DNA of 64,000 bases from Candidatus Shapirobacteria bacterium (GTDB lineage Bacteria; Patescibacteriota; Microgenomatia; UBA12405): assembly GCA_016188545.1 (NCBI GenBank), contig JACPHO010000001.1:175336-239335 (forward strand). Reading direction: 5' to 3'. The notes under the pieces are model-generated. The model saw nothing but the letters and a program-made list of their open reading frames with translations, was not told the origin of the DNA and did no database searches. Each line of letters begins with the position of its first letter. The first letter of the stretch is position 1. The translations under genes and the position numbers were made by a program. Of this stretch, positions 1 through 64,000 are shown piece by piece.

Positions 1-38
1 TGAAGTACTATAATTCTAGATTACTGATTACAAAACAA

Positions 39-509
39 ATGTCAAAGAAAATATTGTCAGTCTTTGTCCTTGGTCTACTAATTGGTGCTTTCGTTACCTC
101 AGGTCCACCCAATGTCGAGCCAGTCATCGCTGTCCGAAGAACTACCCCAACTCCAACCAGAGTTTCTACCCCTACTCCCTCTCCGGTTCAAAACCAAGTT
201 GGTGGTTTCTACAAAGACCTCACCGGTGCCAACTTGGATAGTGCATTTTTGGCCTACCACGATTTTTCCGGATTTACTTTTACCAATGCATCATTAAGGT
301 ATGTCAATTTACATTCAGCCTATCTGAACAATGCTTCCATGAATGGCGCAGACTTTACCGGAGCAAATCTTACTGGAGTTAATATCACCGGAACCAAGTT
401 AGATGGTGTTAAGTGGTATTCATGTCCACAAGGAGAAGGTCAGTGTGGAACCACCACTTGTCCCGACGGTATCACTTTTCTAAGCACCGATGGTGCTGTT
501 TGTTTCTAA
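39..509 (+). CDS. Secreted pentapeptide-repeat protein: N-terminal TM/signal, PT-rich linker, pentapeptide repeats
   Basis: N-terminal hydrophobic segment; TPTPTR/STPTPSP linker; consecutive A(D/N)LxG-type pentapeptide repeats (ANLDSAFLAY..ADFTGANLTGVNITGTKLDG). Confidence 0.6.
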   Translation: MSKKILSVFVLGLLIGAFVTSGPPNVEPVIAVRRTTPTPTRVSTPTPSPVQNQVGGFYKDLTGANLDSAFLAYHDFSGFTFTNASLRYVNLHSAYLNNASMNGADFTGANLTGVNITGTKLDGVKWYSCPQGEGQCGTTTCPDGITFLSTDGAVCF

Positions 510-548
510 AAAGACCGTAATTTGTTTCATCTCCTCCCCTAGGGGTTT

Positions 549-1781
549 TTACTCTTGGTCAAAAGAATAAACAATTTTTGTGAATTGTTTATTAAATTCT
601 CCAACTTCACTTTTTACATCTTCTCCTCTCATTGCCCGGTCCATCAGGGCTGCAATTACAGACATTTCTTGCTCTTTCATTCCCCGATGAGTTAGCTCTT
701 GAGTCCCGATACGAATGAATATGCGACCATCGGCCAATTCGGAACTTTCAAAATTTGTTGAAATATTGTTGTCAACCAACCTTTTGTACAGCTTTAACCT
801 ATCGCCTTTGTCATCAATAAAAACATGAGCTTGGTGGTTTTCTGAATATCGACCGGTATTTGCTCTTCTGACATCATATCCCAATCCTTCAAATGCTTCG
901 GCAATCACATTTGAATTTGAGATTATCTGTTTTGCATAATCCTGGCCAAATTCTTTCATCTCCAAAATTGCCGTAGATAAGGCGATAAGATGAGACACTT
1001 GGTTGGTAGAATACAAACATCCATCGATAACTTTATTTGCTTTTTCTGCCAAGTCTGTGTCTCGAAACGCAATCATTCCTTTGTGTGGTCCAGGTAAAGT
1101 TTTGTGAGTATTGGCACAAATCACATTGGCTCCTTCTTCCAAAGGTGACTGAAATTGTCCACCCATAATTAGACCAATGGTGTGACTGGCATCATAAATT
1201 ATGATGACATCACTCCCTACAGCCTCACGAATTTCTTTTAAGTTATGAGCATTTAAGTAATATGAAACATCAAGATATATAGCCTTGACATTATTTTCTT
1301 TAACTACTTGACCAATTTTATTTGAGTCAAATTTTAAATTCGGAAAATTATAATCTGCAAAAACATGTTTTCTACCAATCCTGTCTAATATTCCCTTGGT
1401 TGCAAAATGTCCCCCATATTCTAGTGGTACTGTCATAACCACATCTCCTGGCTCTGTCGTTGCCAAAATTGTTGACATCATAGCGTGAACGCCAGACAAA
1501 ACATTAAGGTTAATGCCATTTGCATGTAACATTTCTTTGGCTGCGTTATTTGCTAGTTCAACCAATTCTTCGACGCCACTTATTCCCAAAGCGGTAAAAT
1601 GCCCAAAATCTACAATATTGTTTTGATCTCCACCACCCATAAAATATCGTTCATTAATTTTTGAATCCAAAAACATCCTTGTTGTTTTAGACATTTGATT
1701 CTCATTCGCAGTCAAATGAAGAATGCTATTATTTCTGACCTCATTAAGTTTAATTTTGTCTAAAACATTATTTATATTCAT
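549..1781 (-). CDS. glyA: Serine hydroxymethyltransferase-like PLP enzyme (divergent). Start probably the internal Met near 1781, not the ORF start at 1874
   Basis: THKTLPGPHKG matches the SHMT PLP-lysine motif THKTLxGPRGG; C-terminal RIGTQELTHRGMKEQE matches SHMT RVGTPAxTRRG; LTANEN matches IASENF. Confidence 0.55.
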   Translation of the reverse strand: MNINNVLDKIKLNEVRNNSILHLTANENQMSKTTRMFLDSKINERYFMGGGDQNNIVDFGHFTALGISGVEELVELANNAAKEMLHANGINLNVLSGVHAMMSTILATTEPGDVVMTVPLEYGGHFATKGILDRIGRKHVFADYNFPNLKFDSNKIGQVVKENNVKAIYLDVSYYLNAHNLKEIREAVGSDVIIIYDASHTIGLIMGGQFQSPLEEGANVICANTHKTLPGPHKGMIAFRDTDLAEKANKVIDGCLYSTNQVSHLIALSTAILEMKEFGQDYAKQIISNSNVIAEAFEGLGYDVRRANTGRYSENHQAHVFIDDKGDRLKLYKRLVDNNISTNFESSELADGRIFIRIGTQELTHRGMKEQEMSVIAALMDRAMRGEDVKSEVGEFNKQFTKIVYSFDQE

Positions 1782-1860
1782 GTAAGGATTATATCTTACA
1801 GATATTACTTGTGACAGCCTACGCCATAAATCGAAAACGATGGTGTAAAATAGATATCTT

Positions 1861-2319
1861 ATGACACCTATCACCTCGTTGGGTCTTTCCCGACTCCGCG
1901 AACATCTTCAGGAACTAAAAACTGAGCTAGTCCGGACCTTTGATGAGCGTAGTGCTGCTGCTGCCGAAGGGGACTTAAAAGAAAACTCAGCCTACATCTT
2001 TATGACCGAACGTGCTCATGTCCTCCAGTCCCAAATCGACAAAGCCTCCGCCGATATTAAGGATGCCTCGATTATCATTCCCCCAAAAGATACTCACAAA
2101 GTCGCTCTAGGTCACCGGGTCAAAGTCCTTTTTAAAAACGAAAATCGTGAGTTAACCTTAACTTTGGTTGGTAAAAACGACAACGCGCTTAAGCCCGGCT
2201 GGATTTCTGCCGATAGCCCATTAGGCATTGCCATTCTTGGTCGACCCGCCGGTACTTCAGTTATCGTCAACGATCAACCAGTTGCTATTCTGGAGATTAC
2301 GCACGGTGATATCGAATGA
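1861..2319 (+). CDS. greA: Transcription elongation factor GreA
   Basis: GDLKENSAY motif; C-terminal ISADSPLGIAILGRPAGTSV is FKBP-like. Confidence 0.7.
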   Translation: MTPITSLGLSRLREHLQELKTELVRTFDERSAAAAEGDLKENSAYIFMTERAHVLQSQIDKASADIKDASIIIPPKDTHKVALGHRVKVLFKNENRELTLTLVGKNDNALKPGWISADSPLGIAILGRPAGTSVIVNDQPVAILEITHGDIE

Positions 2320-2380
2320 CATGTTCCCAGATAAAAAGTGATATATTTCGTCTTTTCTTCGGGTATGATAAATTGTATTT

Positions 2381-3264
2381 ATGAATACAATATCGCCAGT
2401 CGTTTTTGAAAATATTCAAATCCGTCGCGAGTATGATAGCCGAAAAGAAACCTGGTATTTTTCAATTGTTGATATTATATCAGTCTTGATTTCTCAACCT
2501 GACCATAAAAAGGCTCAAAGTTATTGGACAACTTTAAAAAATCGTCTCAAAGACGAAGGTAGTCAGGTCGTCACAAGATGTGACCAACTGAAATTACTAG
2601 CATCTGATGGCAAAAAGTATCTCACCGACGTTGCCGATACAGAAACTCTATTTCGTTTAATCCAATCAATTCCCTCCCCAAAAGCCGAGCCAATCAAGCT
2701 TTGGTTGGCCAAAGTCGGTCATGAACGAGTTCAAGAGATTGCCGACCCCGAGAAATCAATTAATCGTGCCAGATCAATCTGGCAGAAGTCAGGTAGAAGT
2801 CAAAAGTGGATCCAGCAGCGTACGGTTGGTCAAGAAACCCGTAACAAACTAACTGATTATTGGGCCGATCATGAGATAACCAAAGCCCAAGAGTTTGCCA
2901 TTCTCACCAATCTAATTCATCAAGAATGGTCTGGTGTTTCTGTAAAATCTCACAAAAATATTAAGGGTCTAAAACATCAAAATCTTCGCGACCACACCTG
3001 CCTGCCGGCAGGCAGGTGACCGATACCGAGCTATCCACTCGTCAAATCTCCGAAACAATCGAGGCAACTGGTCTAATGGAAAACAAAACTGCTGGACACG
3101 AAGGTGGTCAAATATCAAAAGAAGCCAGACTAAAACTAGAACAAAAAACCGGCAAAAAAATAGTTTCCAACGAGAACTATCTATCTGATGTGTCCACAGC
3201 TTTTTCCAACGCTAAAGATGCAATTAAATATCTTCGCAAATCAACCAAGTCAAAATCAAGATAA
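2381..3264 (+). pseudogene. dinD: DNA-damage-inducible protein D (DinD)-like gene split into two ORFs (2381-3019 and 3016-3264) by a 22-24 bp palindromic insertion
   Basis: N-terminal part ends HQNLRDH + TCLPAGR*; the second ORF starts VTDTELSTRQISETIEATG; together they align to E. coli DinD (...KILDHMGSTELAAN...). Removing ~23 nt restores the frame. Confidence 0.5.
2995..3018. repeat. Perfect GC-rich palindrome CACCTGCCTGCCGGCAGGCAGGTG; the core ACCTGCCTGCCGGCAGGCAGGT recurs at 57976-57997
   Basis: Read directly; perfect 24-bp inverted repeat in an AT-rich context. Confidence 0.9.
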
Positions 3265-3314
3265 TATTAACAGTCAACTCTACCGGTAACTAACATTCTG
3301 GCTTATAATCAGGT

Positions 3315-4289
3315 ATGAAAAATCGTGTCGGTCTTGGAACATTCCCACTAGCAGGTGTATTTAGTCCAATCACTACTGATGATGCTGAAAAGTTAGTCAA
3401 GAAGTTCATCGACTTAGGCGGTTATTACTTTGACACCGCCCCGCTTTATGGCAATGGAGAAATCGAGAAATTGCTCGGTAGAGTATTAAGGTCAGTTCCC
3501 AGAGAAAACTATTACATTGGTACCAAAACAATAAAGCATGTTGACGAAAACGGAAAACTATTTAAGAGCGGAAAATACGATGATGTGGTCAAACAGATTG
3601 ACAACTCACTCTTGCGATTAAATACCGACTATGTGGATCTATTGATGGTTCACCAGCCAGACGAAAGTGTCCCTATCGAAGAGACATTAAAGGCGATGGA
3701 GCACCTTCAAAAAGTTGGTAAAGTCAAAGAATTGGCAGTCTCCAATGTCGATTTAGACGAGCTAAAAGAATACAACCAAACGGGAAAAATAAAATATGTC
3801 CAAAATAGATTTAGTCTAATTAGTCGAAGTTTATCTCCAGAGTTCGAGAAATACTTACTGGATAACCAAATATATTTACTCCCATATCATTTGCTGGAAA
3901 TCGGTTTACTAACAGGAATCGCATTTGAAAAATATAAACTAAGAGAAGGGGACTTGAGAGAGAAGCTGTCATATTGGAGTAATGAAAATCAAAAGGTAAT
4001 TTTCGAATGGGTTAGAAATTCACTGGCTCCTATCTCAAAAAAATTAGGTATAACGATTGGGCAACTCAACCAAGCTTGGGCACTTCACCAGTCATTCATA
4101 GATTACATTGTTGTTGGTACTACCAATCCCGAATATCTTCAAATAAATCTTAATTCAAGTGACATAAAATTAAATAGAGAAACCTTGGCTGAAATCGAAA
4201 CTGTCTACAAAAAACTCGAAGAAAATATAAAACAAAAATACGGTCAGACAATGAGGGAGTTCAGAGGCCTAAATGAAAAGTTTTACTAA
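3315..4289 (+). CDS. Aldo/keto reductase family oxidoreductase
   Basis: AKR N-terminal signature GLGTFPLAG...YYFDTAPLYGNGE and later AKR family motifs. Confidence 0.75.
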   Translation: MKNRVGLGTFPLAGVFSPITTDDAEKLVKKFIDLGGYYFDTAPLYGNGEIEKLLGRVLRSVPRENYYIGTKTIKHVDENGKLFKSGKYDDVVKQIDNSLLRLNTDYVDLLMVHQPDESVPIEETLKAMEHLQKVGKVKELAVSNVDLDELKEYNQTGKIKYVQNRFSLISRSLSPEFEKYLLDNQIYLLPYHLLEIGLLTGIAFEKYKLREGDLREKLSYWSNENQKVIFEWVRNSLAPISKKLGITIGQLNQAWALHQSFIDYIVVGTTNPEYLQINLNSSDIKLNRETLAEIETVYKKLEENIKQKYGQTMREFRGLNEKFY

Positions 4290-4308
4290 GTAGACTGTCA
4301 CGGGTTCA

Positions 4309-5019
4309 CTATCTCATCACATATCCCGCACAAACATCCAAACATATTCCCGTAATATGAGCTGACTCGTCGGTGGCTAAAAAATAAACTGCATTGGCAA
4401 TGTCTTCCGGTTCTCCCATTCTTTTCAAAAGTGTCGCCTCAACTAGCTGGGCTACCCGCTCAGGGTTGTAATTTTTCATCATATCAGTGTTTGTCGCTCC
4501 AGGAGCAACTGCGTTTACCCTAATCTTTGGTGCTAGCTGCCTAGCCATACTTTTTGTAAACCCAAGTAATGCGGCTTTGGTACCTGCATAAATTGGGTCA
4601 GAACTGCCAACATGGGACACGGTCGAAGAAATATTAATTATCGTCCCTTCAGCCATTTTGTCCAAAACATTCTTGGTGCACAGGTAAACACCAACTTCAT
4701 TCACCATAACTACCTTGTTAATTGTCTCAATATCGTAGTTATTCAGTCCTTTTACGTAGGAAAACATTCCTGCATTGTTAACCAAACAGTCTATTTGTCC
4801 AAAGTCTTTAAATGCTCGATCAAATGACTCAGAAATACTTTTTGAATCAGACATATCCATCTGGTAGTATTTGCAGTTTTCAATTTCCGGACCTGGTTTT
4901 GTTCTATAAAAACCAGCAACCGACCAACCATTACCCGAGAATTTTTTTGCAGTCGCTAGACCAATTCCTCTGGAAGCACCAGTAATGAATACTACTTTTT
5001 TCATACCTGATTTTATCAT
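4309..5019 (-). CDS. Short-chain dehydrogenase/reductase (FabG-like)
   Basis: TGASRGIG Rossmann motif, NNAG, YxxxK (YAGTKAAL). Confidence 0.75.
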   Translation of the reverse strand: MIKSGMKKVVFITGASRGIGLATAKKFSGNGWSVAGFYRTKPGPEIENCKYYQMDMSDSKSISESFDRAFKDFGQIDCLVNNAGMFSYVKGLNNYDIETINKVVMVNEVGVYLCTKNVLDKMAEGTIINISSTVSHVGSSDPIYAGTKAALLGFTKSMARQLAPKIRVNAVAPGATNTDMMKNYNPERVAQLVEATLLKRMGEPEDIANAVYFLATDESAHITGICLDVCAGYVMR

Positions 5020-5043
5020 TCAACCAATCAACTCAGCCAGTGG

Positions 5044-5090
5044 CTATTCAATCAAACAAAAAAAATCCCCCCGATTTCTCGAGGGGATTT
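5044..5090 (-). terminator. Rho-independent terminator for the RRM-protein gene (minus strand)
   Basis: AAATCCCC-12 nt loop-GGGGATTT hairpin followed on the minus strand by a T8 run. Confidence 0.6.
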
Positions 5091-5108
5091 AAATTTAACT
5101 AAATAAAT

Positions 5109-5468
5109 TTAGTAGTTGTCACCACCGCCGTAGCTTCCGCCACCGCGATTGTTTCCACCACCATATCCACCACTTCTTTGTGGACCACGTGAGTAATTAT
5201 CACGTCGTGGGGGTCGATCTTCCATTGGGCGAGCTTCGTTGACCCGAAGTGTTCGACCTTCGAATTCTTTACCATCCCACATGGAGATAGCAGCATTCAT
5301 TACTTCCTCAGATTCGACTTCTACAAATCCGAAACCCTTGGATTGACCAGAGAATTTATCTTTAATAACAACTACTGAAACGATTGTTCCAGCTTGCGCA
5401 AAAGCTTCGCGCAGACTATCTTCGGTGGTTTGATAAGACAAGCCGCCTACGTACAATTTTTTTACCAT
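5109..5468 (-). CDS. RRM-type RNA-binding protein with Gly-rich C-terminal tail
   Basis: RNP-1/RNP-2 (LYVGGL, KGFGFVE); GGYGGG tail. Confidence 0.7.
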   Translation of the reverse strand: MVKKLYVGGLSYQTTEDSLREAFAQAGTIVSVVVIKDKFSGQSKGFGFVEVESEEVMNAAISMWDGKEFEGRTLRVNEARPMEDRPPRRDNYSRGPQRSGGYGGGNNRGGGSYGGGDNY

Positions 5469-5561
5469 TCTGTAAAAAACTATTAATAATGTAGTGGCCT
5501 CTCCCTCAAACTTTACTTCAAAGAATCATCCCTACAAGTAAGCATTATACCTTAATTCCTG

Positions 5562-6125
5562 TTATTCCACTACTTCTTCTTCCAAGACCACTTCATCTCC
5601 CGAATCTACCGGTGCAGTTTTAGCCGCTGGCATCGGTGTTGGGTAAGTCAGCGTAAAGCTATCGGTTATCTGTGTACTACTTTTACTGTCTGTCGAATAC
5701 TCCAAAGTAAACAGTATATTGTCGTCAATAATACCAATGGTGGTCATTCCCCCCTTAACTACTTTTTTACCTGGTTTACCGCTTAATTCACTATCTATAA
5801 TTACTCCATCTTTGAACTTGGCTTCGCCTTTTACCCAGGCACTTACATCTTTATACTTGCTATCTATGGCCATTATTTTTAGTCCATCAGTGGTTGTCAA
5901 GTTGGCATATGAAGTATTGTCATTCGAATCAGTCGTCACTTTAATCGTCCCCGGATAACTAAAAACAAATCCCGCTTCATCTGTCCAAGTTAGGGTATTT
6001 ATTGTTGGAATTGGTGTTTGTTCTGGTACCATTGTCGGTGTTTGCTGTTTTGGTGGTGTTATTTTTGTGCACGCTCCCAACACCATACTCACAAAAACCA
6101 CCATCAGCAATTTGTGTTTTGTCAT
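5562..6125 (-). CDS. Putative lipoprotein of unknown function
   Basis: Signal peptide with lipobox-like LGAC; no recognised domain. Confidence 0.4.
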   Translation of the reverse strand: MTKHKLLMVVFVSMVLGACTKITPPKQQTPTMVPEQTPIPTINTLTWTDEAGFVFSYPGTIKVTTDSNDNTSYANLTTTDGLKIMAIDSKYKDVSAWVKGEAKFKDGVIIDSELSGKPGKKVVKGGMTTIGIIDDNILFTLEYSTDSKSSTQITDSFTLTYPTPMPAAKTAPVDSGDEVVLEEEVVE

Positions 6126-6148
6126 AAGCTAAGATAACATAAACCATC

Positions 6149-6577
6149 ATGAAAAACTCTTTGTTTTCAGTTTTTATTTTTTACTTTTTATTTTTTACTT
6201 TTGTTTCTTCTGCCAATGCAGCTAAGAAACGAGTCTATGGTTCCACCGCTGTAGTTTCCACCACCTCCAAATCAGTTGTTGTTTCACCCCGTCTTCGCCG
6301 CGATAAAGGTGCCCTCCTTCTAAATGTCAGCGGCCTGTCTACAGTCAAGTCTCTTACCTACGAACTAACTTATACTGGTAGTGGGCAGGATCAGGGTGTT
6401 TTTGGGTCAATTGAACCTTCAACTTCCGGCAATAGTACTTCAAGATCTCTTTACTTTGGTACCTGTTCGCATAACGTTTGCAACCCTCACTCGGGTGTCA
6501 AAAACGCCCGTCTCACTGTCACCATCAAAACTTCCGCCGGTAAAAACATCATCCGCCGTTATCGCATCAAAACTTAA
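6149..6577 (+). CDS. Secreted hypothetical protein
   Basis: N-terminal signal peptide (FLFFTFVSSANA). Confidence 0.4.
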   Translation: MKNSLFSVFIFYFLFFTFVSSANAAKKRVYGSTAVVSTTSKSVVVSPRLRRDKGALLLNVSGLSTVKSLTYELTYTGSGQDQGVFGSIEPSTSGNSTSRSLYFGTCSHNVCNPHSGVKNARLTVTIKTSAGKNIIRRYRIKT

Positions 6578-7100
6578 ATGGATCTAAAAAAAATATATTC
6601 GTGAAGTTCACAATTGGACGATAGAAGGTGTTAATTTCAAGGACATTACTACGATTCTCCAAGATCATACAGTGTTCAAATATACCGTTGATGAGATGGT
6701 AAAACCTTATCGCGATCAAAAGATCGACAAAATTATTGCCATCGATGCCCGCGGATTTCTTCTGGCCACCCCCATGGCATATCTAATGAATGCCAGTGTT
6801 AGTCTCGTTCGCAAAAAAGGTAAGCTACCCTATCTCTCTATCGAAGAGGAGTATCAAAAATAATATAGTCCTGATATTTTAACAATGCACCAAGACGCCA
6901 TCACCCCTGGCGAAAAAGTAGTTGTAGTTGATGACATTTTAGCCACCGGAGGTACTATGAAAGCTTCCATTAAGATGATTGAAAAACTTGGCGGCGAAGT
7001 TGTCGGCTGTAGTTTCATTATTGACCTACCCTTTTTGGGTGGCAGTCAATTACTCAAAAAATACCCCCTCCACTTTCTTGTCTCCTACGATTCGGAATAG
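6578..7100 (+). pseudogene. apt: Adenine phosphoribosyltransferase, disrupted: frameshift in an A8 run (6586-6593) and an in-frame TAA (6861-6863)
   Basis: Three frames align colinearly to APRT: MDLKKI..(shift)..IEGVNFKDITTILQDHTVFKYTVD..IDARGFLL.., then VVVVDDILATGGT PRPP motif; ORFs 6672-6863 and 6885-7100 are separated by a TAA. Confidence 0.55.
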
Positions 7101-7128
7101 TTACTCTTTTGTGATACAATCAACACAT
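7059..7128 (+). repeat. Copy 1 of a ~70-bp direct repeat: apt 3'-end (..KKYPLHFLVSYDSE*) + extended -10 (TGATACAAT) + start of small ORF
   Basis: ~85% identical to 7455-7522. Confidence 0.8.
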
Positions 7129-7452
7129 ATGACACTTTCATCCACTTTTTTTGATATGTTTCCCACACCAGAATCCGTAGCTAAACAAACGGACGAAAAT
7201 GCAGATGCACTCAGACAGCAAAGGCTCCAAATAACATCCCTCGCTAGTAGTCGTCAGGTTCGCAAGGCTCGGTCTGCAATTCAGCATATCGCTCAGGCAG
7301 AGCCAGTCAGAGACAACTTTTTCTTTCAACCAGTAGGTAGACTGAAGCCTATTGTCTCGATAGAAGACATTCCGTCAGCCGTCTTAGCCAAAGACACCCT
7401 TACCCGTGTAATAGCCAGTGACGTTTTGTTGACAAGGCGAAGAAAAGCTTAA
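7129..7452 (+). CDS. Small hypothetical protein (cassette copy 1), probably leaderless
   Basis: ATG 8 nt after TGATACAAT extended -10; its C-terminal half resembles the N-terminus of the next ORF (F.FQP..V...P..L..RV..S..L..RRK). Confidence 0.35.
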   Translation: MTLSSTFFDMFPTPESVAKQTDENADALRQQRLQITSLASSRQVRKARSAIQHIAQAEPVRDNFFFQPVGRLKPIVSIEDIPSAVLAKDTLTRVIASDVLLTRRRKA

Positions 7453-7454
7453 TC

Positions 7455-7522
7455 AATACCCCTCCACTTTCTTGTCTCCTACGATTCAGAATAGTCACTA
7501 TCTTGTGCTACAATCCACACAT
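7455..7522 (+). repeat. Copy 2 of the ~70-bp direct repeat (pseudo-apt 3' end + TGCTACAAT extended -10)
   Basis: Read directly; aataccc(c)tccactttcttgtctcctacgattc(g/a)gaatag... Confidence 0.8.
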
Positions 7523-7813
7523 ATGAACAAATTCACGTTCCAGCCCCAAACTATATTTGTTGACGAAAGCCTTGTCCGCACTCCAGAAACTGCTCTAAAG
7601 ATGGCTACTGCCATAAGAGTTCTTGAGTCCCGACGTAAGCTATTAGATCATGATATTTTTGTCACTGGTGACGGATCGCCAGCCGTCACACCTCTCGATA
7701 AAAGCATGGTAGGTATTCAGTTAAGGTGCGACCTTTTGTTTGCACTAGCACACCAGTCAACTGTCGAATCATCACTAATGTTAAGGGAGACCAAACGTCG
7801 TCTTGACAAATAG
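7523..7813 (+). CDS. Small hypothetical protein (cassette copy 2), probably leaderless
   Basis: ATG 8 nt after TGCTACAAT; diverged paralog of the preceding ORF. Confidence 0.35.
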   Translation: MNKFTFQPQTIFVDESLVRTPETALKMATAIRVLESRRKLLDHDIFVTGDGSPAVTPLDKSMVGIQLRCDLLFALAHQSTVESSLMLRETKRRLDK

Positions 7814-7841
7814 GGTTTTATCTAGATTCTCTTTTTAGTCT

Positions 7842-7885
7842 CTTGACTTCGGGTTTTATTCAAATCATGAAATTTGTGTTATAAT
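7842..7885 (+). promoter_or_regulatory. Conserved 20-mer CTTGACTTCGGGTTTTATTC (also at 8218-8237) plus extended -10 TGTTATAAT at 7877-7885
   Basis: Read directly; ATG at 7892 lies 6 nt after the -10, implying a leaderless transcript. Confidence 0.45.
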
Positions 7886-7891
7886 ATTCAC

Positions 7892-8113
7892 ATGAACGCC
7901 AAGACCATCAATAATCTTGATAGAGGTTTAGCTGCCAGAGATGCAGCCATCGACATCCTGGAAGCCGGAGTTAGTTCGTTATCAGGCGATATGGCTAGAT
8001 TCATCAGAGGTCTAAAAGTTAATACTAACCTTGATGAAAATTTAGCTGCCAGAGATGCAGCCATCGACAGCCTAAGAGCCAGGTGGGATAAATTGAAACC
8101 TAAGCTTCCCTAA
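7892..8113 (+). CDS. Small protein with internal duplication (NLDxxLAARDAAIDxL twice)
   Basis: 28-bp exact DNA repeat ttagctgccagagatgcagccatcgaca at ~7927 and ~8044. Confidence 0.35.
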   Translation: MNAKTINNLDRGLAARDAAIDILEAGVSSLSGDMARFIRGLKVNTNLDENLAARDAAIDSLRARWDKLKPKLP

Positions 8114-8289
8114 CCAGACCAACACGTCCTATATTCTTTATCAAAATCGAGTTTAATAAAGTAACCAGTTTGTTCTGTTCCAAATTTATAAATCCCGTTT
8201 CGCATATTTTTTGCTACCTTGACTTCGGGTTTTATTCGGGTTAAATTTATCTAGTTTGTTTTTACTTTTTATTTTTTACTTTTGAATTT

Positions 8290-8538
8290 ATGCAATTAGA
8301 TGTTCCCGTTTCTGTCATCTCTTCTTTTAACCACCATCTCAAAATAGTTTCTCCCCGCAAAGTTCTCTTTGGTGGTCGGGAATATTACGTCACCAAAATT
8401 GGTCTTCATCACACTCATCGTATTGGTCGCACTCTCTATCATGTCTTTTCGGTTGCCGCCAACCACACTTTCCTTAAGTTGAGTCTCAACACCGATAACC
8501 TCTTTTGGAGTTTGGAAGATATTTCTGATGAAGTTTAA
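8290..8538 (+). CDS. Small hypothetical protein immediately upstream of dinB
   Basis: ORF preceded by the second copy of the CTTGACTTCGGGTTTTATTC motif; no homology recognised. Confidence 0.25.
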   Translation: MQLDVPVSVISSFNHHLKIVSPRKVLFGGREYYVTKIGLHHTHRIGRTLYHVFSVAANHTFLKLSLNTDNLFWSLEDISDEV

Positions 8539-8557
8539 TCCGGCCGCCTCATCGGTC

Positions 8558-9751
8558 ATGCATCTCGATCTCAACTCTTGCTTTGCTTCCATCGAGCAGC
8601 AAGCCGATCCTCATCTTCGCGGCAAGCCGGTAGCTGTGGCTGCTTATGTTTCTCCGCGCGGTTGTATCCTAGCTGCTTCTGTCGAGGCCAAAAAAATGGG
8701 AATCAAAACTGGATTTAGAGTCAAAGACGGTCGGGCTCTTTGCCCCGACCTAATCGTCATTCCGCCCGACACCGACAAATATCGTTTTGTCCACCATCGC
8801 CTCCACGAGCTGCTATCCTTCTATACCCCATTGCTTGTTCCCAAATCAATTGACGAGTTTGTCCTCGACTTCAAAGGTAGTCAATGTTCTGATTTACATG
8901 CTCTTAGTCGTGTTATCAAGACCAAAATAAAACAGGAAATAGGGGAGTGGCTAACTGTCTCGATCGGACTCGGTCCATCACGTTTCTTAGCCAAAGTTGC
9001 CTCAAATCTAAAAAAGCCCGATGGTCTCGAAGAAATCAATATTAATAACTATGAAGCGATCTATCCCCGTCTGACTCTTCCTGATCTTCATGGTATTAAT
9101 TCCCGTTTTGCCTCCCGTCTCAATGCTGGTGAAATCTACACCGTTACCGACTTTTACAACGCCAATATCGCCCATCTTCGCTCTGTCTTCCGTTCCATCT
9201 CCAGCTACTATTGGTATTTGCGTCTTCGGGGTTACGAGATTGACGATGTTGATTTTGGGCGTAAAAGCTTTGGCAATATGTATTCTCTTCCCGCCTCTAT
9301 TTCTGCTCCCACCAAACTTGGTCCCATTCTCCACAAGCTGGTGGCCAAAACTACTTTTCGTCTCCGTAGCTATGGTTATCATGCCAGAGGCTTTTACCTG
9401 GGGTTGCTTTTTAGCGATCATAGTTTTTGGCATCATCACTATTCCCTCCCTAGATATCTCTTCCACGAAAATGACGTCTACAAAATTTTTTACCGACTTC
9501 TTCTTCGCGCGCCTCTGTGCAAAAAAGTAATTAATCTTGCAGTCTCGTGTTTTGACCTCAGATCAGACAATATGGTTCAGTTAGACCTATTTAATACTGT
9601 CAAAAAACAACTAAGTATATCAAGTGCTATGGACAATATTAACCGAAAGTACGGGAGTTTTATTATCTCATCTGCCGGTATGTCTGGCACTGACTCACTT
9701 GTTCCAGATCGAATTGGATTTGGTAATGTTGATCACTTGACAGACATTTAG
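8558..9751 (+). CDS. dinB: DNA polymerase IV (Y-family translesion polymerase)
   Basis: MHLDLNSCFASIE (DinB start HxDxDxFFA), little-finger domain; ORF track starts at 8528, the internal Met is more likely. Confidence 0.8.
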   Translation: MHLDLNSCFASIEQQADPHLRGKPVAVAAYVSPRGCILAASVEAKKMGIKTGFRVKDGRALCPDLIVIPPDTDKYRFVHHRLHELLSFYTPLLVPKSIDEFVLDFKGSQCSDLHALSRVIKTKIKQEIGEWLTVSIGLGPSRFLAKVASNLKKPDGLEEININNYEAIYPRLTLPDLHGINSRFASRLNAGEIYTVTDFYNANIAHLRSVFRSISSYYWYLRLRGYEIDDVDFGRKSFGNMYSLPASISAPTKLGPILHKLVAKTTFRLRSYGYHARGFYLGLLFSDHSFWHHHYSLPRYLFHENDVYKIFYRLLLRAPLCKKVINLAVSCFDLRSDNMVQLDLFNTVKKQLSISSAMDNINRKYGSFIISSAGMSGTDSLVPDRIGFGNVDHLTDI

Positions 9752-9775
9752 ACTACCACTACACTAGTAGTAGTT

Positions 9776-10339
9776 ATGGATCAAAAAATATTAGACAACT
9801 TTAAGAATAATGGTATCGACGCTTCCTTTTATGAAACAGCTGAAGAACTAAAAGCTCAGCTTTATAAGTTAGTCCCGCAGGGCTCTGAAGTTATGACAAT
9901 GACTTCAGTTACACTGGATGCTTTGGGTATCTCCCAAGAGATAAATGAATCCGGTAAATATAATGCGGTCAGATCAAAGTTATTCGCTGGTGATTCTGAA
10001 GCCAGGTATCGAGCTTCAGTTCCGGAATATTCCATCGGTAGTGTTCATGCGGCGACCGAAGAAGGTCAACTGGTCATCGCCTCAGCCACCGGCAGTCAGT
10101 TACCAGCTTATGCTTATGGTGCCAAAATGGCCATTTTTGTAATCGGTATTCAAAAACTCGTCCCCAATCTGGATGCCGCCTTCAAACGCATCTATGACTA
10201 TGTCTTCCCATTGGAAAACGAACGGGCACTCAAGGCTTATGGTTCAGGCAGTGGTGTCAATAAATTATTAGTTATCAATCGTGAGGTAACCCCGTCACGT
10301 ATTAAAATATTATTTATTAATCAAAAATTAGGATTCTAA
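9776..10339 (+). CDS. LUD-domain (LutC/YkgG-like) protein
   Basis: Length and pattern typical of DUF162/LUD family (..GSVHAATEEGQLVIASATGSQLPAY..). Confidence 0.5.
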   Translation: MDQKILDNFKNNGIDASFYETAEELKAQLYKLVPQGSEVMTMTSVTLDALGISQEINESGKYNAVRSKLFAGDSEARYRASVPEYSIGSVHAATEEGQLVIASATGSQLPAYAYGAKMAIFVIGIQKLVPNLDAAFKRIYDYVFPLENERALKAYGSGSGVNKLLVINREVTPSRIKILFINQKLGF

Positions 10340-10341
10340 TT

Positions 10342-10752
10342 ATGAAAAATTTATTTCTAGTCGCACTCGTCGTCTTTATAGTCGGCAGTGGTTACTTCTA
10401 TATGAAACAATCACCTACTCCCGCTCCAGTAGGTACCAACACCTCAACTGAAGTTACTCAAGCTATGACTGAAGGAGCCACCCAAACTTTCAATATAAAA
10501 GGTTTAAATTTTGCCTTTGATGTTAAGGAAATACGAGTTAAAAAAGGCGATAAAGTCACCATCAACTTTACCAATACTGAAGGTTTCCACGATTTTAAAA
10601 TCGATGAGTTGAATGTTACCTCCAAGCAAATACAGGCTGGTGAAAGTGAAACTGTAACCTTTACTGCAGATAAAGCCGGTACCTTCGAATACTACTGTAG
10701 TGTCGGTCAGCACCGCCAAAACGGTATGTGGGGTAAACTTATCGTTGAGTAA
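10342..10752 (+). CDS. Secreted cupredoxin (plastocyanin/azurin-like blue copper protein)
   Basis: N-terminal TM/signal; type-1 Cu ligands H..C..H..M in FHDF...YYCSVGQHRQNGMWGKL. Confidence 0.65.
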   Translation: MKNLFLVALVVFIVGSGYFYMKQSPTPAPVGTNTSTEVTQAMTEGATQTFNIKGLNFAFDVKEIRVKKGDKVTINFTNTEGFHDFKIDELNVTSKQIQAGESETVTFTADKAGTFEYYCSVGQHRQNGMWGKLIVE

Positions 10753-10780
10753 GCTTCGGTTATAAATTTAATAGAAACAA

Positions 10781-10817
10781 AATGCCTGACCGGCGACCCC
10801 GAGTCCGGCATTTTTTG
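10781..10817 (+). terminator. Rho-independent terminator after the cupredoxin gene
   Basis: AATGCC...GGCATT GC-rich hairpin followed by TTTTTT. Confidence 0.6.
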
Positions 10818-10833
10818 TGATATCCTTATTTTC

Positions 10834-11442
10834 ATGCTGACCGAACTCTTTTTCGACATTGAAACCAAGAAAATTTTTGATGACATTATAGGCAACAACC
10901 CCGCAGATTTGGGGATATCTATTATCTCTGTATATAAACGTCAGCTCAACGACAGACTCAATGAAGTTAGTGGACAAATGTATAGCTTTTGGGAAGAGGA
11001 TTTCCCTAAAATGTGGCCATTATTTACTAACGCAGATCGCATAGTCGGTTTTAACACTGAGCACTTTGACATCCCCGCAGTAGCTCCTCTTGCGCCATAC
11101 GATTTTCGTAAACTAAATCATTTTGACATTATGACCCATGTCAAAGAATCTCTCGGATTTAGGTTAAGTCTCAACTCTATCGCTAGCGAGACTTTAAACG
11201 AGACCAAAATCGATCATGGCCTAAATGCTGTTCGCTATTGGGCGGAGCACTCTCCCGAGTCACTCGCCAAACTTAAAAAATACTGTGAAGCCGATGTTGA
11301 CGTCACCAAAAAAGTCTATGACTATGGACTCAAACATGGTTTTTTGAAATTCAAAGATAAATGGAATACAGTCAGGACACTGGAAGTTGACTTTAGTTAC
11401 CCCAAAGCACAGCAAGAAGATCTACAAGCTAGCCTTTTTTAG
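10834..11442 (+). CDS. DEDD-family 3'-5' exonuclease (RNase H-like fold)
   Basis: Exo I FDIET, Exo III YCEADVDVTKKVY motifs. Confidence 0.55.
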   Translation: MLTELFFDIETKKIFDDIIGNNPADLGISIISVYKRQLNDRLNEVSGQMYSFWEEDFPKMWPLFTNADRIVGFNTEHFDIPAVAPLAPYDFRKLNHFDIMTHVKESLGFRLSLNSIASETLNETKIDHGLNAVRYWAEHSPESLAKLKKYCEADVDVTKKVYDYGLKHGFLKFKDKWNTVRTLEVDFSYPKAQQEDLQASLF

Positions 11443-12007
11443 ACTCTTCACCGTATATTTCGTCCATCAAAAACTCCATTTTGTTCACTGGCTTTTGAGG
11501 TAACCCGCTTTTGACAAATAGTTGCCAGCAAGAATGTACCCATTGATATTTCTCCCCTCGACTACCATGGAACTTGTCCCAAAATTTTCCTCCAAACTCC
11601 CGCAATTCTTCTTTCATGGTTACCAGGTTATGAAGATGATTCATTAGTAGAATTAGTAAGACTTCTTTGTCGGCATTTTCTAATTTTTTAAGATAGTGTT
11701 TCTTTTTATCCAGCCATTTTGTACCCGGCTCAACATCGATATTGTTGGACATCATCGCCACCATTCTGGTTACCTCACTCCCGAAGTCATTTTCCATATC
11801 CTTTAGTTCGTATCCTTCAACATCTTCGATCAAATCATGAAATAGTGCTGCGATAATTGTATTTTCATTGTCAGTATATTCTGAGACCATCCAGGCGACT
11901 GTAATGGGGTGAACTATATAAGGGGTAACTCCGTTTCTTCTAAATTGGTTTCCGTGCATCCTTGCCGCCACTTCTATTGCCTTGTCTATTCGTGACGACC
12001 ATTTCAT
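11429..12007 (-). CDS. HD-domain (p)ppGpp hydrolase-like protein (small alarmone hydrolase / SpoT HD-domain homolog)
   Basis: RMHGNQFRRNGVTPYIVHPITVA ... ALFHDLIEDV ... LLMNHLHNL match the RelA/SpoT hydrolase motifs. Confidence 0.65.
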   Translation of the reverse strand: MKWSSRIDKAIEVAARMHGNQFRRNGVTPYIVHPITVAWMVSEYTDNENTIIAALFHDLIEDVEGYELKDMENDFGSEVTRMVAMMSNNIDVEPGTKWLDKKKHYLKKLENADKEVLLILLMNHLHNLVTMKEELREFGGKFWDKFHGSRGEKYQWVHSCWQLFVKSGLPQKPVNKMEFLMDEIYGEESKKG

Positions 12008-12070
12008 ATTAGTAAATAATATAACACTATTTTACTAATACTTCATTGATCAAAAATTTTAGGATTATAA

Positions 12071-12949
12071 TTATAAAATTTTAGAATCTTCCTCTTCACT
12101 CATTGTTGGTCTGGAGATGATGTATATATCAGCCTTGTATTCGTCTTGGCCGACTTTTTCAGCCTCTCCTTTGAGAACCATTTCATAAGGGCGACAATTA
12201 CGACATCCTTGTTCTCCACTGGGGCACAAAAATCGTTCGAGTTGTCTTGCTAACTTCATCTTTTTAGCAATTTTAAGAATCTTATCGGCAGATGATTCAA
12301 TATCGGTTAGTTCTTTTTTAACCATGGTATCGCTATTACTGAGATACCAGTACCATGCTCCATCTACTTTTCGCTTTTGGCAGTTGTGGACCAGTAGGCT
12401 ATAGATTGGTAGCTGTAATGACTCCACTCCTTCCTCGTTTTTACTGGTCTTAAAGTCAATAATCTCTACACTATCTGATTGACTGTTGTACTTCAGCCAG
12501 TCAATCTTGCCGCATAAAATAATGTTGTCCTCCTCTGATAACCAGTAGTAGGGTAATTCCATATTAATCTTCACGGCTAGTTCTGCCACGGGACCAGGAT
12601 GGTTGGTTACCCTTCGGATCATTTCTTCACCTCTAATTTTATATTTATACTCAGTATCCTCATCTAAGAAGCCTCCCATTTTTCCAGAGACTTTCTTCCA
12701 AGACCTATTAAATTTATCTAGCAGTGGTTCCTTAAACCTATCACTCGTCTTCAGTTCTGATAACGATTCCACTACCTCATGGACCGCTGAACCAAGTGCA
12801 AGCGGTGGGGATACTACTTTAATTTTATGTCCCGTTTCTGGGTCTTTATACACATTTCGTAAATAATAACCCCGAGGACATTCTAAAAAACTTCCAATTG
12901 AAGAATGTGATACCCAAATCGCGCTATACTTGTCCTTAGCCATTACCAA
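12071..12949 (-). CDS. Cas4-like PD-(D/E)XK nuclease with 4-Cys cluster
   Basis: N-terminal Cys (ECPRGYYL), IDFKTSK (D..E.K), C-terminal CPSGEQGCRNCRPY. Confidence 0.6.
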   Translation of the reverse strand: MVMAKDKYSAIWVSHSSIGSFLECPRGYYLRNVYKDPETGHKIKVVSPPLALGSAVHEVVESLSELKTSDRFKEPLLDKFNRSWKKVSGKMGGFLDEDTEYKYKIRGEEMIRRVTNHPGPVAELAVKINMELPYYWLSEEDNIILCGKIDWLKYNSQSDSVEIIDFKTSKNEEGVESLQLPIYSLLVHNCQKRKVDGAWYWYLSNSDTMVKKELTDIESSADKILKIAKKMKLARQLERFLCPSGEQGCRNCRPYEMVLKGEAEKVGQDEYKADIYIISRPTMSEEEDSKIL

Positions 12950-12987
12950 TCTTATCCTATTTAATTCTTAATTCCTAATTCCTAATT

Positions 12988-13671
12988 ATGCCCCTCATTC
13001 GTCTCAATAAATATCTCGCCAGTTTGGGAGTTGCCTCTCGGCGTAAAATTGATGAGTTTACTTCTCAAAGGCGAATAACTATTAATGGTCGGATTGCGAT
13101 TCTGGGCGACAAGGTTAACACCGAAATAGATAATGTCGTTGTCGACAAAAAAATAATTCCCCCTCACCCCCAAAAACTTGTCTATTATCTACTTAATAAA
13201 CCAAAATACGTTTTATGTACTTCTAGTGACGATCGGGGCCGAGATACGGTTTTGAACTATGTCCCCAAAGGCACCAGAGTTTATCCGGTGGGCAGATTGG
13301 ACTACGAATCAACCGGTCTAATTCTATTAACCAACGACGGTGATCTATCACTAAAACTTACCCACCCCCGTTACCACCTCCCCAAAGTATATTTAGTTAC
13401 CCTCTTGGGTAAGACACCCCAGTCAAAAATTGCCTCAATGGTTAGTCCGGGAGTAAAAGCCGAAATCGTCAGTCAAGAAAACAATCATACGATTATCAAA
13501 ATAACCCTGTTCGAAGGTAAAAAACGCCAGATCAGACTTCTTTGTGCCTCGCTCCATCTCTACGTGCTCGACCTCCAGCGGATTAGTATTGGCCCACTAC
13601 TTCTCAACAGGTTAGCCCCCGGAGAATACCGGGAGCTATCCTCATCAGAGTTAAAATCTATCCGACTTTGA
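12988..13671 (+). CDS. rsuA: RsuA/RluB-family rRNA pseudouridine synthase
   Basis: S4 domain (RLNKYLASLGVASRR) + catalytic YPVGRLDYESTGLILLTNDGDL. Confidence 0.7.
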   Translation: MPLIRLNKYLASLGVASRRKIDEFTSQRRITINGRIAILGDKVNTEIDNVVVDKKIIPPHPQKLVYYLLNKPKYVLCTSSDDRGRDTVLNYVPKGTRVYPVGRLDYESTGLILLTNDGDLSLKLTHPRYHLPKVYLVTLLGKTPQSKIASMVSPGVKAEIVSQENNHTIIKITLFEGKKRQIRLLCASLHLYVLDLQRISIGPLLLNRLAPGEYRELSSSELKSIRL

Positions 13672-14071
13672 CTTCAATTTCTTTTGGTTTGGCCTCTTCG
13701 GCGATCTTTGCCTTAATGGTTACCACGCCATCTTTTATTTTGGCGTCGATCGTCTTGGTATCAATCGGTCGGGGTAGGGACGTGACATAGTCTACAGAGC
13801 TGGCCATCTCCCATTTTTTAATAACCTTTCCCTTCTTCCTCTCTTCATCCTTTTCACTGGCGCTTCCATAAATATGAAGCATTCCGTCATGATAGGTGAC
13901 TTTTAAATTCTTTGGATCCATTCCTGGGACAGGTGCTTCTACTGTGACTTCAGTTTCATTGTCATCAATGTATACATTAAGGCCTGAATTTGATTGCATA
14001 TCTGGCCAATTATCTTCATCCCAAGTTAACGGATGCCAGTTAATAAGCGGGCTATATGGTAGATATCGCAT
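13658..14071 (-). CDS. Hsp20/alpha-crystallin small heat-shock protein
   Basis: Alpha-crystallin domain (EVTVEAPVPGMDPKNLKVTYHDGMLHI...GVVTIKA). Confidence 0.75.
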   Translation of the reverse strand: MRYLPYSPLINWHPLTWDEDNWPDMQSNSGLNVYIDDNETEVTVEAPVPGMDPKNLKVTYHDGMLHIYGSASEKDEERKKGKVIKKWEMASSVDYVTSLPRPIDTKTIDAKIKDGVVTIKAKIAEEAKPKEIEVKVG

Positions 14072-14167
14072 ATATCTTTCTCCTCAATTTAATTAATAAT
14101 ATTTAGTAATCCGTAGCTCTTAAGAGCGTAGGATACTTAGCAGTATAAGATAATCTGTGCCAGCATG

Positions 14168-15400
14168 TCAAGTACCAATATGCCAAGTTTCGCTGACCAA
14201 TTCTCGAAAAACAGACCTGGACACCAGTCTATACCCTTGTTCAGTCAATATCTTTTGATGGTCAACTCCATGGATAATCTCACCATAGGGGATCACTGTA
14301 ATAATGGATTCCGTCGGTTTCTTTCGAATATCAATTATTTCAATATTTGGTTTATAGTAGCGCAGCGGATCACCAAAACTTTCAATCATATAGACTTTGT
14401 TCGGCAAGTTTACAGATAATGTCTTCCAATCCTCTCGATGAAATGTGGGGAAGCTTATATATACCAAACTGAACAACAGTGATCCGGCCACTATCAGCTT
14501 GTTTTTGTTTATTGCTAGCCCCATAAGAGGAATAGTGTATAAAAAACGAAAATACTGCAACATCGGTGTAAATATCGAAAATATTGTCCCCAGAGCTATA
14601 CTTGCCCAAAATAAAAAAGAGTAAACATTCTTTTTAAACAGTTTGGAAAACACATACGCCGACCAAATACCCACAATCGCATAATAGACTACCTTTGGGT
14701 AAAAACTTATTCTCCCACCAGTAAATTTCATTGGTATAAGTAACAAATTTTTAATGTTTGCTTTCCCTAGTACTAGACTCCAGTTAGTGACTGTACCCAG
14801 AATTTCCTTTGAGTATTTCATTTGACCAAATAGTAGTGGGCTAATTACTAAAATACCCAATATTGGACCCAATGAAAATTGAAACAATGGTTTATATCTT
14901 TTGTTGACTAGTAGATATAGCCCTATTCCCATAGTCAAAAAAATCGATCCATAGAACACCCAAAAACTTAACCCGGCAGCAAGTCCAGAATATAAATACT
15001 CTTTTCTAATTAGAAAAAAAACGGACGTAGTTAGGAGCATGGTTACTAGTGCATACATCCGTGTTTCGTGAGAATAATATACGATAAGTGGGTTAAAACC
15101 GACTATCATTGCTGCCTCAATTCCACCCAATTTATACACGATAAAAACAGTTATTAATGTAAAAATTGTGGAAGGTATCCGTAGAGATACTTCAGAATAT
15201 CCAAAAATATCCGCCCAAGTTTTTAGAATTAAATAGTACCCTGGTGGGTGAAAATCATATTTAGAAAAGTTGCTGACAATTCCTAAATAACTATTATTTT
15301 TAGCTACATTCGCTGAGATAGCCTCATCAGGCCAAAGAGATTGGCTAGCCGCGGCCAGATATAAACCAACTAAAGCTGTCAACAGCCACCAAATTTTCAT
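14168..15400 (-). CDS. GT-C family membrane glycosyltransferase (PMT/ArnT-like)
   Basis: Multi-TM; N-terminal loop DE motif (LWPDEA). Confidence 0.55.
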   Translation of the reverse strand: MKIWWLLTALVGLYLAAASQSLWPDEAISANVAKNNSYLGIVSNFSKYDFHPPGYYLILKTWADIFGYSEVSLRIPSTIFTLITVFIVYKLGGIEAAMIVGFNPLIVYYSHETRMYALVTMLLTTSVFFLIRKEYLYSGLAAGLSFWVFYGSIFLTMGIGLYLLVNKRYKPLFQFSLGPILGILVISPLLFGQMKYSKEILGTVTNWSLVLGKANIKNLLLIPMKFTGGRISFYPKVVYYAIVGIWSAYVFSKLFKKNVYSFLFWASIALGTIFSIFTPMLQYFRFLYTIPLMGLAINKNKLIVAGSLLFSLVYISFPTFHREDWKTLSVNLPNKVYMIESFGDPLRYYKPNIEIIDIRKKPTESIITVIPYGEIIHGVDHQKILTEQGYRLVSRSVFRELVSETWHIGT

Positions 15401-15416
15401 GTTACACTAATTTAAC

Positions 15417-15617
15417 ATGAAAAAATCCACCCCCAAAAAGACAGTTAAGTCTGCCAAAAAATCAGTTAAAAAAGCTACCAGACCTGCAGTCAAACCAGCT
15501 GCCAAAAAGGTAGTTTCTGTCCAGTCACCAAAAAGCAGTTCTCTCAGCCCTTTCCAAATATTACTTTGGCTCTCAATTATCTTTTCCTCAATATTAATAA
15601 TTGTCAGCAAACTATGA
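15417..15617 (+). CDS. Small Lys/Ala-rich basic protein with C-terminal TM
   Basis: KKSVKKATRPAVKPAAKK histone-H1-like tail; may be fused or frameshifted with the next ORF. Confidence 0.3.
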   Translation: MKKSTPKKTVKSAKKSVKKATRPAVKPAAKKVVSVQSPKSSSLSPFQILLWLSIIFSSILIIVSKL

Positions 15618-16498
15618 TAACTTGGCTCAAACGTAACTGGGCGCTAGCCGTTCTTATTCTTTTTGTTGTTTTCTGGGGTAAAAGCAAATTTGTCTCTCAG
15701 AACGTAGGTTATAGATCAGGTACCTTACCTATATCGGGTGGTGGTTCTGCTGGAGTTATGATGCAGGACAGTAGCTCCATTTCTGCACCATCAGCCAAAA
15801 TGATGCCCTACGGTCGCGAGTCTGCTCCAACTGACAATGTTTCCCGAATGGTAATTCGTGACTCAAGCCTATCCCTCCAGGTCACCGATGTAGCCGCCGA
15901 GGTTAGTGCTATCGAAACCTTGGCCAAAGGTTTTGGTGGTTATTTGGTTAGCTCCAACCTTTCCCGTCCCGAATCAGCCACCAATGGCTCCATTACTGTC
16001 CGCGTTCCCGAAGAAAAAAGATCTGAAGCCATGGCTGCTTTTAAGAAACTAGCCGTCAAAGTAGTTTCTGAATCTGTTAATGGCAATGATGTCACCGACC
16101 AGTATGTCGATCTTAGCGCCCAGTTGGCCGTTCTCACCAAAACCAAAGCAAAATTTGAAGACATTTTAGATAAAGCCACTCGAGTCGAAGACCTAATGAA
16201 TGTCCAGCAGCAACTGGTAAATATCCAACAACAAATAGATTCAGTCATTGGTCAACAAAAATACTACGAACAGTCAGCCAAACTAAGTCTGGTTAGTGTC
16301 TACTTATCAACCGACGAGCTGGCTCTGCCTTATGCCCCCACCAACGAGTGGCGTCCAGCTGTTATCTTCAAGGAGGCCGTACGTTCACTTATTGCCAATA
16401 TCCGTGGATTGGGAAGTCTTATTATCTGGGGACTTGTTTATCTACCAATACTAATCCCTGTTGGATTGGTGCTGTGGTATCTGAAGCGACGTGTCTAA
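15614..16498 (+). CDS. DUF4349-like secreted/membrane-anchored protein
   Basis: N-terminal TM, coiled-coil Q-rich segment, C-terminal TM (ORF track start 15566). Confidence 0.45.
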   Translation: MITWLKRNWALAVLILFVVFWGKSKFVSQNVGYRSGTLPISGGGSAGVMMQDSSSISAPSAKMMPYGRESAPTDNVSRMVIRDSSLSLQVTDVAAEVSAIETLAKGFGGYLVSSNLSRPESATNGSITVRVPEEKRSEAMAAFKKLAVKVVSESVNGNDVTDQYVDLSAQLAVLTKTKAKFEDILDKATRVEDLMNVQQQLVNIQQQIDSVIGQQKYYEQSAKLSLVSVYLSTDELALPYAPTNEWRPAVIFKEAVRSLIANIRGLGSLIIWGLVYLPILIPVGLVLWYLKRRV

Positions 16499-16835
16499 TC
16501 CGCACTCCAATACTACCGTGCCAAATATCAGTTTCAATAACTCTTAGGCGTATTCCTTCGTACCTCCATCCGTGGTGGATGCGTTGCTTCTTGCCACTGT
16601 CATCCATATCAGACAAATCTGTTCGTCTATTCCAGTTATGGGTAAACAAAGATAAAAAAGTACCATGCTTGTGAACTAACAGCTTCCCGGGATGTCTACT
16701 TTCCGACCCTAGGTCCTTTAAAAAATATTGCAAACCTATTTCTATTCCATTAATCCCCTCAGGTTGAATTTTATTCATCTCTCCTTCAGTGATGGTTTTC
16801 CCCTCCTTAGATAGTTGAATTATTTCGGCTGACAT
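16422..16835 (-). CDS. Hypothetical protein
   Basis: ORF only; overlaps the 3' end of the previous gene by 77 nt. Confidence 0.25.
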   Translation of the reverse strand: MSAEIIQLSKEGKTITEGEMNKIQPEGINGIEIGLQYFLKDLGSESRHPGKLLVHKHGTFLSLFTHNWNRRTDLSDMDDSGKKQRIHHGWRYEGIRLRVIETDIWHGSIGVRIRHVASDTTAPIQQGLVLVDKQVPR

Positions 16836-16840
16836 ATGTT

Positions 16841-17725
16841 TTAAAAATCATATTCTTTAATCATCCCTACCGCAGAAGTATTAGCAATTTTTTTGGCTTT
16901 ATTTTCATCAATCCCATTCCACATTTGTGCCTCAATCGCCATTTCTTTAATATTTCCAATTAATTCATTGTGTACACCATATTTATTTTCACCATCTATC
17001 CAAAGAGCTGGAAAATTACGAATAATTATTCCTTCTAGTAAATAGTTATTGTAATATCTTTTTCTAAGCGCTGAAGGATTGTCAAAATAGGGGTTTATTA
17101 TGCTTTCCCCAGGACCAGCTAGCAAGTCCCGCACAATCATGCCTGTTAGTTTTAACATCGCAACTGACTTGATATTGTCAGCCATCATTGTGTCAATTTT
17201 TTGTTGCAACTCGGGATTAATATAGTCAAAATCCCCATAAAGTTGAAATAAAGCCATGGCGTTTGCCACTTCCCTGGCCATTTCCACCCTCTGCCCCATT
17301 TCATACCATTCATGCTGCGAGATATCCTTGGTAGTAAACACATCCCGGTTATAAAATATTCGCAAGTCGTGACACATACTCTCAATACAAGGTTGTTGTA
17401 TATACAAATTGTTTTCTTCAAGAGCAAAAGCCAGCTCACCAGTCAAAAAGTGTCTTTGAACTGCAATTCGTTCCTCATCCTCCCTGTCTTCCTTTATCAC
17501 TGTTGGACCAGAATTATCGGCAAACCTTGTCTGGCTCTCATCATAAGTTTTACCAAATTCAGGTTTTAGTTTGTGTTCGTAGTACCAAGTATGTCGGTTC
17601 CTTGCGTTTGCGCTTGTTTCATTATAAAGTTCTGCCAATTTAACAGGATCAATAGCAAATTGTAGTTGCCCACCTTCATTTCCGGGAATATTTTTTCTAT
17701 CAAAGTATTGACTTACATCTTTCAT
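16841..17725 (-). CDS. Hypothetical protein (294 aa, no recognised domain)
   Basis: Long clean ORF; divergent from the regulator gene. Confidence 0.4.
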   Translation of the reverse strand: MKDVSQYFDRKNIPGNEGGQLQFAIDPVKLAELYNETSANARNRHTWYYEHKLKPEFGKTYDESQTRFADNSGPTVIKEDREDEERIAVQRHFLTGELAFALEENNLYIQQPCIESMCHDLRIFYNRDVFTTKDISQHEWYEMGQRVEMAREVANAMALFQLYGDFDYINPELQQKIDTMMADNIKSVAMLKLTGMIVRDLLAGPGESIINPYFDNPSALRKRYYNNYLLEGIIIRNFPALWIDGENKYGVHNELIGNIKEMAIEAQMWNGIDENKAKKIANTSAVGMIKEYDF

Positions 17726-17779
17726 AAAATATTTAATTTCTAATTGATCATAATATAACTTATAGGATTATTAACTACA

Positions 17780-17819
17780 TGACATAACCTGACACAAAAC
17801 TGGACAAACCTGACACAAA
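17780..17819 (+). promoter_or_regulatory. Four phased TGACA(C/T)AA direct repeats (10-11 bp period), including a perfect 12-mer ACCTGACACAAA twice 21 bp apart
   Basis: tgacataacc tgacacaaaac tggacaaacc tgacacaaag, immediately upstream of the start of the wHTH regulator gene. Confidence 0.5.
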
Positions 17820-18908
17820 GTGTTAGAATACTATCATATTATGTACAACTACAGGCTTAAAGAAACTACAACTTGGGTTAACAAACTTATTTCCACTCAC
17901 GAATCCGGCACAATTATAGGTTTACCAATGTCTGGTAAACTCAAAACTATTGAGTCTATCTTCGAGTCAAAAAATCAAATAGACCAACTTTTGGTTATCG
18001 ATCTTTCAATTGCTCCAAAGAGAATTTCAGATTTCATTTCTACAATTCAGCCAAAAATTAACCAATTTCTTTCATCGGGTGGCAAAGTTGTCTGTTTAGA
18101 AAACTGTTCAATAAACTCAAAGAAGCGCCGTCATCAACTAAAGGCAACCACTTCAATTCGAACCGAAATGAACCGTTCTTTCATCTATATTTATAGTTTT
18201 TCCGAAGACATTCTTCTAAAAACAAAAACACTTGATAAATATAACTATCTAAGCGGCATTAGAAACAACATTAACTACTTTCCCTATGCCACCCTTAGTG
18301 AAGTACCTGAACTACTCCAGCAAAACAAAATAAGGTTTGACACCAAATTATTTAAGCTATCACCCGGCGAAGTACTTCAAAAAACGAGTGGTGTCCCTTA
18401 TCTAATTAAGACTCTCTTTCGTGACGAGAATCAACTTGGTGAAAGTATTAGACATCTTATCTCTGAGTTTTCCTCCTCTCAGATTAACCATCTTAAACAT
18501 TTAACCCCAGAGACTATCAAATCTTTCCACAAACTCGGCTTGCTAACCAGCAGCGGTGATTTTATTTCTACCTTAATTAAGCAGGAAGTGTCGAACTCAA
18601 AAATTAGTTTGGAACTAATAATTGACTCCGATAAACAAAAAATACTCGTCGGCGCCCAATCAATCATGTCTGACTTAACCAGCTATGAAAAAGAAATTCT
18701 CTTCAAACTAAAAAAAGACCATAAAATTTCCCGTGAAGAAATTGCCGCTACTTGTTATGGCTCCAAAAAATCAGCTGATTATTCTGACTATGCCATCGAC
18801 AAAATTATTTCTCGACTTCGCAATAATCTGACAAATTTAGGTGCTGATCCCTCGGTTATTAAAACCAATCGTGGGTTTGGTTATAGCTTAAATAACCATG
18901 ACCAATAA
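17820..18908 (+). CDS. Transcriptional regulator with C-terminal OmpR/PhoB-type winged-helix domain and N-terminal P-loop-like region
   Basis: C-terminal LTSYEKEILFKL...AIDKIISRLRNNL...KTNRGFGYSL (trans_reg_C); N-terminal GLPMSGK. Confidence 0.55.
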   Translation: MLEYYHIMYNYRLKETTTWVNKLISTHESGTIIGLPMSGKLKTIESIFESKNQIDQLLVIDLSIAPKRISDFISTIQPKINQFLSSGGKVVCLENCSINSKKRRHQLKATTSIRTEMNRSFIYIYSFSEDILLKTKTLDKYNYLSGIRNNINYFPYATLSEVPELLQQNKIRFDTKLFKLSPGEVLQKTSGVPYLIKTLFRDENQLGESIRHLISEFSSSQINHLKHLTPETIKSFHKLGLLTSSGDFISTLIKQEVSNSKISLELIIDSDKQKILVGAQSIMSDLTSYEKEILFKLKKDHKISREEIAATCYGSKKSADYSDYAIDKIISRLRNNLTNLGADPSVIKTNRGFGYSLNNHDQ

Positions 18909-19884
18909 GTTTGACACGACCCCAAGGTTAATGCTGCCACTACTTTACGATAATGTCGTACCTCAACCTGGTTTTTCCGAATCCAACCTCAACCAGTTAT
19001 CAGCAATTATGGTTGGCAGTCTACCTCACACCCGGTTTGTTCTTGTTGGTTACTTGGCCGAGTCTGATGCTTATCAAATAACATCGGCTCCATTAGAGCA
19101 AAAACTCGACAGTGACCTCTTCCTCCCTGTTGAAAAAACTGATCCAGAAAGATGGCAGGAAATTGTTCAAGAAAACCAACTTGGTAGCAATCCAAATATC
19201 ATCATCAGTGGAGGGTTTACTTACCTATCTCCTGAGTTATCCTCAAAAAGTGAAGCCGATATCAAAATTGAAGTCTCAGCTTCCTTGGCTCGACACCTGC
19301 CTCAAGACCACGTCTTTAGTCATATCGGTCGAACCCGAGAACCACTGACTGTCGTTGGAGAAAACGTCTCAACTTGGGGTCATACTCGGCGTAGTCAAAA
19401 AGTTGGTGATGAAAAGCCTTATTTAGAAATTGTCCCCTTAGTAACCGATGGAAATCAGTCATTTTTAGACGACGAGCTGGAATTGATTGGTATTTCAACT
19501 GATCTAGCACCACGATACTGCAGTTTTTATCAGGGTGATTATAGTCCACTTGATCTACATCTTCACCGGCCCCAAATTGCCCACCATTCTTTCTTTGGAT
19601 TACCTTCCCTCAATTGGGATTATATTGACTCAGCTCCGGATAGTGGACTACATTGGATCAGAAGAGAGATAAAAGCCCTTTCTCTCTATCAGCAAATTGA
19701 TCCAGAATTATTCTCACAACAAACAGATCTTTTTATGGAGCACGTCAGGAGCATAGTGGAAAGACACCCGCAAGTATTGGAAAACCACCTCTATCTTGAC
19801 AAAATTAACCAAGCCTTAAAATCCCTAGTCCCAGCAGTCCGTTCAATATCAGATATATTGCAACCAGAAGTGATAGTAGCTTAG
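18898..19884 (+). CDS. Hypothetical protein co-directional with, and overlapping, the regulator
   Basis: ORF only. Confidence 0.4.
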   Translation: MTNKFDTTPRLMLPLLYDNVVPQPGFSESNLNQLSAIMVGSLPHTRFVLVGYLAESDAYQITSAPLEQKLDSDLFLPVEKTDPERWQEIVQENQLGSNPNIIISGGFTYLSPELSSKSEADIKIEVSASLARHLPQDHVFSHIGRTREPLTVVGENVSTWGHTRRSQKVGDEKPYLEIVPLVTDGNQSFLDDELELIGISTDLAPRYCSFYQGDYSPLDLHLHRPQIAHHSFFGLPSLNWDYIDSAPDSGLHWIRREIKALSLYQQIDPELFSQQTDLFMEHVRSIVERHPQVLENHLYLDKINQALKSLVPAVRSISDILQPEVIVA

Positions 19885-20013
19885 GGTTTAGCAGAATTAA
19901 TATTCCAAAGATCAAGGACATTAGTGGCGAAAGGTTAGTTAATCTCATAACTAATTCTATCAATAATACTTTCGTTTTTACTTTTTTCTTTTGAATTTTT
20001 ACTTTTTTCTGGG

Positions 20014-20820
20014 TTATAACCCATACTTTGATAGTGGAGCATTCCCTACCCTAATTCTCGGAAGAGTGTATCTTTGTTTTACACATAGAATATTTCCTTG
20101 TTTAGTTGTGAATGCCATACTGTAGCCAGACTTTGCCAATATTGCCTCGGCATCATTACTTGGTTTTCCGTATGGATACGCAAATACCTTGGCACCATTC
20201 AGCCCTTTTTCTGCAAGCTGAGTATCGGCCAGTCCAATTTCCTTTTCCAGGACTTCCTTTTTATCAAGAGCACTATGGTGAGACCAAGTATGATTACCAA
20301 AATATATTAGTCCAGAATTTTTCATATCATTAATTTCACTCCAAGTCAGATAATCCATAACATCAACCAGACCCGTGGGAGTAAATAAAGTTGCTGGAAA
20401 GTTGTATTTTTTCAAAATAGGATAAGCAGAGAGATAGTTGTCTTCATAAGCATCGTCTAAAGTGATCACCACAGCTTTTTTTGGTAGTGCTCTTTTCCCG
20501 TTAATAAAATCTGCCAATTCATCCATTCGCAGCACGTTGTATTGTTTATCCTTCAGGTATTGCAGATGTTTTTCAAACCATTCTGGCGACACATTCAACC
20601 CAGTCCTTCCTAGTTTTTTAGCCAGTTTCTCTTCTTGAATATGATGGTACATCAGTACATTTACGGTGGCACAAGGTCCGTACTTCTGATTAATTTCAGC
20701 GAAAGTAACTTGGTGGACGGTTGGAGTTAGTGCAATTGTTGGAGTCGGCATGACCGGAGGCAAAAACTCTGTCCGACCAACCCCTAAAAACCAAAAGAAC
20801 GATAATAAAATATTTTTCAC
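20014..20820 (-). CDS. Secreted polysaccharide deacetylase (CE4/NodB)
   Basis: ITLDDAYEDNY, His motifs (HTWSHH). Confidence 0.7.
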   Translation of the reverse strand: MKNILLSFFWFLGVGRTEFLPPVMPTPTIALTPTVHQVTFAEINQKYGPCATVNVLMYHHIQEEKLAKKLGRTGLNVSPEWFEKHLQYLKDKQYNVLRMDELADFINGKRALPKKAVVITLDDAYEDNYLSAYPILKKYNFPATLFTPTGLVDVMDYLTWSEINDMKNSGLIYFGNHTWSHHSALDKKEVLEKEIGLADTQLAEKGLNGAKVFAYPYGKPSNDAEAILAKSGYSMAFTTKQGNILCVKQRYTLPRIRVGNAPLSKYGL

Positions 20821-20958
20821 GACTTGAGATTATAACTTTTCCGGATTGACAAAACCATCATCTTTTCTTATTCTTCTTATACCCGAATTAAACCCAAAGA
20901 CTATCCATAAACATTTTTCCTGTTTTATTCTTAAATCGTAATTCATAAATCGTACTTC

Positions 20959-22131
20959 ATGATTTCCACTCTACCTTTAGCCTCAGTACTACGCCCCAAA
21001 AACCTCGACGACTTCGTTGGCCAGTCTCATTTGGTGGGAGAAGGCAAGCCCTTGAGGTTGGCAATTCAAAACCATCAGATATTTTCAATGATTTTTTGGG
21101 GCCCACCTGGTGTTGGTAAGACTACTCTTGCCAAAATCATTGCTCAAGAATCAAACGCGGACCTCTATGAACTCTCGGCTGTCTCTGCTAGTAAAGATGA
21201 TATTAAGAAAATAATTGGTAATGGTGAACATGGACTTGTCAAAAAGATCCTGTTTCTAGACGAAATCCATCGATTTAACAAAGCTCAGCAAGACTTTCTC
21301 TTGCCTTATGTTGAGTCCGGTATTCTCACCCTAATTGGTGCAACCACCGAAAATCCCAGCTTTGAAGTCATTTCTCCACTTCTGTCTCGCTGTCGGGTCT
21401 TTACTCTTAACGAACTTTCTTCAGAGGAAGTCGGTGAGATTATCAATCGGGCCTGCAAAGTTCTTAAGATCAAAATAACTAAGGTCCCCAAAGATTGGTT
21501 GACAGGAATGGCCAACGGTGATGCCCGTCAGGCAATTACCATGATCGATAATGCAGTTACCCTCTACGGTAAGCTAACGATTGACACTCTCAAGCAGACT
21601 CTCCAAAACTCATTTCTTCGTTTTGATAAGAAGGGCGAGGAACATTACAATACCATTTCGGCTTTTATCAAATCAATGCGGGCTAGTAACCCCGACGCAG
21701 CTCTCTATTATCTTGCCCGAATGGTTGATGCCGGTGAAGACCCTGTTTTTATCGCCAGAAGAATGGTTGTCTTTGCCTCCGAAGATATTGGTATTGCCAA
21801 TTCTTCGGCTCTAATGTTGGCCAATCAAGTCTTCCAAGCAGTTACCCAAATTGGTTACCCTGAGTGTGCCATCAACCTAGCCCATGGAGTAGTTTATCTG
21901 GCCACTTCCCCCAAAAATCGCAGTGCTTACGACGGTCTCCGTGCCGCCCAAGCAGATGTAAAAATGTATGGTAATTTACCAATACCGCTTAATCTCCGCA
22001 ATGCCCCCACCAGTCTCATGAAAGAGTTAGGCTATGGCAAAGGTTATCAAAAATACACCACCGAAGACTTGTTACCAGACAAATTAAAAGGTAAAAAATA
22101 TTTTAAGCCGATAAAGAAAAATGAATCATAA
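20959..22131 (+). CDS. rarA: Replication-associated recombination protein A (AAA+)
   Basis: [15 protein letters not shown], Walker [10 protein letters not shown], MgsA C-terminal domains. Confidence 0.8.
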
Positions 22132-22666
22132 ATACATTATCTATATGAAAGCTGGACCTTATTGTGGCTATTCCCTCGAAGAAATTGAAAAAATAAAAAA
22201 CAATGAAGACAAACTGTACGGCAAATTCTATTGGGGGTATGGCGGGGTCTTTTGTCACCCCAAACGCGTTCTGCCATTTGTCGAAGAAAGTATGAAAAGT
22301 GGCCAAAAAATTTACGTTTACTTTTCCATCACCAACTCAAAATTTAATTCACCAATTCCACTTTGTCATTTCAAGTCAACAAATAAAGAAAATTGGCAAC
22401 CTCTTGAGCCAGAAGTTGTTTTGGTTGGCAATCAGTATTCACTAGTTTGCACCAATTTACAAAAAACAGATTTTAAAATAAATTCAAATGAATATATTTC
22501 AATGTTGGGAGACAAACCGGGTAAAAATCTAAATGAATATATTAGATATCGAGTTGACAAATCGTGCGCTATTTACAATCCGACCATTACCAATGTAAAA
22601 CCAAAAAACATAACCATTTCTTATGTCTCGGAGCTAGTCGAGCCATATTGTATATATGTAAAATAA
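22121..22666 (+). CDS. Hypothetical Cys-containing protein in the repair operon
   Basis: ORF overlaps rarA by 11 nt and precedes the radical SAM gene by 2 nt. Confidence 0.4.
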   Translation: MNHKYIIYMKAGPYCGYSLEEIEKIKNNEDKLYGKFYWGYGGVFCHPKRVLPFVEESMKSGQKIYVYFSITNSKFNSPIPLCHFKSTNKENWQPLEPEVVLVGNQYSLVCTNLQKTDFKINSNEYISMLGDKPGKNLNEYIRYRVDKSCAIYNPTITNVKPKNITISYVSELVEPYCIYVK

Positions 22667-22667
22667 C

Positions 22668-23540
22668 ATGCTCACCAAAATCAACGAATTACAAGCCAAA
22701 ACAATTCTCACCAAATCCGGTCTGCCAGGTGCTGATTGGGTAATTAATCCATATCGTGGCTGCCAAATGGGTTGCATGTATTGCTATGCTGCCCAAATCG
22801 CCAGATGGAAACACCCAAGCGAGGAGTGGGGGAGTTATCTAGACATCAAAATCAATGCCCCCGAATTACTCAAAAAAGAACTGACAAATCTCGAAACAAA
22901 AAACAAATCAAAAGATTTTGGATTTATATTCTTCAGCTCCGTTACTGATCCTTATACTCCACTCGAGGCCAAATATCACTTAACCCGCAGCTGTCTTCAA
23001 GTTTTATCCGATTTTGGGTATGAGGGTAAAATTGGAATTCAGACAAAATCACCCCTCGTTTTAAAAGACATCGACATTTTAAAACTTCTAAAAAATGTCC
23101 AAGTAGGCTTTACCGTAACAACTTTGGACGACAAGGTATCTAGGTTTTTGGAAGTATCAGCTCCACCAGTCAGCGAAAGAATCAGAGCATTAAAAGAGCT
23201 AAGCCGACGAGGTGTCCCCACCTACGCTTTTATTGGCCCGTTATTGCCACATTTTATGAATAGTAAGGCAGATATCAACCACTTACTGGACACACTCCAG
23301 GATGCCGGTGTTGCCGAAGTCTGGTTTGAGCACATTAACTTAAGTTCAAAGATCAAAGCCCGACTTTTCGAATATCTAGAGACCGAGTCTCCTAATTTAA
23401 TTCCCGAGTTTGAAAAGGCTGACAACCAAGAGTATCGGGACAAGTTCAATCAGGTTATCTATGAATGCCTTGAAGGCAGAAATCTCAAACTAGGACTTGG
23501 CAAGGTAATTTTCCATCACGATTTACCCCAGAAAAAATGA
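22668..23540 (+). CDS. Radical SAM protein, spore-photoproduct-lyase (SplB/COG1533) family
   Basis: CQMGCMYC = CxxxCxxC; NPYRGC context typical of the SPL family. Confidence 0.6.
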   Translation: MLTKINELQAKTILTKSGLPGADWVINPYRGCQMGCMYCYAAQIARWKHPSEEWGSYLDIKINAPELLKKELTNLETKNKSKDFGFIFFSSVTDPYTPLEAKYHLTRSCLQVLSDFGYEGKIGIQTKSPLVLKDIDILKLLKNVQVGFTVTTLDDKVSRFLEVSAPPVSERIRALKELSRRGVPTYAFIGPLLPHFMNSKADINHLLDTLQDAGVAEVWFEHINLSSKIKARLFEYLETESPNLIPEFEKADNQEYRDKFNQVIYECLEGRNLKLGLGKVIFHHDLPQKK

Positions 23541-23866
23541 AAAAAACTTCCCCAACTCCATTTATGAAAAAAGTTTGGGAACTAGCCCTCTCAATCCCTC
23601 CCGGACGAGTTACTACTTATGGTTTACTAACCATTAGTGCTGGCGGTCACCCGATGATGGCTCAGATGATTACTTCTATTCTGGGGCGCAGCCCGGACGT
23701 AGACCGCATCCCTTTTCATCGGATTGTCTATGCCGGCGGGAAAGTCTGGATGTCACCCAAATATCGCAAGGTAAGATTAAAACTATATAAAGAAGAGGGG
23801 ATCATCTTAGATAAAAAAGATAAAATAGCCAACTTTGAAAAGATAGTCTATGGTTTTGGTTTATAA
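23537..23866 (+). CDS. Alkyltransferase-like (ATL) protein: MGMT DNA-binding fold without the active-site Cys
   Basis: PFHRIV replaces PCHRV; compare the true Ogt at 27502. Confidence 0.55.
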   Translation: MKKTSPTPFMKKVWELALSIPPGRVTTYGLLTISAGGHPMMAQMITSILGRSPDVDRIPFHRIVYAGGKVWMSPKYRKVRLKLYKEEGIILDKKDKIANFEKIVYGFGL

Positions 23867-23875
23867 TATTTTTTA

Positions 23876-24313
23876 ATGAGGAAAGATATCCAGGAATATT
23901 TGACCGAAGCGACCGATCTTTCGGCCATCGGACATAGACTAGTTGAGTTTCTGAGATGTCTAAAAAGTCAGGGTAACCCAAAAATCGGGTATGTAGCAGG
24001 CATGATTACTTCTGAGGGGCCAGAGTTTGTCGAGCGTAACTTATTGCGACTGGAGAAATACACCCAACAAATATCTAAAAAGTATCATTTCCCAGTATTT
24101 TCCCAAAATGATATTTTTACACCCGAGGTTTACCAGCTAATCAAAGCATCAGGAGTGACTAGAGAGGAATTTGAGGAATTTTATCGACAGGTTCACGGAT
24201 CAGGTTTAATAACCCACCTGTTTATGACTCCTAGATGGGAGTTGTCACGTGGGGCCACCGACGAGTTGAACACGGCAGTAATGGCCAATCTAACCATAAT
24301 TTATATTGAGTGA
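23876..24313 (+). CDS. Hypothetical protein (possibly nucleoside-deoxyribosyltransferase-like/DUF4406-like fold)
   Basis: IGYVAGMITSEGPEF pattern; weak. Confidence 0.35.
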   Translation: MRKDIQEYLTEATDLSAIGHRLVEFLRCLKSQGNPKIGYVAGMITSEGPEFVERNLLRLEKYTQQISKKYHFPVFSQNDIFTPEVYQLIKASGVTREEFEEFYRQVHGSGLITHLFMTPRWELSRGATDELNTAVMANLTIIYIE

Positions 24314-24321
24314 CAGGTTAT

Positions 24322-24350
24322 TTGACACACTAAATGAGGGGTGCTACAAT
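24322..24350 (+). promoter_or_regulatory. Consensus sigma70 promoter TTGACA-17 nt-TACAAT (with TGC extended -10)
   Basis: Read directly: ttgaca cactaaatgaggggtgc tacaat. Confidence 0.7.
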
Positions 24351-24511
24351 CCGTACATAAATCGAAATTTCAATGATTGCATCGAAACTTTCGGTAGTTC
24401 TTTAAAATTTTGGTTTTGTTCCCGAGATCGACAAGCAGTAAACTAGTTTTACTATTTATCGATCCCGGGAATCTCTCCAAATTTGTTCGTGTCCGATTTT
24501 TACCCGTAGTT

Positions 24512-24606
24512 CGAGTTCCAAGGCAAGTGTAGTGTTCTACCGCAAGCGTACGAGTTCAGCAAGTGTAGTGTTCTACCGCAAGTGTTCGAGTTCCCTGCAA
24601 GTGGCC
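24512..24606 (+). repeat. ~2.6 tandem copies of a 36-39-nt unit (cgagttc..gcaagtgtagtgttctaccgcaag..)
   Basis: Exact 24-mer gcaagtgtagtgttctaccgcaag at 24523 and 24559; cgagttc at 24512, 24551 and 24587. Confidence 0.8.
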
Positions 24607-24918
24607 CCACCGCATCCTACCCCTGGGATGAAAGCTTATTAAAGACACGGCGAATGTTTTGGAGAGACGTCGTGTCGATGGTGAGGATGGCATATGCCCT
24701 CCTCTACCGCGGTCGCCCAAAAGGGCGACCACCACACACAAAAAACCAAAAACAAAAACAAAAAAACAGCAAGACCTTGGACTAAAAATCCTTTGTATAT
24801 ATATTTTTTATATATCCCCAAAGTGTTTTTATTCCGCTGTTTTTTTTCGTAATTCCGATGATATCGGAACTGATGAGTTCTGAGACTTATGTCTCTAAGA
24901 ACGAATACGACCACTTCA

Positions 24919-24941
24919 ATACCCCACATGGGGTATTTTTT
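24919..24941 (+). terminator. Rho-independent terminator
   Basis: ATACCCCA-cat-TGGGGTAT hairpin + TTTTTT. Confidence 0.65.
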
Positions 24942-24957
24942 ATGTCACAATAATCTT

Positions 24958-25107
24958 ATGTCTACCGACAAAACTGCTCTAGGCGACCTTAAAATCTTAT
25001 TGACCATCATCTTCTTTGCCAGTTTAATTTGGGGATTTTTTAAGTTCAAAAATAAAATATCTTCCACCGCTCGTCCTGTTCCTTCAACTCAAGTAAATCA
25101 AAAATAG
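24958..25107 (+). CDS. Possible small membrane protein (49 aa)
   Basis: MSTDKTALGDLKILLTIIFFASLIWGFF; weak. Confidence 0.2.
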   Translation: MSTDKTALGDLKILLTIIFFASLIWGFFKFKNKISSTARPVPSTQVNQK

Positions 25108-25802
25108 TGTCTATTCACACCGAGCTTCAAAAACTAAACTACTCCGTTGATACCAAGACCCGACAATGGGTTCAAAAATACCTCGGTTCAGATAAACCCA
25201 CACGTTGCATCAAGTCCGCTGTCATCCAGCAGATTGCAAAAGATAAATTAAAAGGAGTCACTAGCCCTAACAACCTTTTTGGTTTGATTGATGATATTTA
25301 TACTCACGCCACTACTTTTGAAGAAATGGCCATTGCCGCCAATATTTTCACCAAAGGCCGTCGCAATCACGACTCATCGGTAATAAAATACTTGGACAAG
25401 TGGCTAAATAAAACCGTAGGTTGGGCTGAAGTTGACAGTCTATGTCAGTCGAGTATCAGTGCGATTGATATGCTAAAAAACTGGTCAAAATGGCGTAAAC
25501 AGCTAAACACTTTTTCCCTCGATAAAAATGTCCATAAGCGTCGTGCATCTATGGTCTTGCTCTGTCGGTCACAACGCGAGTCGGATGACTCCCGCCTATC
25601 AGACTTAGCATTCGAGTTGGTGAATAGATTAAAAGGGGAGAAGGATATCTTGATTACCAAAGCCATCTCCTGGATCCTCAGATGCACCGTAAAGCACCAC
25701 CCAGACGAATTGGCAGTCTATTTAGAAGACCATGTAGACACTTTACCTCGAGTTGCCTATCGTGAAGCCAGTAAAAAATTGGCTACTGGTAAGAAAAACT
25801 AA
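25107..25802 (+). CDS. AlkD/AlkC-family DNA alkylation repair glycosylase (HEAT-like repeats)
   Basis: C-terminal KAISWILRCTVKHHPDELAVYLEDHVDTLPRVAYREASKKL matches PF08713. Confidence 0.65.
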   Translation: MSIHTELQKLNYSVDTKTRQWVQKYLGSDKPTRCIKSAVIQQIAKDKLKGVTSPNNLFGLIDDIYTHATTFEEMAIAANIFTKGRRNHDSSVIKYLDKWLNKTVGWAEVDSLCQSSISAIDMLKNWSKWRKQLNTFSLDKNVHKRRASMVLLCRSQRESDDSRLSDLAFELVNRLKGEKDILITKAISWILRCTVKHHPDELAVYLEDHVDTLPRVAYREASKKLATGKKN

Positions 25803-26029
25803 CCAAGCCTTCTCGCTTTTATAGTTCCACCACCATTAACAGTGTCAAGGTAAAAGCCGAGATCAGGTGACAACTCTGCAGCTGTCATGCGTCTAATCCT
25901 TTCTTGCATTTCCTGTTCTTTAACTTGAGCTCGTCGCCTGATTTCTGCTGCGGTCAAGTGTTGTTTTGGTGGCACGACAGGTACTGGAAGTGTATTATTG
26001 GGTCCTTCTTTTGGAGGAAGTTTGGTCAT
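25799..26029 (-). CDS. Small hypothetical protein
   Basis: ORF only. Confidence 0.2.
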   Translation of the reverse strand: MTKLPPKEGPNNTLPVPVVPPKQHLTAAEIRRRAQVKEQEMQERIRRMTAAELSPDLGFYLDTVNGGGTIKARRLG

Positions 26030-26086
26030 TATTTATATCAAACACACCGTGAACGTCCGCAATTATACCATTCCGTTAGTTTCAAC

Positions 26087-27352
26087 TTATCTATCTACAA
26101 AAGTCAGGGCGTATCCAGTTGCGTCACCGCGTCCGGTACGACCAATGCGATGACAATAATCATCGTAATTATTTGGTTTATCGAAGTTGATTACGTGGGT
26201 AATATCAGCAATATCAAGTCCTCGTGCAGCTACATCAGTAGCGACTAATATTCGGATAACATTTTCCTTGAACATTCTAACGACCGCTTGACGCTTGTGT
26301 TGAGGTTTACCGCCATGTAGTGAGGCCACCTTATGACCTTTTGTGGACAAACCAACAGATAGCCTCTCGACCATACTTTGAGTTGCTCCAAAAACCAATA
26401 CTTTTTTAAGATCCTGGTTCTCTAAAAGTTCATGTAGTTTTGCTTCTTTTTCATGACGAGCTACTTGGACGATGTTTTGTTCAACGTGTGAAGAACTGTC
26501 TTGGGTCTTTACTGATATTTTTACAGGACTAGTAAGTAAGGTGTCTATCAGAGCTTCAACCTTTTTATTGACTGTAGCTGAGAAAAATAGTGTTTGTCTT
26601 TCCTTGGGAATCTGGTTCATGATGTGACGGATGTCTTCAATGAAACCCATGTCCAACATTCGGTCAACCTCATCTAATACGACGGTATTCAATTTTGAAA
26701 AATTGATAACTCGACGTTCCCCAAGATCTTTGATTCTTCCTGGAGTTCCGATGATTACTTGTGGGTCACGTTTAATATCAATAATCTGCTCACGCATGTA
26801 AGCACCACCAATGGCTAGAGCTATATAGACACGAAGTCCTGGTGTGAAAGTGCGAAACTCTTGTTTAATCTGTTGAGCCAGCTCGCGAGTAGGAGCCAAA
26901 ATGATTATTCTTTTACCTGGGTTCTTTAATATTTCGTTAATAAGAGGTAGTGCAAAAGCGGCCGTTTTACCAGTTCCAGTATTGGCAATTCCCAATACAT
27001 CTTTACCTTGCATTACTTCAGTAATGACTTTGTCTTGAATTGGGGTTGGTTTTATATAACCCTTAGTAACTACGTTTGCCAAAAGTGTTTGATCAAAACC
27101 AAAATCAGCGAAACTATTGACAGTTACTGTCTCTTCGATAGTAACTACTGGAGTCGCTTTTCGAATAAACATGGCAGTATCAATATGCTCTCCAAAACCG
27201 CGCTTGGGCTTGGCCCACTTGGTAGTCGGTTTATTTTTAAACCAACCCCTGCGGGTACCGGAAGAACTCCCAGCCTGACGGCTGCGATAATTACCGGAAT
27301 TGTTTGAACCGAAATTTTTAAAACCAGATGAGGGCTTACTGTTGTTGTACAT
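26087..27352 (-). CDS. DEAD-box ATP-dependent RNA helicase with G/S/R-rich N-terminal extension
   Basis: Q motif, GTGKT, DEVD, SAT, HRIGRTGR. Confidence 0.8.
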   Translation of the reverse strand: MYNNSKPSSGFKNFGSNNSGNYRSRQAGSSSGTRRGWFKNKPTTKWAKPKRGFGEHIDTAMFIRKATPVVTIEETVTVNSFADFGFDQTLLANVVTKGYIKPTPIQDKVITEVMQGKDVLGIANTGTGKTAAFALPLINEILKNPGKRIIILAPTRELAQQIKQEFRTFTPGLRVYIALAIGGAYMREQIIDIKRDPQVIIGTPGRIKDLGERRVINFSKLNTVVLDEVDRMLDMGFIEDIRHIMNQIPKERQTLFFSATVNKKVEALIDTLLTSPVKISVKTQDSSSHVEQNIVQVARHEKEAKLHELLENQDLKKVLVFGATQSMVERLSVGLSTKGHKVASLHGGKPQHKRQAVVRMFKENVIRILVATDVAARGLDIADITHVINFDKPNNYDDYCHRIGRTGRGDATGYALTFVDR

Positions 27353-27501
27353 AAAAAAATTAAATTGTGGCTACCTCGGTGATACCGGGATTAATATTGC
27401 CCACAAATAATTATTTAAGTACAGCTACTGTACAAAGGGGGCAGTTATTATGATCGATGCCTTAACTAGATCAGCTGCTAGTCTATCATATATAATAAAT
27501 T

Positions 27502-27819
27502 ATGCAAATATTCCAAAAAATTAGGCACATTGTCTGTCAAATCCCATCAGGGAAAGTCAGCACTTATGGCGCCATAGCTAAGGCAGTTGGTACCGATCCT
27601 AGGGTTGTTGGTTGGGCACTTAAGGGTAACTCTGATATGGCTATACCTTGTCATAGAGTAGTTAAGGCAAACGGTAGTCTGGCAGCCCAGTTCTCACTGG
27701 GTAATTGGCCGGAACAGCGCCGCCGCCTGGTTCTGGAGGGCATTGAGTTCACTGGGAATAGAATTAAAAACTTTCCGAAGGTCCAGTTTACTCCGGGAGC
27801 GATAGATATAAATACCTGA
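27502..27819 (+). CDS. ogt: Methylated-DNA--protein-cysteine methyltransferase (catalytic domain only)
   Basis: IPCHRVV active-site motif. Confidence 0.65.
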   Translation: MQIFQKIRHIVCQIPSGKVSTYGAIAKAVGTDPRVVGWALKGNSDMAIPCHRVVKANGSLAAQFSLGNWPEQRRRLVLEGIEFTGNRIKNFPKVQFTPGAIDINT

Positions 27820-27893
27820 ATACAAGAAACAACCAAAAACAAAAATAAATACCAACATTTGACTGGTCGATCTCAAATATTTTCCAATTTTTT

Positions 27894-30548
27894 TCATTTT
27901 TTTAACTTTTGTAGCCAATAAACAGTTTGTTTTTGTAGCCAAAATCCAGATACTAAAAATAGTAGTAAGTAAGGAACAATGTTCTCCTCCGGTAGACAAA
28001 CGGCCTCTTTTGTACCCAATACTTCACCGCTAGACTTATCTACTGCCTGAATATCTGTTCTCTTCATGGTTGAAAACTGAACCCCAAACCCAGTTTGAAC
28101 TTCATTTGATGAGACCCGATTGCCGTAATCGTCATCTGCCTCCAGCCTCGATTTGGTATAAAACAATTTTCTAGCACCATTATTTCCATAAAGAGGCAAA
28201 TCGATAATTACCCCAAAGCTTAGTTTCCCCCCAGTACCTGCTTCCAAATCCCCCAAAAATATTTCATCTTTTTTCCATAGCTGGTTATTATCATCATAAA
28301 TCTCATGAACTAGTACATTATTTTTTGCAATTCCCTCACCTTTGTTATCGATGGTTATTTCAAAAGTAACGATATCACCAGGAAAAACGTATTTATTGAC
28401 GTTATTCGCAGCTGTAATTTCTAATTTTGGAAACCTTTTGGTGTCAGTTGATTTTGTACTAGTGTCAGAACTTTTTGTCTCCACTACTTCATTTTTTACA
28501 AATGTAATGGTTTTTATTGAGCTACTATTATTGTTAACATCCGATTCTAGGCTAGTAGTTTTGATGGTGACTACAGTTTCGACTTCTGATTTACTAATAT
28601 TCTCTGCAGCATAGGCAGTTTTTACTATCATTTTCCAAAAAGGCAGTTTGGCTGTTCTTATATCTGTCACTCTAACTCTCACCTCAAAATAATGCTGTAC
28701 CATCGCCCCCATCTTTTCAAATGTCCAAGTCAATTTATTCCCTATGCGAGTTAACGGCAACCCACTATCATCACTCAGATACTCAACCCCACTAGGCAGC
28801 TGGATTTCCATCACCGTTCTTCCCGCTTCCTCGTAACCCAAATTACTATATTTGACTAGATATTTTATTTCACTTCCGACCGGAACCTCTTTTGATTCGC
28901 TTGATATTTCCACAGCTACATCAGGATAGGCAAACACAGTATTTCCATTCCAATTACCGACAATATTAATTATTCCAAAAAACCAATTACTTCCAAAAAT
29001 GTTCATGTTCACCAAATTAGTTAAGTTAGCCACAGCGCTGGCTCGACCACTAATGATGTCCGAATATGTCGCTCCTTCGATCCTGTTTCCGCCGGTATTG
29101 GCCGTTACTTTTATATTATTATTTAGTGTCGCCAGATTATCGTTTTGCAAAAAATCTTGACCACTACTTACCTGACTTGTACTACTATATATGTAGGAGA
29201 AAAATTTTTGCCCATCTACCCACTCTTCACTTGATCCGGGAAATTGCCAATTATATATTTTCCCACCAGCCTGACCTAATACATTTACAGTCAGAAACAT
29301 TTGTCCACCGCCCACCAGGTCAAGATTTGCGGTCGTAAAGTTATTTGCATAAGAACTGGCATTTCCGGTCATTATCATTCCTCCGGCACCACCGCTAGTT
29401 TGGTTCGCCCCACTATTAGCTGTGCTATTTACATTTGAAGTTAGTGTTACTTGATTATTGTTTTGTGTCTGACCTGTGCAATTATCGCAGGAGGTGTTTT
29501 GGTTAGCCACCAAATCAGGGCGGGGGAGGACGAGATCCCCCAGACTATTTGCCGATAAGTTAATTACTCCGATAAAGAATTTTGACCCCACCAAATTAGC
29601 ATTTATTAAGTTGATAACATTAGCTAGTGCAGTAGCGTTTCCGGTAAGAATCAGGGCATTTTCACTGCTTCCACTTATCGAATTATCGCCGGTATTGGCC
29701 ACCACTGTCACTTGGTTATTAACCAAGGCCATATTTTTATTGCTTATCACCACTAGATTTGCATCCGCTCCAATCAATCCTTCCTGAATTTTAATTACCC
29801 CGCCACTCTCATTGGTCTGTATGTTTTTCCATACCTGATTTAGGTCGAGATTGCTTAAATCTCCACCAAAATTGTTATAGAAATATATCCCCAGTTGGCT
29901 TCCGGTCACATTTGTATTTATTAGGTTAACCACATTTGCAAAAGCCACCGCTTCTCCGGTGCTTATTTTTACTTCAGTATTATTTTCACCCCCACTACTG
30001 TTAGCGCCACTCACAGAATTTGCACTATTTGACGTCACTACTTCAGCGACGTTTTCCGTATTAGTTGTTGATTCCGGTGATGTCCCTGAAGGTAAGTTTT
30101 CATCAAGGGTAGTTAAACTGTTGTTAACTCGATTGGTGTTGTCTGTTATGGCCACAGCCGTCCCAGTTTCGATCGTCACAGCCGAACTATCGGCGATACT
30201 CAAGTTTTCCCCTGTACTCGCCGTCGAAGCGTTACTTGTCCCCAAGTCTGCCGTATTATTCCTATCGTTTGTCCCCTCGCAACCACCGGAAATAACGCAC
30301 CCACTAGCATTCCCAGGAGCAGTTGTCTCAGTACCGTTAACTATATTGGTACTTTCGGTAGTCGCCGTGGCATTACCAGTGCTTATCACCTCAGCGGGAG
30401 GCACGGTTTCACTTTGTTCATTCGTGGTGGTTCCTGTTGGTTCCAGTATTTCTTGCGCCAAAACTATCGAAGGGATCATTAGCTCTCTCCATAGAAGTAG
30501 CTGAACCAACAACACTGCAACAAATTTTCGAAACTTTTTTTTACTCAT
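27894..30548 (-). CDS. Large (884 aa) repeat-rich cell-surface protein with signal peptide and C-terminal TM + basic tail
   Basis: Signal peptide; repeated TG(D/N).A.A.AN..NL.N.N..GS motifs; DUF11/CARDB-like segment; C-terminal CLPEEN-[hydrophobic]-KQTVYWLQKLKK. Confidence 0.55.
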   Translation of the reverse strand: MSKKKFRKFVAVLLVQLLLWRELMIPSIVLAQEILEPTGTTTNEQSETVPPAEVISTGNATATTESTNIVNGTETTAPGNASGCVISGGCEGTNDRNNTADLGTSNASTASTGENLSIADSSAVTIETGTAVAITDNTNRVNNSLTTLDENLPSGTSPESTTNTENVAEVVTSNSANSVSGANSSGGENNTEVKISTGEAVAFANVVNLINTNVTGSQLGIYFYNNFGGDLSNLDLNQVWKNIQTNESGGVIKIQEGLIGADANLVVISNKNMALVNNQVTVVANTGDNSISGSSENALILTGNATALANVINLINANLVGSKFFIGVINLSANSLGDLVLPRPDLVANQNTSCDNCTGQTQNNNQVTLTSNVNSTANSGANQTSGGAGGMIMTGNASSYANNFTTANLDLVGGGQMFLTVNVLGQAGGKIYNWQFPGSSEEWVDGQKFFSYIYSSTSQVSSGQDFLQNDNLATLNNNIKVTANTGGNRIEGATYSDIISGRASAVANLTNLVNMNIFGSNWFFGIINIVGNWNGNTVFAYPDVAVEISSESKEVPVGSEIKYLVKYSNLGYEEAGRTVMEIQLPSGVEYLSDDSGLPLTRIGNKLTWTFEKMGAMVQHYFEVRVRVTDIRTAKLPFWKMIVKTAYAAENISKSEVETVVTIKTTSLESDVNNNSSSIKTITFVKNEVVETKSSDTSTKSTDTKRFPKLEITAANNVNKYVFPGDIVTFEITIDNKGEGIAKNNVLVHEIYDDNNQLWKKDEIFLGDLEAGTGGKLSFGVIIDLPLYGNNGARKLFYTKSRLEADDDYGNRVSSNEVQTGFGVQFSTMKRTDIQAVDKSSGEVLGTKEAVCLPEENIVPYLLLFLVSGFWLQKQTVYWLQKLKK

Positions 30549-30603
30549 TATTATTACAACCTCATATCCACCGGAGTTGCCTCCGATGGATATTTAGTTA
30601 GAA

Positions 30604-31146
30604 CTACCTGCTCCAACGTACATTCACTAGAGTTAAACCTCTGGCGTTTGCGGTTGAAGTACCAGAGTGGATGCTTGAAGATCCACCAATATTGCCGGCA
30701 CCTGCGATAACTTCGTGTGCACGATCAACGGTTGTTGAATCATCTTGTTGATTCAATCCGGTGTCAGCCATCGCGCCAGTTGTGGCACCTACGGTTGCCC
30801 GGTTGGTTTCACTACTGATAAGACAACTAGATCCGGTACAGCCACAAGGTTGCGCGTTGACCACGGTCAGTGATCTAGCATCTGCGTTTGCAGCGCCGGT
30901 TCCAATTGTTCTAGACCCGAATCCACTACCTGATACAGCTACAACCTCATGTGCTCGACTAACCGAAGTAGTGTAATTCTGAGAATTGCCACCGGTATAA
31001 GCCTCAGCGGTTGTATTTGTAGAAACGACAGCTTCGTTGGTTGATGTGCTCATAAAACAAGTTCGGCCAATACAACCAAAAGCGGGTATAGCTAGTACTA
31101 ATAGAGCCGTAGATGCGGCTCCAATTGCTACAATTTTTTTAAACAT
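30604..31146 (-). CDS. Secreted protein with two internal ~40-aa repeats
   Basis: Signal peptide MFKKIVAIGAASTALLVLAIPAFG; repeats ..VSRAHEVVAVSGSG..ANADARSLTVVNA / ..VDRAHEVIAGAGNI..ANARGLTLVNV. Confidence 0.45.
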   Translation of the reverse strand: MFKKIVAIGAASTALLVLAIPAFGCIGRTCFMSTSTNEAVVSTNTTAEAYTGGNSQNYTTSVSRAHEVVAVSGSGFGSRTIGTGAANADARSLTVVNAQPCGCTGSSCLISSETNRATVGATTGAMADTGLNQQDDSTTVDRAHEVIAGAGNIGGSSSIHSGTSTANARGLTLVNVRWSR

Positions 31147-31428
31147 AATAATATTCACCCCCCTTTTTTTTATATAAATTAATAAACGTATAGGCACGAA
31201 AATATCCGTCAAATTATTACACGGAAGTCCCTACAGTCTGCCCTTCTCGGTCGGAGCCGGTCACAATGCCAGTCAATACGAGCGGTTTTGCTCATTTTAA
31301 ATTTCCGGGACAGGAAATTTAGTATTATGTAAGGGATATCACAAACAAAATCGTCTGTCAATAAAAAAATACATAACCCATATATATTCTCCGAATAGAC
31401 GTTTACTAACCAAGTGCTAAAATAATCC

Positions 31429-33021
31429 ATGTCCTCGAATGTTTTTACTATCAAGATAGCTGGACCAGCCGGTGCGGGAATTAAAAGCTCGGGTTTGCTC
31501 CTGTCACATATCTTAGTCCGACATGGTTTTAACATTCGTGATTATGTCGAATATCCATCTTTGGTTAAGGGAGGCCACAACACTTATCAAGTTAGTTTCA
31601 GTAAAGATACTATCTTTACCGCCCGTTACCAGATTGACCTGTTTTTATCACTCCAGCCCAAACATTGGCAACAACATCAGCCCGAATTCACCGACAAAAC
31701 AATTGTCATTAGTGAAGACGCCACTACTACGGTTCCCTTAAAAGAACTATCAACCCCGCTAGGAAGCCGTATTTATGAAAACACCATTTGCTTAGCCATC
31801 GCCTGTTACCTTTTTTCTCTTGATCAGCAACTTTGTAAAAAAATAGTTTCCGACAATTTTGGTCAACAGTCACCCAACAACCAAGCCTTTCAAGTCGGCC
31901 TTGATTACTCCAAAGAACATTTTTCAACTCAAATAATTTCAAGTGTTGCTCAAACTTCCCAAGAAACTGGTCTAGCTATTCATGACGGTAACGAATCTTT
32001 TGGTTGGGGATTTCTGCAAACCGGTGGCAATTTCTATTGTGCCTACCCCATGTCACCCTCATCGGGTACTCTTCACTTTTTGGCGGGTAAACAGACAGAA
32101 TATGGTATTCAAGTTATCCATCCCGAAGACGAAATTGCTGCCGCTTCCTTGGCTGTCGGAGCTTCGTTTGCCGGAGCCCGCAGCGCCGTTGGCACCTCAG
32201 GTGGGGGATTTGCCTTGATGGTCGAGTCCATCAGCCTTTGCGGTGCTGCCGACCTAGGAGTTGTCTTCTATCTAGTTTCTCGACCTGGTCCAGCTACCGG
32301 TCTGCCAACTTGGACTGGCCAAGGCGACTTACTTTTTGCTGTCAATGCCGGACACGGTGAGTTCAATAAAATAGTTCTCGCCCCTGGTGATCAACAGGAG
32401 ACTTTTGATATGTCCGGAACCGCCCTCAATTTAGCCGCCCAATTTAATATCCCAGTAATTGTCCTTAGTGACAAATTCATTGCCGAGTCATCCGCCTCAC
32501 TTCCCGATTTGTCCCAACAAAAAATCGATCAGATAATTTCCACCAAACCACTACCAGGTACCCCAGGAAAAGAATACATGGCCAATAGCTATGAACATGA
32601 CATCGATGGTTTCGCCATTGAAGATGCTGCTCCTGTCAAAGTTTCTGTCGAGAAAAGACTAGCGCAGTTTGAGGAAATTAAAAAAGCTATTCCGTCTCCA
32701 CTTTTTTATGGGTCAAAAACTGCCCAGAATCTAATTGTGAGTTTTGGCTCCACCAAGTCAACAATTCTTGAAGCACTAAGTATGATGGACAACAAGGACG
32801 ACTTTGCCTTTCTCCAACTACGTTCCGTGTGGCCTCTAAATCCGGAACTTGAAGGTTTGCTAACTCCATTCACCAATATTATAGTCATCGAAAACAATGC
32901 CCACGCCCAGATGGTTTCTCTCATCAAATCACAATTTAATTTCAATCCTCAAAAAGTATTATTAAAATATGACGGCCGCCCCTTCTTCCCTGAAGAATTA
33001 GCCAAACTTTTAAATTCATAA
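31429..33021 (+). CDS. korA: 2-oxoacid:ferredoxin oxidoreductase, fused gamma-alpha subunit
   Basis: N-terminal gamma domain (IAGPAGAGIKS), alpha-domain motifs (AYPMSPSS, GGGFALM). Confidence 0.7.
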   Translation: MSSNVFTIKIAGPAGAGIKSSGLLLSHILVRHGFNIRDYVEYPSLVKGGHNTYQVSFSKDTIFTARYQIDLFLSLQPKHWQQHQPEFTDKTIVISEDATTTVPLKELSTPLGSRIYENTICLAIACYLFSLDQQLCKKIVSDNFGQQSPNNQAFQVGLDYSKEHFSTQIISSVAQTSQETGLAIHDGNESFGWGFLQTGGNFYCAYPMSPSSGTLHFLAGKQTEYGIQVIHPEDEIAAASLAVGASFAGARSAVGTSGGGFALMVESISLCGAADLGVVFYLVSRPGPATGLPTWTGQGDLLFAVNAGHGEFNKIVLAPGDQQETFDMSGTALNLAAQFNIPVIVLSDKFIAESSASLPDLSQQKIDQIISTKPLPGTPGKEYMANSYEHDIDGFAIEDAAPVKVSVEKRLAQFEEIKKAIPSPLFYGSKTAQNLIVSFGSTKSTILEALSMMDNKDDFAFLQLRSVWPLNPELEGLLTPFTNIIVIENNAHAQMVSLIKSQFNFNPQKVLLKYDGRPFFPEELAKLLNS

Positions 33022-33022
33022 T

Positions 33023-33649
33023 ATGACAATCGATAATATAAGGTCACAAATCGCTCCTACCTGGTGTCCTGGTTGTTATGACTTTATCATGTATCTAGGT
33101 ATCGAAAACGCGCTTAAGGCACTCGACATCCCCAAGGAAAAAGTAGTCATTGTCTACGACATCGGTTGTATTGGCAATATGGCCGACTTCTTCAAAACCT
33201 ATGCTGTTCACTCACTTCATGGACGCTCCATCCCCACCGCCATTGGCATTAAGTTAGCCAATCCCGAGTTGACTGTAATTGTCGTTGGTGGCGATGGTGG
33301 TATTTACGGTGAAGGTACTGGACATTTTATTGCCTGGGCACGTTCCTCAGTCGATATCAGCGTTTTTGTTTCAAACAATAATCTCTATAGCTTAACCACC
33401 GGCCAGACGAGTCCCACCACTCCTAAGGGTTCTAAAACCAAATCAACCCCACTTGGTACTCCAAATGAACCCATCGACCCAGTACCATTAGCCAAAGCTG
33501 TAAACCCTGAAATCGATGCCGTTAGCGTTGATGGTCATAACCCCATCGAAGTTATCGCCGCCTTCAAAAAAGCCATACTTCATCCAGGATTTTCCCTAGT
33601 AGATTGCCGCCAAATCTGTGTCACTTTCGGCAAACAACTCGATTCTTAA
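33023..33649 (+). CDS. korB: 2-oxoacid:ferredoxin oxidoreductase beta (TPP-binding) subunit
   Basis: WCPGCYDF, GDGG TPP motif. Confidence 0.7.
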   Translation: MTIDNIRSQIAPTWCPGCYDFIMYLGIENALKALDIPKEKVVIVYDIGCIGNMADFFKTYAVHSLHGRSIPTAIGIKLANPELTVIVVGGDGGIYGEGTGHFIAWARSSVDISVFVSNNNLYSLTTGQTSPTTPKGSKTKSTPLGTPNEPIDPVPLAKAVNPEIDAVSVDGHNPIEVIAAFKKAILHPGFSLVDCRQICVTFGKQLDS

Positions 33650-33757
33650 CAAGTGCGTCACTTTCTAGTTTTACGTTCAACGTTTTTACTTTTGACTTTT
33701 TATTTTTGAATTTGTTTTCCTGTCCCATTCTAGTTTCTAGAATCTCGTTTCCAGTTT

Positions 33758-34513
33758 CTAAGTTTTCCTCGCCACAATCGCCATAAACATTGGAAATTCT
33801 CGACGGGCTTTGTCTTCAATTTCGGCAAGACCCCCCTCCGATCTTTTTGGAGAGATCCATTCCTCGATCTTTTTAATCACCATTCCATTGTCTAGTAGCA
33901 TTTCACTATAAGACGATAATGGATAATGGTACGACCAGGTTTTTTGGTTATTCTTATGATCAAACGGACTGGAATCAATCCCAATTTCCAGTGGACTCAT
34001 GTAACTATCCACCTTTCTGTATTGCACTCGTCTGACTCTATCTACGCCCCAGTCGGCATGTTTGGGAATTCTAAAAACTGGGTGGTTTAGGACAATAATT
34101 AGCTCCCCATTCTTTTCCAAAAAGGTCGACACATTTTTGATGACCGCAAATTGATTCTTTATATTTTGTAAAGCCAATATAATCGCTGCCTTACTAAACC
34201 CACCAGTTCTGATAGGTAGAGTTTTACTGACATCCGCTACGGCAAATTTGTGACTGGGATTAGTATCCATTTTCCTAGCTTCTTCAATTAACTCAATTGA
34301 CAAATCGATACCCAAGTATTCCCTAACCGGTGGTATAGTTCGCGCCAGTACTCCCTGTCCGCAGCCCAGGTCAAGAATCCTATCATCCGGTCTCATATTC
34401 AGTAATCGAAGAGTGTGTGGCAGGATAACTTCCTGATGAAAAAAACTGCCTTTTTCGCCGACAGTTTTGTTATACCATTTACTGACCTTACTCCACGACG
34501 TGTTTTTTTGCAT
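33758..34513 (-). CDS. Class I SAM-dependent methyltransferase
   Basis: Motif I ILDLGCGQG. Confidence 0.65.
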   Translation of the reverse strand: MQKNTSWSKVSKWYNKTVGEKGSFFHQEVILPHTLRLLNMRPDDRILDLGCGQGVLARTIPPVREYLGIDLSIELIEEARKMDTNPSHKFAVADVSKTLPIRTGGFSKAAIILALQNIKNQFAVIKNVSTFLEKNGELIIVLNHPVFRIPKHADWGVDRVRRVQYRKVDSYMSPLEIGIDSSPFDHKNNQKTWSYHYPLSSYSEMLLDNGMVIKKIEEWISPKRSEGGLAEIEDKARREFPMFMAIVARKT

Positions 34514-34602
34514 GTACTATTATATCTAATTTAAAAATTACCGAATACTTGCGGTTATAAGATAGTTGTTGAAATTTTACACGATGTTATAATCAGCTAC
34601 TT

Positions 34603-36159
34603 ATGACAAAAACTCTAAAGTTATTCATCATTTCTTCTGTTTTATTATTCACTGCTTTTTATTCTCTTGGTGCGAAATCGGTCACTACAAATGTGTTAGC
34701 AAATGATCCTCCAGGACACTGTAGTAGTGGATGGATAGAAAAAATTGAAGAAGACGATGCCCCTTTTATTTCCAGCAACTCAAGTGGGTCAATATGCTCA
34801 GTGTGGATTAAGGCTGGTACTCCTTGTTATGAATTTTCTTCCAACACCAACAATGGTTGCTATGTAATTACCGGAGTAGGTGGAAGCGGAGTCCAAGTTA
34901 CTCGAACCGGTAGTGGTCCTGATTGTAAAGGAATTTCCCATGTCGAGTTTCACCGTTGCCCAGCGCCCACCAGTACGCCAATTCCAACCAATATTCCAAC
35001 TCCCACAGTAGTTCCACCCACACCCACCCAAGTCCGGCCTACTCCAACCTCCATTTTTTGTTCACCAACCACTACCAATACACCCTCGCCCACCAATACT
35101 CCAACAGATACTCCAACTCCTACTTCAACTCCTACTTCAACTCCAACTCCAACATTAGAACCCACACCTGTCTGTGACGATGAAGTTTGTCCCACTTCTA
35201 CCCCAACACCCACTGCCACACCTACCCAAATAATCTCCGGCACACCCCAACCAACCCCTAGCCCAATTCCCACTGCGACTCCCACAGGTACGTCAAACGT
35301 TGGCGGTGGTGACAATGGTGGTTCAAATCCTCCAGGTGCACCAGTCTGCACCGATCCCAAACCCGGCACTCCTTCAAATCTTCGGGTTACTCGCATTTCT
35401 TCCACCCAAGCCCGACTTGATTGGGATCATGCGTCTGATCCTCACACTTCTTACGTAGTCGCTTATGGCCCATCTTTAGGTAACTATCCCTGGGGTAGCC
35501 CAAATGTTGGCAATAATAATAGCTACACCGTCAATTCTCTGACTCCCGGCGCCCAGTACTGCTTCTATGTCCGAGCTCAGAATAACTGCATGCCTGGCGA
35601 CAAATCAAATGAAGTCTGTATAAATGTAGGATCAACTGTAAAGATCCTTGGGGTCACCGACAATTACAATCCCATAGTCGATGGTATCCGTGAAAGTTAT
35701 GGTGGTGACATTCTTGGTACTACTACCGAACTCATGACTACCGCCGAAGTTGTCTATGCTCAAAACAAACTACCCTCTGGCAATACTCTCGTCTCTGGAC
35801 AGTCAATCAGTATTCCCAAGATTGGAGTAAATCAGCCAATCTATGCTCCAGCTCGTATCGGGGACGACTACACTGTCGGTCACCAGGAAGTCCTCCACAC
35901 CACCATCGACGGTAGTTCTGTCTACTATGGTCACAATGGTTACGATGTTTTTGGTAGCCTCCACAGAACCAATATTGGCGATCAAGTGGTGACCAATAAT
36001 AATGGAGTCGATTCTGGCTACAATGTCACCGAAAAACTCTTTGTCCACAAAAGCCAGGTCGATAGTATTAAGACAACCGGTGACCAAATAGTTTTGGTCA
36101 CTTGTAGTTTCACCCAACCAGATTATCGTATCGTTGTTAAAGCTTCATTAACCAAATAA
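34603..36159 (+). CDS. Secreted FN3-domain protein with a C-terminal sortase-like catalytic domain
   Basis: Signal peptide; PT-rich linker; FN3 (PSNLRVTRISSTQARLDWD..YCFYVRAQN); sortase His (YYGHNGYDVFGSL), Cys (IVLVTCSF) and Arg (YRIVVKA). Confidence 0.5.
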   Translation: MTKTLKLFIISSVLLFTAFYSLGAKSVTTNVLANDPPGHCSSGWIEKIEEDDAPFISSNSSGSICSVWIKAGTPCYEFSSNTNNGCYVITGVGGSGVQVTRTGSGPDCKGISHVEFHRCPAPTSTPIPTNIPTPTVVPPTPTQVRPTPTSIFCSPTTTNTPSPTNTPTDTPTPTSTPTSTPTPTLEPTPVCDDEVCPTSTPTPTATPTQIISGTPQPTPSPIPTATPTGTSNVGGGDNGGSNPPGAPVCTDPKPGTPSNLRVTRISSTQARLDWDHASDPHTSYVVAYGPSLGNYPWGSPNVGNNNSYTVNSLTPGAQYCFYVRAQNNCMPGDKSNEVCINVGSTVKILGVTDNYNPIVDGIRESYGGDILGTTTELMTTAEVVYAQNKLPSGNTLVSGQSISIPKIGVNQPIYAPARIGDDYTVGHQEVLHTTIDGSSVYYGHNGYDVFGSLHRTNIGDQVVTNNNGVDSGYNVTEKLFVHKSQVDSIKTTGDQIVLVTCSFTQPDYRIVVKASLTK

Positions 36160-36161
36160 TT

Positions 36162-36680
36162 ATGAAAAGATATATTGCTCTAATAGTCGTCCTTGCTCTG
36201 GGAGTTGGCTACTTTGTCTCCCGCAAAACTTTTGCTCCCCAAACTGTAGTCAAGGAACCCATTAAAATTGAGGAGCTTTTAAAAATGCCCTCCGGTTGGT
36301 CTCAAGTCGACGACAAAGATGTTAACTTAAAATTCGAGAAAAAAGTCGACAAAGGTCTAAAACCCCAAATCGTTCTGAAAGTAACTCAGTCAGTTGAAGC
36401 TAGTGCTCCCGCCAAATACACCGATCGGTTACTCGCCGGTGCCAAAAGTGCCGTCCCTTCCCTTCGTCTAACCGGGGATATGAGAAATTCACTTGAAAAA
36501 TACTATTCTGCCTTTGTTACTGCGACTTATGTCAACAAAGGCCAGAAGATAAACCTTATCCAAAGGATTTATATTAAGGAAAACACCGTCAATACCTTAA
36601 CGGCTTCTTATACCGGAGACCTCGCAGTTGAAATAAACCAAATTCTCGACAATTTGGTTAAAGAAAAGATCTCACTTTAA
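36162..36680 (+). CDS. Membrane-anchored hypothetical protein
   Basis: N-terminal TM; ORF only. Confidence 0.4.
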   Translation: MKRYIALIVVLALGVGYFVSRKTFAPQTVVKEPIKIEELLKMPSGWSQVDDKDVNLKFEKKVDKGLKPQIVLKVTQSVEASAPAKYTDRLLAGAKSAVPSLRLTGDMRNSLEKYYSAFVTATYVNKGQKINLIQRIYIKENTVNTLTASYTGDLAVEINQILDNLVKEKISL

Positions 36681-36707
36681 CCTTTTTCTGAACCAACCAA
36701 TGGGGGA

Positions 36708-37853
36708 TTAGTAACCGTAAATTAGATCAATCTTATTTTTATACAAATCCTGGAGAAATCCGAGTAGTACTGATTTATTTTTTGAATTCTGGTTGTTTAC
36801 GGTTCCAAAATAATCCCAATCGGCGCCTTTGTATTCCACTAATGTCGGACTCCCCAAAACTATTGAGAGTTTTGCCTCACCCACTTTGTAAGTTTTTATA
36901 ATGTCCAATGTCTCGTCTAATATTGTTGCCCTAGTATCTGCTGGCATCAACACCACTTTCTCCTTATCATCAGCATTGAGAGCAGAAAATGTATTAGTAC
37001 TGACAATAACTTTTTTCGGCTCCGCTAACACTATTAGTTCTTCGATCAAAAACTTGGGAAGATACTCTGCTGGACTAATTACCATTGCCCCGGTCGTTCC
37101 TACAGATGGTATCGAGGGGTAGCCTTCAATTCCGACTATATTAATTTTCCCTTTTGGAACATCAACCACATACGGAGTTAGAGTCCGATAGTCCCGATTA
37201 CTCCAGTCAACCGGATGCTCTTGGTATGACGAAGAGTTAAACAATACCCCCACATCACTTTCCGGGAATATTTTAACTATGTTCTCATGAATTACCAGAT
37301 AATATTTTGTGAAATCGGTTGGAGCAATATACTTTCTAGTCCAATTTGGCAAATTTGCTTGGGGTATAACTACCCATCCGTAAACATCATCCGATTTGAC
37401 CCCGCTTTGGTTAAGTGTCGTTAAGAAGTCCAAAATATATGTGTTGTAACCACCTTTAGCCAGATTGGTGAAAAAGCTATCATCCCAAGTCGAACTTGCT
37501 TCAAGATATATCAATGGAATCAGTCCCTTGTCTCTAATTTCCAATATGGATTTAGACACTGTCGACGCCTGAATCATCGCTAATTCTTTGGTTGTCGGAA
37601 TGTTTACTCTGATAATGACTTTGTTCGAAATGCTGCTTCCACACATCCCCTCAAGTTCACCTAACTTCCTGACACTCTCTTTTTCCGATTCTAAGAACAA
37701 ATAATTTCTTGAAGCATCCTCTCCACACTTACCGATGCTGTCCTCTGTTGTCAGTGAAGCATAATTATTTTCCGCCTCTGTCTCGACCGATTTCCACACC
37801 AAAACCCCCATTCCTACTATAAGCACAAAAGTTAAAATCAACATTTTTTTCAT
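36708..37853 (-). CDS. Secreted hypothetical protein, last gene of the GT2 operon
   Basis: Signal peptide; 4-nt overlap with the upstream gene. Confidence 0.4.
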   Translation of the reverse strand: MKKMLILTFVLIVGMGVLVWKSVETEAENNYASLTTEDSIGKCGEDASRNYLFLESEKESVRKLGELEGMCGSSISNKVIIRVNIPTTKELAMIQASTVSKSILEIRDKGLIPLIYLEASSTWDDSFFTNLAKGGYNTYILDFLTTLNQSGVKSDDVYGWVVIPQANLPNWTRKYIAPTDFTKYYLVIHENIVKIFPESDVGVLFNSSSYQEHPVDWSNRDYRTLTPYVVDVPKGKINIVGIEGYPSIPSVGTTGAMVISPAEYLPKFLIEELIVLAEPKKVIVSTNTFSALNADDKEKVVLMPADTRATILDETLDIIKTYKVGEAKLSIVLGSPTLVEYKGADWDYFGTVNNQNSKNKSVLLGFLQDLYKNKIDLIYGY

Positions 37854-39145
37854 GCTACATTACCTCCATCCAGCACCCCTTTTCTTGCCCAACTTTGCCA
37901 GGTAATTTCTTGGTTGAGATACATCATTTCGATGCTTCTCAAAAGTGCCAAGAACTCCACCACGGCCAATATATAAAACATAAACCAAGTAAAAGGAAAT
38001 AGAATTATATTCAACTTATTTGTTTGGTGGTCACCGAACACAAAAGCCGATAAGTAGGTTATAAAAATGAATAACGAGCTCAGTCCAACCGACAAATAGT
38101 CACCGGAAACGATAGTATAAGTCCAAATTGCTGTGAAGAAAAAAGGTTCACCCAACATCTGAATCTCACCCACCATGGCGTAAGGTAGAACCAGCCAAGA
38201 CATAAACTTACTGTGTTTTTTATCTCTTGAGAAAAATAGAGTTCGGTATTTCAGAAAAGTATCGAGTCGGCCTTTCTTCCATCTTAACCTTTGTTTATAT
38301 AATCCGACAAAATCACTGGCTCCTTCCGTATAAGTATAAACATCTTCGGCATATACTGACTTGAGACCGGCCTGTTTAACTCTCATGCTGTATTCAATAT
38401 CTTCAGTTTTGTTTTCGGTGTCAAAATACCCCAGTTTGTCAAATGTGGTTTTTTTTCTAAAAGCAGCACAAGCACCACCAAAAATATATTCGGCATCAAA
38501 TACCGAATTGACTCGCTTAAAATAAAATCCAAATATATATTCAAACTGTTGTATTAACCCCACTAGGTTTCGGACATTTCTCACCTTCACATTTCCCACC
38601 ACTGCTTGAACAGTTCCGTCGTGGAAGTAGGTCACTAGATTTTTTATTGTCAGGGGATGATGAGCCGAGTCTGCATCCATGGTCAGGATAATTTCGCCCT
38701 TAGCTTTTTTAATCCCATAGTTTAAGGCAGCTCCTTTACCCCCATTTTTCTTGAAAAAATATCTTACGATACTCTTGCCCGGACCCTTATCGGTTTTGTC
38801 CTTTAAGAATCCCTTCACCAGTTCGTCTGTTTTATCTGTCGAACCATCATTAATTACCACAACTTCAAAGTTCTTATAAGTATTTGTTAGTACTGAACGG
38901 ATAGTCGTTAATATACCCACTTCCTCATTCCAAGCGGGAATTATTATCGATACCAAAGGCTCATAATTCTCGGGTAGCTCTCCTTTTTTAATCGCTCGTT
39001 TCAGTCGTAACAGATTTAATTGTTTCTGAATATCATATAAAGGAGCAATCACCAGATATACAAAATATTTCACCAATACCAGCAAGGCCAATAAGGTGAT
39101 AATTGACCTCATGTTACTAAAGATAACCAGATAGTTTACGTTCAT
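37850..39145 (-). CDS. Processive family-2 glycosyltransferase (PgaC/IcaA/NodC/cellulose-synthase-like)
   Basis: D, DxD (TMDADS) and QRLRW motifs; N- and C-terminal TM helices. Confidence 0.75.
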   Translation of the reverse strand: MNVNYLVIFSNMRSIITLLALLVLVKYFVYLVIAPLYDIQKQLNLLRLKRAIKKGELPENYEPLVSIIIPAWNEEVGILTTIRSVLTNTYKNFEVVVINDGSTDKTDELVKGFLKDKTDKGPGKSIVRYFFKKNGGKGAALNYGIKKAKGEIILTMDADSAHHPLTIKNLVTYFHDGTVQAVVGNVKVRNVRNLVGLIQQFEYIFGFYFKRVNSVFDAEYIFGGACAAFRKKTTFDKLGYFDTENKTEDIEYSMRVKQAGLKSVYAEDVYTYTEGASDFVGLYKQRLRWKKGRLDTFLKYRTLFFSRDKKHSKFMSWLVLPYAMVGEIQMLGEPFFFTAIWTYTIVSGDYLSVGLSSLFIFITYLSAFVFGDHQTNKLNIILFPFTWFMFYILAVVEFLALLRSIEMMYLNQEITWQSWARKGVLDGGNVA

Positions 39146-39747
39146 ATGACTTCCTCAACACTTTCATAAACAGCCGTAATCACCATGCCTTTTCCAGCTG
39201 ATTTTTTCAGAGACTCAACTATAAAGACTTTGGTTTTAACATCAGGTGTTTGCATAGTATATGGAGCATCTTCCACCATTTTTTGTCTAACTCTAAAGGA
39301 GTACAAATACCCCTTATCAGTTTCGATAGAAAACCTATCTCCCTCATTCAAAGTATTTACGATACCAAATAAAGAAAAATTAGGACTGGCAAAAATCAGG
39401 GAATCTCCAAACATACCGGATTTACTCTCATCCAGTGTTATTAGATATGCCTTGGAACTGGACAGCTTCCATCGATTACCTACGCTAATAGGTTCGTCGA
39501 GATTCAAATTTATTCCCAGTTTTGGTATTCGTAGATTAGTTGGTCTGCCCAGTATTCCATAGCGATTGATCTTGGCAGTCGAGTAACCATCATTTAAATT
39601 AATCGGTGTCTCGACAGTTTGTACAGAGTCAAAGTATGGCAAATCTACAAAAAAAGCTTTTTCCAATACATTGGCATATAGAAAAAATGACAGTAGAAAA
39701 TTGAGAGTTATAAAAGACATAACAGAAATATTGGCAATGTGTTTCAT
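39142..39747 (-). CDS. Hypothetical membrane-anchored protein in the GT2 operon
   Basis: ORF; 4-nt overlaps on both sides. Confidence 0.35.
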   Translation of the reverse strand: MKHIANISVMSFITLNFLLSFFLYANVLEKAFFVDLPYFDSVQTVETPINLNDGYSTAKINRYGILGRPTNLRIPKLGINLNLDEPISVGNRWKLSSSKAYLITLDESKSGMFGDSLIFASPNFSLFGIVNTLNEGDRFSIETDKGYLYSFRVRQKMVEDAPYTMQTPDVKTKVFIVESLKKSAGKGMVITAVYESVEEVI

Positions 39748-39968
39748 ACTAGAAATTTACGGGTTATTTTTAAGCAAAAAGTTATTATTCCGGACATAAA
39801 ATTAGATAAAAAAATAGCCACCAAAAATCCAAGGAAAATGATTGTCAAAAAGTAATAGCCCTCGCTTTTTAAATTAGCGACTACATGGTTGCGGTTTATA
39901 TAAGTTAAGGACTCTGTAAATATTTGGCTTATTGCATTAATCATATTATTCAAACCAAGGGTTTCCAC
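39744..39968 (-). CDS. Small membrane protein
   Basis: Two predicted TM helices; ORF only. Confidence 0.25.
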   Translation of the reverse strand: METLGLNNMINAISQIFTESLTYINRNHVVANLKSEGYYFLTIIFLGFLVAIFLSNFMSGIITFCLKITRKFLV

Positions 39969-40995
39969 CCAAGTGCCAAATTGATATGTTTTTCACACCC
40001 AGCGACTTTATAAAGTTAATTTTTTTAGAAAGACCTTCCTCCTTCTGAGTAACATAAAATTTACCCTTGTCTTGCCATGAATATTCAAAAGATTTTTTAG
40101 ATATGCTAGCCTTTTCGTATCCGGGATATTTCATTGATTGTTCTTGAGTGTCAAGAATAATCTGGCCTTTATCGTTGAAGTGATAACCATATGCTGGAAC
40201 ACCAACGACCAACTTTTTTGGATCAACTTGGCTCATTATGTATTTAACATTTTTCTCAACCCAATCATTTGGGGCTACATACGAATTCTTTTCCCCGTCG
40301 TATTGATAGTCGTAAGCCATAACCAGTAAAAAGTTAACCGGTAGTTTGTCAAAGTCAGCGTAGTTCCAAGGATAGTTAAGTTGAGTTTCCGCTGTTATCG
40401 GTGGTCCATCCAGCATCAACAATTTCCCCTTATCCCTTACAGTTGTGCCCAAATCCGTCACAAACTTTTTATAGTTTGCATAATCCACTTTTGTCCAACT
40501 ACTAAAATCTTCAAAATCCACCTCTATCCCAGACAATCCTTGTGTTTCTATAAATTCGACCAAAGTATCGATCACCTTTTTAACCTTTTTCTCATCAGCG
40601 AAAAGTACTCTCATATCTATATGGTTAGCCGAAATAACGACGTATTGTTGTTTAGAGTACTTCTTTATTAAGTTTATGTTTTCCTTCGAATATCCATTAC
40701 ATCCATGCTCATTTTCTGTCAAAAGCGTAACTTCTCCTGTTTCATTAATATCAAAATATTCTGATTTCAACACATCGATCTCTCGTCCATCGGCAATTTC
40801 TTTCATGGCATTGCACGATGGTGAACCGGGATAAATCCAAGCTTGAATTGTTACCTCGTTTTCTTTAGCTTCGTCAACTTCGTTACCTTTATTATTTAGC
40901 GCTGAAGTATCCTCCACTTTTACCGGCACCAGAAGTTTTCCTGTTACGACCACCAACACCGCCAAAAATAGATATAGCACCCATCTTAATTTCAT
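39946..40995 (-). CDS. Secreted GH18-like (chitinase-fold) protein, first gene of the GT2 operon
   Basis: Signal peptide; LSGIEVDFEDF resembles the GH18 DGxDxDWE motif. Confidence 0.4.
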   Translation of the reverse strand: MKLRWVLYLFLAVLVVVTGKLLVPVKVEDTSALNNKGNEVDEAKENEVTIQAWIYPGSPSCNAMKEIADGREIDVLKSEYFDINETGEVTLLTENEHGCNGYSKENINLIKKYSKQQYVVISANHIDMRVLFADEKKVKKVIDTLVEFIETQGLSGIEVDFEDFSSWTKVDYANYKKFVTDLGTTVRDKGKLLMLDGPPITAETQLNYPWNYADFDKLPVNFLLVMAYDYQYDGEKNSYVAPNDWVEKNVKYIMSQVDPKKLVVGVPAYGYHFNDKGQIILDTQEQSMKYPGYEKASISKKSFEYSWQDKGKFYVTQKEEGLSKKINFIKSLGVKNISIWHLGGNPWFE

Positions 40996-41117
40996 TTTTC
41001 GTTAAAGCAGTTATATTTTGAAGATAGATCACAGAAATATTGTATTATTGTATGATAACTCATACTATAAAGCTAGGAGTTTATTTTGAATTGGCTATGT
41101 ACCTTGTGCGTATCAGA

Positions 41118-41702
41118 TTAACCCAGTGCTTTTTCGAACTCGTTCCAATTAACTAGCTGCCACCACTGTTTCACATATTCAGCCCGATTGTTCAAGTATT
41201 GTAGATAGTAAGCATGCTCCCAGACGTCCAAAGCCAGAATCGGCAGGCAACCGTTAAGGGCTAATAGATTATGCTTTTCAAGTTGTCCGGTCATGAGACC
41301 ACCTGGGGTGTTGTAGACAACAGCCCATCCCGAACCTTCAACCTGAGACGCAGCTGCACTAAACTCTTTTTGAAATGCATCAAAACTGCCGTAGTCTCGG
41401 TTAATTACTACAAGTGCCTTCTCTGTCGGTAGGTTATTATCAGTTGGGGCACGCATTACTTTCCAAAATATATCGTGCATCATTGCCCCATTGGCGTTGA
41501 AACTCAGATCTCTCATAACCTCGCGGGTGTTTATCTCGATCTCGCCAGCTCTGGCTTTCTCGAGCTTTTCTAAAGCCGCATTGGCACCAGCAACATAGGC
41601 GGCATGGTGTTTGTCATGATGCAGCTCCATGATTTGCTTGCTGATTACTGGCTCAAGTGCTTCGTAAGCGTAGGGGAGTGGGTTTAGGGTGAATTTACTC
41701 AT
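41118..41702 (-). CDS. sodA: Fe/Mn superoxide dismutase
   Basis: HHDKHH, DVWEHAYY motifs. Confidence 0.85.
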   Translation of the reverse strand: MSKFTLNPLPYAYEALEPVISKQIMELHHDKHHAAYVAGANAALEKLEKARAGEIEINTREVMRDLSFNANGAMMHDIFWKVMRAPTDNNLPTEKALVVINRDYGSFDAFQKEFSAAASQVEGSGWAVVYNTPGGLMTGQLEKHNLLALNGCLPILALDVWEHAYYLQYLNNRAEYVKQWWQLVNWNEFEKALG

Positions 41703-41784
41703 ATTTAAATAATTATATATCAATAACTAATACTGTTATAGTAGGAGTTTCGTCCAATGTCAATGGTGATAAAATATACTAAAT

Positions 41785-42474
41785 ATGAAAAGAGCAATTG
41801 TTGTTTTGTTTTTTTGTTTCATTGTTTTACTTTTACTTCCACTATCAGCATATCTATTCATATTTGCCAGTCCTCCCCGTGACCTAGGAGTTAGATATAG
41901 TGAGTCAGATAGAATTTCTGCATATACTAACAACGGTGTCGAATCGGAAGCAATTTCCCCAACTGCTAAAAATAAATCAGGCATAAGCTATGAGGGCAAA
42001 AAGGAAACAAAAACTTCGTTTACCTCCCAGGAAATTACAGCATTAAACAACTCGGTAAAATGGATCAATTATCCAATTTCCAATCTTCAGATAAAAATTA
42101 ATCAGGACGGAACGGGGGAGGTGTCAGGTTCTTTAGATATCCGTAAAATTTTGACTTGGGTTTCTTTCACTCACCCAATTGAAGAAATAGAATCAAAAAT
42201 TAAGCAATACAATATTGGTTTTACCCCTGCTATCTACCTAAAAGGTGGAGTAAAGGTTATTAATAACAAAGTAAGTCTTACTCCTCAAACCATCGAAGTT
42301 GGTAGAATCACTATTCCAAAAAACATCGTTAGTGAAAACATCCCTGCAGTCGAAAAATTTGTCCAAGAACGAATATTATCGGTACCAAACCTTAGTATTC
42401 GCTCACTCAACCTCGATGGTGGAAAAGTAAATTTTGATGCCACTGTCCCAGAAAAAGAATTAACAGTACAATAG
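41785..42474 (+). CDS. Membrane-anchored hypothetical protein
   Basis: N-terminal TM; ORF only. Confidence 0.4.
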   Translation: MKRAIVVLFFCFIVLLLLPLSAYLFIFASPPRDLGVRYSESDRISAYTNNGVESEAISPTAKNKSGISYEGKKETKTSFTSQEITALNNSVKWINYPISNLQIKINQDGTGEVSGSLDIRKILTWVSFTHPIEEIESKIKQYNIGFTPAIYLKGGVKVINNKVSLTPQTIEVGRITIPKNIVSENIPAVEKFVQERILSVPNLSIRSLNLDGGKVNFDATVPEKELTVQ

Positions 42475-42478
42475 TAAA

Positions 42479-43051
42479 ATGGTCAGACGTATCGAAAAAA
42501 ACGAGGGTGGTTTAAAGCTTGACGGTATATTTTTTCAAATTAAACCAGTTGAAGATGTTACTACAAGCCCTGAATATACTATTCATGTTTTTAAGTTCAC
42601 TGATACTGCAAAAGCAGTTGAATCAGATGGTTGTGAGTTCGAAATTCAACCTCATTGCTCCACCACACCCATGACAACTACAAGTAAAGACTATAGTTGT
42701 GACCGCATAGCCGTGGGAGAAAAAGGATACTTCCTCGGACTAAGTCCGGAGGGGGATGTCGTCTGCTATGAAATCGGCTCTCATTTAGGTGACAAAAACC
42801 CACTCATACCATTAGAGCTTGGTTGGACCGACTGCTTCATAGCTGGAGATAAAGTCAATAACGTTGTTGATGTTAGTACGCCTCCATTTGACCCTAAAAA
42901 TGAAACTGAAGTGAAAGTAAATGCAGCCGTTGACGCTCTTGGGAAACCGATTCCGGAAAAGTTTTGGCATTATTATCACACGCTTAGAAGTGGTAATAAA
43001 GCAGAAGTAGCCCAATTAGAAATTACCTATCCAAACGAGACAATCAAGTGA
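42479..43051 (+). CDS. Hypothetical protein
   Basis: ORF only. Confidence 0.4.
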   Translation: MVRRIEKNEGGLKLDGIFFQIKPVEDVTTSPEYTIHVFKFTDTAKAVESDGCEFEIQPHCSTTPMTTTSKDYSCDRIAVGEKGYFLGLSPEGDVVCYEIGSHLGDKNPLIPLELGWTDCFIAGDKVNNVVDVSTPPFDPKNETEVKVNAAVDALGKPIPEKFWHYYHTLRSGNKAEVAQLEITYPNETIK

Positions 43052-43695
43052 AAAAAATAATTCCACTCTTTATTTTAGTACTTAGCTTTGTGTTGGCAAT
43101 CATTGCTATTCCCTATATGCCGTTATTGATGGCTTCTCATTGGGGGATTGGCGGCGAAGTTGATGGCTATATGCCCAGAATGACCGCCTTATTTTTGATG
43201 CCATTCATATCTCTTGCTATGTATATTCTATTTCTTTTTCTACCCAAACTTGAACCATATCAAGAAAATTTCAAGCAGTTTGAGGGACATTACGATAACT
43301 TTATGATCGTTATTTTTTCGTTCATGTTTTATATGTACCTCCTGACGTTAGCTTGGAACTATGGACTTGTTTTTAACTTAATCCAATTGATGTCTCCTGG
43401 TTTATCAGTATTGTTTTTTTATACCGCCAGTCTTCTTGAAAACACTAAAATGAATTGGTTTGTCGGAATCAGAACACCCTGGACTATGTCTGATCCGACA
43501 GTTTGGAAAAAGACCCACAAACTAGGGGCATCGCTTTTCAAAATAGTTTCGTTACTAACTCTTACTGGGATGATTTTCCCCTCAGTCACTTTTTATACCT
43601 TTTTTATCCCTTTAATCTTCTCTGTGGTCATCATTTACTTCTATTCCTATTGGCAATATCGCAAAATTAACCGAGGACTACATTCACATCATTGA
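43048..43695 (+). CDS. DUF1648/SdpI-like integral membrane protein
   Basis: NWFVGIRTPWTMSDPTVW motif, multi-TM. Confidence 0.45.
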   Translation: MKKIIPLFILVLSFVLAIIAIPYMPLLMASHWGIGGEVDGYMPRMTALFLMPFISLAMYILFLFLPKLEPYQENFKQFEGHYDNFMIVIFSFMFYMYLLTLAWNYGLVFNLIQLMSPGLSVLFFYTASLLENTKMNWFVGIRTPWTMSDPTVWKKTHKLGASLFKIVSLLTLTGMIFPSVTFYTFFIPLIFSVVIIYFYSYWQYRKINRGLHSHH

Positions 43696-43708
43696 GGTAT
43701 AATATCTC

Positions 43709-44467
43709 GTGGTAATCATCAAATCTCCCCCACAAATCGAGGGAATCAAAAAATCATCCGTTCTTGCCGCCCAAACCTTAGAGTATGTCGCCTCTTTCGT
43801 GAAAGAGGGTGTTTCTACTGCATTTTTAGACCAAAAGGCAGTTGAGTTTATCTCCAAAAACGGCGCTATCGCGGCCCCACTTAACTACAACGGATTTCCC
43901 AAAAGTATCTGCACTTCCGTTAATAACGTCGTTTGCCATGGAATCCCCTCCGAGAAGGACGTCCTAAAAGCAGGTGATATTATCAACATCGATGTAACCA
44001 CCATCCTCAATGGTTATTACGGTGACACCTCAGCCACTTATCCAGTCGGTGAAATAAGTCCTCATGCCAAACAACTTATTAAAGCCACCAGAGACTCCAT
44101 GTATTTGGCAATTGATGCCCTAAAACCAGGTAAGTCTCTGAATGCCTCAGTTGGGCAAGTCATCGAAAAGTATGTCAATCAGTTTGGCTTCATTCCCGTA
44201 CGCGAACTCGGCGGTCATGGCGTAGGCATTCATTTTCATGAGGATCCATTTGTTTTCCACTTCACCACTCCATCTCACGATACCATCCTTAAACCAGGAA
44301 TGATTTTTACAGTCGAACCCATGATTAATGCCAGCAAAAATTGGCAGGTGACTCTAGATGAATCAGACGGCTGGACTATTCGAACTGCTGACGGTTCACT
44401 CTCCGCTCAATTTGAACATACCATTCTTATCACCGAAATCGGGTCGGAAATATTAACTCAAATATAA
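43709..44467 (+). CDS. map: Methionine aminopeptidase type I
   Basis: Metal-ligand residues in the pita-bread-fold motifs. Confidence 0.85.
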   Translation: MVIIKSPPQIEGIKKSSVLAAQTLEYVASFVKEGVSTAFLDQKAVEFISKNGAIAAPLNYNGFPKSICTSVNNVVCHGIPSEKDVLKAGDIINIDVTTILNGYYGDTSATYPVGEISPHAKQLIKATRDSMYLAIDALKPGKSLNASVGQVIEKYVNQFGFIPVRELGGHGVGIHFHEDPFVFHFTTPSHDTILKPGMIFTVEPMINASKNWQVTLDESDGWTIRTADGSLSAQFEHTILITEIGSEILTQI

Positions 44468-45039
44468 TGACAATCATTGTTGCCACATTTGTTTTTATTG
44501 CCTGGACGGTTTATCGACTGATTTCTAAAGAAAACATCTTACTAGAAGATATTTTCTTAAAACCATTTATCTGGCTTTTACCAATTTACATAGTCAATGG
44601 CCACCGTGATTTAGGACTTGGTAAAAAACATTTGACAAGACACATATTGATCGGACTTGCAGCAGGACTAATACTCTCTCTCGAACGCCTTTTCGTTAAC
44701 CATCCAACCTTAAATTTTTCATACCTTGCTATTGTTTCTGCATTCTTTACTGCCATTACTGAAGAAATATTTTTTAGAGGGTATCTTCTTAATCGTTGGC
44801 TAAAAAATTTTCAAAAACCAATTTTTCCTCTCGTTCTTAACGGATTATTTTTCACACTGACTCATATTCCAGTGGCTATTTTTGTTTATCACTATAGTGG
44901 TAATGGGTTGGCAGTCTATCTACTAACCAACTTTATTAGCGGCTTCGTTGATGTTTACTTATTTTATTTAACCAGATCTGCTTACACTTCTATGGCAAAT
45001 CACTTTGTTTGGAACTTATTCTCTGGAATCTTTAGATAA
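44467..45039 (+). CDS. CPBP-family (CAAX/Abi) intramembrane metalloprotease
   Basis: EEIFFRG and HxxxN/D-type motifs, multi-TM. Confidence 0.6.
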   Translation: MTIIVATFVFIAWTVYRLISKENILLEDIFLKPFIWLLPIYIVNGHRDLGLGKKHLTRHILIGLAAGLILSLERLFVNHPTLNFSYLAIVSAFFTAITEEIFFRGYLLNRWLKNFQKPIFPLVLNGLFFTLTHIPVAIFVYHYSGNGLAVYLLTNFISGFVDVYLFYLTRSAYTSMANHFVWNLFSGIFR

Positions 45040-45041
45040 TT

Positions 45042-45800
45042 ATGACAATCTTAGACGGTCGAACACTTGCGCAAGAAATAATCAATTCTCTAAAAACTAA
45101 AGATCTGTCAGCACTTTCACTCCATATCATTTTGGTGGGTGACGACTCAAACAGTCAAAAATATATTGATCTCAAACAAAAGAGGTGTCATGAAATAGGC
45201 TTAAGTTGTGTGATTCACCGGTTTCCGTCAGATATCAAAGAGAACATAATCACCAGCCTAACCCAAGAATTAAATACCGACAGTACTGTCTCGGGCTACT
45301 TCATACAGTTACCAATGCCAGCTTCTATAAACAAAAATCAGGTTATCTCAACTATTAGTCCTAAAAAAGATGTTGATGGTTTGACTCCCAACTCCAAATT
45401 CATTCCAGCAGTCGTCAGGGGAGTAATGTCCCTAATCTCAGCCTATCCAATCGTCCTTGCGGGAAAAAACGCGGTAATAATTAATGACTCAAAGTTGATC
45501 GGAATTCCGCTAAAAAATATTCTGGAAAAAGAAAATTGTCATGTGCAAATTTGCAACAAATTCACCGAAAATATTCAAAAAATCAGCAGGGGAGCCGACT
45601 TTCTTTTTTCAGCCACCGGGGTAAAAGGTTTGGTTACTCGTGACTATATCAAACCAGGTGCTATAGTCGTAGATATTGGTGGAGGTGATGTTGATTTTGC
45701 CAATGTGTCCGACATCTGCAGTTATATAACCCCAACAGTTGGTGGGGTTGGTCCTATGACTATTGCATCGCTTTTACAAAATTTGGTAGACAAAACCTAG
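45042..45800 (+). CDS. folD: Bifunctional methylene-THF dehydrogenase/methenyl-THF cyclohydrolase
   Basis: FolD motifs (YFIQLPMP, KDVDGL). Confidence 0.8.
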   Translation: MTILDGRTLAQEIINSLKTKDLSALSLHIILVGDDSNSQKYIDLKQKRCHEIGLSCVIHRFPSDIKENIITSLTQELNTDSTVSGYFIQLPMPASINKNQVISTISPKKDVDGLTPNSKFIPAVVRGVMSLISAYPIVLAGKNAVIINDSKLIGIPLKNILEKENCHVQICNKFTENIQKISRGADFLFSATGVKGLVTRDYIKPGAIVVDIGGGDVDFANVSDICSYITPTVGGVGPMTIASLLQNLVDKT

Positions 45801-46022
45801 ACTAGTTATATAATCAGTCAATAATGGCAGTTATAAGCAATCATCTAATCGAGACTGAAGAACATAATCGAGTGACTGGAAATTCAACTATCCAACTAGC
45901 TATTACTGACATCTTGGTACGGAATGGTCAAAGAGCCTCACTTCCCGAAACGGAGGCTAGAAAAGCATTAATTACAGATTTAAGGCAATTAGTTACAATT
46001 ACTGCAGAAATTAAAAAATAAT

Positions 46023-46265
46023 ATGCGAATTCAACTCTACGATCGTGGTTTGCCACAGGGCAAAAAACTTTTTAGTGATATCGAATCTGTCTGTAAGCGA
46101 CTCCAAATTGATTTTGACCCCGAATACATTAAGGATATGAATCGTGTTTATTCCATGGGTTATCAGGGAAATACTGTTCTTTTAATAAACGGTGAAGTGG
46201 CTTTTATCGATAAATATCCTTCAAGTAAAGAACTGGAGAATATTATTTCTGACTATTTAAAGTAA
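46023..46265 (+). CDS. Small thioredoxin-fold-like protein lacking the CxxC
   Basis: Pattern similar to small redox-active-disulfide proteins but with no Cys pair; weak. Confidence 0.3.
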   Translation: MRIQLYDRGLPQGKKLFSDIESVCKRLQIDFDPEYIKDMNRVYSMGYQGNTVLLINGEVAFIDKYPSSKELENIISDYLK

Positions 46266-46281
46266 AAAATATTAATATTTT

Positions 46282-47043
46282 ATGAACAAAGTGATCTTAA
46301 ATTCCTTCCTCGTCTCGTTAGTTATTGCAGTAATCAGTTATTTTTTTCGACAAAGTTTTCATACTGATCTATATCTGAGTGATGTGGGTGGATTAAGTAC
46401 TTTTATTGGTGCCTTTGCTACCTTATTTGGACTATTATCAGCCTTTGTTGTTTTTGAAGTTTGGGGTCAATATAATAAGACCGCTTTGTATGTCGACAAA
46501 GAAGCCTCCGGACTAGAGCAGCTTTATCGACTAACTCTCTACTTCAGAGACAAGAAACTCAATAGAGTTATGGCATCGGCTATCACCAAATACGCCAATA
46601 TGGTTATAAAAGGCCGTTTTCAAAAGTTGGGATCCGGTGAAAGAAACAATGAAAGTGGTTTGGCTTTTCGGGAGATATCTGGAGTTATCCAAGGTATCAA
46701 GTTTGACGACGACCATGATCAAATAATTTTTGACCATATCGTCAGCCATTATGGTGACCTCAGTGATATACGTACCGAAAGGATCAACCAGAGTTTAGCT
46801 AGATTGCCTTCCCTTCTTAAAACTTTTCTATATATTGCTTCATTTTTCGTTGTGACTTGTCTTGTTATTATGCCTTTTGCCAACGTTTTCTATTCACTCT
46901 TTGCGGTGTTCTGTATGACATTTGTCATAGTCATGATTTATTTTCTAATCGAAGATCTAGACAACCCATTTGTTGGTAACTGGAATATATCCCCAGAACC
47001 GTTTAAACGAGCTCTCAAGCACATTGCCCAAGACTATACTTGA
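46282..47043 (+). CDS. DUF4239-like membrane protein
   Basis: Two N-terminal TM helices + C-terminal TM pair. Confidence 0.4.
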   Translation: MNKVILNSFLVSLVIAVISYFFRQSFHTDLYLSDVGGLSTFIGAFATLFGLLSAFVVFEVWGQYNKTALYVDKEASGLEQLYRLTLYFRDKKLNRVMASAITKYANMVIKGRFQKLGSGERNNESGLAFREISGVIQGIKFDDDHDQIIFDHIVSHYGDLSDIRTERINQSLARLPSLLKTFLYIASFFVVTCLVIMPFANVFYSLFAVFCMTFVIVMIYFLIEDLDNPFVGNWNISPEPFKRALKHIAQDYT

Positions 47044-47759
47044 AACAATCTTCTGGCATTACTATCAATTTGGTTTTCTGTTTCTTCCAAGCTTACTTTC
47101 CACAATTTACTAACGGTCTCATATACGTATCTGACGTATTCCGGGTAATTAGTCTGACCCTTGAAGGGGATGGGTGCCAACTCCGGTGAGTCGGTTTCCA
47201 AAACCAGTCTGTCTTTGGGTATATTTAGCACTACTTCTTGTAGACCTGGCTCATATGTTAGATTACCGTCAATTCCAAAATACCACTCCCCTTCCATATT
47301 CATTATCCGACTTATTCTCTTTTTACCTCCGCTATAACAGTGGACAACCCCTTTCAGGTTTTTGTAAGAGGTGAGTGTCTCGATTGTTTCGTCCATCGCC
47401 TTCCGGCTATGGATAATTAGTGGTTTGTCGTATTTTATTGCCAATTCAATTTGTCCTCGGAACAATTCTGTTTGTTTATCCAAATCATAGTCTCTCGAAA
47501 AATCCATCCCACATTCCCCCACCGCCACTATCTGCTTGTTTTTTATTAACATTTCCTCCAGTTCAAAAATGGCTGTGTCTATCTCAATAGGCACATCTTG
47601 GGGGTGGATGCCTACAGCTGGGTAGAGTCTATCATTTTCTCGAGATAGATTTAAGTTTACCCCCGAATCTTCTATGTTGCTAGCCGATAAAATTACCAGT
47701 TCTAAACCGTCAATTTTTAGTTCGTCATCCATTCTAATATGGGCGTGTGTGTCAATCAT
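47034..47759 (-). CDS. tatD: TatD-family metal-dependent hydrolase/DNase
   Basis: IDTHAHI, HCYSG motifs. Confidence 0.8.
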   Translation of the reverse strand: MIDTHAHIRMDDELKIDGLELVILSASNIEDSGVNLNLSRENDRLYPAVGIHPQDVPIEIDTAIFELEEMLIKNKQIVAVGECGMDFSRDYDLDKQTELFRGQIELAIKYDKPLIIHSRKAMDETIETLTSYKNLKGVVHCYSGGKKRISRIMNMEGEWYFGIDGNLTYEPGLQEVVLNIPKDRLVLETDSPELAPIPFKGQTNYPEYVRYVYETVSKLWKVSLEETENQIDSNARRLFQV

Positions 47760-47782
47760 TCTACTATTTTACTCCATGCTAA

Positions 47783-48114
47783 TATACGGTATGGGGTTGA
47801 ATAGGTTAGTCGACACTAGTGGAAAAGTTATTAAAATTAAACTTGACGACGAGGCACTTCCTCTGTTCACGTTTTCAGACCCAACGCCACGTTTTGCCCA
47901 TGACAACTGTGAAGATGTATACCTTTATGATGTCTGTGGCATTAGACTCCGAACTCTAAACGGACTAAAAGCCTCACCACATTTTTTGGCCCACCGGTTT
48001 AATGGTGGTCAAAGCGGAGATTTTGTAGCTATAGAGCTTCGCAAAGCCAAGATAATGACTTTTATTTCTGAACCACATGAGATAGTCGCTGCGCTAAGAG
48101 AGCTGGGTTACTAG
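47783..48114 (+). CDS. Hypothetical protein
   Basis: Internal ATG of ORF 47674-48114; no domain recognised. Confidence 0.3.
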
Positions 48115-48347
48115 TATATAATATTGCATGTCGCTCCAAGACACGCTTGACAAAATTCACTCTGAGCTTGTCACTGAAGAAAAAGCTCTCCCGCCAGGAG
48201 TCAGGAATGCTATCGAAACAATTGACCTGATGAATGCAAGTGATGTAATACTAGGACGAACTTTGCCAAGTCCTTCCTCGAGTGGAGTCAGGAGAGTCGT
48301 TGTTGGCGGTACGATCAACCATCAAGATTTTTTAAATGCCGATGGGA

Positions 48348-50099
48348 TCAAGTGACCTCTACACCAATCTTCCCTTCAATCTTGAAAATCTTTGACTCAT
48401 TTTCTCCTCGTCCTAGTTCTCGTGCAGAGCAGAGCATCCCCTCAGAAATCACTCCATGGACTTTCCCCTTTTTAATTTTTACCTCTCCCCCGTTTTTATC
48501 TTTTACCTTCGCCCCAGGAAGTGCCACGGGGACAATCTGGCCGACCTCAAGGCTGTTATCACCACAAACTATTTTTAGTTCTTTTGATCCGACATTGACG
48601 GTAATAAGTTGAATTGATTGGTCAGCTAATTTCTCGATACCTACAACTTTCCCAACAATAATTTTTCCAGTTAGTACTTCCACTGGAGTTTCTTTAATTT
48701 CCACTCGTGGAAATAGTGGTTTCTCTAGTGCATTTATTTCTCCGGTCAATACCTCCTCAATAGTTTTGCAGGTATTTGGCATGATGCACGAAAGGTAGTT
48801 GGCCGCAGTTCTTAGGTTTTTTATACATTCAGTTAGAATATTTATTCGTAATGGGTCACTACTCTCTAGTTTCCATGGCGCCACTTCGTTCAGCCTGTTA
48901 TTTGATTTATCAATATATTCTTCAAACACCCAGCTTATCGCCTCATCAAAGCTTAATTCATCGATCAATTTAGAAAAATTACTACTTACTATTAACTCTT
49001 CACTATTAACTGTTAACTTCTCTCCCAGTTTGCACAGTCTACTTACAAGATTTCCAAAATTGTTCGCTAGATCTGCATTATATCTTTCGGCAAACCTACT
49101 TATTCCTACATCAGAATCATTTTCCGATGGAAAAGAGCGGGCAATCAAGTATCTAGTCCCATCAACCCCAAATTGGTCGACAAGTTGCTGTGGACTTATT
49201 ACATTACCAAGTGATTTGGACATCTTTTGTCCATCTACCATATAAAAGCTATGGGTGAAAGTTCTCCTGGGTAATCCAATATCAGCGGACAGTAGCATGG
49301 CTTGCCATATCACAGTATGAAACCACAGTATTTCTTTTCCCAGTAGATGTAAATCAGCTGGCCAAAAATCAGTTTTACCTTCTACAAACTGGGTAGCACT
49401 GTAGTAGTTGATTAAAGCGTCAAACCAGACATAGACTGTCTGACTTTTATCCCAAGGTAGGGGAATCCCCCACGACACATTCTCTCGAGAAAGTGAGATA
49501 TCAGTCACTCCCCCTTTCAGTTTTGCCAATACTTCTGCCTTTTTTCCTGCAGGAAATATATAGTTATCGTTTTCAATTTTTTCTATAATCTGAGGAACAT
49601 ATTTTGATAGTTTAAAAAACCAATTCTCCTCTGACTTTTTGACGGTTTTTTCGGGTGGGTGAAGAGGACAATGACCGTCGACTAGGTCTGTCTCAGTTAG
49701 GAATTTTTCACAACCAACACAATACCAGCCTTCGTACTTTGATTTATAAACATCACCTTTTTCATATATTTTGGTCAATAAGTCAGAAACCACCGTTTCG
49801 TGTTTTGGATCTGTTGTTCTAATAAAAAAATCATTCGATATATTCAGCGACTTCCAGGCACCAATAAACTTTGGAACAATCTTGTCACAATATACTTGGG
49901 GTGCAAGACCCATCTTTTCTGCACATTCGGACACTTTTTGTCCATGCTCGTCTGTCCCGGTTAAGAAAAAAACATCTTCATTTTTTTGGCGGTGAAGTCG
50001 GGCTACGATATCGGCTGCAACTGTAGTGCAGGTATGACCAATGTGGGGAACATCATTGATGTAATAAATTGGGGTGGTAATGTAAAAACTCTTATTCAT
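48348..50099 (-). CDS. metG: Methionyl-tRNA synthetase with C-terminal tRNA-binding domain
   Basis: HIGH (PHIGH), KMSKS, Zn knuckle CPLHP. Confidence 0.85.
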   Translation of the reverse strand: MNKSFYITTPIYYINDVPHIGHTCTTVAADIVARLHRQKNEDVFFLTGTDEHGQKVSECAEKMGLAPQVYCDKIVPKFIGAWKSLNISNDFFIRTTDPKHETVVSDLLTKIYEKGDVYKSKYEGWYCVGCEKFLTETDLVDGHCPLHPPEKTVKKSEENWFFKLSKYVPQIIEKIENDNYIFPAGKKAEVLAKLKGGVTDISLSRENVSWGIPLPWDKSQTVYVWFDALINYYSATQFVEGKTDFWPADLHLLGKEILWFHTVIWQAMLLSADIGLPRRTFTHSFYMVDGQKMSKSLGNVISPQQLVDQFGVDGTRYLIARSFPSENDSDVGISRFAERYNADLANNFGNLVSRLCKLGEKLTVNSEELIVSSNFSKLIDELSFDEAISWVFEEYIDKSNNRLNEVAPWKLESSDPLRINILTECIKNLRTAANYLSCIMPNTCKTIEEVLTGEINALEKPLFPRVEIKETPVEVLTGKIIVGKVVGIEKLADQSIQLITVNVGSKELKIVCGDNSLEVGQIVPVALPGAKVKDKNGGEVKIKKGKVHGVISEGMLCSARELGRGENESKIFKIEGKIGVEVT

Positions 50100-50170
50100 A
50101 AGAAAATGCTAAATATATAAAAAATATATCCTATTCTCGCCACGTTTGCCAATTTATTGGCATTACGTGG

Positions 50171-50491
50171 CTATTGCATTTTCTCAGCGACTTTTTTGGT
50201 TACAATTTTTCGGGACACTTTCTTGGCAGTTTTTTTAGTTATTTTTTTGACACCTTCCCCACCAATCTTTTTACTAAGCTGGGATTTCATTCGGGACACT
50301 TTGTTTTTGTGAAGTATGCCTTTTTTCTGTGCCTTATCCAAAATAGATTGAGCTTCCTTCATATTCTCGGCATTGGGCTGACCTAAAAACTTTTTGACAA
50401 GTTCTTTAAACCTGTTCTTAATTATAAGGTTAGCTTTGCGATTTTTAATCGATTTTCGCAGTGATTTTTTAGATGAGGCGCTGATTGGCAT
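50171..50491 (-). CDS. rpsT: 30S ribosomal protein S20 with Lys-rich C-terminal extension
   Basis: KSLRKSIKNRKANL..KGILHKNKVSRMKSQLSKKI aligns to S20 (..KGLIHKNKAARHKANL..). Confidence 0.6.
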   Translation of the reverse strand: MPISASSKKSLRKSIKNRKANLIIKNRFKELVKKFLGQPNAENMKEAQSILDKAQKKGILHKNKVSRMKSQLSKKIGGEGVKKITKKTAKKVSRKIVTKKVAEKMQ

Positions 50492-50552
50492 GAGTAGTAT
50501 TCTAACTGATGGACATTCTAAATACAAGAATTTATCACCCGCTCATAATATA

Positions 50553-52172
50553 ATGCTTCATATGGGCTTCCACGATCAAATTAAATCACTCAGTACCAAA
50601 AAACAACACAGCATTTTATCTGCAAGCTTGGTTTTGGCCATTACTTTCGGCTTGTCTGCTGTTTTGGGGTTTTTGCGAAGCCGGTTTCTTTACGCTCAAT
50701 TTTTCAATTGTTGTGTCCTAGAGCTAGACGCATACAACGCTGCTTTTAGACTCCCAGACTTAATTTTTAAGCTTTTGGTTACTGGCGCTTTGTCAGCATC
50801 ATTTATCCCTGTTTTCAGTTCTTATCTGCATAAAGACGAAAAAAAAGCATATGAGGTAGCCTCAACTGTTATCAATTTGCTTTTAATTTTCTTTACCATT
50901 GCCTCTGTCACGGTTTTGATATTTGCTAAACCACTTTCAGGAATTATCGCCCATGGTTTTACACCTGATCAGATTGATCTAATGACCAACCTCACCCGAA
51001 TACTCTTAGTCGCTCAGATCTTCTTTCTAATCAGCAATTTCCTAACCGGAATGCTTCAAGTTCATCAAGTATTCGTCGTCCCGGCTCTTTCGCCCATCGT
51101 TTATAACATATTCATTATCCTTTCCATCTTCTTCCTGGTACCTTCCTTTGGCATATATGGAGTAGCCATCGGTTGTGTCATTGGCGCATTTTTTCATCTC
51201 TTAATTCAAATTCCCGTTGCGAGAGCTTTAAAGGTCAAGTACTCATTCACCATCCAGCCAAAATTAGCCGGTGTTGGGGAAGTGGTTAGATTGATGATCC
51301 CCCGTAGTCTGTCGCTCGGCCTGGGCGAAATTGAAAATACTGTCACCCTCTTTTTTGCTAGTTCACTAACTGCGGGCTCAATCTCTCTTTTAAACCTTGC
51401 CCTACAGTTAATGTATCTACCTAGTCGCATATTTGGTACCACTGTTGGTCAGGCCTCTCTCCCGATGTTGTCTAAGAACATTGCCAGAAATGAAATGGAT
51501 ATTTTTAGAAACACCGTCAGAAAAACAATTTCCCAGAGCTTATTCATAGCCGTACCGATCACCGTCCTTGTTCTAGTTCACCGTTTAGCTATCATTCGTA
51601 TCGCCTTTGGTGCCAAACAATTTCCTTGGGGTGCCACACTTTTGACTGCCAAAACCTTGGCTTACTTGACTCCAGCAATTGTTAGTCAGGCTGTCATCCA
51701 GATTCTGGTACGTGCTTTTTATGCCATCCATGACACTAAAACTCCTTTAAAAATTTCTTTCTTTTCACTTTTAGTCAATGTAGTTTCCAGCTTTCTATTT
51801 GTTAATTACACTGATATGGGGATTTTAGGTTTAGCAATCAGTGCTTCACTCGGAAACCTTACCCAGTGTTTTGGTCTCTTTTATTCTTTTATAAAAATAG
51901 TTGATGGAGCTGGTTGGGAAAAGACAATCATGCACTATTTTAAGATTATTGTCGCTTCAGCTGTACTTGGGTTTACTTCCTGGTCATGCATGCGCTTTTT
52001 TGATATGTTTGTCCTCGATACCTCTAGAACTTTAAACCTAATAATCCTATCTTCTATTTCTGTTGTGATCAGCTTGGTTTTTTACTATTACACAGCGAAA
52101 GTCCTTAATATCTCCGAAGTTGATGACTATCGACACTACTTTCGTAAGTCCACTGCATTTTTCAGGAAATAG
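50553..52172 (+). CDS. murJ: Lipid II flippase MurJ/MviN
   Basis: 14-TM profile; DAYNAAFRLPDLIFKLLVTGALSASFIPVFS is the MurJ signature; the ORF start at 50394 overlaps rpsT, so an internal Met is used. Confidence 0.7.
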   Translation: MLHMGFHDQIKSLSTKKQHSILSASLVLAITFGLSAVLGFLRSRFLYAQFFNCCVLELDAYNAAFRLPDLIFKLLVTGALSASFIPVFSSYLHKDEKKAYEVASTVINLLLIFFTIASVTVLIFAKPLSGIIAHGFTPDQIDLMTNLTRILLVAQIFFLISNFLTGMLQVHQVFVVPALSPIVYNIFIILSIFFLVPSFGIYGVAIGCVIGAFFHLLIQIPVARALKVKYSFTIQPKLAGVGEVVRLMIPRSLSLGLGEIENTVTLFFASSLTAGSISLLNLALQLMYLPSRIFGTTVGQASLPMLSKNIARNEMDIFRNTVRKTISQSLFIAVPITVLVLVHRLAIIRIAFGAKQFPWGATLLTAKTLAYLTPAIVSQAVIQILVRAFYAIHDTKTPLKISFFSLLVNVVSSFLFVNYTDMGILGLAISASLGNLTQCFGLFYSFIKIVDGAGWEKTIMHYFKIIVASAVLGFTSWSCMRFFDMFVLDTSRTLNLIILSSISVVISLVFYYYTAKVLNISEVDDYRHYFRKSTAFFRK

Positions 52173-52223
52173 TTTGTTTTACCCTGTATTTTAATTTGTC
52201 AGAAATGTATATATACTGTTTAT

Positions 52224-52787
52224 ATGCCCGTCAAAAAGGATATATCCTTTTTACCAGATCAGGAGAATATAAATTCATTTTCCGCGAGGACAATACGTTG
52301 GTTAACCTCGGTTGGACGCTTCGTTATTGTCTTTACAGAATTGATCGTTATTTGCGCCTTTTTATCGCGGTTTTGGTTGGATCGGACGAACTCTGATCTT
52401 TCTGAGATAGTTCGTCAACAGAAAGCCATTCTTGACAGTACTTCTGATTTTGAGGTCGAGTATGCACAGCTTCAAAAGAAACTTGCTGTTATCAAAAAGT
52501 TTTATGCCAACCAACCTGAGTATGAATCAAAAGTCGCCACATTAGTTGAAAGCACTCCAGAAGATGTAAATTTCAACAGTTTATTAATTAATCATAGTGC
52601 TCAGAGTAATGAGGTGACTGCCTTAATTACCTTATCGGCGTACCAAGAATCTGCTATCATCAATTTCATCACCAATCTTATTGCGAATCCTAAGATCACC
52701 TCAGTAGATATCAGAACTATCGAGAAAAAACCAAACGACACTAAATATAACGTCAATTTGTCATTAGTATTTTCCAAAAAGTCATGA
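52224..52787 (+). CDS. PilN-like type IV pilus assembly protein
   Basis: Short cytoplasmic N-terminus (ISFLP ~ INLLP), single TM, coiled coil, periplasmic domain. Confidence 0.4.
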   Translation: MPVKKDISFLPDQENINSFSARTIRWLTSVGRFVIVFTELIVICAFLSRFWLDRTNSDLSEIVRQQKAILDSTSDFEVEYAQLQKKLAVIKKFYANQPEYESKVATLVESTPEDVNFNSLLINHSAQSNEVTALITLSAYQESAIINFITNLIANPKITSVDIRTIEKKPNDTKYNVNLSLVFSKKS

Positions 52788-53440
52788 GTTTGAATTTAAA
52801 CCCACAAGTCTCCCGGGTCAAGCCACTTTTTGACTACATAAAGAAACAACAAGAAAATCGTAAAATTATAAAGTCTGTGGAGATTGGTGCTACTTTTATT
52901 CTTATCACCTTTTTTCTTATGTTTGCTCTACGTCCTACAGTTATTACTATCTCTACTTTAAAAGGCGACATCGAATCAAAGAAAATTCTTAAAGAAGAAC
53001 TGCGAAACAAAATAAACAAAGTTATCATCGCTCAAGATTTGTTTTCACAGGTTCAGGAAAGATATCATGTTGTCAATTCTAGTTTGCCAGATAAACCAAA
53101 CTATTATGAATCGTCATCCATTATTCGACAGATAGGACAAAAGTATAGCATTCCTGCTGACTCAATGGCATTCAACTTAGAAGCTGGCGAGGTCAAAGAA
53201 GATCCTGGTATTCAAGCATATAATATCTCAGTTGGTGTCAATGGACCATTTACTAATGCCCTAAGCTTTGCCACTGAAATTCTCAAAAATCGCCGTACTA
53301 ATTATATTAGTGCCCTTAATTTTGTTAATTCTACTGAAACAAACAACAGCTCAGCCAGTCCTAGTGCTTCTACAAATGGGGTTAACACAAAATTTTCCAC
53401 AGTTTTTTATTATTGGCCACCTATCAATGAAAAAAAGTAA
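52784..53440 (+). CDS. PilO-like type IV pilus assembly protein
   Basis: Bitopic topology and coiled coil; 4-nt overlap with the pilN-like gene. Confidence 0.4.
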   Translation: MSLNLNPQVSRVKPLFDYIKKQQENRKIIKSVEIGATFILITFFLMFALRPTVITISTLKGDIESKKILKEELRNKINKVIIAQDLFSQVQERYHVVNSSLPDKPNYYESSSIIRQIGQKYSIPADSMAFNLEAGEVKEDPGIQAYNISVGVNGPFTNALSFATEILKNRRTNYISALNFVNSTETNNSSASPSASTNGVNTKFSTVFYYWPPINEKK

Positions 53441-53684
53441 GTTATCATCCTATTTTCTACTGTTAAGTATTTTTACTTTCGCTGCTACATTCTTTTATAT
53501 AGTCCAAAAGAGTTATGACAGTTTAATGAAACCTATTACAGAAGTTAAGCAAAGCGTTATTATAAAATCAATTGATCCAAATCTAGACATCTCAACTCTC
53601 GACGAAATCGAAAAAAGAAATGCAGTTAATTACATTATTACCGCCATCCCAACAACAGAACCTACATTTGTAGAATCACCATGA
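53427..53684 (+). CDS. Small membrane-anchored protein (possibly PilP-like)
   Basis: MKKSKLSSYFLLLSIFTFAATFFYIV; overlaps neighbours. Confidence 0.25.
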   Translation: MKKSKLSSYFLLLSIFTFAATFFYIVQKSYDSLMKPITEVKQSVIIKSIDPNLDISTLDEIEKRNAVNYIITAIPTTEPTFVESP

Positions 53685-54973
53685 AAAAAGAGCTAAGATT
53701 TCCCACCATCCTTGGACTGATACTACTCATCATTTCAATTGCAGCTGGAGTATATTTATCTGGATCAAAAGTAACTCTAGGATCAAAAGCGTCTGGAGGC
53801 TGTAGTCCCCAAAATGTTCAAGTTACTAACCTCACTCATGTTAGTGCCAATATATCTTTTGTAACCACTTCCACCTGTCAGGCAACCATTGACATCAATA
53901 ATCAAACTGTCTTTGACCTAAAACTTGAAACACTAAACAATCCAGACTTAGTGACACACGTTCACTACTTCGAAATCAAAAGACTTAAGGAAAAAACATC
54001 TTATGACTTCTCTATTATCTCCGGTGGAAACACGTTTAACGATAGTATTTATAAATTTACTACCGGCTCCCTACCATCATCGGCTACTCCGACATCTAAT
54101 TTGGCTTGGGGTAAAGTGTTTGCTCCGGACGGTAAAACCCCTGGTAATGCTATTGTCTATCTAAATATTCCCGGTGCCTACCCACTATCATCTATCGTGA
54201 CAACTAATGGCAACTGGTCGATTTCTCTAGCCAATACATTCAATGAAACCAAGAACAATTGGTTTACCCAGCCAGTTGATCCCACTAATGAAGATATTAT
54301 TGTGATCGCCGAAGATGGAGTTACGACTCAGGTCGTAAACAGCACATCAAGAAACAATCCAGTCCCAAATATTATTATTGGTACCAATTCTTTAGACGCA
54401 GCAGATCCACTTCCCACTGAAGCTCCTCAAACAGGTCAGCTCCAATCAGTCACTCCAGTAGTTAGTCAAAAGAACATCGACATTACCAATCCGAAAGACG
54501 GTGATATGATCAATATTAGCCGCCCTGATTTTTTTGGTAGTGCCCCTATAAATACCCGGGTGGTTATTGAAGTTCATTCTACCCAAGCCATTAATGGTGA
54601 AACCATCACCGATTCTACGGGAGCTTGGCACTGGTCACCACCTCAAAATCTAACTCCAGGAGAACACACTATAACTGTAAAATCACAAAACGGTACGACT
54701 GGTATTTGGGAAATGGTTACCAGAAAATTCACAGTTCTAGCAGCAGACAGTGGTGGTCCCGCTTTCGAAGCTTCAGGATCAGCTATCACCCCAACCCTAG
54801 TACCAACTACCATTCCCACCATTGCTCCCACAGAGACACCAGTCCCAACTGAGCGTGTTGCAAAACCAAGTACTACAGTCAAGCCACCAGTGACTGGAAA
54901 CTATATTCCAACCGTTGCAATCATTTTCTTCTCTAGCATTTTTATATTAATATCGTATAAACTACTTTTGTGA
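53681..54973 (+). CDS. Secreted surface protein with a PT-rich stalk and C-terminal hydrophobic anchor
   Basis: Signal/TM; Ig/FN3-like beta-rich body; C-terminal ..KPPVTGN-[19 hydrophobic]-KLLL. Confidence 0.5.
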
Positions 54974-56193
54974 AACAATCATTGTTTTATTATTGGCGAT
55001 ACCAAATTTTAACAGTGTTGTTTTTGTTGCTCTCTCTCGGAGGAACAATGTATCTAGTGAAACTCAACCAAGACAACCGCAACCGAGCTGCTGGTACCTG
55101 TTGGGCTAAGTGTACTTGTAGTTGCGGTAAATCTTTTTGTGCTGATCCAAAAGGTGGTGGTTGTGCCGCGGAATGTAAAGATGCTTGTCCCGTTAAACCT
55201 CTACCAACCAAACCCTCAGATGACGAAAAACTTCCAGCTAATACCAAGGATGCCTGTACTGCCAGTGGAGGTTTTTGGTGTGGTAAGTACGCTTCAGGTT
55301 GTGGCGGTTTTTGTACCAGCGGTAAAACCAAAACCTGCAACCAACTTCTTCAGGAAGCCTGTCCCAAAGATACTGTTGTTTTAGGAACTGTTAAATGTGT
55401 TCAAAATACTTCAGGTGCCTGGGTAGCCGACCCTGCCATGAACTATAATCCAAATACCACTGGTCCAAACGCTATCGGTGTTGTTAATGGTAAAAGTGTC
55501 CTTCAGCAAGTTAACGAGCAATGTGCCGCCCAAATGAAAAACGGTGGTTTTGCCACTGGTACCCAAGCTTATTTGTGTAAAATTGGAGTCAAGGGTTATA
55601 CTGGAGGCGCTTGTACAGCCAATAATGGAGTTTCTTTTACCGGAAAACTAGGATGTTTTTGTGGTATAGTTCAGGTTGACACCCCTACCGGTCACACCAG
55701 TTATTCCAGCAATTGTAGTTGCGTCAAGCCGACTACTCCAAAAGCTACCACAGTCCCCACCAAAAAGCCCACCCCCACCCCAACTAAAAAATCGACTCTA
55801 ACCCCTACCAAGACACCAACTCCCACTCGGACTCCAACTCCCACTCGGACTCCAACTCCCACTCGGACACCAACTCCCACTCGGACTCCAACTCCCACTC
55901 GGACTCCCACTCCCACCATTACTCCAACAGGTACCCAATCCCCCACAATGACGCCATCCCCAACAAATATCCCAACCGAAACACCAACTTCAACCATGAC
56001 TCCAACTGGTACTCAAGTCCCAACAAATTCCCCAACTGACACTCCAGCACCCACCAACACTCCTGTATATATTGCCGAAGGTCCATCTCCCACCAGAATT
56101 GTTTTACCAAACTCTGGTTTCGAGTTCCCAATTCAGGTATTAACAGTTGTTGGAATAATTACTACATTACTTGGCTTCTTTATTTTGCTCTAA
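54970..56193 (+). CDS. Cys-rich secreted protein with (TPTPTR)n stalk and LPNSG-hydrophobic C-terminus
   Basis: ~28 Cys in the N-terminal 250 aa; tandem TPTPTR repeats; C-terminal [30 protein letters not shown]. Confidence 0.5.
55812..55910 (+). repeat. Tandem repeat: 18-bp unit ACTCCAACTCCCACTCGG x5 plus partial copies
   Basis: Read directly; encodes the (TPTPTR)5 linker. Confidence 0.9.
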
Positions 56194-56196
56194 TAA

Positions 56197-57120
56197 ATGA
56201 CAACCAGGTTTCCAGTAATATCCGCAATCGAAGCACTTCGTCCAGCTCAATGGATAAAAAACCTCAGCGTTTTTGCTGCCGTTATTTTAAACGGCCAGTT
56301 ATTCAACCCTATTAGTATCATCCCTTCAATTCTCGCTTTTTTTTCCTACTCCGCTCTTTCATCATCTTCTTACTTAGTTAATGATATTTTAGATGCCCCT
56401 AAAGATAGACAACACCCATATAAAAAACACCGACCAATTGCTAGAGGTGATGTCCCAATTCCATTAGCTGTTTTCATGGCATTTTTTCTATTATTTGTCG
56501 GACTAGGTATCTCAATGATAATCAGTCCAGGATTCTTTCTAGTAGCTTTAGTTTTTATTATTCTTCAATACTCCTATTCATTTTTCTTCAAGAAAAAAGC
56601 CGTCGTCGACATTGCTGGAATTTCATTATTTTTTATTATCCGAGCCTATGCTGGAGAAATTGCTTCGGGATATCATTTACCTATATGGATCATGCTGACA
56701 GTAATTTTCCTTTCATTGTTTATTGCTAGTGGAAAACGACGTAGTGAATTAGTTAATACTGGTGTTAAAACCAGATCTTCCTTAGGTGGATATGGTCGAA
56801 CGTTATTAAATTTCTATACTACTATGTTTGCTGTTTGCACTTTAATAGCTTATTCCATGTTTGCCTTTTTCGAAGACAAAATTCAGTTTCAAGGAATCAT
56901 CCATAAGTTTTTATTACAAAATTTTCCAGTAGCTCTGGATAGAAAATGGTATATGCTATCCATAGCTCCAGTTATTTACGGTATTATGCGCTATGGACAA
57001 ATAATTTTTGAAATGCAAGAAGGTGAACGTCCTGAAAGAGTTATTGCCACCGACATCCCCTTACTGTTTTCTGTAGTATCATGGGGACTTATGATAGTCA
57101 CCATTATCTATGTCCTTTAG
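56197..57120 (+). CDS. UbiA-family decaprenyl-phosphate phosphoribosyltransferase (DPPR synthase, Rv3806c-like)
   Basis: NDILDAPKDRQHPYKKHRPIARGDV closely parallels the Rv3806c-type NDxxDxxxDRxHPxKxxRPIAxG motif; 8-9 TM helices. Confidence 0.65.
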   Translation: MTTRFPVISAIEALRPAQWIKNLSVFAAVILNGQLFNPISIIPSILAFFSYSALSSSSYLVNDILDAPKDRQHPYKKHRPIARGDVPIPLAVFMAFFLLFVGLGISMIISPGFFLVALVFIILQYSYSFFFKKKAVVDIAGISLFFIIRAYAGEIASGYHLPIWIMLTVIFLSLFIASGKRRSELVNTGVKTRSSLGGYGRTLLNFYTTMFAVCTLIAYSMFAFFEDKIQFQGIIHKFLLQNFPVALDRKWYMLSIAPVIYGIMRYGQIIFEMQEGERPERVIATDIPLLFSVVSWGLMIVTIIYVL

Positions 57121-58699
57121 TTCAGTAGTTCTTATCTTACTAACACTGTTTACCCGTTTTTTTGGACTTAATTGGGGAGGTGGTTTTTTTTTCAATCCTG
57201 ACGAAAACAATATGGTTCAGGCTATCATGAGAATGTCCCCGGGAAATTTAAATCCGCATTTTTTTGCTTATGGTCAATTCCCACTATATTTATCTTATTT
57301 CACTCGAAATTTGCTGGGTTTTGATCATAGTTATGAGGCAACAACTTATGTACTACGTTTTTGGTCAGCTATGTTTTCTTCAATTTCAGTTCTCTTTTTT
57401 TACATAATTGTCAAGAAAATATTCAACTCAAAGGTTGCTCTGTACGCCACGTTGCTCTATATTTTTACTCCTGGACTAATTCAACTTTCACATTTTGGTA
57501 CCACCGAAAGTTTATTGATTTTAGTTTTTTTAGCCAATATTTACCTCAGCTTACATCTAGTTGAAAGACCGCTGGATTTCAAAACATATTTGCTTTCATC
57601 AGTCACAATTGGTATTGGAATGGCCAGCAAACTAAGTTCTCTTATTTTTACTTTCCCTGTACTACTTGTCTCGTTGTTTAATTTATTAAAACAACCTCAA
57701 AAGCTTCGTATTTTATTTTTAGTTTTTTACTTTTTACTTTTTACTTTAATATTTTTTATCATCTTTTCTCCATATAACCTGGTCGAAAACAAAGATTTTC
57801 TCTCTGCCCTTCGTTATGAAACTGAAGTTGCCACCGGAAAAATGCATGTTTTTTATACCAATCAATTTACAAACACTCTTCCCTACATCTTTCAGTTAAC
57901 CCATATTTTCCCCCACGTTTTAGGTTTGCCAATCTTCATATTTTCAGTTATCGGGATGTTAAACATTATTCATAAACCTGCCTGCCGGCAGGCAGGTCAT
58001 AATTTCATAAATCATAAATCAAAAGTATTTTTTATTATCGTTCTCTCTTCTTGTCTAATTTATTTTCTCTACTTTGGACAATTGTATGTCAAGTGGACCA
58101 GGTTTATGTCACCAATATTCTTTATATTTCCCTTCCTTGCTTCAATCTGTATTGCCAAAATTGACTCTAAACTTATCAGGACACTTATAATTTTTGCCTC
58201 TATCGTACCCGCACTTTATTTCTTAAGACTCTATACCAACCCAGATATCAGAGTAACAGCATCTGAATGGATGAATGCAAACATTCCCATCAATAGTAAG
58301 GTATTTTCTGAAGGTGGAAATGTAATAGATATACCACTGGATGGCGGAAAACTTGATATCACCAATTTCGACTTTTACTCACTTGAAAACAACCCCCAAT
58401 CTAAAAAGGAACTTATTAACAAAATTTCTGAAGCTGAGTATATTCTCATACCGAGTCGAAGGGTATTTATGAATCAAGTCGGACCATCTTTCTCATCCTC
58501 GCATTCTTATTACCAAGCGCTTTTCAACGGTTCGCTCGGATTTGAACAGCTTCAATCTTTTCAGCTAAAAACAGACTTATTTCTTAACCAAGAAATGGCC
58601 GAAGAGACCTGGACTGTGTTTGACCGTCCCACTATCAGAGTTTATAAAAAGGTTAATAATTTATCATTAGAAGATTATGAAAAATTACTTAACCACTAA
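57110..58699 (+). CDS. GT-C family glycosyltransferase (paralog 1) carrying an in-frame 21-nt palindrome insertion
   Basis: N-terminal loop FFNPDENN (DE motif), many TM helices, C-terminal soluble domain; paralogous to 58677-60371. Confidence 0.6.
   Translation: MSFSSVVLILLTLFTRFFGLNWGGGFFFNPDENNMVQAIMRMSPGNLNPHFFAYGQFPLYLSYFTRNLLGFDHSYEATTYVLRFWSAMFSSISVLFFYIIVKKIFNSKVALYATLLYIFTPGLIQLSHFGTTESLLILVFLANIYLSLHLVERPLDFKTYLLSSVTIGIGMASKLSSLIFTFPVLLVSLFNLLKQPQKLRILFLVFYFLLFTLIFFIIFSPYNLVENKDFLSALRYETEVATGKMHVFYTNQFTNTLPYIFQLTHIFPHVLGLPIFIFSVIGMLNIIHKPACRQAGHNFINHKSKVFFIIVLSSCLIYFLYFGQLYVKWTRFMSPIFFIFPFLASICIAKIDSKLIRTLIIFASIVPALYFLRLYTNPDIRVTASEWMNANIPINSKVFSEGGNVIDIPLDGGKLDITNFDFYSLENNPQSKKELINKISEAEYILIPSRRVFMNQVGPSFSSSHSYYQALFNGSLGFEQLQSFQLKTDLFLNQEMAEETWTVFDRPTIRVYKKVNNLSLEDYEKLLNH
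57976..57997. repeat. Second copy of the palindrome ACCTGCCTGCCGGCAGGCAGGT, encoding PACRQAG in frame
   Basis: Read directly; the paralog lacks these 7 residues. Confidence 0.9.
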
Positions 58700-60371
58700 G
58701 ATACTTTTGGTACTTTTATTTTTATTCGCCCTAAGTCTTAGACTGTATGGCTTAAATTGGGATCAAGGAACTCATCTCCACCCTGATGAAAGGTTCTTGA
58801 CAATGGTTACCAATGACATACGTCTCCCAACGTCGCTACCTCAATACTTTGACAATTCCCAATCACCCCTAAATCCCTATAACTATCCTCAATATCAATT
58901 TTTTGTCTATGGCACCCTTCCTGTATTTTTAACTAAAGCAATTACAGTTTTAATTGGTTTTGACAACTACGACAAGGTCCACTTGGTAGGAAGGTCACTA
59001 TCTGCGTTTTTTGATTCATCAAATATATTTTTGTTATATCTAATTTCGCTTAAGATATTCAAGCAAAAGTCCAAACTGATTTTATTACCAAGCCTACTTT
59101 ATGCTTTTTGTATCCTACCAATCCAACTATCACATTTTTATGCTGTCGACACCTTTTTAACTACGTTTTTACTATCCACTTTTACATTTATCACCTACTC
59201 TAGGTTTCGGTTGGCAGGGGTGGCTTTTGGACTTGCCCTCGCCTGTAAAATTTCCGCAATATATTTTTCCCCAATTATTGGACTATTCTTTATAATCTTT
59301 TTAATAAAATCAAAAAATATTTTTAGGTTTTTACTTTGTACTTTTTACTTTGTACTTTTTACTTTTATATTTTTTAGGATCTTCCAACCATACATTTTCG
59401 ATGGAATTTTCAAAATCAACCTCCATTTTATCGACAATATAAAGCAACTTCAGTCAATGACTCGGCCAGATGGAAATTTCCCCCCGTCTATTCAGTGGTT
59501 TAGCAAAATACCTCTCCTGTTTTCTCTACAAAACATTATCCTCTGGGGTGTGGGAATTCCCCTAACCCTGATCACTATTCTTGGTATTTTTAAATTGAAC
59601 CTAAAAAAAACTAATTATCTAATTCTCATCTCTATTCTCTGGACTCTAATACTCTACTTCTACCAAGGGTCACAGTTTGCCCACACTATGCGCTACCTGC
59701 TTATTATTTATCCCTTTGTCTGTTTGGTGGCCAGCTATCTTGGTGGTTTATTAAATTCTGTTAAGTTATTAAATTTTCTAGTTATATGTCACCTTATTTT
59801 GGGGTTTCTCTTTTTATCAATCTATACCAGGCCTCATTCCCGTGTTCAAGCCTCAGCTTGGATCTATGATCACCTCCCTCCTGGTTCCAAAATAACCAAC
59901 GAATATTGGGATGATCCATTGCCTTTGTACCTACAGGGAAATGACCCAAATATTTACAATGACACTATGTTGCCTCTCTACGATCCTGACTCACCAGAAA
60001 AGTGGGATAAACTCAATCAGGTTATCGACGCAACCGACTATATAATCATGTCCAGTAATCGGTTGTGGGGGTCAATTCCCCTTGTTCCAGACAAATTCCC
60101 CCAAACCTCCAAGTTTTACCAAGAACTTTTTTCACAAAATTTAGGTTTTACTAAACTAGTTGAAATCAATTCTTATCCGGGGGTTCGACTCCCAATTAAT
60201 AGCTGTTACTATTTTGGCCCCAGCAACTTCCCGGGTGTAAAAAATAGCTGGTTTTCCATCGACACTCAGTGTCTCTACCCAGGAATTTACATTCGTGATG
60301 ATATTGCCGAAGAAGCCTTTTCCGTCTATGACCATCCCAAAGTCCTAATCTTTTCTCGCACAGATCATTAA
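58677..60371 (+). CDS. GT-C family glycosyltransferase (paralog 2)
   Basis: HLHPDERF DE motif; same architecture as paralog 1. Confidence 0.6.
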   Translation: MKNYLTTKILLVLLFLFALSLRLYGLNWDQGTHLHPDERFLTMVTNDIRLPTSLPQYFDNSQSPLNPYNYPQYQFFVYGTLPVFLTKAITVLIGFDNYDKVHLVGRSLSAFFDSSNIFLLYLISLKIFKQKSKLILLPSLLYAFCILPIQLSHFYAVDTFLTTFLLSTFTFITYSRFRLAGVAFGLALACKISAIYFSPIIGLFFIIFLIKSKNIFRFLLCTFYFVLFTFIFFRIFQPYIFDGIFKINLHFIDNIKQLQSMTRPDGNFPPSIQWFSKIPLLFSLQNIILWGVGIPLTLITILGIFKLNLKKTNYLILISILWTLILYFYQGSQFAHTMRYLLIIYPFVCLVASYLGGLLNSVKLLNFLVICHLILGFLFLSIYTRPHSRVQASAWIYDHLPPGSKITNEYWDDPLPLYLQGNDPNIYNDTMLPLYDPDSPEKWDKLNQVIDATDYIIMSSNRLWGSIPLVPDKFPQTSKFYQELFSQNLGFTKLVEINSYPGVRLPINSCYYFGPSNFPGVKNSWFSIDTQCLYPGIYIRDDIAEEAFSVYDHPKVLIFSRTDH

Positions 60372-60900
60372 TCTGTATGCAAAGTTTCGAAGTAGAGGTA
60401 GATTCCCTAGCAAATTATTGAGCTTAATCAGATATCTATTCTCAAAACATAGTATTCCCGGAATCAGACCAAACCCAGCAATCTTGATATTTGTAAATCC
60501 AGCTGCCTTTAAGTGTTTCCTTACGTTTATCCTTGTTATTTCTCTAATGCCTTTTTCTTCATACCAATCTAATTTTAGCCATACCAAAAAATACCAAAAT
60601 ATATTCCAGCCGTTGGGTTCGGAAAAAGCTATTGGATATCTCCAGCTTCTTTAAATCAAGGTTATTGGCAAGAGTTTTTAGTTTATCCAAAGACTTTTGA
60701 CTAACATCAACGGCAGTTACTGCGAATCCACTTTTTAACAAGGGGATCGTCAACCTTCCGGTCCCCGCCCCAAAGTCTGAAACTTTCAAAATATTTTTAC
60801 CTAGCTTTTCAATGAGTGTTTCTATCTCCAGCTGAGTATATCTTGGAGGTCTGAGTATCTGGTTTTGTGAATACTGTTTATCGTCTGAGTCAAAGTACAT
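60345..60900 (-). pseudogene. Class I SAM methyltransferase split into two overlapping ORFs (frameshift near 60559-60587)
   Basis: N-terminal ORF carries motif I VSDFGAGTGRLT; the C-terminal ORF continues the MTase fold; a homopolymer run lies at the junction. Confidence 0.45.
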
Positions 60901-61558
60901 AGATTGAATTGTATCTTGTTTGCTGTTTAAACTTGTAGCCTTGATTTGTTAACAATTCTTTCACGTCTGGGTTTTCGACACAAATAACCTTTGGCTTAAA
61001 TGTCCAATTCCATCTGTTTAAAATTTTCTCATCCCAACCTTCGACATCCAACGATAACAAATCAATACTTCTGTCAATGTTTTGTTTTAGAAACAACTCG
61101 ATATCAACAATTTCAATATTTTTTGTCTCCGAATATACAAACCCATTTTTTCTATTAATTTCTGTTTGTTTTTTGGAAAATGTATTTAGAGCAGGAATGT
61201 CATACATATAATATTTTATTTGACCGTTTTTTGTTCCAACTCCAATATTCACAAACCTATCTCTCGATCGAATTTTTTCAAATAAACTTTTAATATTCGG
61301 GTTTGGCTCAACTACTATTCCTTTCCACCCTTTTTTATAAAATCGATAAGTATTGCTAATTCTCGTCGGGTGATACGCCCCGATTTCTACATAATACCCT
61401 ATCTTTTTTCCCATATTTTTTTCAATTTCCAAATCTTCATAATCCTGAGCATAAGATCCATTTATATATTCTCTGACAATTTTCCTGTGAAGCTCATTGA
61501 TTCCCGCCTTTATAAAATTAATTATTCCTACTTGTTTAATAATTGAAAACATTTTCAT
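60890..61558 (-). CDS. FkbM-family methyltransferase
   Basis: EIGAYHP..., LLSLDVEGWDEKIL (FkbM signature). Confidence 0.65.
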   Translation of the reverse strand: MKMFSIIKQVGIINFIKAGINELHRKIVREYINGSYAQDYEDLEIEKNMGKKIGYYVEIGAYHPTRISNTYRFYKKGWKGIVVEPNPNIKSLFEKIRSRDRFVNIGVGTKNGQIKYYMYDIPALNTFSKKQTEINRKNGFVYSETKNIEIVDIELFLKQNIDRSIDLLSLDVEGWDEKILNRWNWTFKPKVICVENPDVKELLTNQGYKFKQQTRYNSIYVL

Positions 61559-61559
61559 T

Positions 61560-62465
61560 TTAAATACTTTTTATTTTACTAATTAAAGAAATCGCACTTT
61601 CATCAATTTTAGAAACAGCAAACCATTTTTTACCCAAATCTTTTAAAGATGCTCCAAAGTGAAATATCTTCTGTTTATCAATTATCAAAAATCTATCATG
61701 TGACAGTTTAAACTCCTTGATTTCGATAGGTTCATATTGTAAGTTGTACTTTTGAATATCATTTGATATTTGCGAAGTAATATTATTACAATAAATCCTT
61801 GCTTTGACATTCTTACGTCTCTTAATAAACAACGTCAGAACGGTATCATCAATGTAATTATCTATTAGAATAATTTCCTTTTTTGCACTTCTGATAATAT
61901 CGGAAACAAGTATGTGGGCGTCAAACACTTGACCATCATAAAATATTTTTTGTTTTGGGATGGAATCACTTGCAGTTAGGGCGTTAAAAACTTGATCAAA
62001 TCTTTTGTCAGTTGAAATGGCAAACTGTATTTGTTCTTTTTCGACATCATTCACTTTTTGATAAAGCAAAGCGTAATTGTTTATATGTTTGCGCATGTTT
62101 ACAAACGCATTCATAATTTGAATACTCACCTTAATTGCCGTTTCACTTTTAAGAACAGCAGACAGCATTGCCACACCTTGTTCAGTAAATGCGTTGGGAA
62201 AATACCTTCGCCCACCCCTGTTTGAGGTCACAATTTGTGACCTCAAATCAAGATATTCTGATTTCGTCAATCTAAAGCAAAATTCTTTGGGAAAACGGGA
62301 CACATTTCTCTTTAATGACTGATTCAACACCTTGGTCTCAACCTTATATAGAATAGCCAAATCTTCATCTAAGATTACTTGAACATTCCTTACCGTCCAA
62401 ATTTTATCAAACAAATAAGTATTCTGATTCAGATTATTTTGCATCAAATATTTTTTCATACTCAT
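61560..62465 (-). CDS. ORF6N-domain protein with C-terminal PLD-like (HxK/R..D) domain
   Basis: N-terminal ORF6N/KilA-N-like: VQVILDEDLAILYKVETKVLNQSLKRNVSRFPKEFCFRLTKSEY..GGRRYFPNAFTEQGVAMLSAVL; C-terminal SHDRFLIIDKQ...GASLKDLG. Confidence 0.55.
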   Translation of the reverse strand: MSMKKYLMQNNLNQNTYLFDKIWTVRNVQVILDEDLAILYKVETKVLNQSLKRNVSRFPKEFCFRLTKSEYLDLRSQIVTSNRGGRRYFPNAFTEQGVAMLSAVLKSETAIKVSIQIMNAFVNMRKHINNYALLYQKVNDVEKEQIQFAISTDKRFDQVFNALTASDSIPKQKIFYDGQVFDAHILVSDIIRSAKKEIILIDNYIDDTVLTLFIKRRKNVKARIYCNNITSQISNDIQKYNLQYEPIEIKEFKLSHDRFLIIDKQKIFHFGASLKDLGKKWFAVSKIDESAISLISKIKSI

Positions 62466-63501
62466 TCACAGTTTTTTTATAATCAAATTTATCTAAATTT
62501 TTAGCAATTTTTTGATAATACTTTTTTCCATTTTTTAATACAATGTTTATTTTTTCTGCCAGGTCAACACTGTCGGCTACTTTTGCTATTTCACCCATAC
62601 CGGTCATTTTTACCGGGACTCTGACCCCCGGGAGATCGGAGGCAACCACGGGACATCCGCAACGCATTGCCTCTGCTTGAACAATCCCAAATGTCTCCAG
62701 ATTGTTGGTACTTGGCAGTACCAAACAATCAAATAATTCATAATATTTATTTAATTTATCGTGTTCAACAGGTCCTATCAATTCCACATTTGTCAACTTT
62801 TTATATGTCTCATCTCCGGCTACACTTTTATATGGCCCAACCAACATTAATTTGGCATCAATTTGTTTCATTGCCTCTGCCAAATAGTTTAGCCCCTTTT
62901 CCCAGGCTATTCTTCCTACAAACCCAACAATTTTGTTTTTACTTTTTACTTTTGAATTTTGATTTTTTATCCCATCTATCTTAATCGGTGGCAATATAAA
63001 AACTGTTTTTTTTAAAAAATGTTTTACAAAAATAGAAGTTTGACCATAATCCATTGTGTATGACACAACTTCGTCTGCCAATATATAAACCACCAAATGA
63101 ATCGGGTAGGTGACTAGTGAGATAAACTTATTGCTTACTGTGCCAGTAAAATTAAACTCACAATGATGTGTCACCACTATTTTTTTATTAAATAACTTTC
63201 CCCACAAGGCTAACCAAAAAGATTCCAACGAAGGTAAATGACAATTTATAATGTCATATCTTTGAACTAATTTAAAACTCTCCCAAAAATATAAAGGCAT
63301 AATATAACCTTTACCAAAACAGAACCCATCGACGCCGAAGATGTTTATCTTATTCCAAATCCGATTTTTTCCACTGCATATAACCCCTACTTCATAATTT
63401 CTTTTTACAAGTTCTTCCGATAGAATTACAGCATATTGGGTGACTCCCGAGATATTAGGCAAATAGTAAGTTAATCCCAAAAGTATTTTTTTATTAGCCA
63501 T
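62434..63501 (-). CDS. GT4 (GT1-like) family glycosyltransferase
   Basis: C-terminal PSTNNLETFGIVQAEAMRCGCPVVAS (E-x7-E region); start taken at the internal Met MANKKILLG. Confidence 0.7.
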   Translation of the reverse strand: MANKKILLGLTYYLPNISGVTQYAVILSEELVKRNYEVGVICSGKNRIWNKINIFGVDGFCFGKGYIMPLYFWESFKLVQRYDIINCHLPSLESFWLALWGKLFNKKIVVTHHCEFNFTGTVSNKFISLVTYPIHLVVYILADEVVSYTMDYGQTSIFVKHFLKKTVFILPPIKIDGIKNQNSKVKSKNKIVGFVGRIAWEKGLNYLAEAMKQIDAKLMLVGPYKSVAGDETYKKLTNVELIGPVEHDKLNKYYELFDCLVLPSTNNLETFGIVQAEAMRCGCPVVASDLPGVRVPVKMTGMGEIAKVADSVDLAEKINIVLKNGKKYYQKIAKNLDKFDYKKTVNEYEKIFDAK

Positions 63502-63514
63502 AACTGACTTTATC

Positions 63515-64000
63515 ATGAATCTTAAAAAGCTTCTTTTTTGGCAACCAAGGTTCGACCTGTTGCGTTTTTTGAACCGTAGCCAAATTGGCAAAATTTTCAT
63601 CGTAATTTTTAACTACGCAATATGGTTTTTTCTCTTTTTTGTTTCATACCTATTAATAAAAAGTGATACAAATATTTTCTGGCAATTATTGATTGCCACC
63701 ATTGTTGGAGAGGTCATCGAAAAGTATGGCAAGAGTCATGCTCTTTGGCGACGTCCACTTTACCAGCGGAACGACGCAACCCCCACCGGACTAGTAGATC
63801 GTTGGTACAAGACCGGCTCATTTCCTTCTGGCCATACCATCAAGGCGATGTCTTTTTTATTGTTTTTGATTCAATATCCTGTTTTTCCAATTTCTAGTTA
63901 CTTACTTCTTGTTATTCCATTGATTTTTCTACGAGTTCTTATTGGGTTTCATTATCCTTTTGATTTATTAGGCGGTGCCTTCTTTGGTTTACTAACTTGG
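63515..64000 (+). CDS. PAP2-family phosphatase (partial, runs off the window)
   Basis: KTGSFPSGHT and HYPFD (PAP2 motifs 2/3) and TM helices; ATG at 63515. Confidence 0.55.
   Translation, partial: MNLKKLLFWQPRFDLLRFLNRSQIGKIFIVIFNYAIWFFLFFVSYLLIKSDTNIFWQLLIATIVGEVIEKYGKSHALWRRPLYQRNDATPTGLVDRWYKTGSFPSGHTIKAMSFLLFLIQYPVFPISSYLLLVIPLIFLRVLIGFHYPFDLLGGAFFGLLTW

Follow-up and report, generated by a model that had tools for sequence, protein, structure and literature searches.

A conserved operon around a PgaC/IcaA-like glycosyltransferase in Candidatus Shapirobacteria, a probable synthase-dependent extracellular glycan system

In the genome of a Candidatus Shapirobacteria bacterium, the five minus-strand genes A-B-C-D-E form one operon at positions 36708-40995 of the window (Table 1), the window being the whole stretch of 64,000 nucleotides that was analyzed. 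The five reading frames of the initial annotation were confirmed, whereas its statement that all of them are joined by ATGA-type overlaps of 4 nt holds for three of the four junctions. Direct reading of the sequence gave GTATGA at B/C, ATATGA at C/D, and GCATGA at D/E, but the A/B junction is TAA-T-ATG, in which 1 nt separates the two genes; with the GTG start of B, they would overlap by 23 nt. Shine-Dalgarno-like GAGGA/GGAGG motifs precede D and E inside the respective upstream genes. Family-wide, the -4 overlap was found at 25 C/D and 30 D/E junctions, a count that is biased because the start codon nearest to the upstream stop was picked. The region upstream of A is the sole sizeable gap on the operon strand and probably contains the operon promoter, as suggested by a weak sigma-70-like match at 41071-41044, although such sites were no more numerous there than in shuffled sequences. 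An Rfam search of this region matched no family and no riboswitch, and no c-di-GMP element was found for the operon. The operon has a neighboring gene for a true sortase-FN3 surface protein.

Table 1. Positions of the operon genes and of the upstream region in the window.
Feature	Position	Strand	Length	Description
A	39946-40995	-	349 aa	GH18-family glycosidase-like protein, N-terminal signal/anchor helix
B	39744-39944	-	66 aa from ATG 39944; 74 aa if GTG 39968	micro-protein
C	39142-39747	-	201 aa	predicted TM-anchored extracytoplasmic sortase-fold protein without sortase catalytic residues
D	37850-39145	-	431 aa	predicted processive membrane GT2 synthase, PgaC/IcaA-like
E	36708-37853	-	381 aa	signal/anchor and modeled (beta/alpha)8-barrel, glycosidase-like
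Intergenic region 5' of A	40996-41117	-	122 nt	candidate operon promoter region

Purifying selection acts on each of the five genes (dN 0.04-0.29, dS saturated). Profile searches of genome loci with enough flank found B-C-D-E contiguous in 54 of 69 loci and C-D-E in 60 of 69, and every contig with an E homologue had the identical gene order. With this recurrence, the arrangement far exceeds what chance would give. The locus occurs in Saccharibacteria, Woesebacteria, Moranbacteria, Dojkabacteria, Gracilibacteria, and on one Actinoplanes chromosome, a taxon sampling that is biased by the retrieval of loci via short peptide patterns. C and E had seemed rare in word-index searches, but the profile searches on the fetched loci overturned that impression. 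The accessory reading frames are therefore conserved, and we found no published description of an operon with this four-gene core.

In Pfam, D matched Glycos_transf_2 (8e-37) and also Glyco_tranf_2_3 and Glyco_trans_2_3. By far the best curated model was PgaC_IcaA (TIGR03937), which aligned over its full length (residues 53-418 of D with 35-403 of 407) at 162.8 bits; as the cutoff is 422, D is not a PgaC equivalog. The second-best curated model, that of the XrtG-associated GT2 (TIGR03111), scored 101 bits against a cutoff of 364, and weaker matches were obtained with the NodC model (70 bits), the CelA cellulose synthase (58 bits), and faintly with Pfam Chitin_synth_2. The QRLRW motif noted in the initial annotation is located at residues 285-289, and Q285-R-x-R-W289 is invariant in 41 homologues of D, as are D100-G-S, D157-A-D159, T247-E-D249, and the GGAC at 223-226. 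D has a TM segment at the N-terminus and two or more at the C-terminus. As all motifs are invariant in the homologues and PgaC_IcaA aligns over the full length, D is most plausibly a processive PgaC/IcaA-like GT2; it carries every processive-synthase motif. In principle, D could instead glycosylate lipids or lipid carriers like GtrB/ArnC-type or ceramide/diacylglycerol glycosyltransferases, with B, C, and E serving an unrelated envelope function. ArnC and DPM synthase, which are polyprenol-phosphate GT2s, indeed match D, but only in the N-terminal Rossmann half (approximately residues 60-190), whereas TED, QRLRW, GGAC, the conserved C-terminal TM bundle, the end-to-end alignment with PgaC_IcaA, and the BcsA alignment spanning residues 59-304 render this explanation extremely improbable.

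The micro-protein B has a single TM helix (residues 32-50) with a polar Asn inside and a basic C-terminal tail. It was overlooked by gene callers in two related loci (L001, L002), and it is conserved in L002 (dN 0.29, dS approximately 2.5) and L003. Immediately upstream of C, 65 loci have a short ORF that encodes SP[FY]..L...F.G.V...N and a subsequent basic tail, and the column of the TM Asn contains N in 56, H in eight, and Q in one of them. As the loci of the B-D-GH18 type likewise have a B-like ORF before D, B can be regarded as a real gene and, judging from these sequences, as a universal partner of D. Pfam and NCBIfam gave no match of B to PgaD or IcaD, and the relationship of the accessory proteins to PgaB, PgaD, IcaD, or BcsB that had been considered initially found no family match in these two databases.

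C was initially regarded as the second of two small membrane proteins. This description fits B, but C combines a TM anchor with an ectodomain of some 130 residues that has the eight-stranded beta-barrel of the sortase fold, and its match to Pfam Sortase is below the gathering score. The two structure models have low confidence (pLDDT 56 and 49) and permit statements at the fold level only. The C family keeps the sortase motifs 'L.IP.lg' (the N-terminal strand), 'GN', and 'GD.i...y.Y.V', and, in our reading of the consensus, an upstream His motif. No conserved His or Arg was found at the sortase catalytic positions across the 55 members, and the domain contains no Cys at all in 37 of them, one of which is the window protein. 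From these alignments, C is a sortase-fold domain that apparently lacks the catalytic His, Cys, and Arg family-wide. An atypical transpeptidase or transferase that uses non-canonical residues, such as the Cys of Saccharimonadales, to link a glycan or protein to the wall is very improbable. The conserved 'GN' and upstream His motifs would suit such an activity, and in 13 Saccharimonadales homologues one Cys (..viDCND..) aligns with the sortase Cys and another (LLYCR) with the sortase His, but this pair could form a disulfide, most members are devoid of Cys, and neither A nor E has an LPXTG-like C-terminal sorting signal.

The GH18-like nature of A was confirmed by its match to Pfam PF00704 (73 bits, cutoff 29.6). 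A has one hydrophobic segment (residues 1-19), and its closest solved sequences are the 'probable chitinase' 5jh8 (4e-17), YdhD (3cz8, 1e-14), and SleL/YaaH. In this branch of GH18, including A, the first two Asp of DxxDxDxE are missing. The catalytic Glu is retained: E162 and D160 are invariant among 11 homologues of A, together with the other residues of G156-x-E158-x-D160-x-E162, the MxYD motif, and W340.

E, the "secreted unknown" of the initial annotation, does have a signal/anchor and belongs to a family without a model, as no sequence relationship was found in Pfam, NCBIfam, or the PDB families. At the level of fold, it can be described further, as its model is a TIM barrel that matches generic TIM-barrel glycosidases, with glucanases, xylanases, mannanases, and galactanases as structural neighbors and the EPS hydrolase PslG among the top Foldseek matches. 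According to the model, E is an extracytoplasmic TIM-barrel glycosidase-like protein. Conserved residues at the C-terminal strand ends are E118, E165, N206, Q243, N285, and 335/336; the conserved acidic residues follow model strands 2 and 3 and do not correspond to the Glu pair at beta4/beta7 in clan GH-A. E may act as a hydrolase, with putatively 'catalytic' residues that were assigned from conservation alone. E165 is kept in 44 of 44 loci without an adjacent GH18 gene. In the window clade, six of seven members have Q, R, L, N, or S at this position, and N285 is absent from all seven, together with E118 or E165; this correlation of GH18 with E degeneration corresponds to about two or three evolutionary events and not to 10 independent ones.

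A neighbor-joining tree of the GT2 proteins, calculated without support values, contains two clades, one with B-D-GH18 and the other with C-D-E. The slot that E holds elsewhere is occupied by GH18 in L085 and in over 20 metagenome loci, and GH18 and E look interchangeable in this position. The window is a member of a hybrid clade in which both genes occur, and the initial reading of a single five-gene operon therefore stands in that the genes are real and conserved, but the operon is a hybrid of the B-C-D-E and B-D-GH18 architectures.

With these data, our preferred reading, to which we assign a probability of roughly 0.6, is a synthase-dependent extracellular glycan system of a CPR (Candidatus Shapirobacteria) bacterium, with a glycosidase role filled by E or GH18. 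D would use a nucleotide sugar for polymerization on the cytoplasmic side and would pass the chain through its own membrane channel. B would be the membrane partner of D, in a role like that of IcaD/PgaD without detectable homology, and C could be an extracytoplasmic subunit that handles the chain or acts as a scaffold, without catalysis. The polymer would be trimmed or released by E in most relatives and by GH18 in the sister clade. In the hybrid clade, A keeps the catalytic motif, and E, minus its barrel-face residues, probably persists as a binding or structural subunit. We infer that the proteins may form a physical complex and that A and E may divide the labor.

It is quite unlikely that A, and perhaps E, are instead cell-wall hydrolases that act on the cell's own peptidoglycan for extrusion or on the wall of a host bacterium, with the synthase merely co-transcribed. 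Among the nearest solved relatives of A are YdhD, a sporulation-specific glycosylase, and the cortex-lytic enzymes SleL/YaaH, which presumably act on spore cortex peptidoglycan, and such a function would also suit the neighboring sortase-FN3 protein. Cultivated CPR bacteria are described as epibionts that grow on host bacteria (PMC10633639), which would fit as well. However, the GH18 subtype of A directly follows a D-type GT2 in most metagenome loci with sufficient flank, where it is the only extracytoplasmic partner, and the alternation of E and GH18 at one operon position fits a role that is tied to the synthase product.

As to the product of the proposed glycan system, the donor would most likely be UDP-GlcNAc, and the polymer would resemble PNAG or chitin. 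The substrate-assisted mechanism of GH18 enzymes requires a 2-acetamido sugar. Since A keeps D-x-E and CE4 genes lie directly upstream of the operon in three related loci (L013, L016, L046), the polymer is probably GlcNAc-based. The synthase operon with non-canonical accessory proteins that was proposed initially is in agreement with our data, whereas the identity of its polymer is an inference. The CE4 polysaccharide deacetylase gene that had been linked to this idea is real (20014-20820, PF01522, 1.3e-22) and unlinked, and it lends no support here; only the three related loci have an adjacent CE4, which is built differently with a CBM4_9 domain. Less likely, the same machinery makes a non-GlcNAc polymer, such as a beta-glucan, cellulose-like or mixed, and GH18 has another target. 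The CelA and XrtG-associated GT2 matches of D, the widely missed PgaC cutoff, the glucanase-, xylanase-, mannanase-, and galactanase-like fold of E, a GH10 gene directly upstream in one related locus, and the absence of both GH18 and CE4 from most type I loci would agree with this. We nevertheless consider it unlikely, as PgaC_IcaA is the best curated match, a catalytically intact GH18 motif directly follows the GT2 in more than 20 loci, and CE4 genes flank the operon in three.

The proposed system resembles PgaABCD of E. coli and IcaADBC of Staphylococcus in its processive GT2 of approximately 410-440 aa with D, DxD, TED, QxxRW, and TM segments at both ends, encoded with a small membrane protein and an extracytoplasmic polymer-processing protein. 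In contrast to these systems, the operon lacks a CE4 deacetylase (PgaB-N/IcaB), the PgaA porin, and IcaC, and B has one TM helix in the window clade; we know of no counterpart of the sortase-fold subunit or the E family there. BcsA-BcsB-BcsZ follows a similar logic of a GT2 synthase-translocon, a TM-anchored chain-handling partner, and an operon-encoded glycosidase, but a PilZ domain is missing from D, no BcsB match was obtained for C with its sortase fold, and the glycosidase is a TIM barrel, whereas BcsZ is a GH8 alpha/alpha barrel. NodC and chitin synthases with GH18 chitinases share the QxxRW GT2 and, with the adjacent GH18, the intact D-x-E. NodC, whose products are short oligomers, acts together with NodA and NodB, which are absent from the operon, and to our knowledge there is no conserved bacterial operon of a chitin synthase, GH18, and a micro-protein. 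Class A and E sortases, which are cysteine transpeptidases, share the barrel and several motifs with C, but the genomic partner of C is a glycan synthase and not a surface protein, and no LPXTG substrate is apparent. Like PslG, BcsZ, PgaB-C, PelA, and Sph3/Ega3, E is an extracytoplasmic barrel encoded directly after the synthase, although it has no sequence relationship to Pfam, NCBIfam, or PDB families and its window copy has lost several conserved acidic residues. The XrtG-associated GT2 of Gram-positive exosortase systems is likewise an EPS-type GT2 that is genomically tied to a protein-sorting-type enzyme, but D is below its cutoff and a PEP-CTERM-type partner was not found. Exosortases, being polytopic membrane proteases, have no relationship to the sortase fold of C. 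The B-C-D-E core, conserved across the candidate phyla radiation, would represent a variant of synthase-dependent exopolysaccharide systems.

Judged from its sequence, the operon is a synthase-dependent exopolysaccharide system that is widespread in CPR bacteria, and the window holds a hybrid form of it with both a GH18 and an E gene. Its five minus-strand genes, which are present as the initial annotation described them, encode a GH18-family protein (A), a micro-protein (B), a membrane-anchored sortase-fold protein (C), a GT2 synthase (D), and a predicted TIM-barrel glycosidase-like protein (E, the same sequence as NCBI HYV64_01340). That annotation also had ATGA overlaps at all junctions, and direct reading of the sequence confirmed these for B/C, C/D, and D/E, i.e., for three of the four junctions, as A and B are joined by TAA-T-ATG with a 1-nt spacer (or by a 23-nt overlap if A ends against a start of B at GTG 39968). 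Shine-Dalgarno-like GAGGA/GGAGG motifs are present 5' of D and of E. We found no convincing promoter or terminator and no riboswitch or c-di-GMP element beyond chance around the operon. A phage origin was rejected, as the operon had no relative in IMG/VR.

Positions of the operon genes, of other genes in the window, and of related features at other loci
Feature	Locus	Position	Strand	Length	Remarks
A, GH18-family protein	window	39946-40995	-	349 aa	
B, micro-protein	window	39744-39944	-	66 aa	
C, sortase-fold protein	window	39142-39747	-	201 aa	
D, GT2 synthase	window	37850-39145	-	431 aa	
E, predicted TIM-barrel glycosidase-like protein	window	36708-37853	-	381 aa	
CE4 polysaccharide deacetylase	window	20014-20820	-		PF01522, 1.3e-22
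884-aa protein	window	27894-30548	-	884 aa	DUF11/CLIPPER repeat
518-aa secreted protein	window	34603-36159	+	518 aa	FN3 and true C-terminal sortase domain, Pfam 1.6e-15
DcrB-like protein	window	36162-36680	+		
Complete B-C-D-E cassette	L059	6176-9486			Actinoplanes flavus NEAU-H7, NZ_JAGFNS010000013.1, 70% GC
Large secreted CE4 deacetylase	L013	501-2504			upstream of B-C-D-E
Large secreted CE4 deacetylase	L016	4079-6088			upstream of B-C-D-E
Large secreted CE4 deacetylase	L046	4142-5995			upstream of B-C-D-E

The Pfam GT2 set is complete in D, and the QRLRW motif noted at the outset is present as Q285-R-L-R-W289. Together with D100 (DGS), D157-x-D159 (DAD), T247-E-D249, and GGAC, it is invariant in 41 homologues, so that the D, DxD, (T)ED, and Q(R/Q)xRW motifs of processive membrane GT2s occur in one GT-A domain. 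Hydropathy analysis placed transmembrane segments at both ends of the protein, as in processive GT2s (7-25, 351-369, and 378-396, with more hydrophobic stretches in the conserved C-terminal region 310-420), and these helices can be predicted to form a putative translocation channel. The best curated match was TIGR03937 (PgaC_IcaA), which aligned end-to-end with 162.8 bits, but despite this full-length alignment D is below the equivalog cutoff of 422.3 bits and in this respect differs from PgaC. D is thus classified by its motifs as a processive synthase-type GT2, and not as a proven PNAG synthase. Its close relatives number more than 1,200 and are mostly labeled Patescibacteria.

C had been regarded as a small membrane protein, a label that we replace by that of a sortase-fold protein, as C has the sortase beta-barrel fold. 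The Pfam sortase family PF04203 scored below its gathering threshold with C (16.9 versus 26.6 bits) and was matched by 9 of 55 C homologues at E<=0.01; in comparisons to the PDB, a shallow profile of 4-5 sequences found nothing, and only a deeper C profile worked. The structure model of C, like that of E, is of low confidence. C differs from sortases in the catalytic residues: the positions of the family that align with the His-Cys-Arg triad, including the Cys of TLxTC, have no conserved Cys, His, or Arg, the domain is wholly Cys-free in 37/55 members, and in the window protein, as we read the alignment, Ala120 and Glu178 occupy the aligned catalytic positions. The sequence VITAV was ruled out as the counterpart of TLxTC, as it is E178 that aligns with the Cys when the whole family is aligned. 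In 13 Saccharimonadales proteins of the C family, a Cys is found at both the His-equivalent (LLYCR) and the Cys-equivalent (viDCND) position (alignment A5, columns 239 and 306, e.g., L037:6351-6983), which may form a disulfide in what was once the active site or reflect residual or novel activity. A role in glycan synthesis for a sortase fold that lacks its active site would be a rare case.

B is a single-TM micro-protein whose gene was not called in two of three related contigs. B-like ORFs are found directly upstream of C in 65 loci and have in common the motif SP[FY]..L...F.G.V...N and, after it, a basic tail; their intramembrane polar residue is mostly N (56 loci) and otherwise H (8) or Q (1). 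No Pfam or NCBIfam family matched B over threshold, including PgaD and IcaD, and the sole sub-threshold match was VCA0040-like (18 bits, cutoff 26). B may be a functional analogue of PgaD/IcaD.

E belongs to none of the curated families. None of the 52 family members matched Pfam, a single one had a weak NCBIfam match (deoxyribonuclease IV, E 0.0011), and neither E alone nor the family, as a profile of 4-5 sequences or a deeper one, gave any credible match to PDB sequences. The predicted structure is an alternating strand-helix barrel of low confidence (pLDDT 56), and the structural neighbors of this pLDDT 56 model are TIM-barrel glycosidases of GH26, GH5, and GH53 as well as the EPS hydrolase PslG. 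We rejected the idea that E is a diverged GH18 paralogue of A, as hhalign gave a probability of 5.7%. An exhaustive HMMER search of 1.84 billion representative proteins found 203 clusters of the E family at 50% identity. The conserved residues (E118, P164-E165, N167, N206, Q243-G244, N285-T-G287, R308, 335/336, and D345-W-x-Y348) are located at the C-terminal ends of predicted strands. The catalytic Glu pair of clan GH-A, which follows strand 4 (NEP) and strand 7, is absent from the family: an Asn is found after strand 4, variable E/Q and D/N residues are found after strand 7, and the acids that are conserved follow strand 2 (E118) and strand 3 (E165). E of the window has Q at the E165 position and S-P at 335/336. 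In a 3,181-aa protein (P0257), 24 separate stretches match a 32-residue part of the E profile (positions 112-143); this is a repeat protein, and the match is possibly a compositional artefact.

A scored above the PF00704 gathering threshold (73 versus 29.6 bits) and belongs to the 5jh8/YdhD/SleL branch of GH18. In its motif S-G-I-E158-V-D160-F-E162, the first Asp of DxxDxDxE is absent and the second is a Glu, and solved relatives are similar at this site (SGINVDFE in 5jh8, GGVTIDFE in YdhD). Whether the catalytic Glu is retained had been raised as a check, and E162 is indeed kept, because the pattern G-x-E158-x-D160-x-E162, with E158, D160, and E162, is invariant in 11 homologues. Because the nearest solved relatives of A are named as cortex-lytic or sporulation enzymes, action of A on the cell wall is a live alternative to the action on the glycan product that is considered below.

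To describe the spread of the cassette, 80 genome loci were fetched via the GT2 alignment, a retrieval biased by pattern, and their flanks were searched by profile: in 60 of the 69 loci with enough flank, a C homologue runs up to the start of the GT2 and an E homologue begins at its stop, and B was detectable as well in 54 of these 60. The cassette occurs in Saccharibacteria/Saccharimonadales, Woesebacteria, Moranbacteria, WS6/Dojkabacteria, Gracilibacteria, and Shapirobacteria. A word-index homology search had returned four proteins each for E and C, with the order GH18-(B)-C-D-E in every contig that carried such an E homologue, but the near-uniqueness that this implied is ruled out, as profiles find C and E in about 60 genomes. 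One of the contigs, L003, has the same gene order amid wholly different flanking genes; its cassette is flanked (143-322 and 4997-8864) by HTH_17 (excisionase-like), Bro-N, RhuM, DUF3800, and NYN genes, a mobile-element-like context that is consistent with horizontal movement. A complete B-C-D-E cassette is also found on a 70%-GC actinobacterial scaffold, that of Actinoplanes flavus, which suggests horizontal transfer between CPR bacteria and Actinobacteria. The GT2 of this cassette is 49% identical to that of the window, and the genes upstream of the cassette encode amino-acid kinase/PUA and aldehyde dehydrogenase domains and resemble proB and proA. As a culturable organism, strain NEAU-H7 offers an entry point for testing.

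Nine Saccharimonadales loci (L018, L021, L023, L027, L029, L031, L037, L055, and L061) contain a second, divergent GT2 paralogue just upstream of B-C-D-E, at about 4000-6000, which has no E and forms its own deep clade in the GT2 tree; in L018, L037, L055, and L061 it is preceded by an ORF of about 200 aa with weak similarity to C (E 4e-6 to 3e-3). Five MAG records with this CPR-type cassette (L008, L013, L025, L030, and L069; GC 34-52%, the L025 contig being about 760 kb) are titled Gammaproteobacteria, Bdellovibrionales, Candidatus Acidoferrum, or Pseudomonadales, and these labels are probably wrong or the contigs mis-binned.

Few of the fetched genome loci contain a GH18. When metagenome contigs were searched with the GH18 alignment, more than 20 loci were found in which a B-like small ORF is followed by a D-type GT2 (450-470 aa) and a GH18, with no C and no E, and L085 likewise has the order B-D-GH18. 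B is the sole accessory gene common to both architectures. In a neighbor-joining tree of the GT2s, calculated with no support values, the B-D-GH18 and C-D-E loci are sister clades, and the clade of the window (window, L002, L003, L006, L007, L008, and L109), all members of which have a GH18, is the earliest branch on the C-D-E side. E165 is kept in 44/44 loci with no adjacent GH18 and replaced in six of the seven members of the window clade (by Q, Q, R, R, L, and N). None of the seven retains N285, and each of them has lost E118 or E165. In a further pair or trio of loci with a GH18 (L013, L016, and L097), one member shows such a loss. E of the window and of L002 differ with a dN of 0.16, and dS is saturated, so that purifying selection, under which E stands like the other four genes, can only be stated qualitatively (dN << dS). 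We read these patterns, which represent about 2-3 evolutionary events on unsupported trees, as suggesting that one and the same extracytoplasmic function is supplied either by E or by GH18, and that the pocket residues of E are freed from constraint where a GH18 is present. The exchange of E and GH18 would be a natural experiment, of which the window holds an intermediate state.

In the mechanism that we propose, D would polymerize and export a glycan, with B as its presumed obligatory membrane partner, and C, as a non-catalytic sortase-fold ectodomain, may serve to guide the nascent chain, to hold it, or to organize the complex. E, or the GH18, would trim or release the polymer; of the two in the window, A is probably the active glycosidase, and E may be a binding or structural remnant. 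Three features favor, and do not prove, a product that contains GlcNAc: D has affinity to PgaC/IcaA, the dedicated GH18 keeps an intact catalytic motif, and in L013, L016, and L046 the gene that directly precedes the operon encodes CE4 together with CBM4_9. The CE4 proteins of these loci contain CBM_4_9 in 3/3 and Big_7 in 2/3 cases, and this adjacency is limited to the three related loci. The upstream gene in L044 encodes a GH10, not a CE4.

The CE4 gene of the window, which the initial annotation had noted as unlinked to the operon, is real and the sole CE4 gene there, but no support was found in this genome for its being part of the system: it is 16 kb away, among unrelated genes, without a sign of linkage, and could equally encode a peptidoglycan deacetylase. 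It adjoins an MgsA-type AAA+ ATPase gene, with an OmpR-type C-terminal-domain gene about 1 kb further. Directly adjoining the operon and convergent to it are the genes of the 518-aa protein (Cys-rich N-terminus, long Pro/Thr-rich linker, FN3, and a sortase domain with 'LVTCSF', an unusual sortase-FN3 fusion) and of the DcrB-like protein, a pair that is adjacent also in L002 and not in the other cassette-bearing contigs. The 884-aa protein, whose gene shares this region with the sortase and glycan genes, is probably a large surface protein.

In its logic, the operon resembles the Pga/Ica, Bcs, and Psl systems, in which a GT2 synthase is likewise combined with a small membrane partner and an extracytoplasmic glycosidase. 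However, Pga/Ica operons include a CE4 de-N-acetylase (PgaB/IcaB), whereas none of the five proteins here has a CE4 domain, and none matched the PgaA, PgaD, IcaD, IcaC, or BcsB families. By these comparisons, membership of the operon in any of the three systems fails. As far as the sequences tell, its new elements are the unannotated micro-protein, the sortase-fold subunit without catalytic residues, and the glycosidase-like family that lacks a model. Searches of the literature on PgaC/PNAG in Patescibacteria/Saccharibacteria, on pseudo-sortases, and on CPR chitin synthases with GH18 gave no description of the module. A PgaC-like operon of the B-C-D-E kind was not evident in the Southlakia genome tables, and a link to the growth-important Southlakia EPS genes SEML1_0081-0083 was rejected, as these are of the Wzy/GT2/Wzx type.

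Taken jointly, B-C-D-E may be an unrecognized, CPR-wide class of synthase-dependent glycan secretion machine whose polymer is a surface glycan. PgaB/PgaD, IcaB/IcaD, and BcsB/BcsZ would be replaced in it by a pseudoenzyme derived from a sortase and by a new glycosidase-like family with a predicted TIM barrel, and the glycosidase module could be swapped for a GH18 dedicated to the system. The cassette would further have moved between Actinoplanes flavus and CPR bacteria, and the window would be an intermediate with a GH18 and a degenerating E. We put this tentative combined reading at roughly one chance in three (about 35%).

CPR bacteria (Patescibacteria) make up a large, mostly uncultured share of bacterial diversity, and to our knowledge it is largely unknown how they build their surface. 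Cultivated members are described as epibionts attached to host cells (PMC10633639). The analysis turns an operon rich in hypothetical proteins into a defined four-component module of a micro-protein, a sortase-fold protein without active site, a GT2, and a predicted TIM-barrel family without model, which recurs in dozens of CPR species representatives. Two parts of the module have no Pfam or NCBIfam model, and one is as a rule missed in gene calling. If its product is indeed a GlcNAc polymer, the module would add a third architecture to those by which bacteria make PNAG- or chitin-like material.

Follow-up and report, generated by a model that had tools for sequence, protein, structure and literature searches.

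The closest described framework for the locus studied here is the "three-component" type of pentofuranose pathway, which is widespread and for which versions with multiple GT-Cs have been noted (Kelly et al. PNAS 2024, PMC11127046). In Citrobacter youngae O1/O2 it comprises ORF15 (PPPRS-PRP), the MATE flippase ORF14, the GT136 GT-C ORF12, and the SDR epimerase ORF13, which converts undP-Ribf to undP-Xylf (PMC11127046). Group IV pilin of Pseudomonas aeruginosa is O-arabinofuranosylated by the GT-C TfpW together with PsPA7_6246-6249, a precedent for a GT-C adding a pentofuranose to Ser/Thr of a protein (bioRxiv 10.1101/2020.04.19.049825).

The locus analysed here (Table 1) lies in a 64-kb window, the whole stretch of DNA examined, from a Candidatus Shapirobacteria genome, a CPR member and, as the first-pass annotation had proposed, a non-actinobacterial organism of reduced genome. 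That annotation called the module "Mycobacterium-like", which fits its first two steps, where the UbiA-type phosphoribosyltransferase and PAP2 families are clustered with a GT-C as in the decaprenyl-phospho-arabinose pathway and form the same gene trio as the Rhodococcus operon PAP2-DPPRS-AftB. The rest departs from mycobacteria: no DprE1/DprE2 was found, the GT-Cs fall outside the Emb/Aft families, galactan or mycolate context is missing, and the UbiA protein is only ~35% identical to the actinobacterial enzymes. With the three-component system the locus shares an Rv3806c-type PPPRS predicted to make polyprenyl-P-ribofuranose from PRPP, a putative dephosphorylation step, GT-Cs that would act outside the membrane, and an optional SDR/NAD-epimerase (in 10/53 relatives, absent from the present cluster). 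In contrast, the phosphatase is a separate PAP2 protein in the mycobacterial manner rather than a fused HAD domain, a MATE/GtrA flippase gene is missing from the cluster, its two GT-Cs are paralogs of the PMT_2/GT39-like kind accompanied by a DUF2298 protein, the operon is a conserved core element in a CPR lineage instead of an O-antigen serotype add-on, and the sugar probably goes to protein or wall instead of LPS. Reminiscent of the TfpW system, a DPPRS homolog would supply a lipid-linked pentofuranose that a GT-C would attach to a surface protein, with the genes linked to that of the (here putative) substrate. The Pseudomonas system, however, includes DprE1/E2 as well as a GtrA-like flippase, and what it attaches to type IV pilin are D-Araf oligomers, whereas the candidate substrates here are sortase-signal proteins with TP-rich stalks.

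Table 1. Features of the Shapirobacteria locus (positions in the window)
Feature	Coordinates	Strand	Basis
MurJ/MOP-superfamily flippase, immediately upstream of the array	50394..52172	+	TIGR01695; Pfam MurJ (E=1.6e-74)
Three small membrane proteins opening the array: PilN-like (52224-52787), 218 aa (52784-53440), ~85 aa (53427-53684)	52224..53684	+	
Ig-like (Big_13) surface protein with N-terminal anchor, PT-rich linker, C-terminal PPVTGN + TM; second candidate substrate	53681..54973	+	Pfam Big_13 (E=9e-7)
Cys-rich, Thr/Pro-rich surface protein, a candidate O-glycosylation substrate; C-terminal LPNSG + hydrophobic tail; separated from UbiA by 3 nt	54970..56193	+	Sequence
Polyprenyl-phosphate 5-phosphoribosyltransferase (PPPRS/DPPRS; UbiA superfamily, Rv3806c-like), 307 aa	56197..57120	+	Pfam UbiA (E=1.9e-22); NF008978; PDB 8j8j
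GT-C1, GT-C-fold membrane glycosyltransferase, PMT_2/GT39-like	57110..58699	+	Pfam PMT_2/PMT; AF2 + Foldseek
GT-C2, GT-C-fold paralog of GT-C1	58677..60371	+	Paralogy; AF2 + Foldseek
Degraded SAM-methyltransferase remnant: 113-aa ORF (60559-60900) and out-of-frame 80-aa ORF (60345-60587)	60345..60900	-	Methyltransf_25, N-terminal part only
FkbM-family methyltransferase, accessory gene	60890..61558	-	Pfam Methyltransf_21 (E=1.8e-18)
ORF6N anti-repressor-like protein, 301 aa, between FkbM and GT4	61560..62465	-	Pfam ORF6N (E=3e-30); PHROG 4792 anti-repressor (E=8e-24)
GT4 glycosyltransferase (GT-B fold, cytoplasmic Leloir), divergent from PAP2	62434..63501	-	Pfam Glycos_transf_1 (E=4.5e-30); Glyco_transf_4
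PAP2 membrane phosphatase, truncated at window end (190 aa when complete)	63515..64000	+	Motifs; Pfam PAP2

The UbiA-family protein, which NCBI annotates as decaprenyl-phosphate phosphoribosyltransferase (MBI2464785.1), passes the NF008978 equivalog model for that enzyme (221.9 bits, cutoff 207), finds Rv3806c (8j8j) as its top PDB match (E=1e-39), and carries in YLVNDILDAPKDRQHPYKKHRPIARG an exact match to the signature NDxxDxxxDRxHPxKxxRPIAxG quoted for it earlier. Furthermore, of 13 residues that form the PRPP-/Mg- or polyprenyl-P-binding sites of Rv3806c (PMC10994848), 11 are identical, namely R15, K21, Y59, N62, D66, K76, R79, Q124, Y127, K132, and K180, corresponding to R22, K28, Y70, N73, D77, K87, R90, Q135, Y138, K143, and K191. 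The two differences are F146 for Y157, where F also occurs in some mycobacteria, and S194 for K208, beside an invariant R193; all these positions are unvarying across six Shapirobacteria orthologs. The earlier reading of it as a DPPR-synthase homolog is supported, and membership of the Rv3806c-type phosphoribosyltransferase clade is strongly supported by sequence comparison.

The two ORFs that follow were described earlier as paralogous GT-C transferases with a DE motif, and so they proved: they share 25% identity across their full length (E=3e-44), and the D-E pair after TM1 (D31/E32 in GT-C1, D37/E38 in GT-C2) is invariant in 62 and 65 homologs, respectively, as is the P36-D37-E38-R39 motif of GT-C2. 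AF2 models of both reached pLDDT values above 91 (92.1 for GT-C2), and their structural neighbours are GT-C enzymes only, led for GT-C1 by the protein O-mannosyltransferase Pmt4 and including ALG12, STT3, AglB, ArnT, and Pmt4 for GT-C2. From these models we confidently assign both to the GT-C fold. GT-C1 scores above the gathering threshold for Pfam PMT_2 (52.5 bits) and PMT (40 bits), while GT-C2 of this genome is without a Pfam match and its orthologs match PMT_2. The PMT_2 family takes in ArnT-like enzymes too, so that such a match does not define the donor, and characterised PMT/ArnT-like members use mannose or Ara4N. Both proteins are only 11-18% identical to GT39 PMT and GT83 ArnT enzymes, from which they also differ by a distinct alpha/beta C-terminal domain of ~130-150 aa. 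The suggested Emb/Aft likeness did not hold, as in sequence and structure comparisons neither protein gave a sequence match to, or had its closest structure among, Emb, AftA, AftB, or AftD, and both resemble PMT, ALG12, AglB, and ArnT more. The first-pass annotation had taken clustering with ArnT/PMT enzymes acting on other donors as grounds against a pentose pathway; technically the proteins do cluster there, but we judge this test too strict. Fold family is no guide to the donor, because GT136, the proven undP-ribofuranose transferase, is itself nearest to ArnT in sequence (PMC11127046). A Lactococcus GT-C-like gene adjoining a DPPRS homolog, compared when GT136 was considered, lacked profile similarity. 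From gene context, we predict that GT-C1 and GT-C2 use a pentofuranose rather than a mannose or Ara4N donor.

An identical contig from an independent assembly (L001) carries the module past the window end; it contains the complete PAP2 gene (L001:7638-8210, Pfam PAP2 E=2.3e-10) and, directly after it, the gene for a DUF2298/Chlor_Arch_YYY membrane protein of 692 aa. PAP2 has the three family motifs KxxxxxxRP, SGH, and HxxxD (in translation KSHALWRRP, SFPSGH, and LRVLIGFHYPFD), and its weak best NCBIfam matches are undecaprenyl-diphosphate phosphatases. The first-pass annotation set this divergent PAP2 beside Rv3807c, which dephosphorylates the DPPR product in mycobacteria; gene and motifs are present, but the resemblance to a Rhodococcus Rv3807c-type protein (31% over 70 aa) spans the shared PAP2 motifs only. 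Its conserved position and the Rv3807c precedent make it a candidate polyprenyl-P-ribose-5-P 5-phosphatase. The DUF2298 protein scores 472.8 bits on TIGR03662 (cutoff 300), returned no match in a PDB sequence search, and aligns to GT-C2 in hhalign (E about 1e-3, probability 20-23% over 234-333 columns). As for a flippase, no dedicated MATE or small GtrA/SMR gene was found from 52224 through to the last position of L001, leaving as the sole flippase-type candidate near the cluster the adjacent MurJ/MOP protein, which is syntenic in 63 loci, exceeds the equivalog cutoff for the lipid II flippase (TIGR01695 murJ_mviN, 275.6 bits vs 235.55), and probably starts downstream of 50394. MurJ and MATE are related within the MOP superfamily, but MurJ normally flips lipid II.

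The gene order UbiA, GT-C1, GT-C2, variable slot, PAP2, DUF2298 hardly varies among 53 species-level relatives: the first three genes are kept together in 51, and PAP2 immediately precedes DUF2298 in all 53, so that the UbiA/GT-C/PAP2 linkage noted earlier is conserved. PPPRS, 5-phosphatase, and GT-C, the combination characteristic of the three-component pathway, occur together in 53/53 complete related loci, with PAP2 as the putative phosphatase. The genes listed earlier for the module are real and for the most part fit that listing, but it runs beyond the window (DUF2298) as well as upstream of UbiA, and an unlisted ORF6N gene lies within its span.

Upstream, 52224-60371 forms one tightly packed array of abutting same-strand genes. 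The three small membrane proteins at its head have overlapping start and stop codons and are conserved in 64 loci; the PilN match is weak here (E=6e-4) and stronger in the ortholog at locus L007 (E<=1e-5). The proteins directly upstream of UbiA combine a conserved LPxxG or PxTG plus TM with TP-rich stretches (at most 0.83 T+P per 60 aa). The Big_13 protein occurs in 65 related loci, and its orthologs terminate in a sortase-type signal, STSSG[VI]PxTG with a TM segment and then KK behind it. In the Thr/Pro-rich protein, an 18-bp tandem repeat (55794-55928) encodes TPTPTR units, and in most of 67 loci inspected the gene just before UbiA encodes a C-terminus of the conserved form GPSPTRIxLPxxG...TLLGFLILL. 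A gene fills this position in 25 of 45 complete loci; of the 20 others, 18 still have GT-C1 and GT-C2, so this protein cannot be the sole acceptor. We see the two surface proteins encoded in the operon, which bear signals of the sortase type and linkers rich in Thr/Pro, as candidate substrates and the most likely acceptors, with a wall or lipid-anchored glycan as a possible one.

The slot between GT-C2 and PAP2 holds GT4, FkbM, NAD-epimerase, or DUF362 genes among the 53 relatives. Here, of two methyltransferases reported earlier, FkbM stands, whereas the SAM methyltransferase, also split in L001, is by its sequence a pseudogene-like remnant, since an intact homolog (L064, 15865-16584) has 239 aa. 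FkbM and GT4 had been counted as module parts; both are present but accessory, FkbM occurring at the same position in 6/53 relatives (also at loci L007 and L008) and GT4, in the same orientation, in 29/53. GT4, whose start NCBI places at 63501 while the longest ORF reaches 63600, has generic GT4 matches only in NCBIfam and PDB. For FkbM as for GT4, we propose an optional role in decoration or priming. The phage-like ORF6N gene, absent from 80 of 80 related loci, is probably a lineage-specific insertion outside the glycosylation system. The NAD-epimerase of other relatives is 46% identical (E=1e-101) to an epimerase adjoining a DPPRS homolog in Haloterrigena and parallels Citrobacter ORF13; by this analogy, relatives possessing it probably make another pentofuranose. 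A search for DprE1-type FAD oxidases and epimerases covered the 64-kb window and ~4 kb beyond, plus 88 related loci; the whole genome measures 564 kb or more, and an epimerase, a PRPP synthetase, or a different donor synthase may be encoded in its remainder. No DprE1-like gene was found in the window, in agreement with the first-pass annotation, or in the related loci; as there is no in-cluster epimerase either, ribofuranose is the most likely sugar on sequence grounds.

Taken together, we consider it rather probable that these genes form the core of a glycosylation system based on polyprenyl-phosphate-pentofuranose, with outward transfer by the GT-Cs and surface proteins as the likeliest acceptors. 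Homology and conserved residues strongly support a first step in which the UbiA-family enzyme would move ribose-5-phosphate from PRPP to polyprenyl phosphate at the cytoplasmic face; PAP2 would then remove the 5-phosphate to give polyprenyl-P-ribofuranose, which would be flipped, possibly by the MurJ/MOP protein. Outside the membrane, the PMT/ArnT-like GT-C paralogs, probably with DUF2298, would pass the pentofuranose on, resulting in protein O-pentofuranosylation of the two surface proteins, in the way that TfpW arabinosylates the pilin of Pseudomonas.

Other readings start from the enzymes. The UbiA protein could be an aromatic/heme prenyltransferase (MenA, UbiA, CtaB-like) or an archaeal-type lipid synthase, without any pentose pathway, in line with its superfamily and with weak matches to prenyltransferase models. 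Those models, however, give <=46 bits against cutoffs of 180-350, far from the DPPRS score, and it keeps all of the residues equivalent to Y70, Q135, Y138, K87, R90, and K143, which are PRPP-specific and unconserved in UbiA prenyltransferases (PMC10994848), so that we regard this identity as effectively refuted. Alternatively, GT-C1 and GT-C2 may be ordinary PMT/ArnT-type enzymes that draw on polyprenyl-P-mannose or a different hexose or non-hexose donor synthesised elsewhere, with the UbiA product used only by DUF2298 or by nothing in the cluster. Their PMT/PMT_2 matches, the NCBI name "GT39", and two relatives that retain only UbiA, PAP2, and DUF2298 agree with this, and adjacency would then reflect core gene order of small genomes: housekeeping neighbours including MetRS, S20, UvrD, and GatCAB are just as syntenic, so that part of the synteny is conserved core-genome order. 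Yet the UbiA stop is overlapped by the GT-C1 start by 11 nt, an overlap conserved among relatives (GT-C1 and GT-C2 overlap by 23 nt), the cluster lacks a polyprenyl-P-hexose synthase (Dpm1/GtrB-type GT2), and DPPRS homologs recur beside several GT39-type GT-Cs in unrelated phyla, as in Bacteroidota and haloarchaea (Chondrinema, Haloterrigena). We hold this reading to be very unlikely.

The same donor pathway might instead serve a cell-wall or lipid-anchored polysaccharide, with several GT-Cs polymerising a pentofuranan outside the cell, as in arabinogalactan/LAM, on peptidoglycan or a GT4-primed glycolipid, and with the surface-protein genes as unrelated passengers. Three GT-C-type proteins (GT-C1, GT-C2, and the putative DUF2298) recall the multi-enzyme Aft/Emb set, the Rhodococcus operon joins PAP2 and DPPRS to AftB, MurJ and FemAB flank the cluster in all relatives, GT4 enzymes prime glycolipids such as PIM, and the GT-Cs outlast the Thr/Pro-rich protein. 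On the other hand, the cluster lacks an LCP ligase, Wzx/Wzy, and an ABC exporter, close to half of the relatives have no GT4, the nearest structures to the GT-Cs are protein- or lipid-A-modifying enzymes rather than Aft/Emb polymerases, and the array is tightly coupled to surface-protein genes. We therefore hold a polysaccharide acceptor to be fairly unlikely and favour surface-protein glycosylation. Overall, the UbiA clade, the gene linkage, and the missing DprE1 survive from the earlier interpretation, while Emb/Aft likeness and the SAM methyltransferase do not.

The pathway type was known before (Kelly et al. 2024) and its key gene already named by NCBI; Shapirobacteria are a new lineage for it. 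Speculatively, and we think it unlikely to hold in full, Shapirobacteria and perhaps other Microgenomates would O-glycosylate sortase-anchored, mucin-like Thr/Pro-rich proteins with ribofuranose from polyprenyl-P-ribose through PMT-like GT-Cs, and DUF2298/Chlor_Arch_YYY would be a hitherto unassigned GT-C family sharing that donor. We know of no description of protein O-ribofuranosylation. If true, a cell with few nucleotide-sugar pathways would build its glycocalyx straight from PRPP.

The UbiA-family protein of the window scores above the equivalog cutoff of the decaprenyl-phosphate phosphoribosyltransferase model NF008978 (221.9 bits vs 207) and reaches at most 46 bits against models of aromatic, heme and archaeal-lipid prenyltransferases; its nearest solved structure is M. 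tuberculosis Rv3806c (8j8j, E=1e-39). The residues of Rv3806c that bind Mg-PRPP and decaprenyl phosphate have been defined by structure, and ordinary UbiA enzymes do not conserve those contacting phosphoribose (PMC10994848). Upon alignment to 8j8j, R22, K28, Y70, N73, D77, K87, R90, Q135, Y138, K143 and K191 are identical in our protein, while Y157 is replaced by Phe, as also noted in some mycobacteria (PMC10994848), and K208 by a Ser adjoining an Arg. None of these positions varies among six Shapirobacteria orthologs. Because of the equivalog score and the retained binding residues, we consider assignment to the MenA, UbiA or heme-O prenyltransferases refuted, and the Rv3806c-type identity put forward by the first-pass annotation holds. 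Judged by its sequence, the enzyme is thus predicted with high confidence to be a PRPP:polyprenyl-P phosphoribosyltransferase; the NCBI annotation of the gene already reads decaprenyl-phosphate phosphoribosyltransferase. The family (DPPRS) is large, comprising 671 clusters at 50% identity (exhaustive search, E<=1e-30), with plasmid-borne homologs in Actinomycetota, Lactococcus, Bacteroidota, cyanobacteria, alphaproteobacteria and haloarchaea. A remoter homolog (locus L096, 44% identity) has no neighbouring GT-C or PAP2 gene, and the 195-aa protein adjoining it is unrelated to PAP2.

Gene content was obtained from an ORF scan combined with Pfam and NCBIfam searches, and the proteins match exactly the NCBI entries MBI24647xx (locus tags HYV64_), encoded on a 563,806-bp contig of a metagenome-assembled genome belonging to Candidatus Shapirobacteria (Microgenomates, CPR/Patescibacteria). 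In the ORF scan, 52224-60371 forms a single same-strand array with abutting or overlapping reading frames: the stop of the Thr/Pro-rich (TP-rich) protein lies 3 nt ahead of UbiA, and the overlaps are 11 nt for UbiA/GT-C1 and 23 nt for GT-C1/GT-C2. Scanning 50-64 kb for promoters and terminators returned the same counts as shuffled controls and was uninformative on operon boundaries. In L001, an independent assembly of the identical contig reaching past the window end, PAP2 is complete and followed by DUF2298 and then UvrD. The start codons of GT4 and PAP2 point apart with 13 bp between them, so that their promoters must be embedded in the flanking coding sequences, unless transcription runs into the two genes from upstream.

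Features of the polyprenyl-phospho-pentose gene cluster (window positions unless a locus is named)
Feature	Position	Strand or placement	Basis
UbiA-family gene, 307 aa	56197-57120	+	Pfam/NCBIfam
GT-C1, PMT_2/PMT protein, 529 aa	57110-58699	+	Pfam
GT-C2, GT-C1 paralog, 564 aa	58677-60371	+	25% identity to GT-C1, E=3e-44
SAM-methyltransferase fragment, 113 aa, and 80-aa out-of-frame tail	60559-60900; 60345-60587	-	ORF scan/Pfam
FkbM methyltransferase	60890-61558	-	Pfam
ORF6N protein	61560-62465	-	Pfam
GT4	62434-63501	-	Pfam; annotated start 63501, longest ORF 388 aa
PAP2	from 63515, interrupted by window end	+	full length 190 aa in L001
DUF2298/Chlor_Arch_YYY membrane protein, 692 aa	L001:8251-10329 (window 64128-66206, past window end)	after PAP2	TIGR03662, 472.8 bits
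NAD-dependent epimerases compared	L002:13900-14946 (and others, 10/53 loci); L091:6685-7776		Haloterrigena plasmid comparison

Relatives mapped by tblastn (five from exact protein look-up and 80 species-representative genomes) share the order MetRS, S20, MurJ, a PilN-like protein, two small membrane proteins, a Big_13 surface protein, an optional second surface protein, UbiA, GT-C1, GT-C2, a slot of variable content, PAP2, DUF2298, UvrD and FemAB. Among the 53 loci that span UbiA through DUF2298, both GT-Cs are kept in 51, two consist of UbiA, PAP2 and DUF2298 only, and PAP2 directly precedes DUF2298 in every one. The module is real and strongly conserved: no fewer than 80 Shapirobacteria genomes, counted at species level, maintain the operon. 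Of the 80 related genomes, many were submitted under the labels ‘uncultured Gammaproteobacteria’ or ‘Candidatus Methanoperedens’ and carry a Shapirobacteria-type locus at 61-89% identity; these organism names are probably wrong.

The slot holds a GT4 in 29 of the 53 loci, an NAD-dependent epimerase in 10, FkbM in 6 and DUF362 in 5. Of the genes recognized by the first-pass annotation, the divergent PAP2 is a constant companion of UbiA in these loci, and GT4 and FkbM are accessory. The SAM-methyltransferase (60345-60900) is a remnant, lacking ~54 residues with respect to the only intact counterpart (239 aa, in the related locus L064). As the identical split recurs in the independent assembly L001, gene decay is probably real. 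The ORF6N gene, situated between FkbM and GT4 and sharing 32 nt with the 3' end of GT4, is a lineage-specific insertion, since none of the 80 related loci has it and its product matches phage anti-repressors (PHROG 4792, E=8e-24); it looks like a recent entry into the variable glycan slot. Elsewhere in the window, a Bro-N domain protein (2381-3019, +; phrog_15286, E=4e-69) looks like a phage-derived regulator, and the related locus L002 also has a Bro-N gene near the syntenic region.

Searching PDB chains with the sequences of the two GT-Cs yielded chance matches only. AlphaFold2 modelling of GT-C1 with 62 and of GT-C2 with 65 homologs was confident (pLDDT 91.1 and 92.1, pTM 0.91), and every significant structural match is a GT-C enzyme. 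On these models, the pair is assigned to GT-C transferases of the PMT/ArnT kind, outside the Emb/Aft families; the class proposed at first thus stands, but not the Emb/Aft likeness, and profile comparison of GT-C1 with a Rhodococcus AftB homolog and with a Lactococcus DPPRS-linked membrane protein revealed no similarity. The donor does not follow from the fold, as GT136, an experimentally proven undP-ribofuranose transferase, is described as having ArnT for its closest sequence relative (PMC11127046). With regard to DUF2298, which may be a further GT-C, hhalign comparison (6, then 52 sequences) gave E of about 1e-3 and a probability of 20-23% to GT-C2 over 234-333 columns, and its profile had no match in the PDB. 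On a Pseudobutyrivibrio plasmid, DUF2298 is encoded in a polysaccharide locus without DPPRS, hence the family is not exclusive to polyprenyl-P-pentose pathways. A fourth GT-C candidate (14168-15400, -; 410 aa, PMT_2 E=2e-10) shares 32% identity over 140 aa with a Haloterrigena GT39 protein encoded beside a DPPRS homolog.

Which pentose is transferred? The suggestion that the window has no DprE1/E2 epimerase was borne out: a DprE1-like FAD oxidase query from a Bacteroidota DPPRS cluster had no match in the window or 88 related loci, and Pfam found no PF01565-type protein among 40 ORFs (150 aa or longer) that the window has below 47 kb and in the 50-64 kb region. The only SDR in the scanned ORFs (4309-5019) was rejected as DprE2, being generic FabG/glucose-dehydrogenase-like, 50 kb away and 24% identical to a DprE2-like protein. 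The slot epimerase of ten relatives shares 46% identity (E=1e-101) with the epimerase adjoining a DPPRS homolog in the archaeon Haloterrigena, which suggests a DPPRS-associated epimerase family common to CPR bacteria and haloarchaea. It parallels the SDR epimerase of Citrobacter O2, which converts undP-Ribf to undP-Xylf (PMC11127046). Since the window's own cluster has no epimerase gene, ribofuranose is, judged from the window, provisionally the most likely sugar of this genome, in agreement with the initial suggestion that the donor could carry ribose rather than arabinose.

The acceptor is less certain. In 67 loci, the protein directly upstream of UbiA is of two types: one Cys-rich and Thr/Pro-rich, ending in GPSPTRIxLPxxG and a hydrophobic tail, the other a Big_13 protein ending in STSSG[VI]PxTG, a TM segment and Lys residues; both C-termini are predicted sortase-type signals from their motifs. 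In the window copy of the former (54970-56193) the motif reads LPNSG, and an 18-bp tandem repeat at 55794-55928 (5.8-7.5 copies) specifies TPTPTR units; the ORF mirrored on the opposite strand (55701-55997) is an artefact of this repeat. Processing of the LPNSG and PPVTGN surface proteins (53681-56193) may fall to a 518-aa protein (34603-36159, +) that combines fn3 and sortase domains.

We favour a model in which the GT-Cs would O-pentofuranosylate these co-operonic surface proteins, owing to the Thr/Pro-rich stalks of the candidate substrates, to a protein O-mannosyltransferase being the closest structural neighbour of GT-C1, and to the precedent of the Pseudomonas GT-C TfpW, which decorates pilin Ser/Thr with Araf from a DPPRS-derived donor. 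This evidence is circumstantial, and we hold the assignment only tentatively, at somewhat below even chances. A serious rival is a wall or lipid-anchored pentofuranan, which is consistent with the flanking MurJ and FemAB, with the optional GT4 as a primer, and with the persistence of both GT-Cs in 18 of the 20 loci (out of 45 complete ones) whose TP-rich position is empty. Presence of the TP-rich protein did not correlate with that of GT-C1/2, GT4 or epimerase across the 45 loci. A processive GT2 with chitin-synthase-like Pfam matches near a GH18 glycoside hydrolase (37850-40995, -) may represent a second, separate surface-polysaccharide system.

The module is a known kind of system in a new lineage. 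Its concept is familiar from the mycobacterial DPA route, Pseudomonas pilin arabinosylation and the ‘three-component systems’, the last reported to have putative members among Gram-positive and Gram-negative bacteria as well as in a phage, some having several GT-Cs (Kelly et al. 2024, PMC11127046). Rhodococcus has a PAP2-DPPRS-AftB operon. RefSeq plasmids of Chondrinema and Haloterrigena, as here, combine a DPPRS homolog with several GT39-type proteins; the former has DprE1/E2-like genes and the latter the epimerase alongside. We found no paper linking CPR/Patescibacteria to DPPRS. Three features go further than what is known: the combination of PMT-like GT-Cs with DUF2298, the absence of a dedicated flippase gene, and the operon tie to sortase-type TP-rich proteins. 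As for the lipid-linked pentose pathway in a reduced, non-actinobacterial genome that was envisaged at the outset, its conserved module and UbiA identity stand, its acceptor is the weaker part, and as a whole we consider it moderately probable.

CPR bacteria are tiny, mostly uncultured and contact-dependent on other cells, and to our knowledge almost nothing is known of their surface chemistry. Mycobacteria, Pseudomonas and enterobacteria are already known to have this type of pathway, so the advance lies in lineage breadth and possibly in a new acceptor or sugar, not in principle. For DUF2298, a family of unknown function, the operon would supply a first functional and pathway context; for these organisms, it predicts a cheap and concrete route from PRPP to a surface glycan and points to substrates amenable to testing, namely the TP-rich surface proteins encoded next to it.
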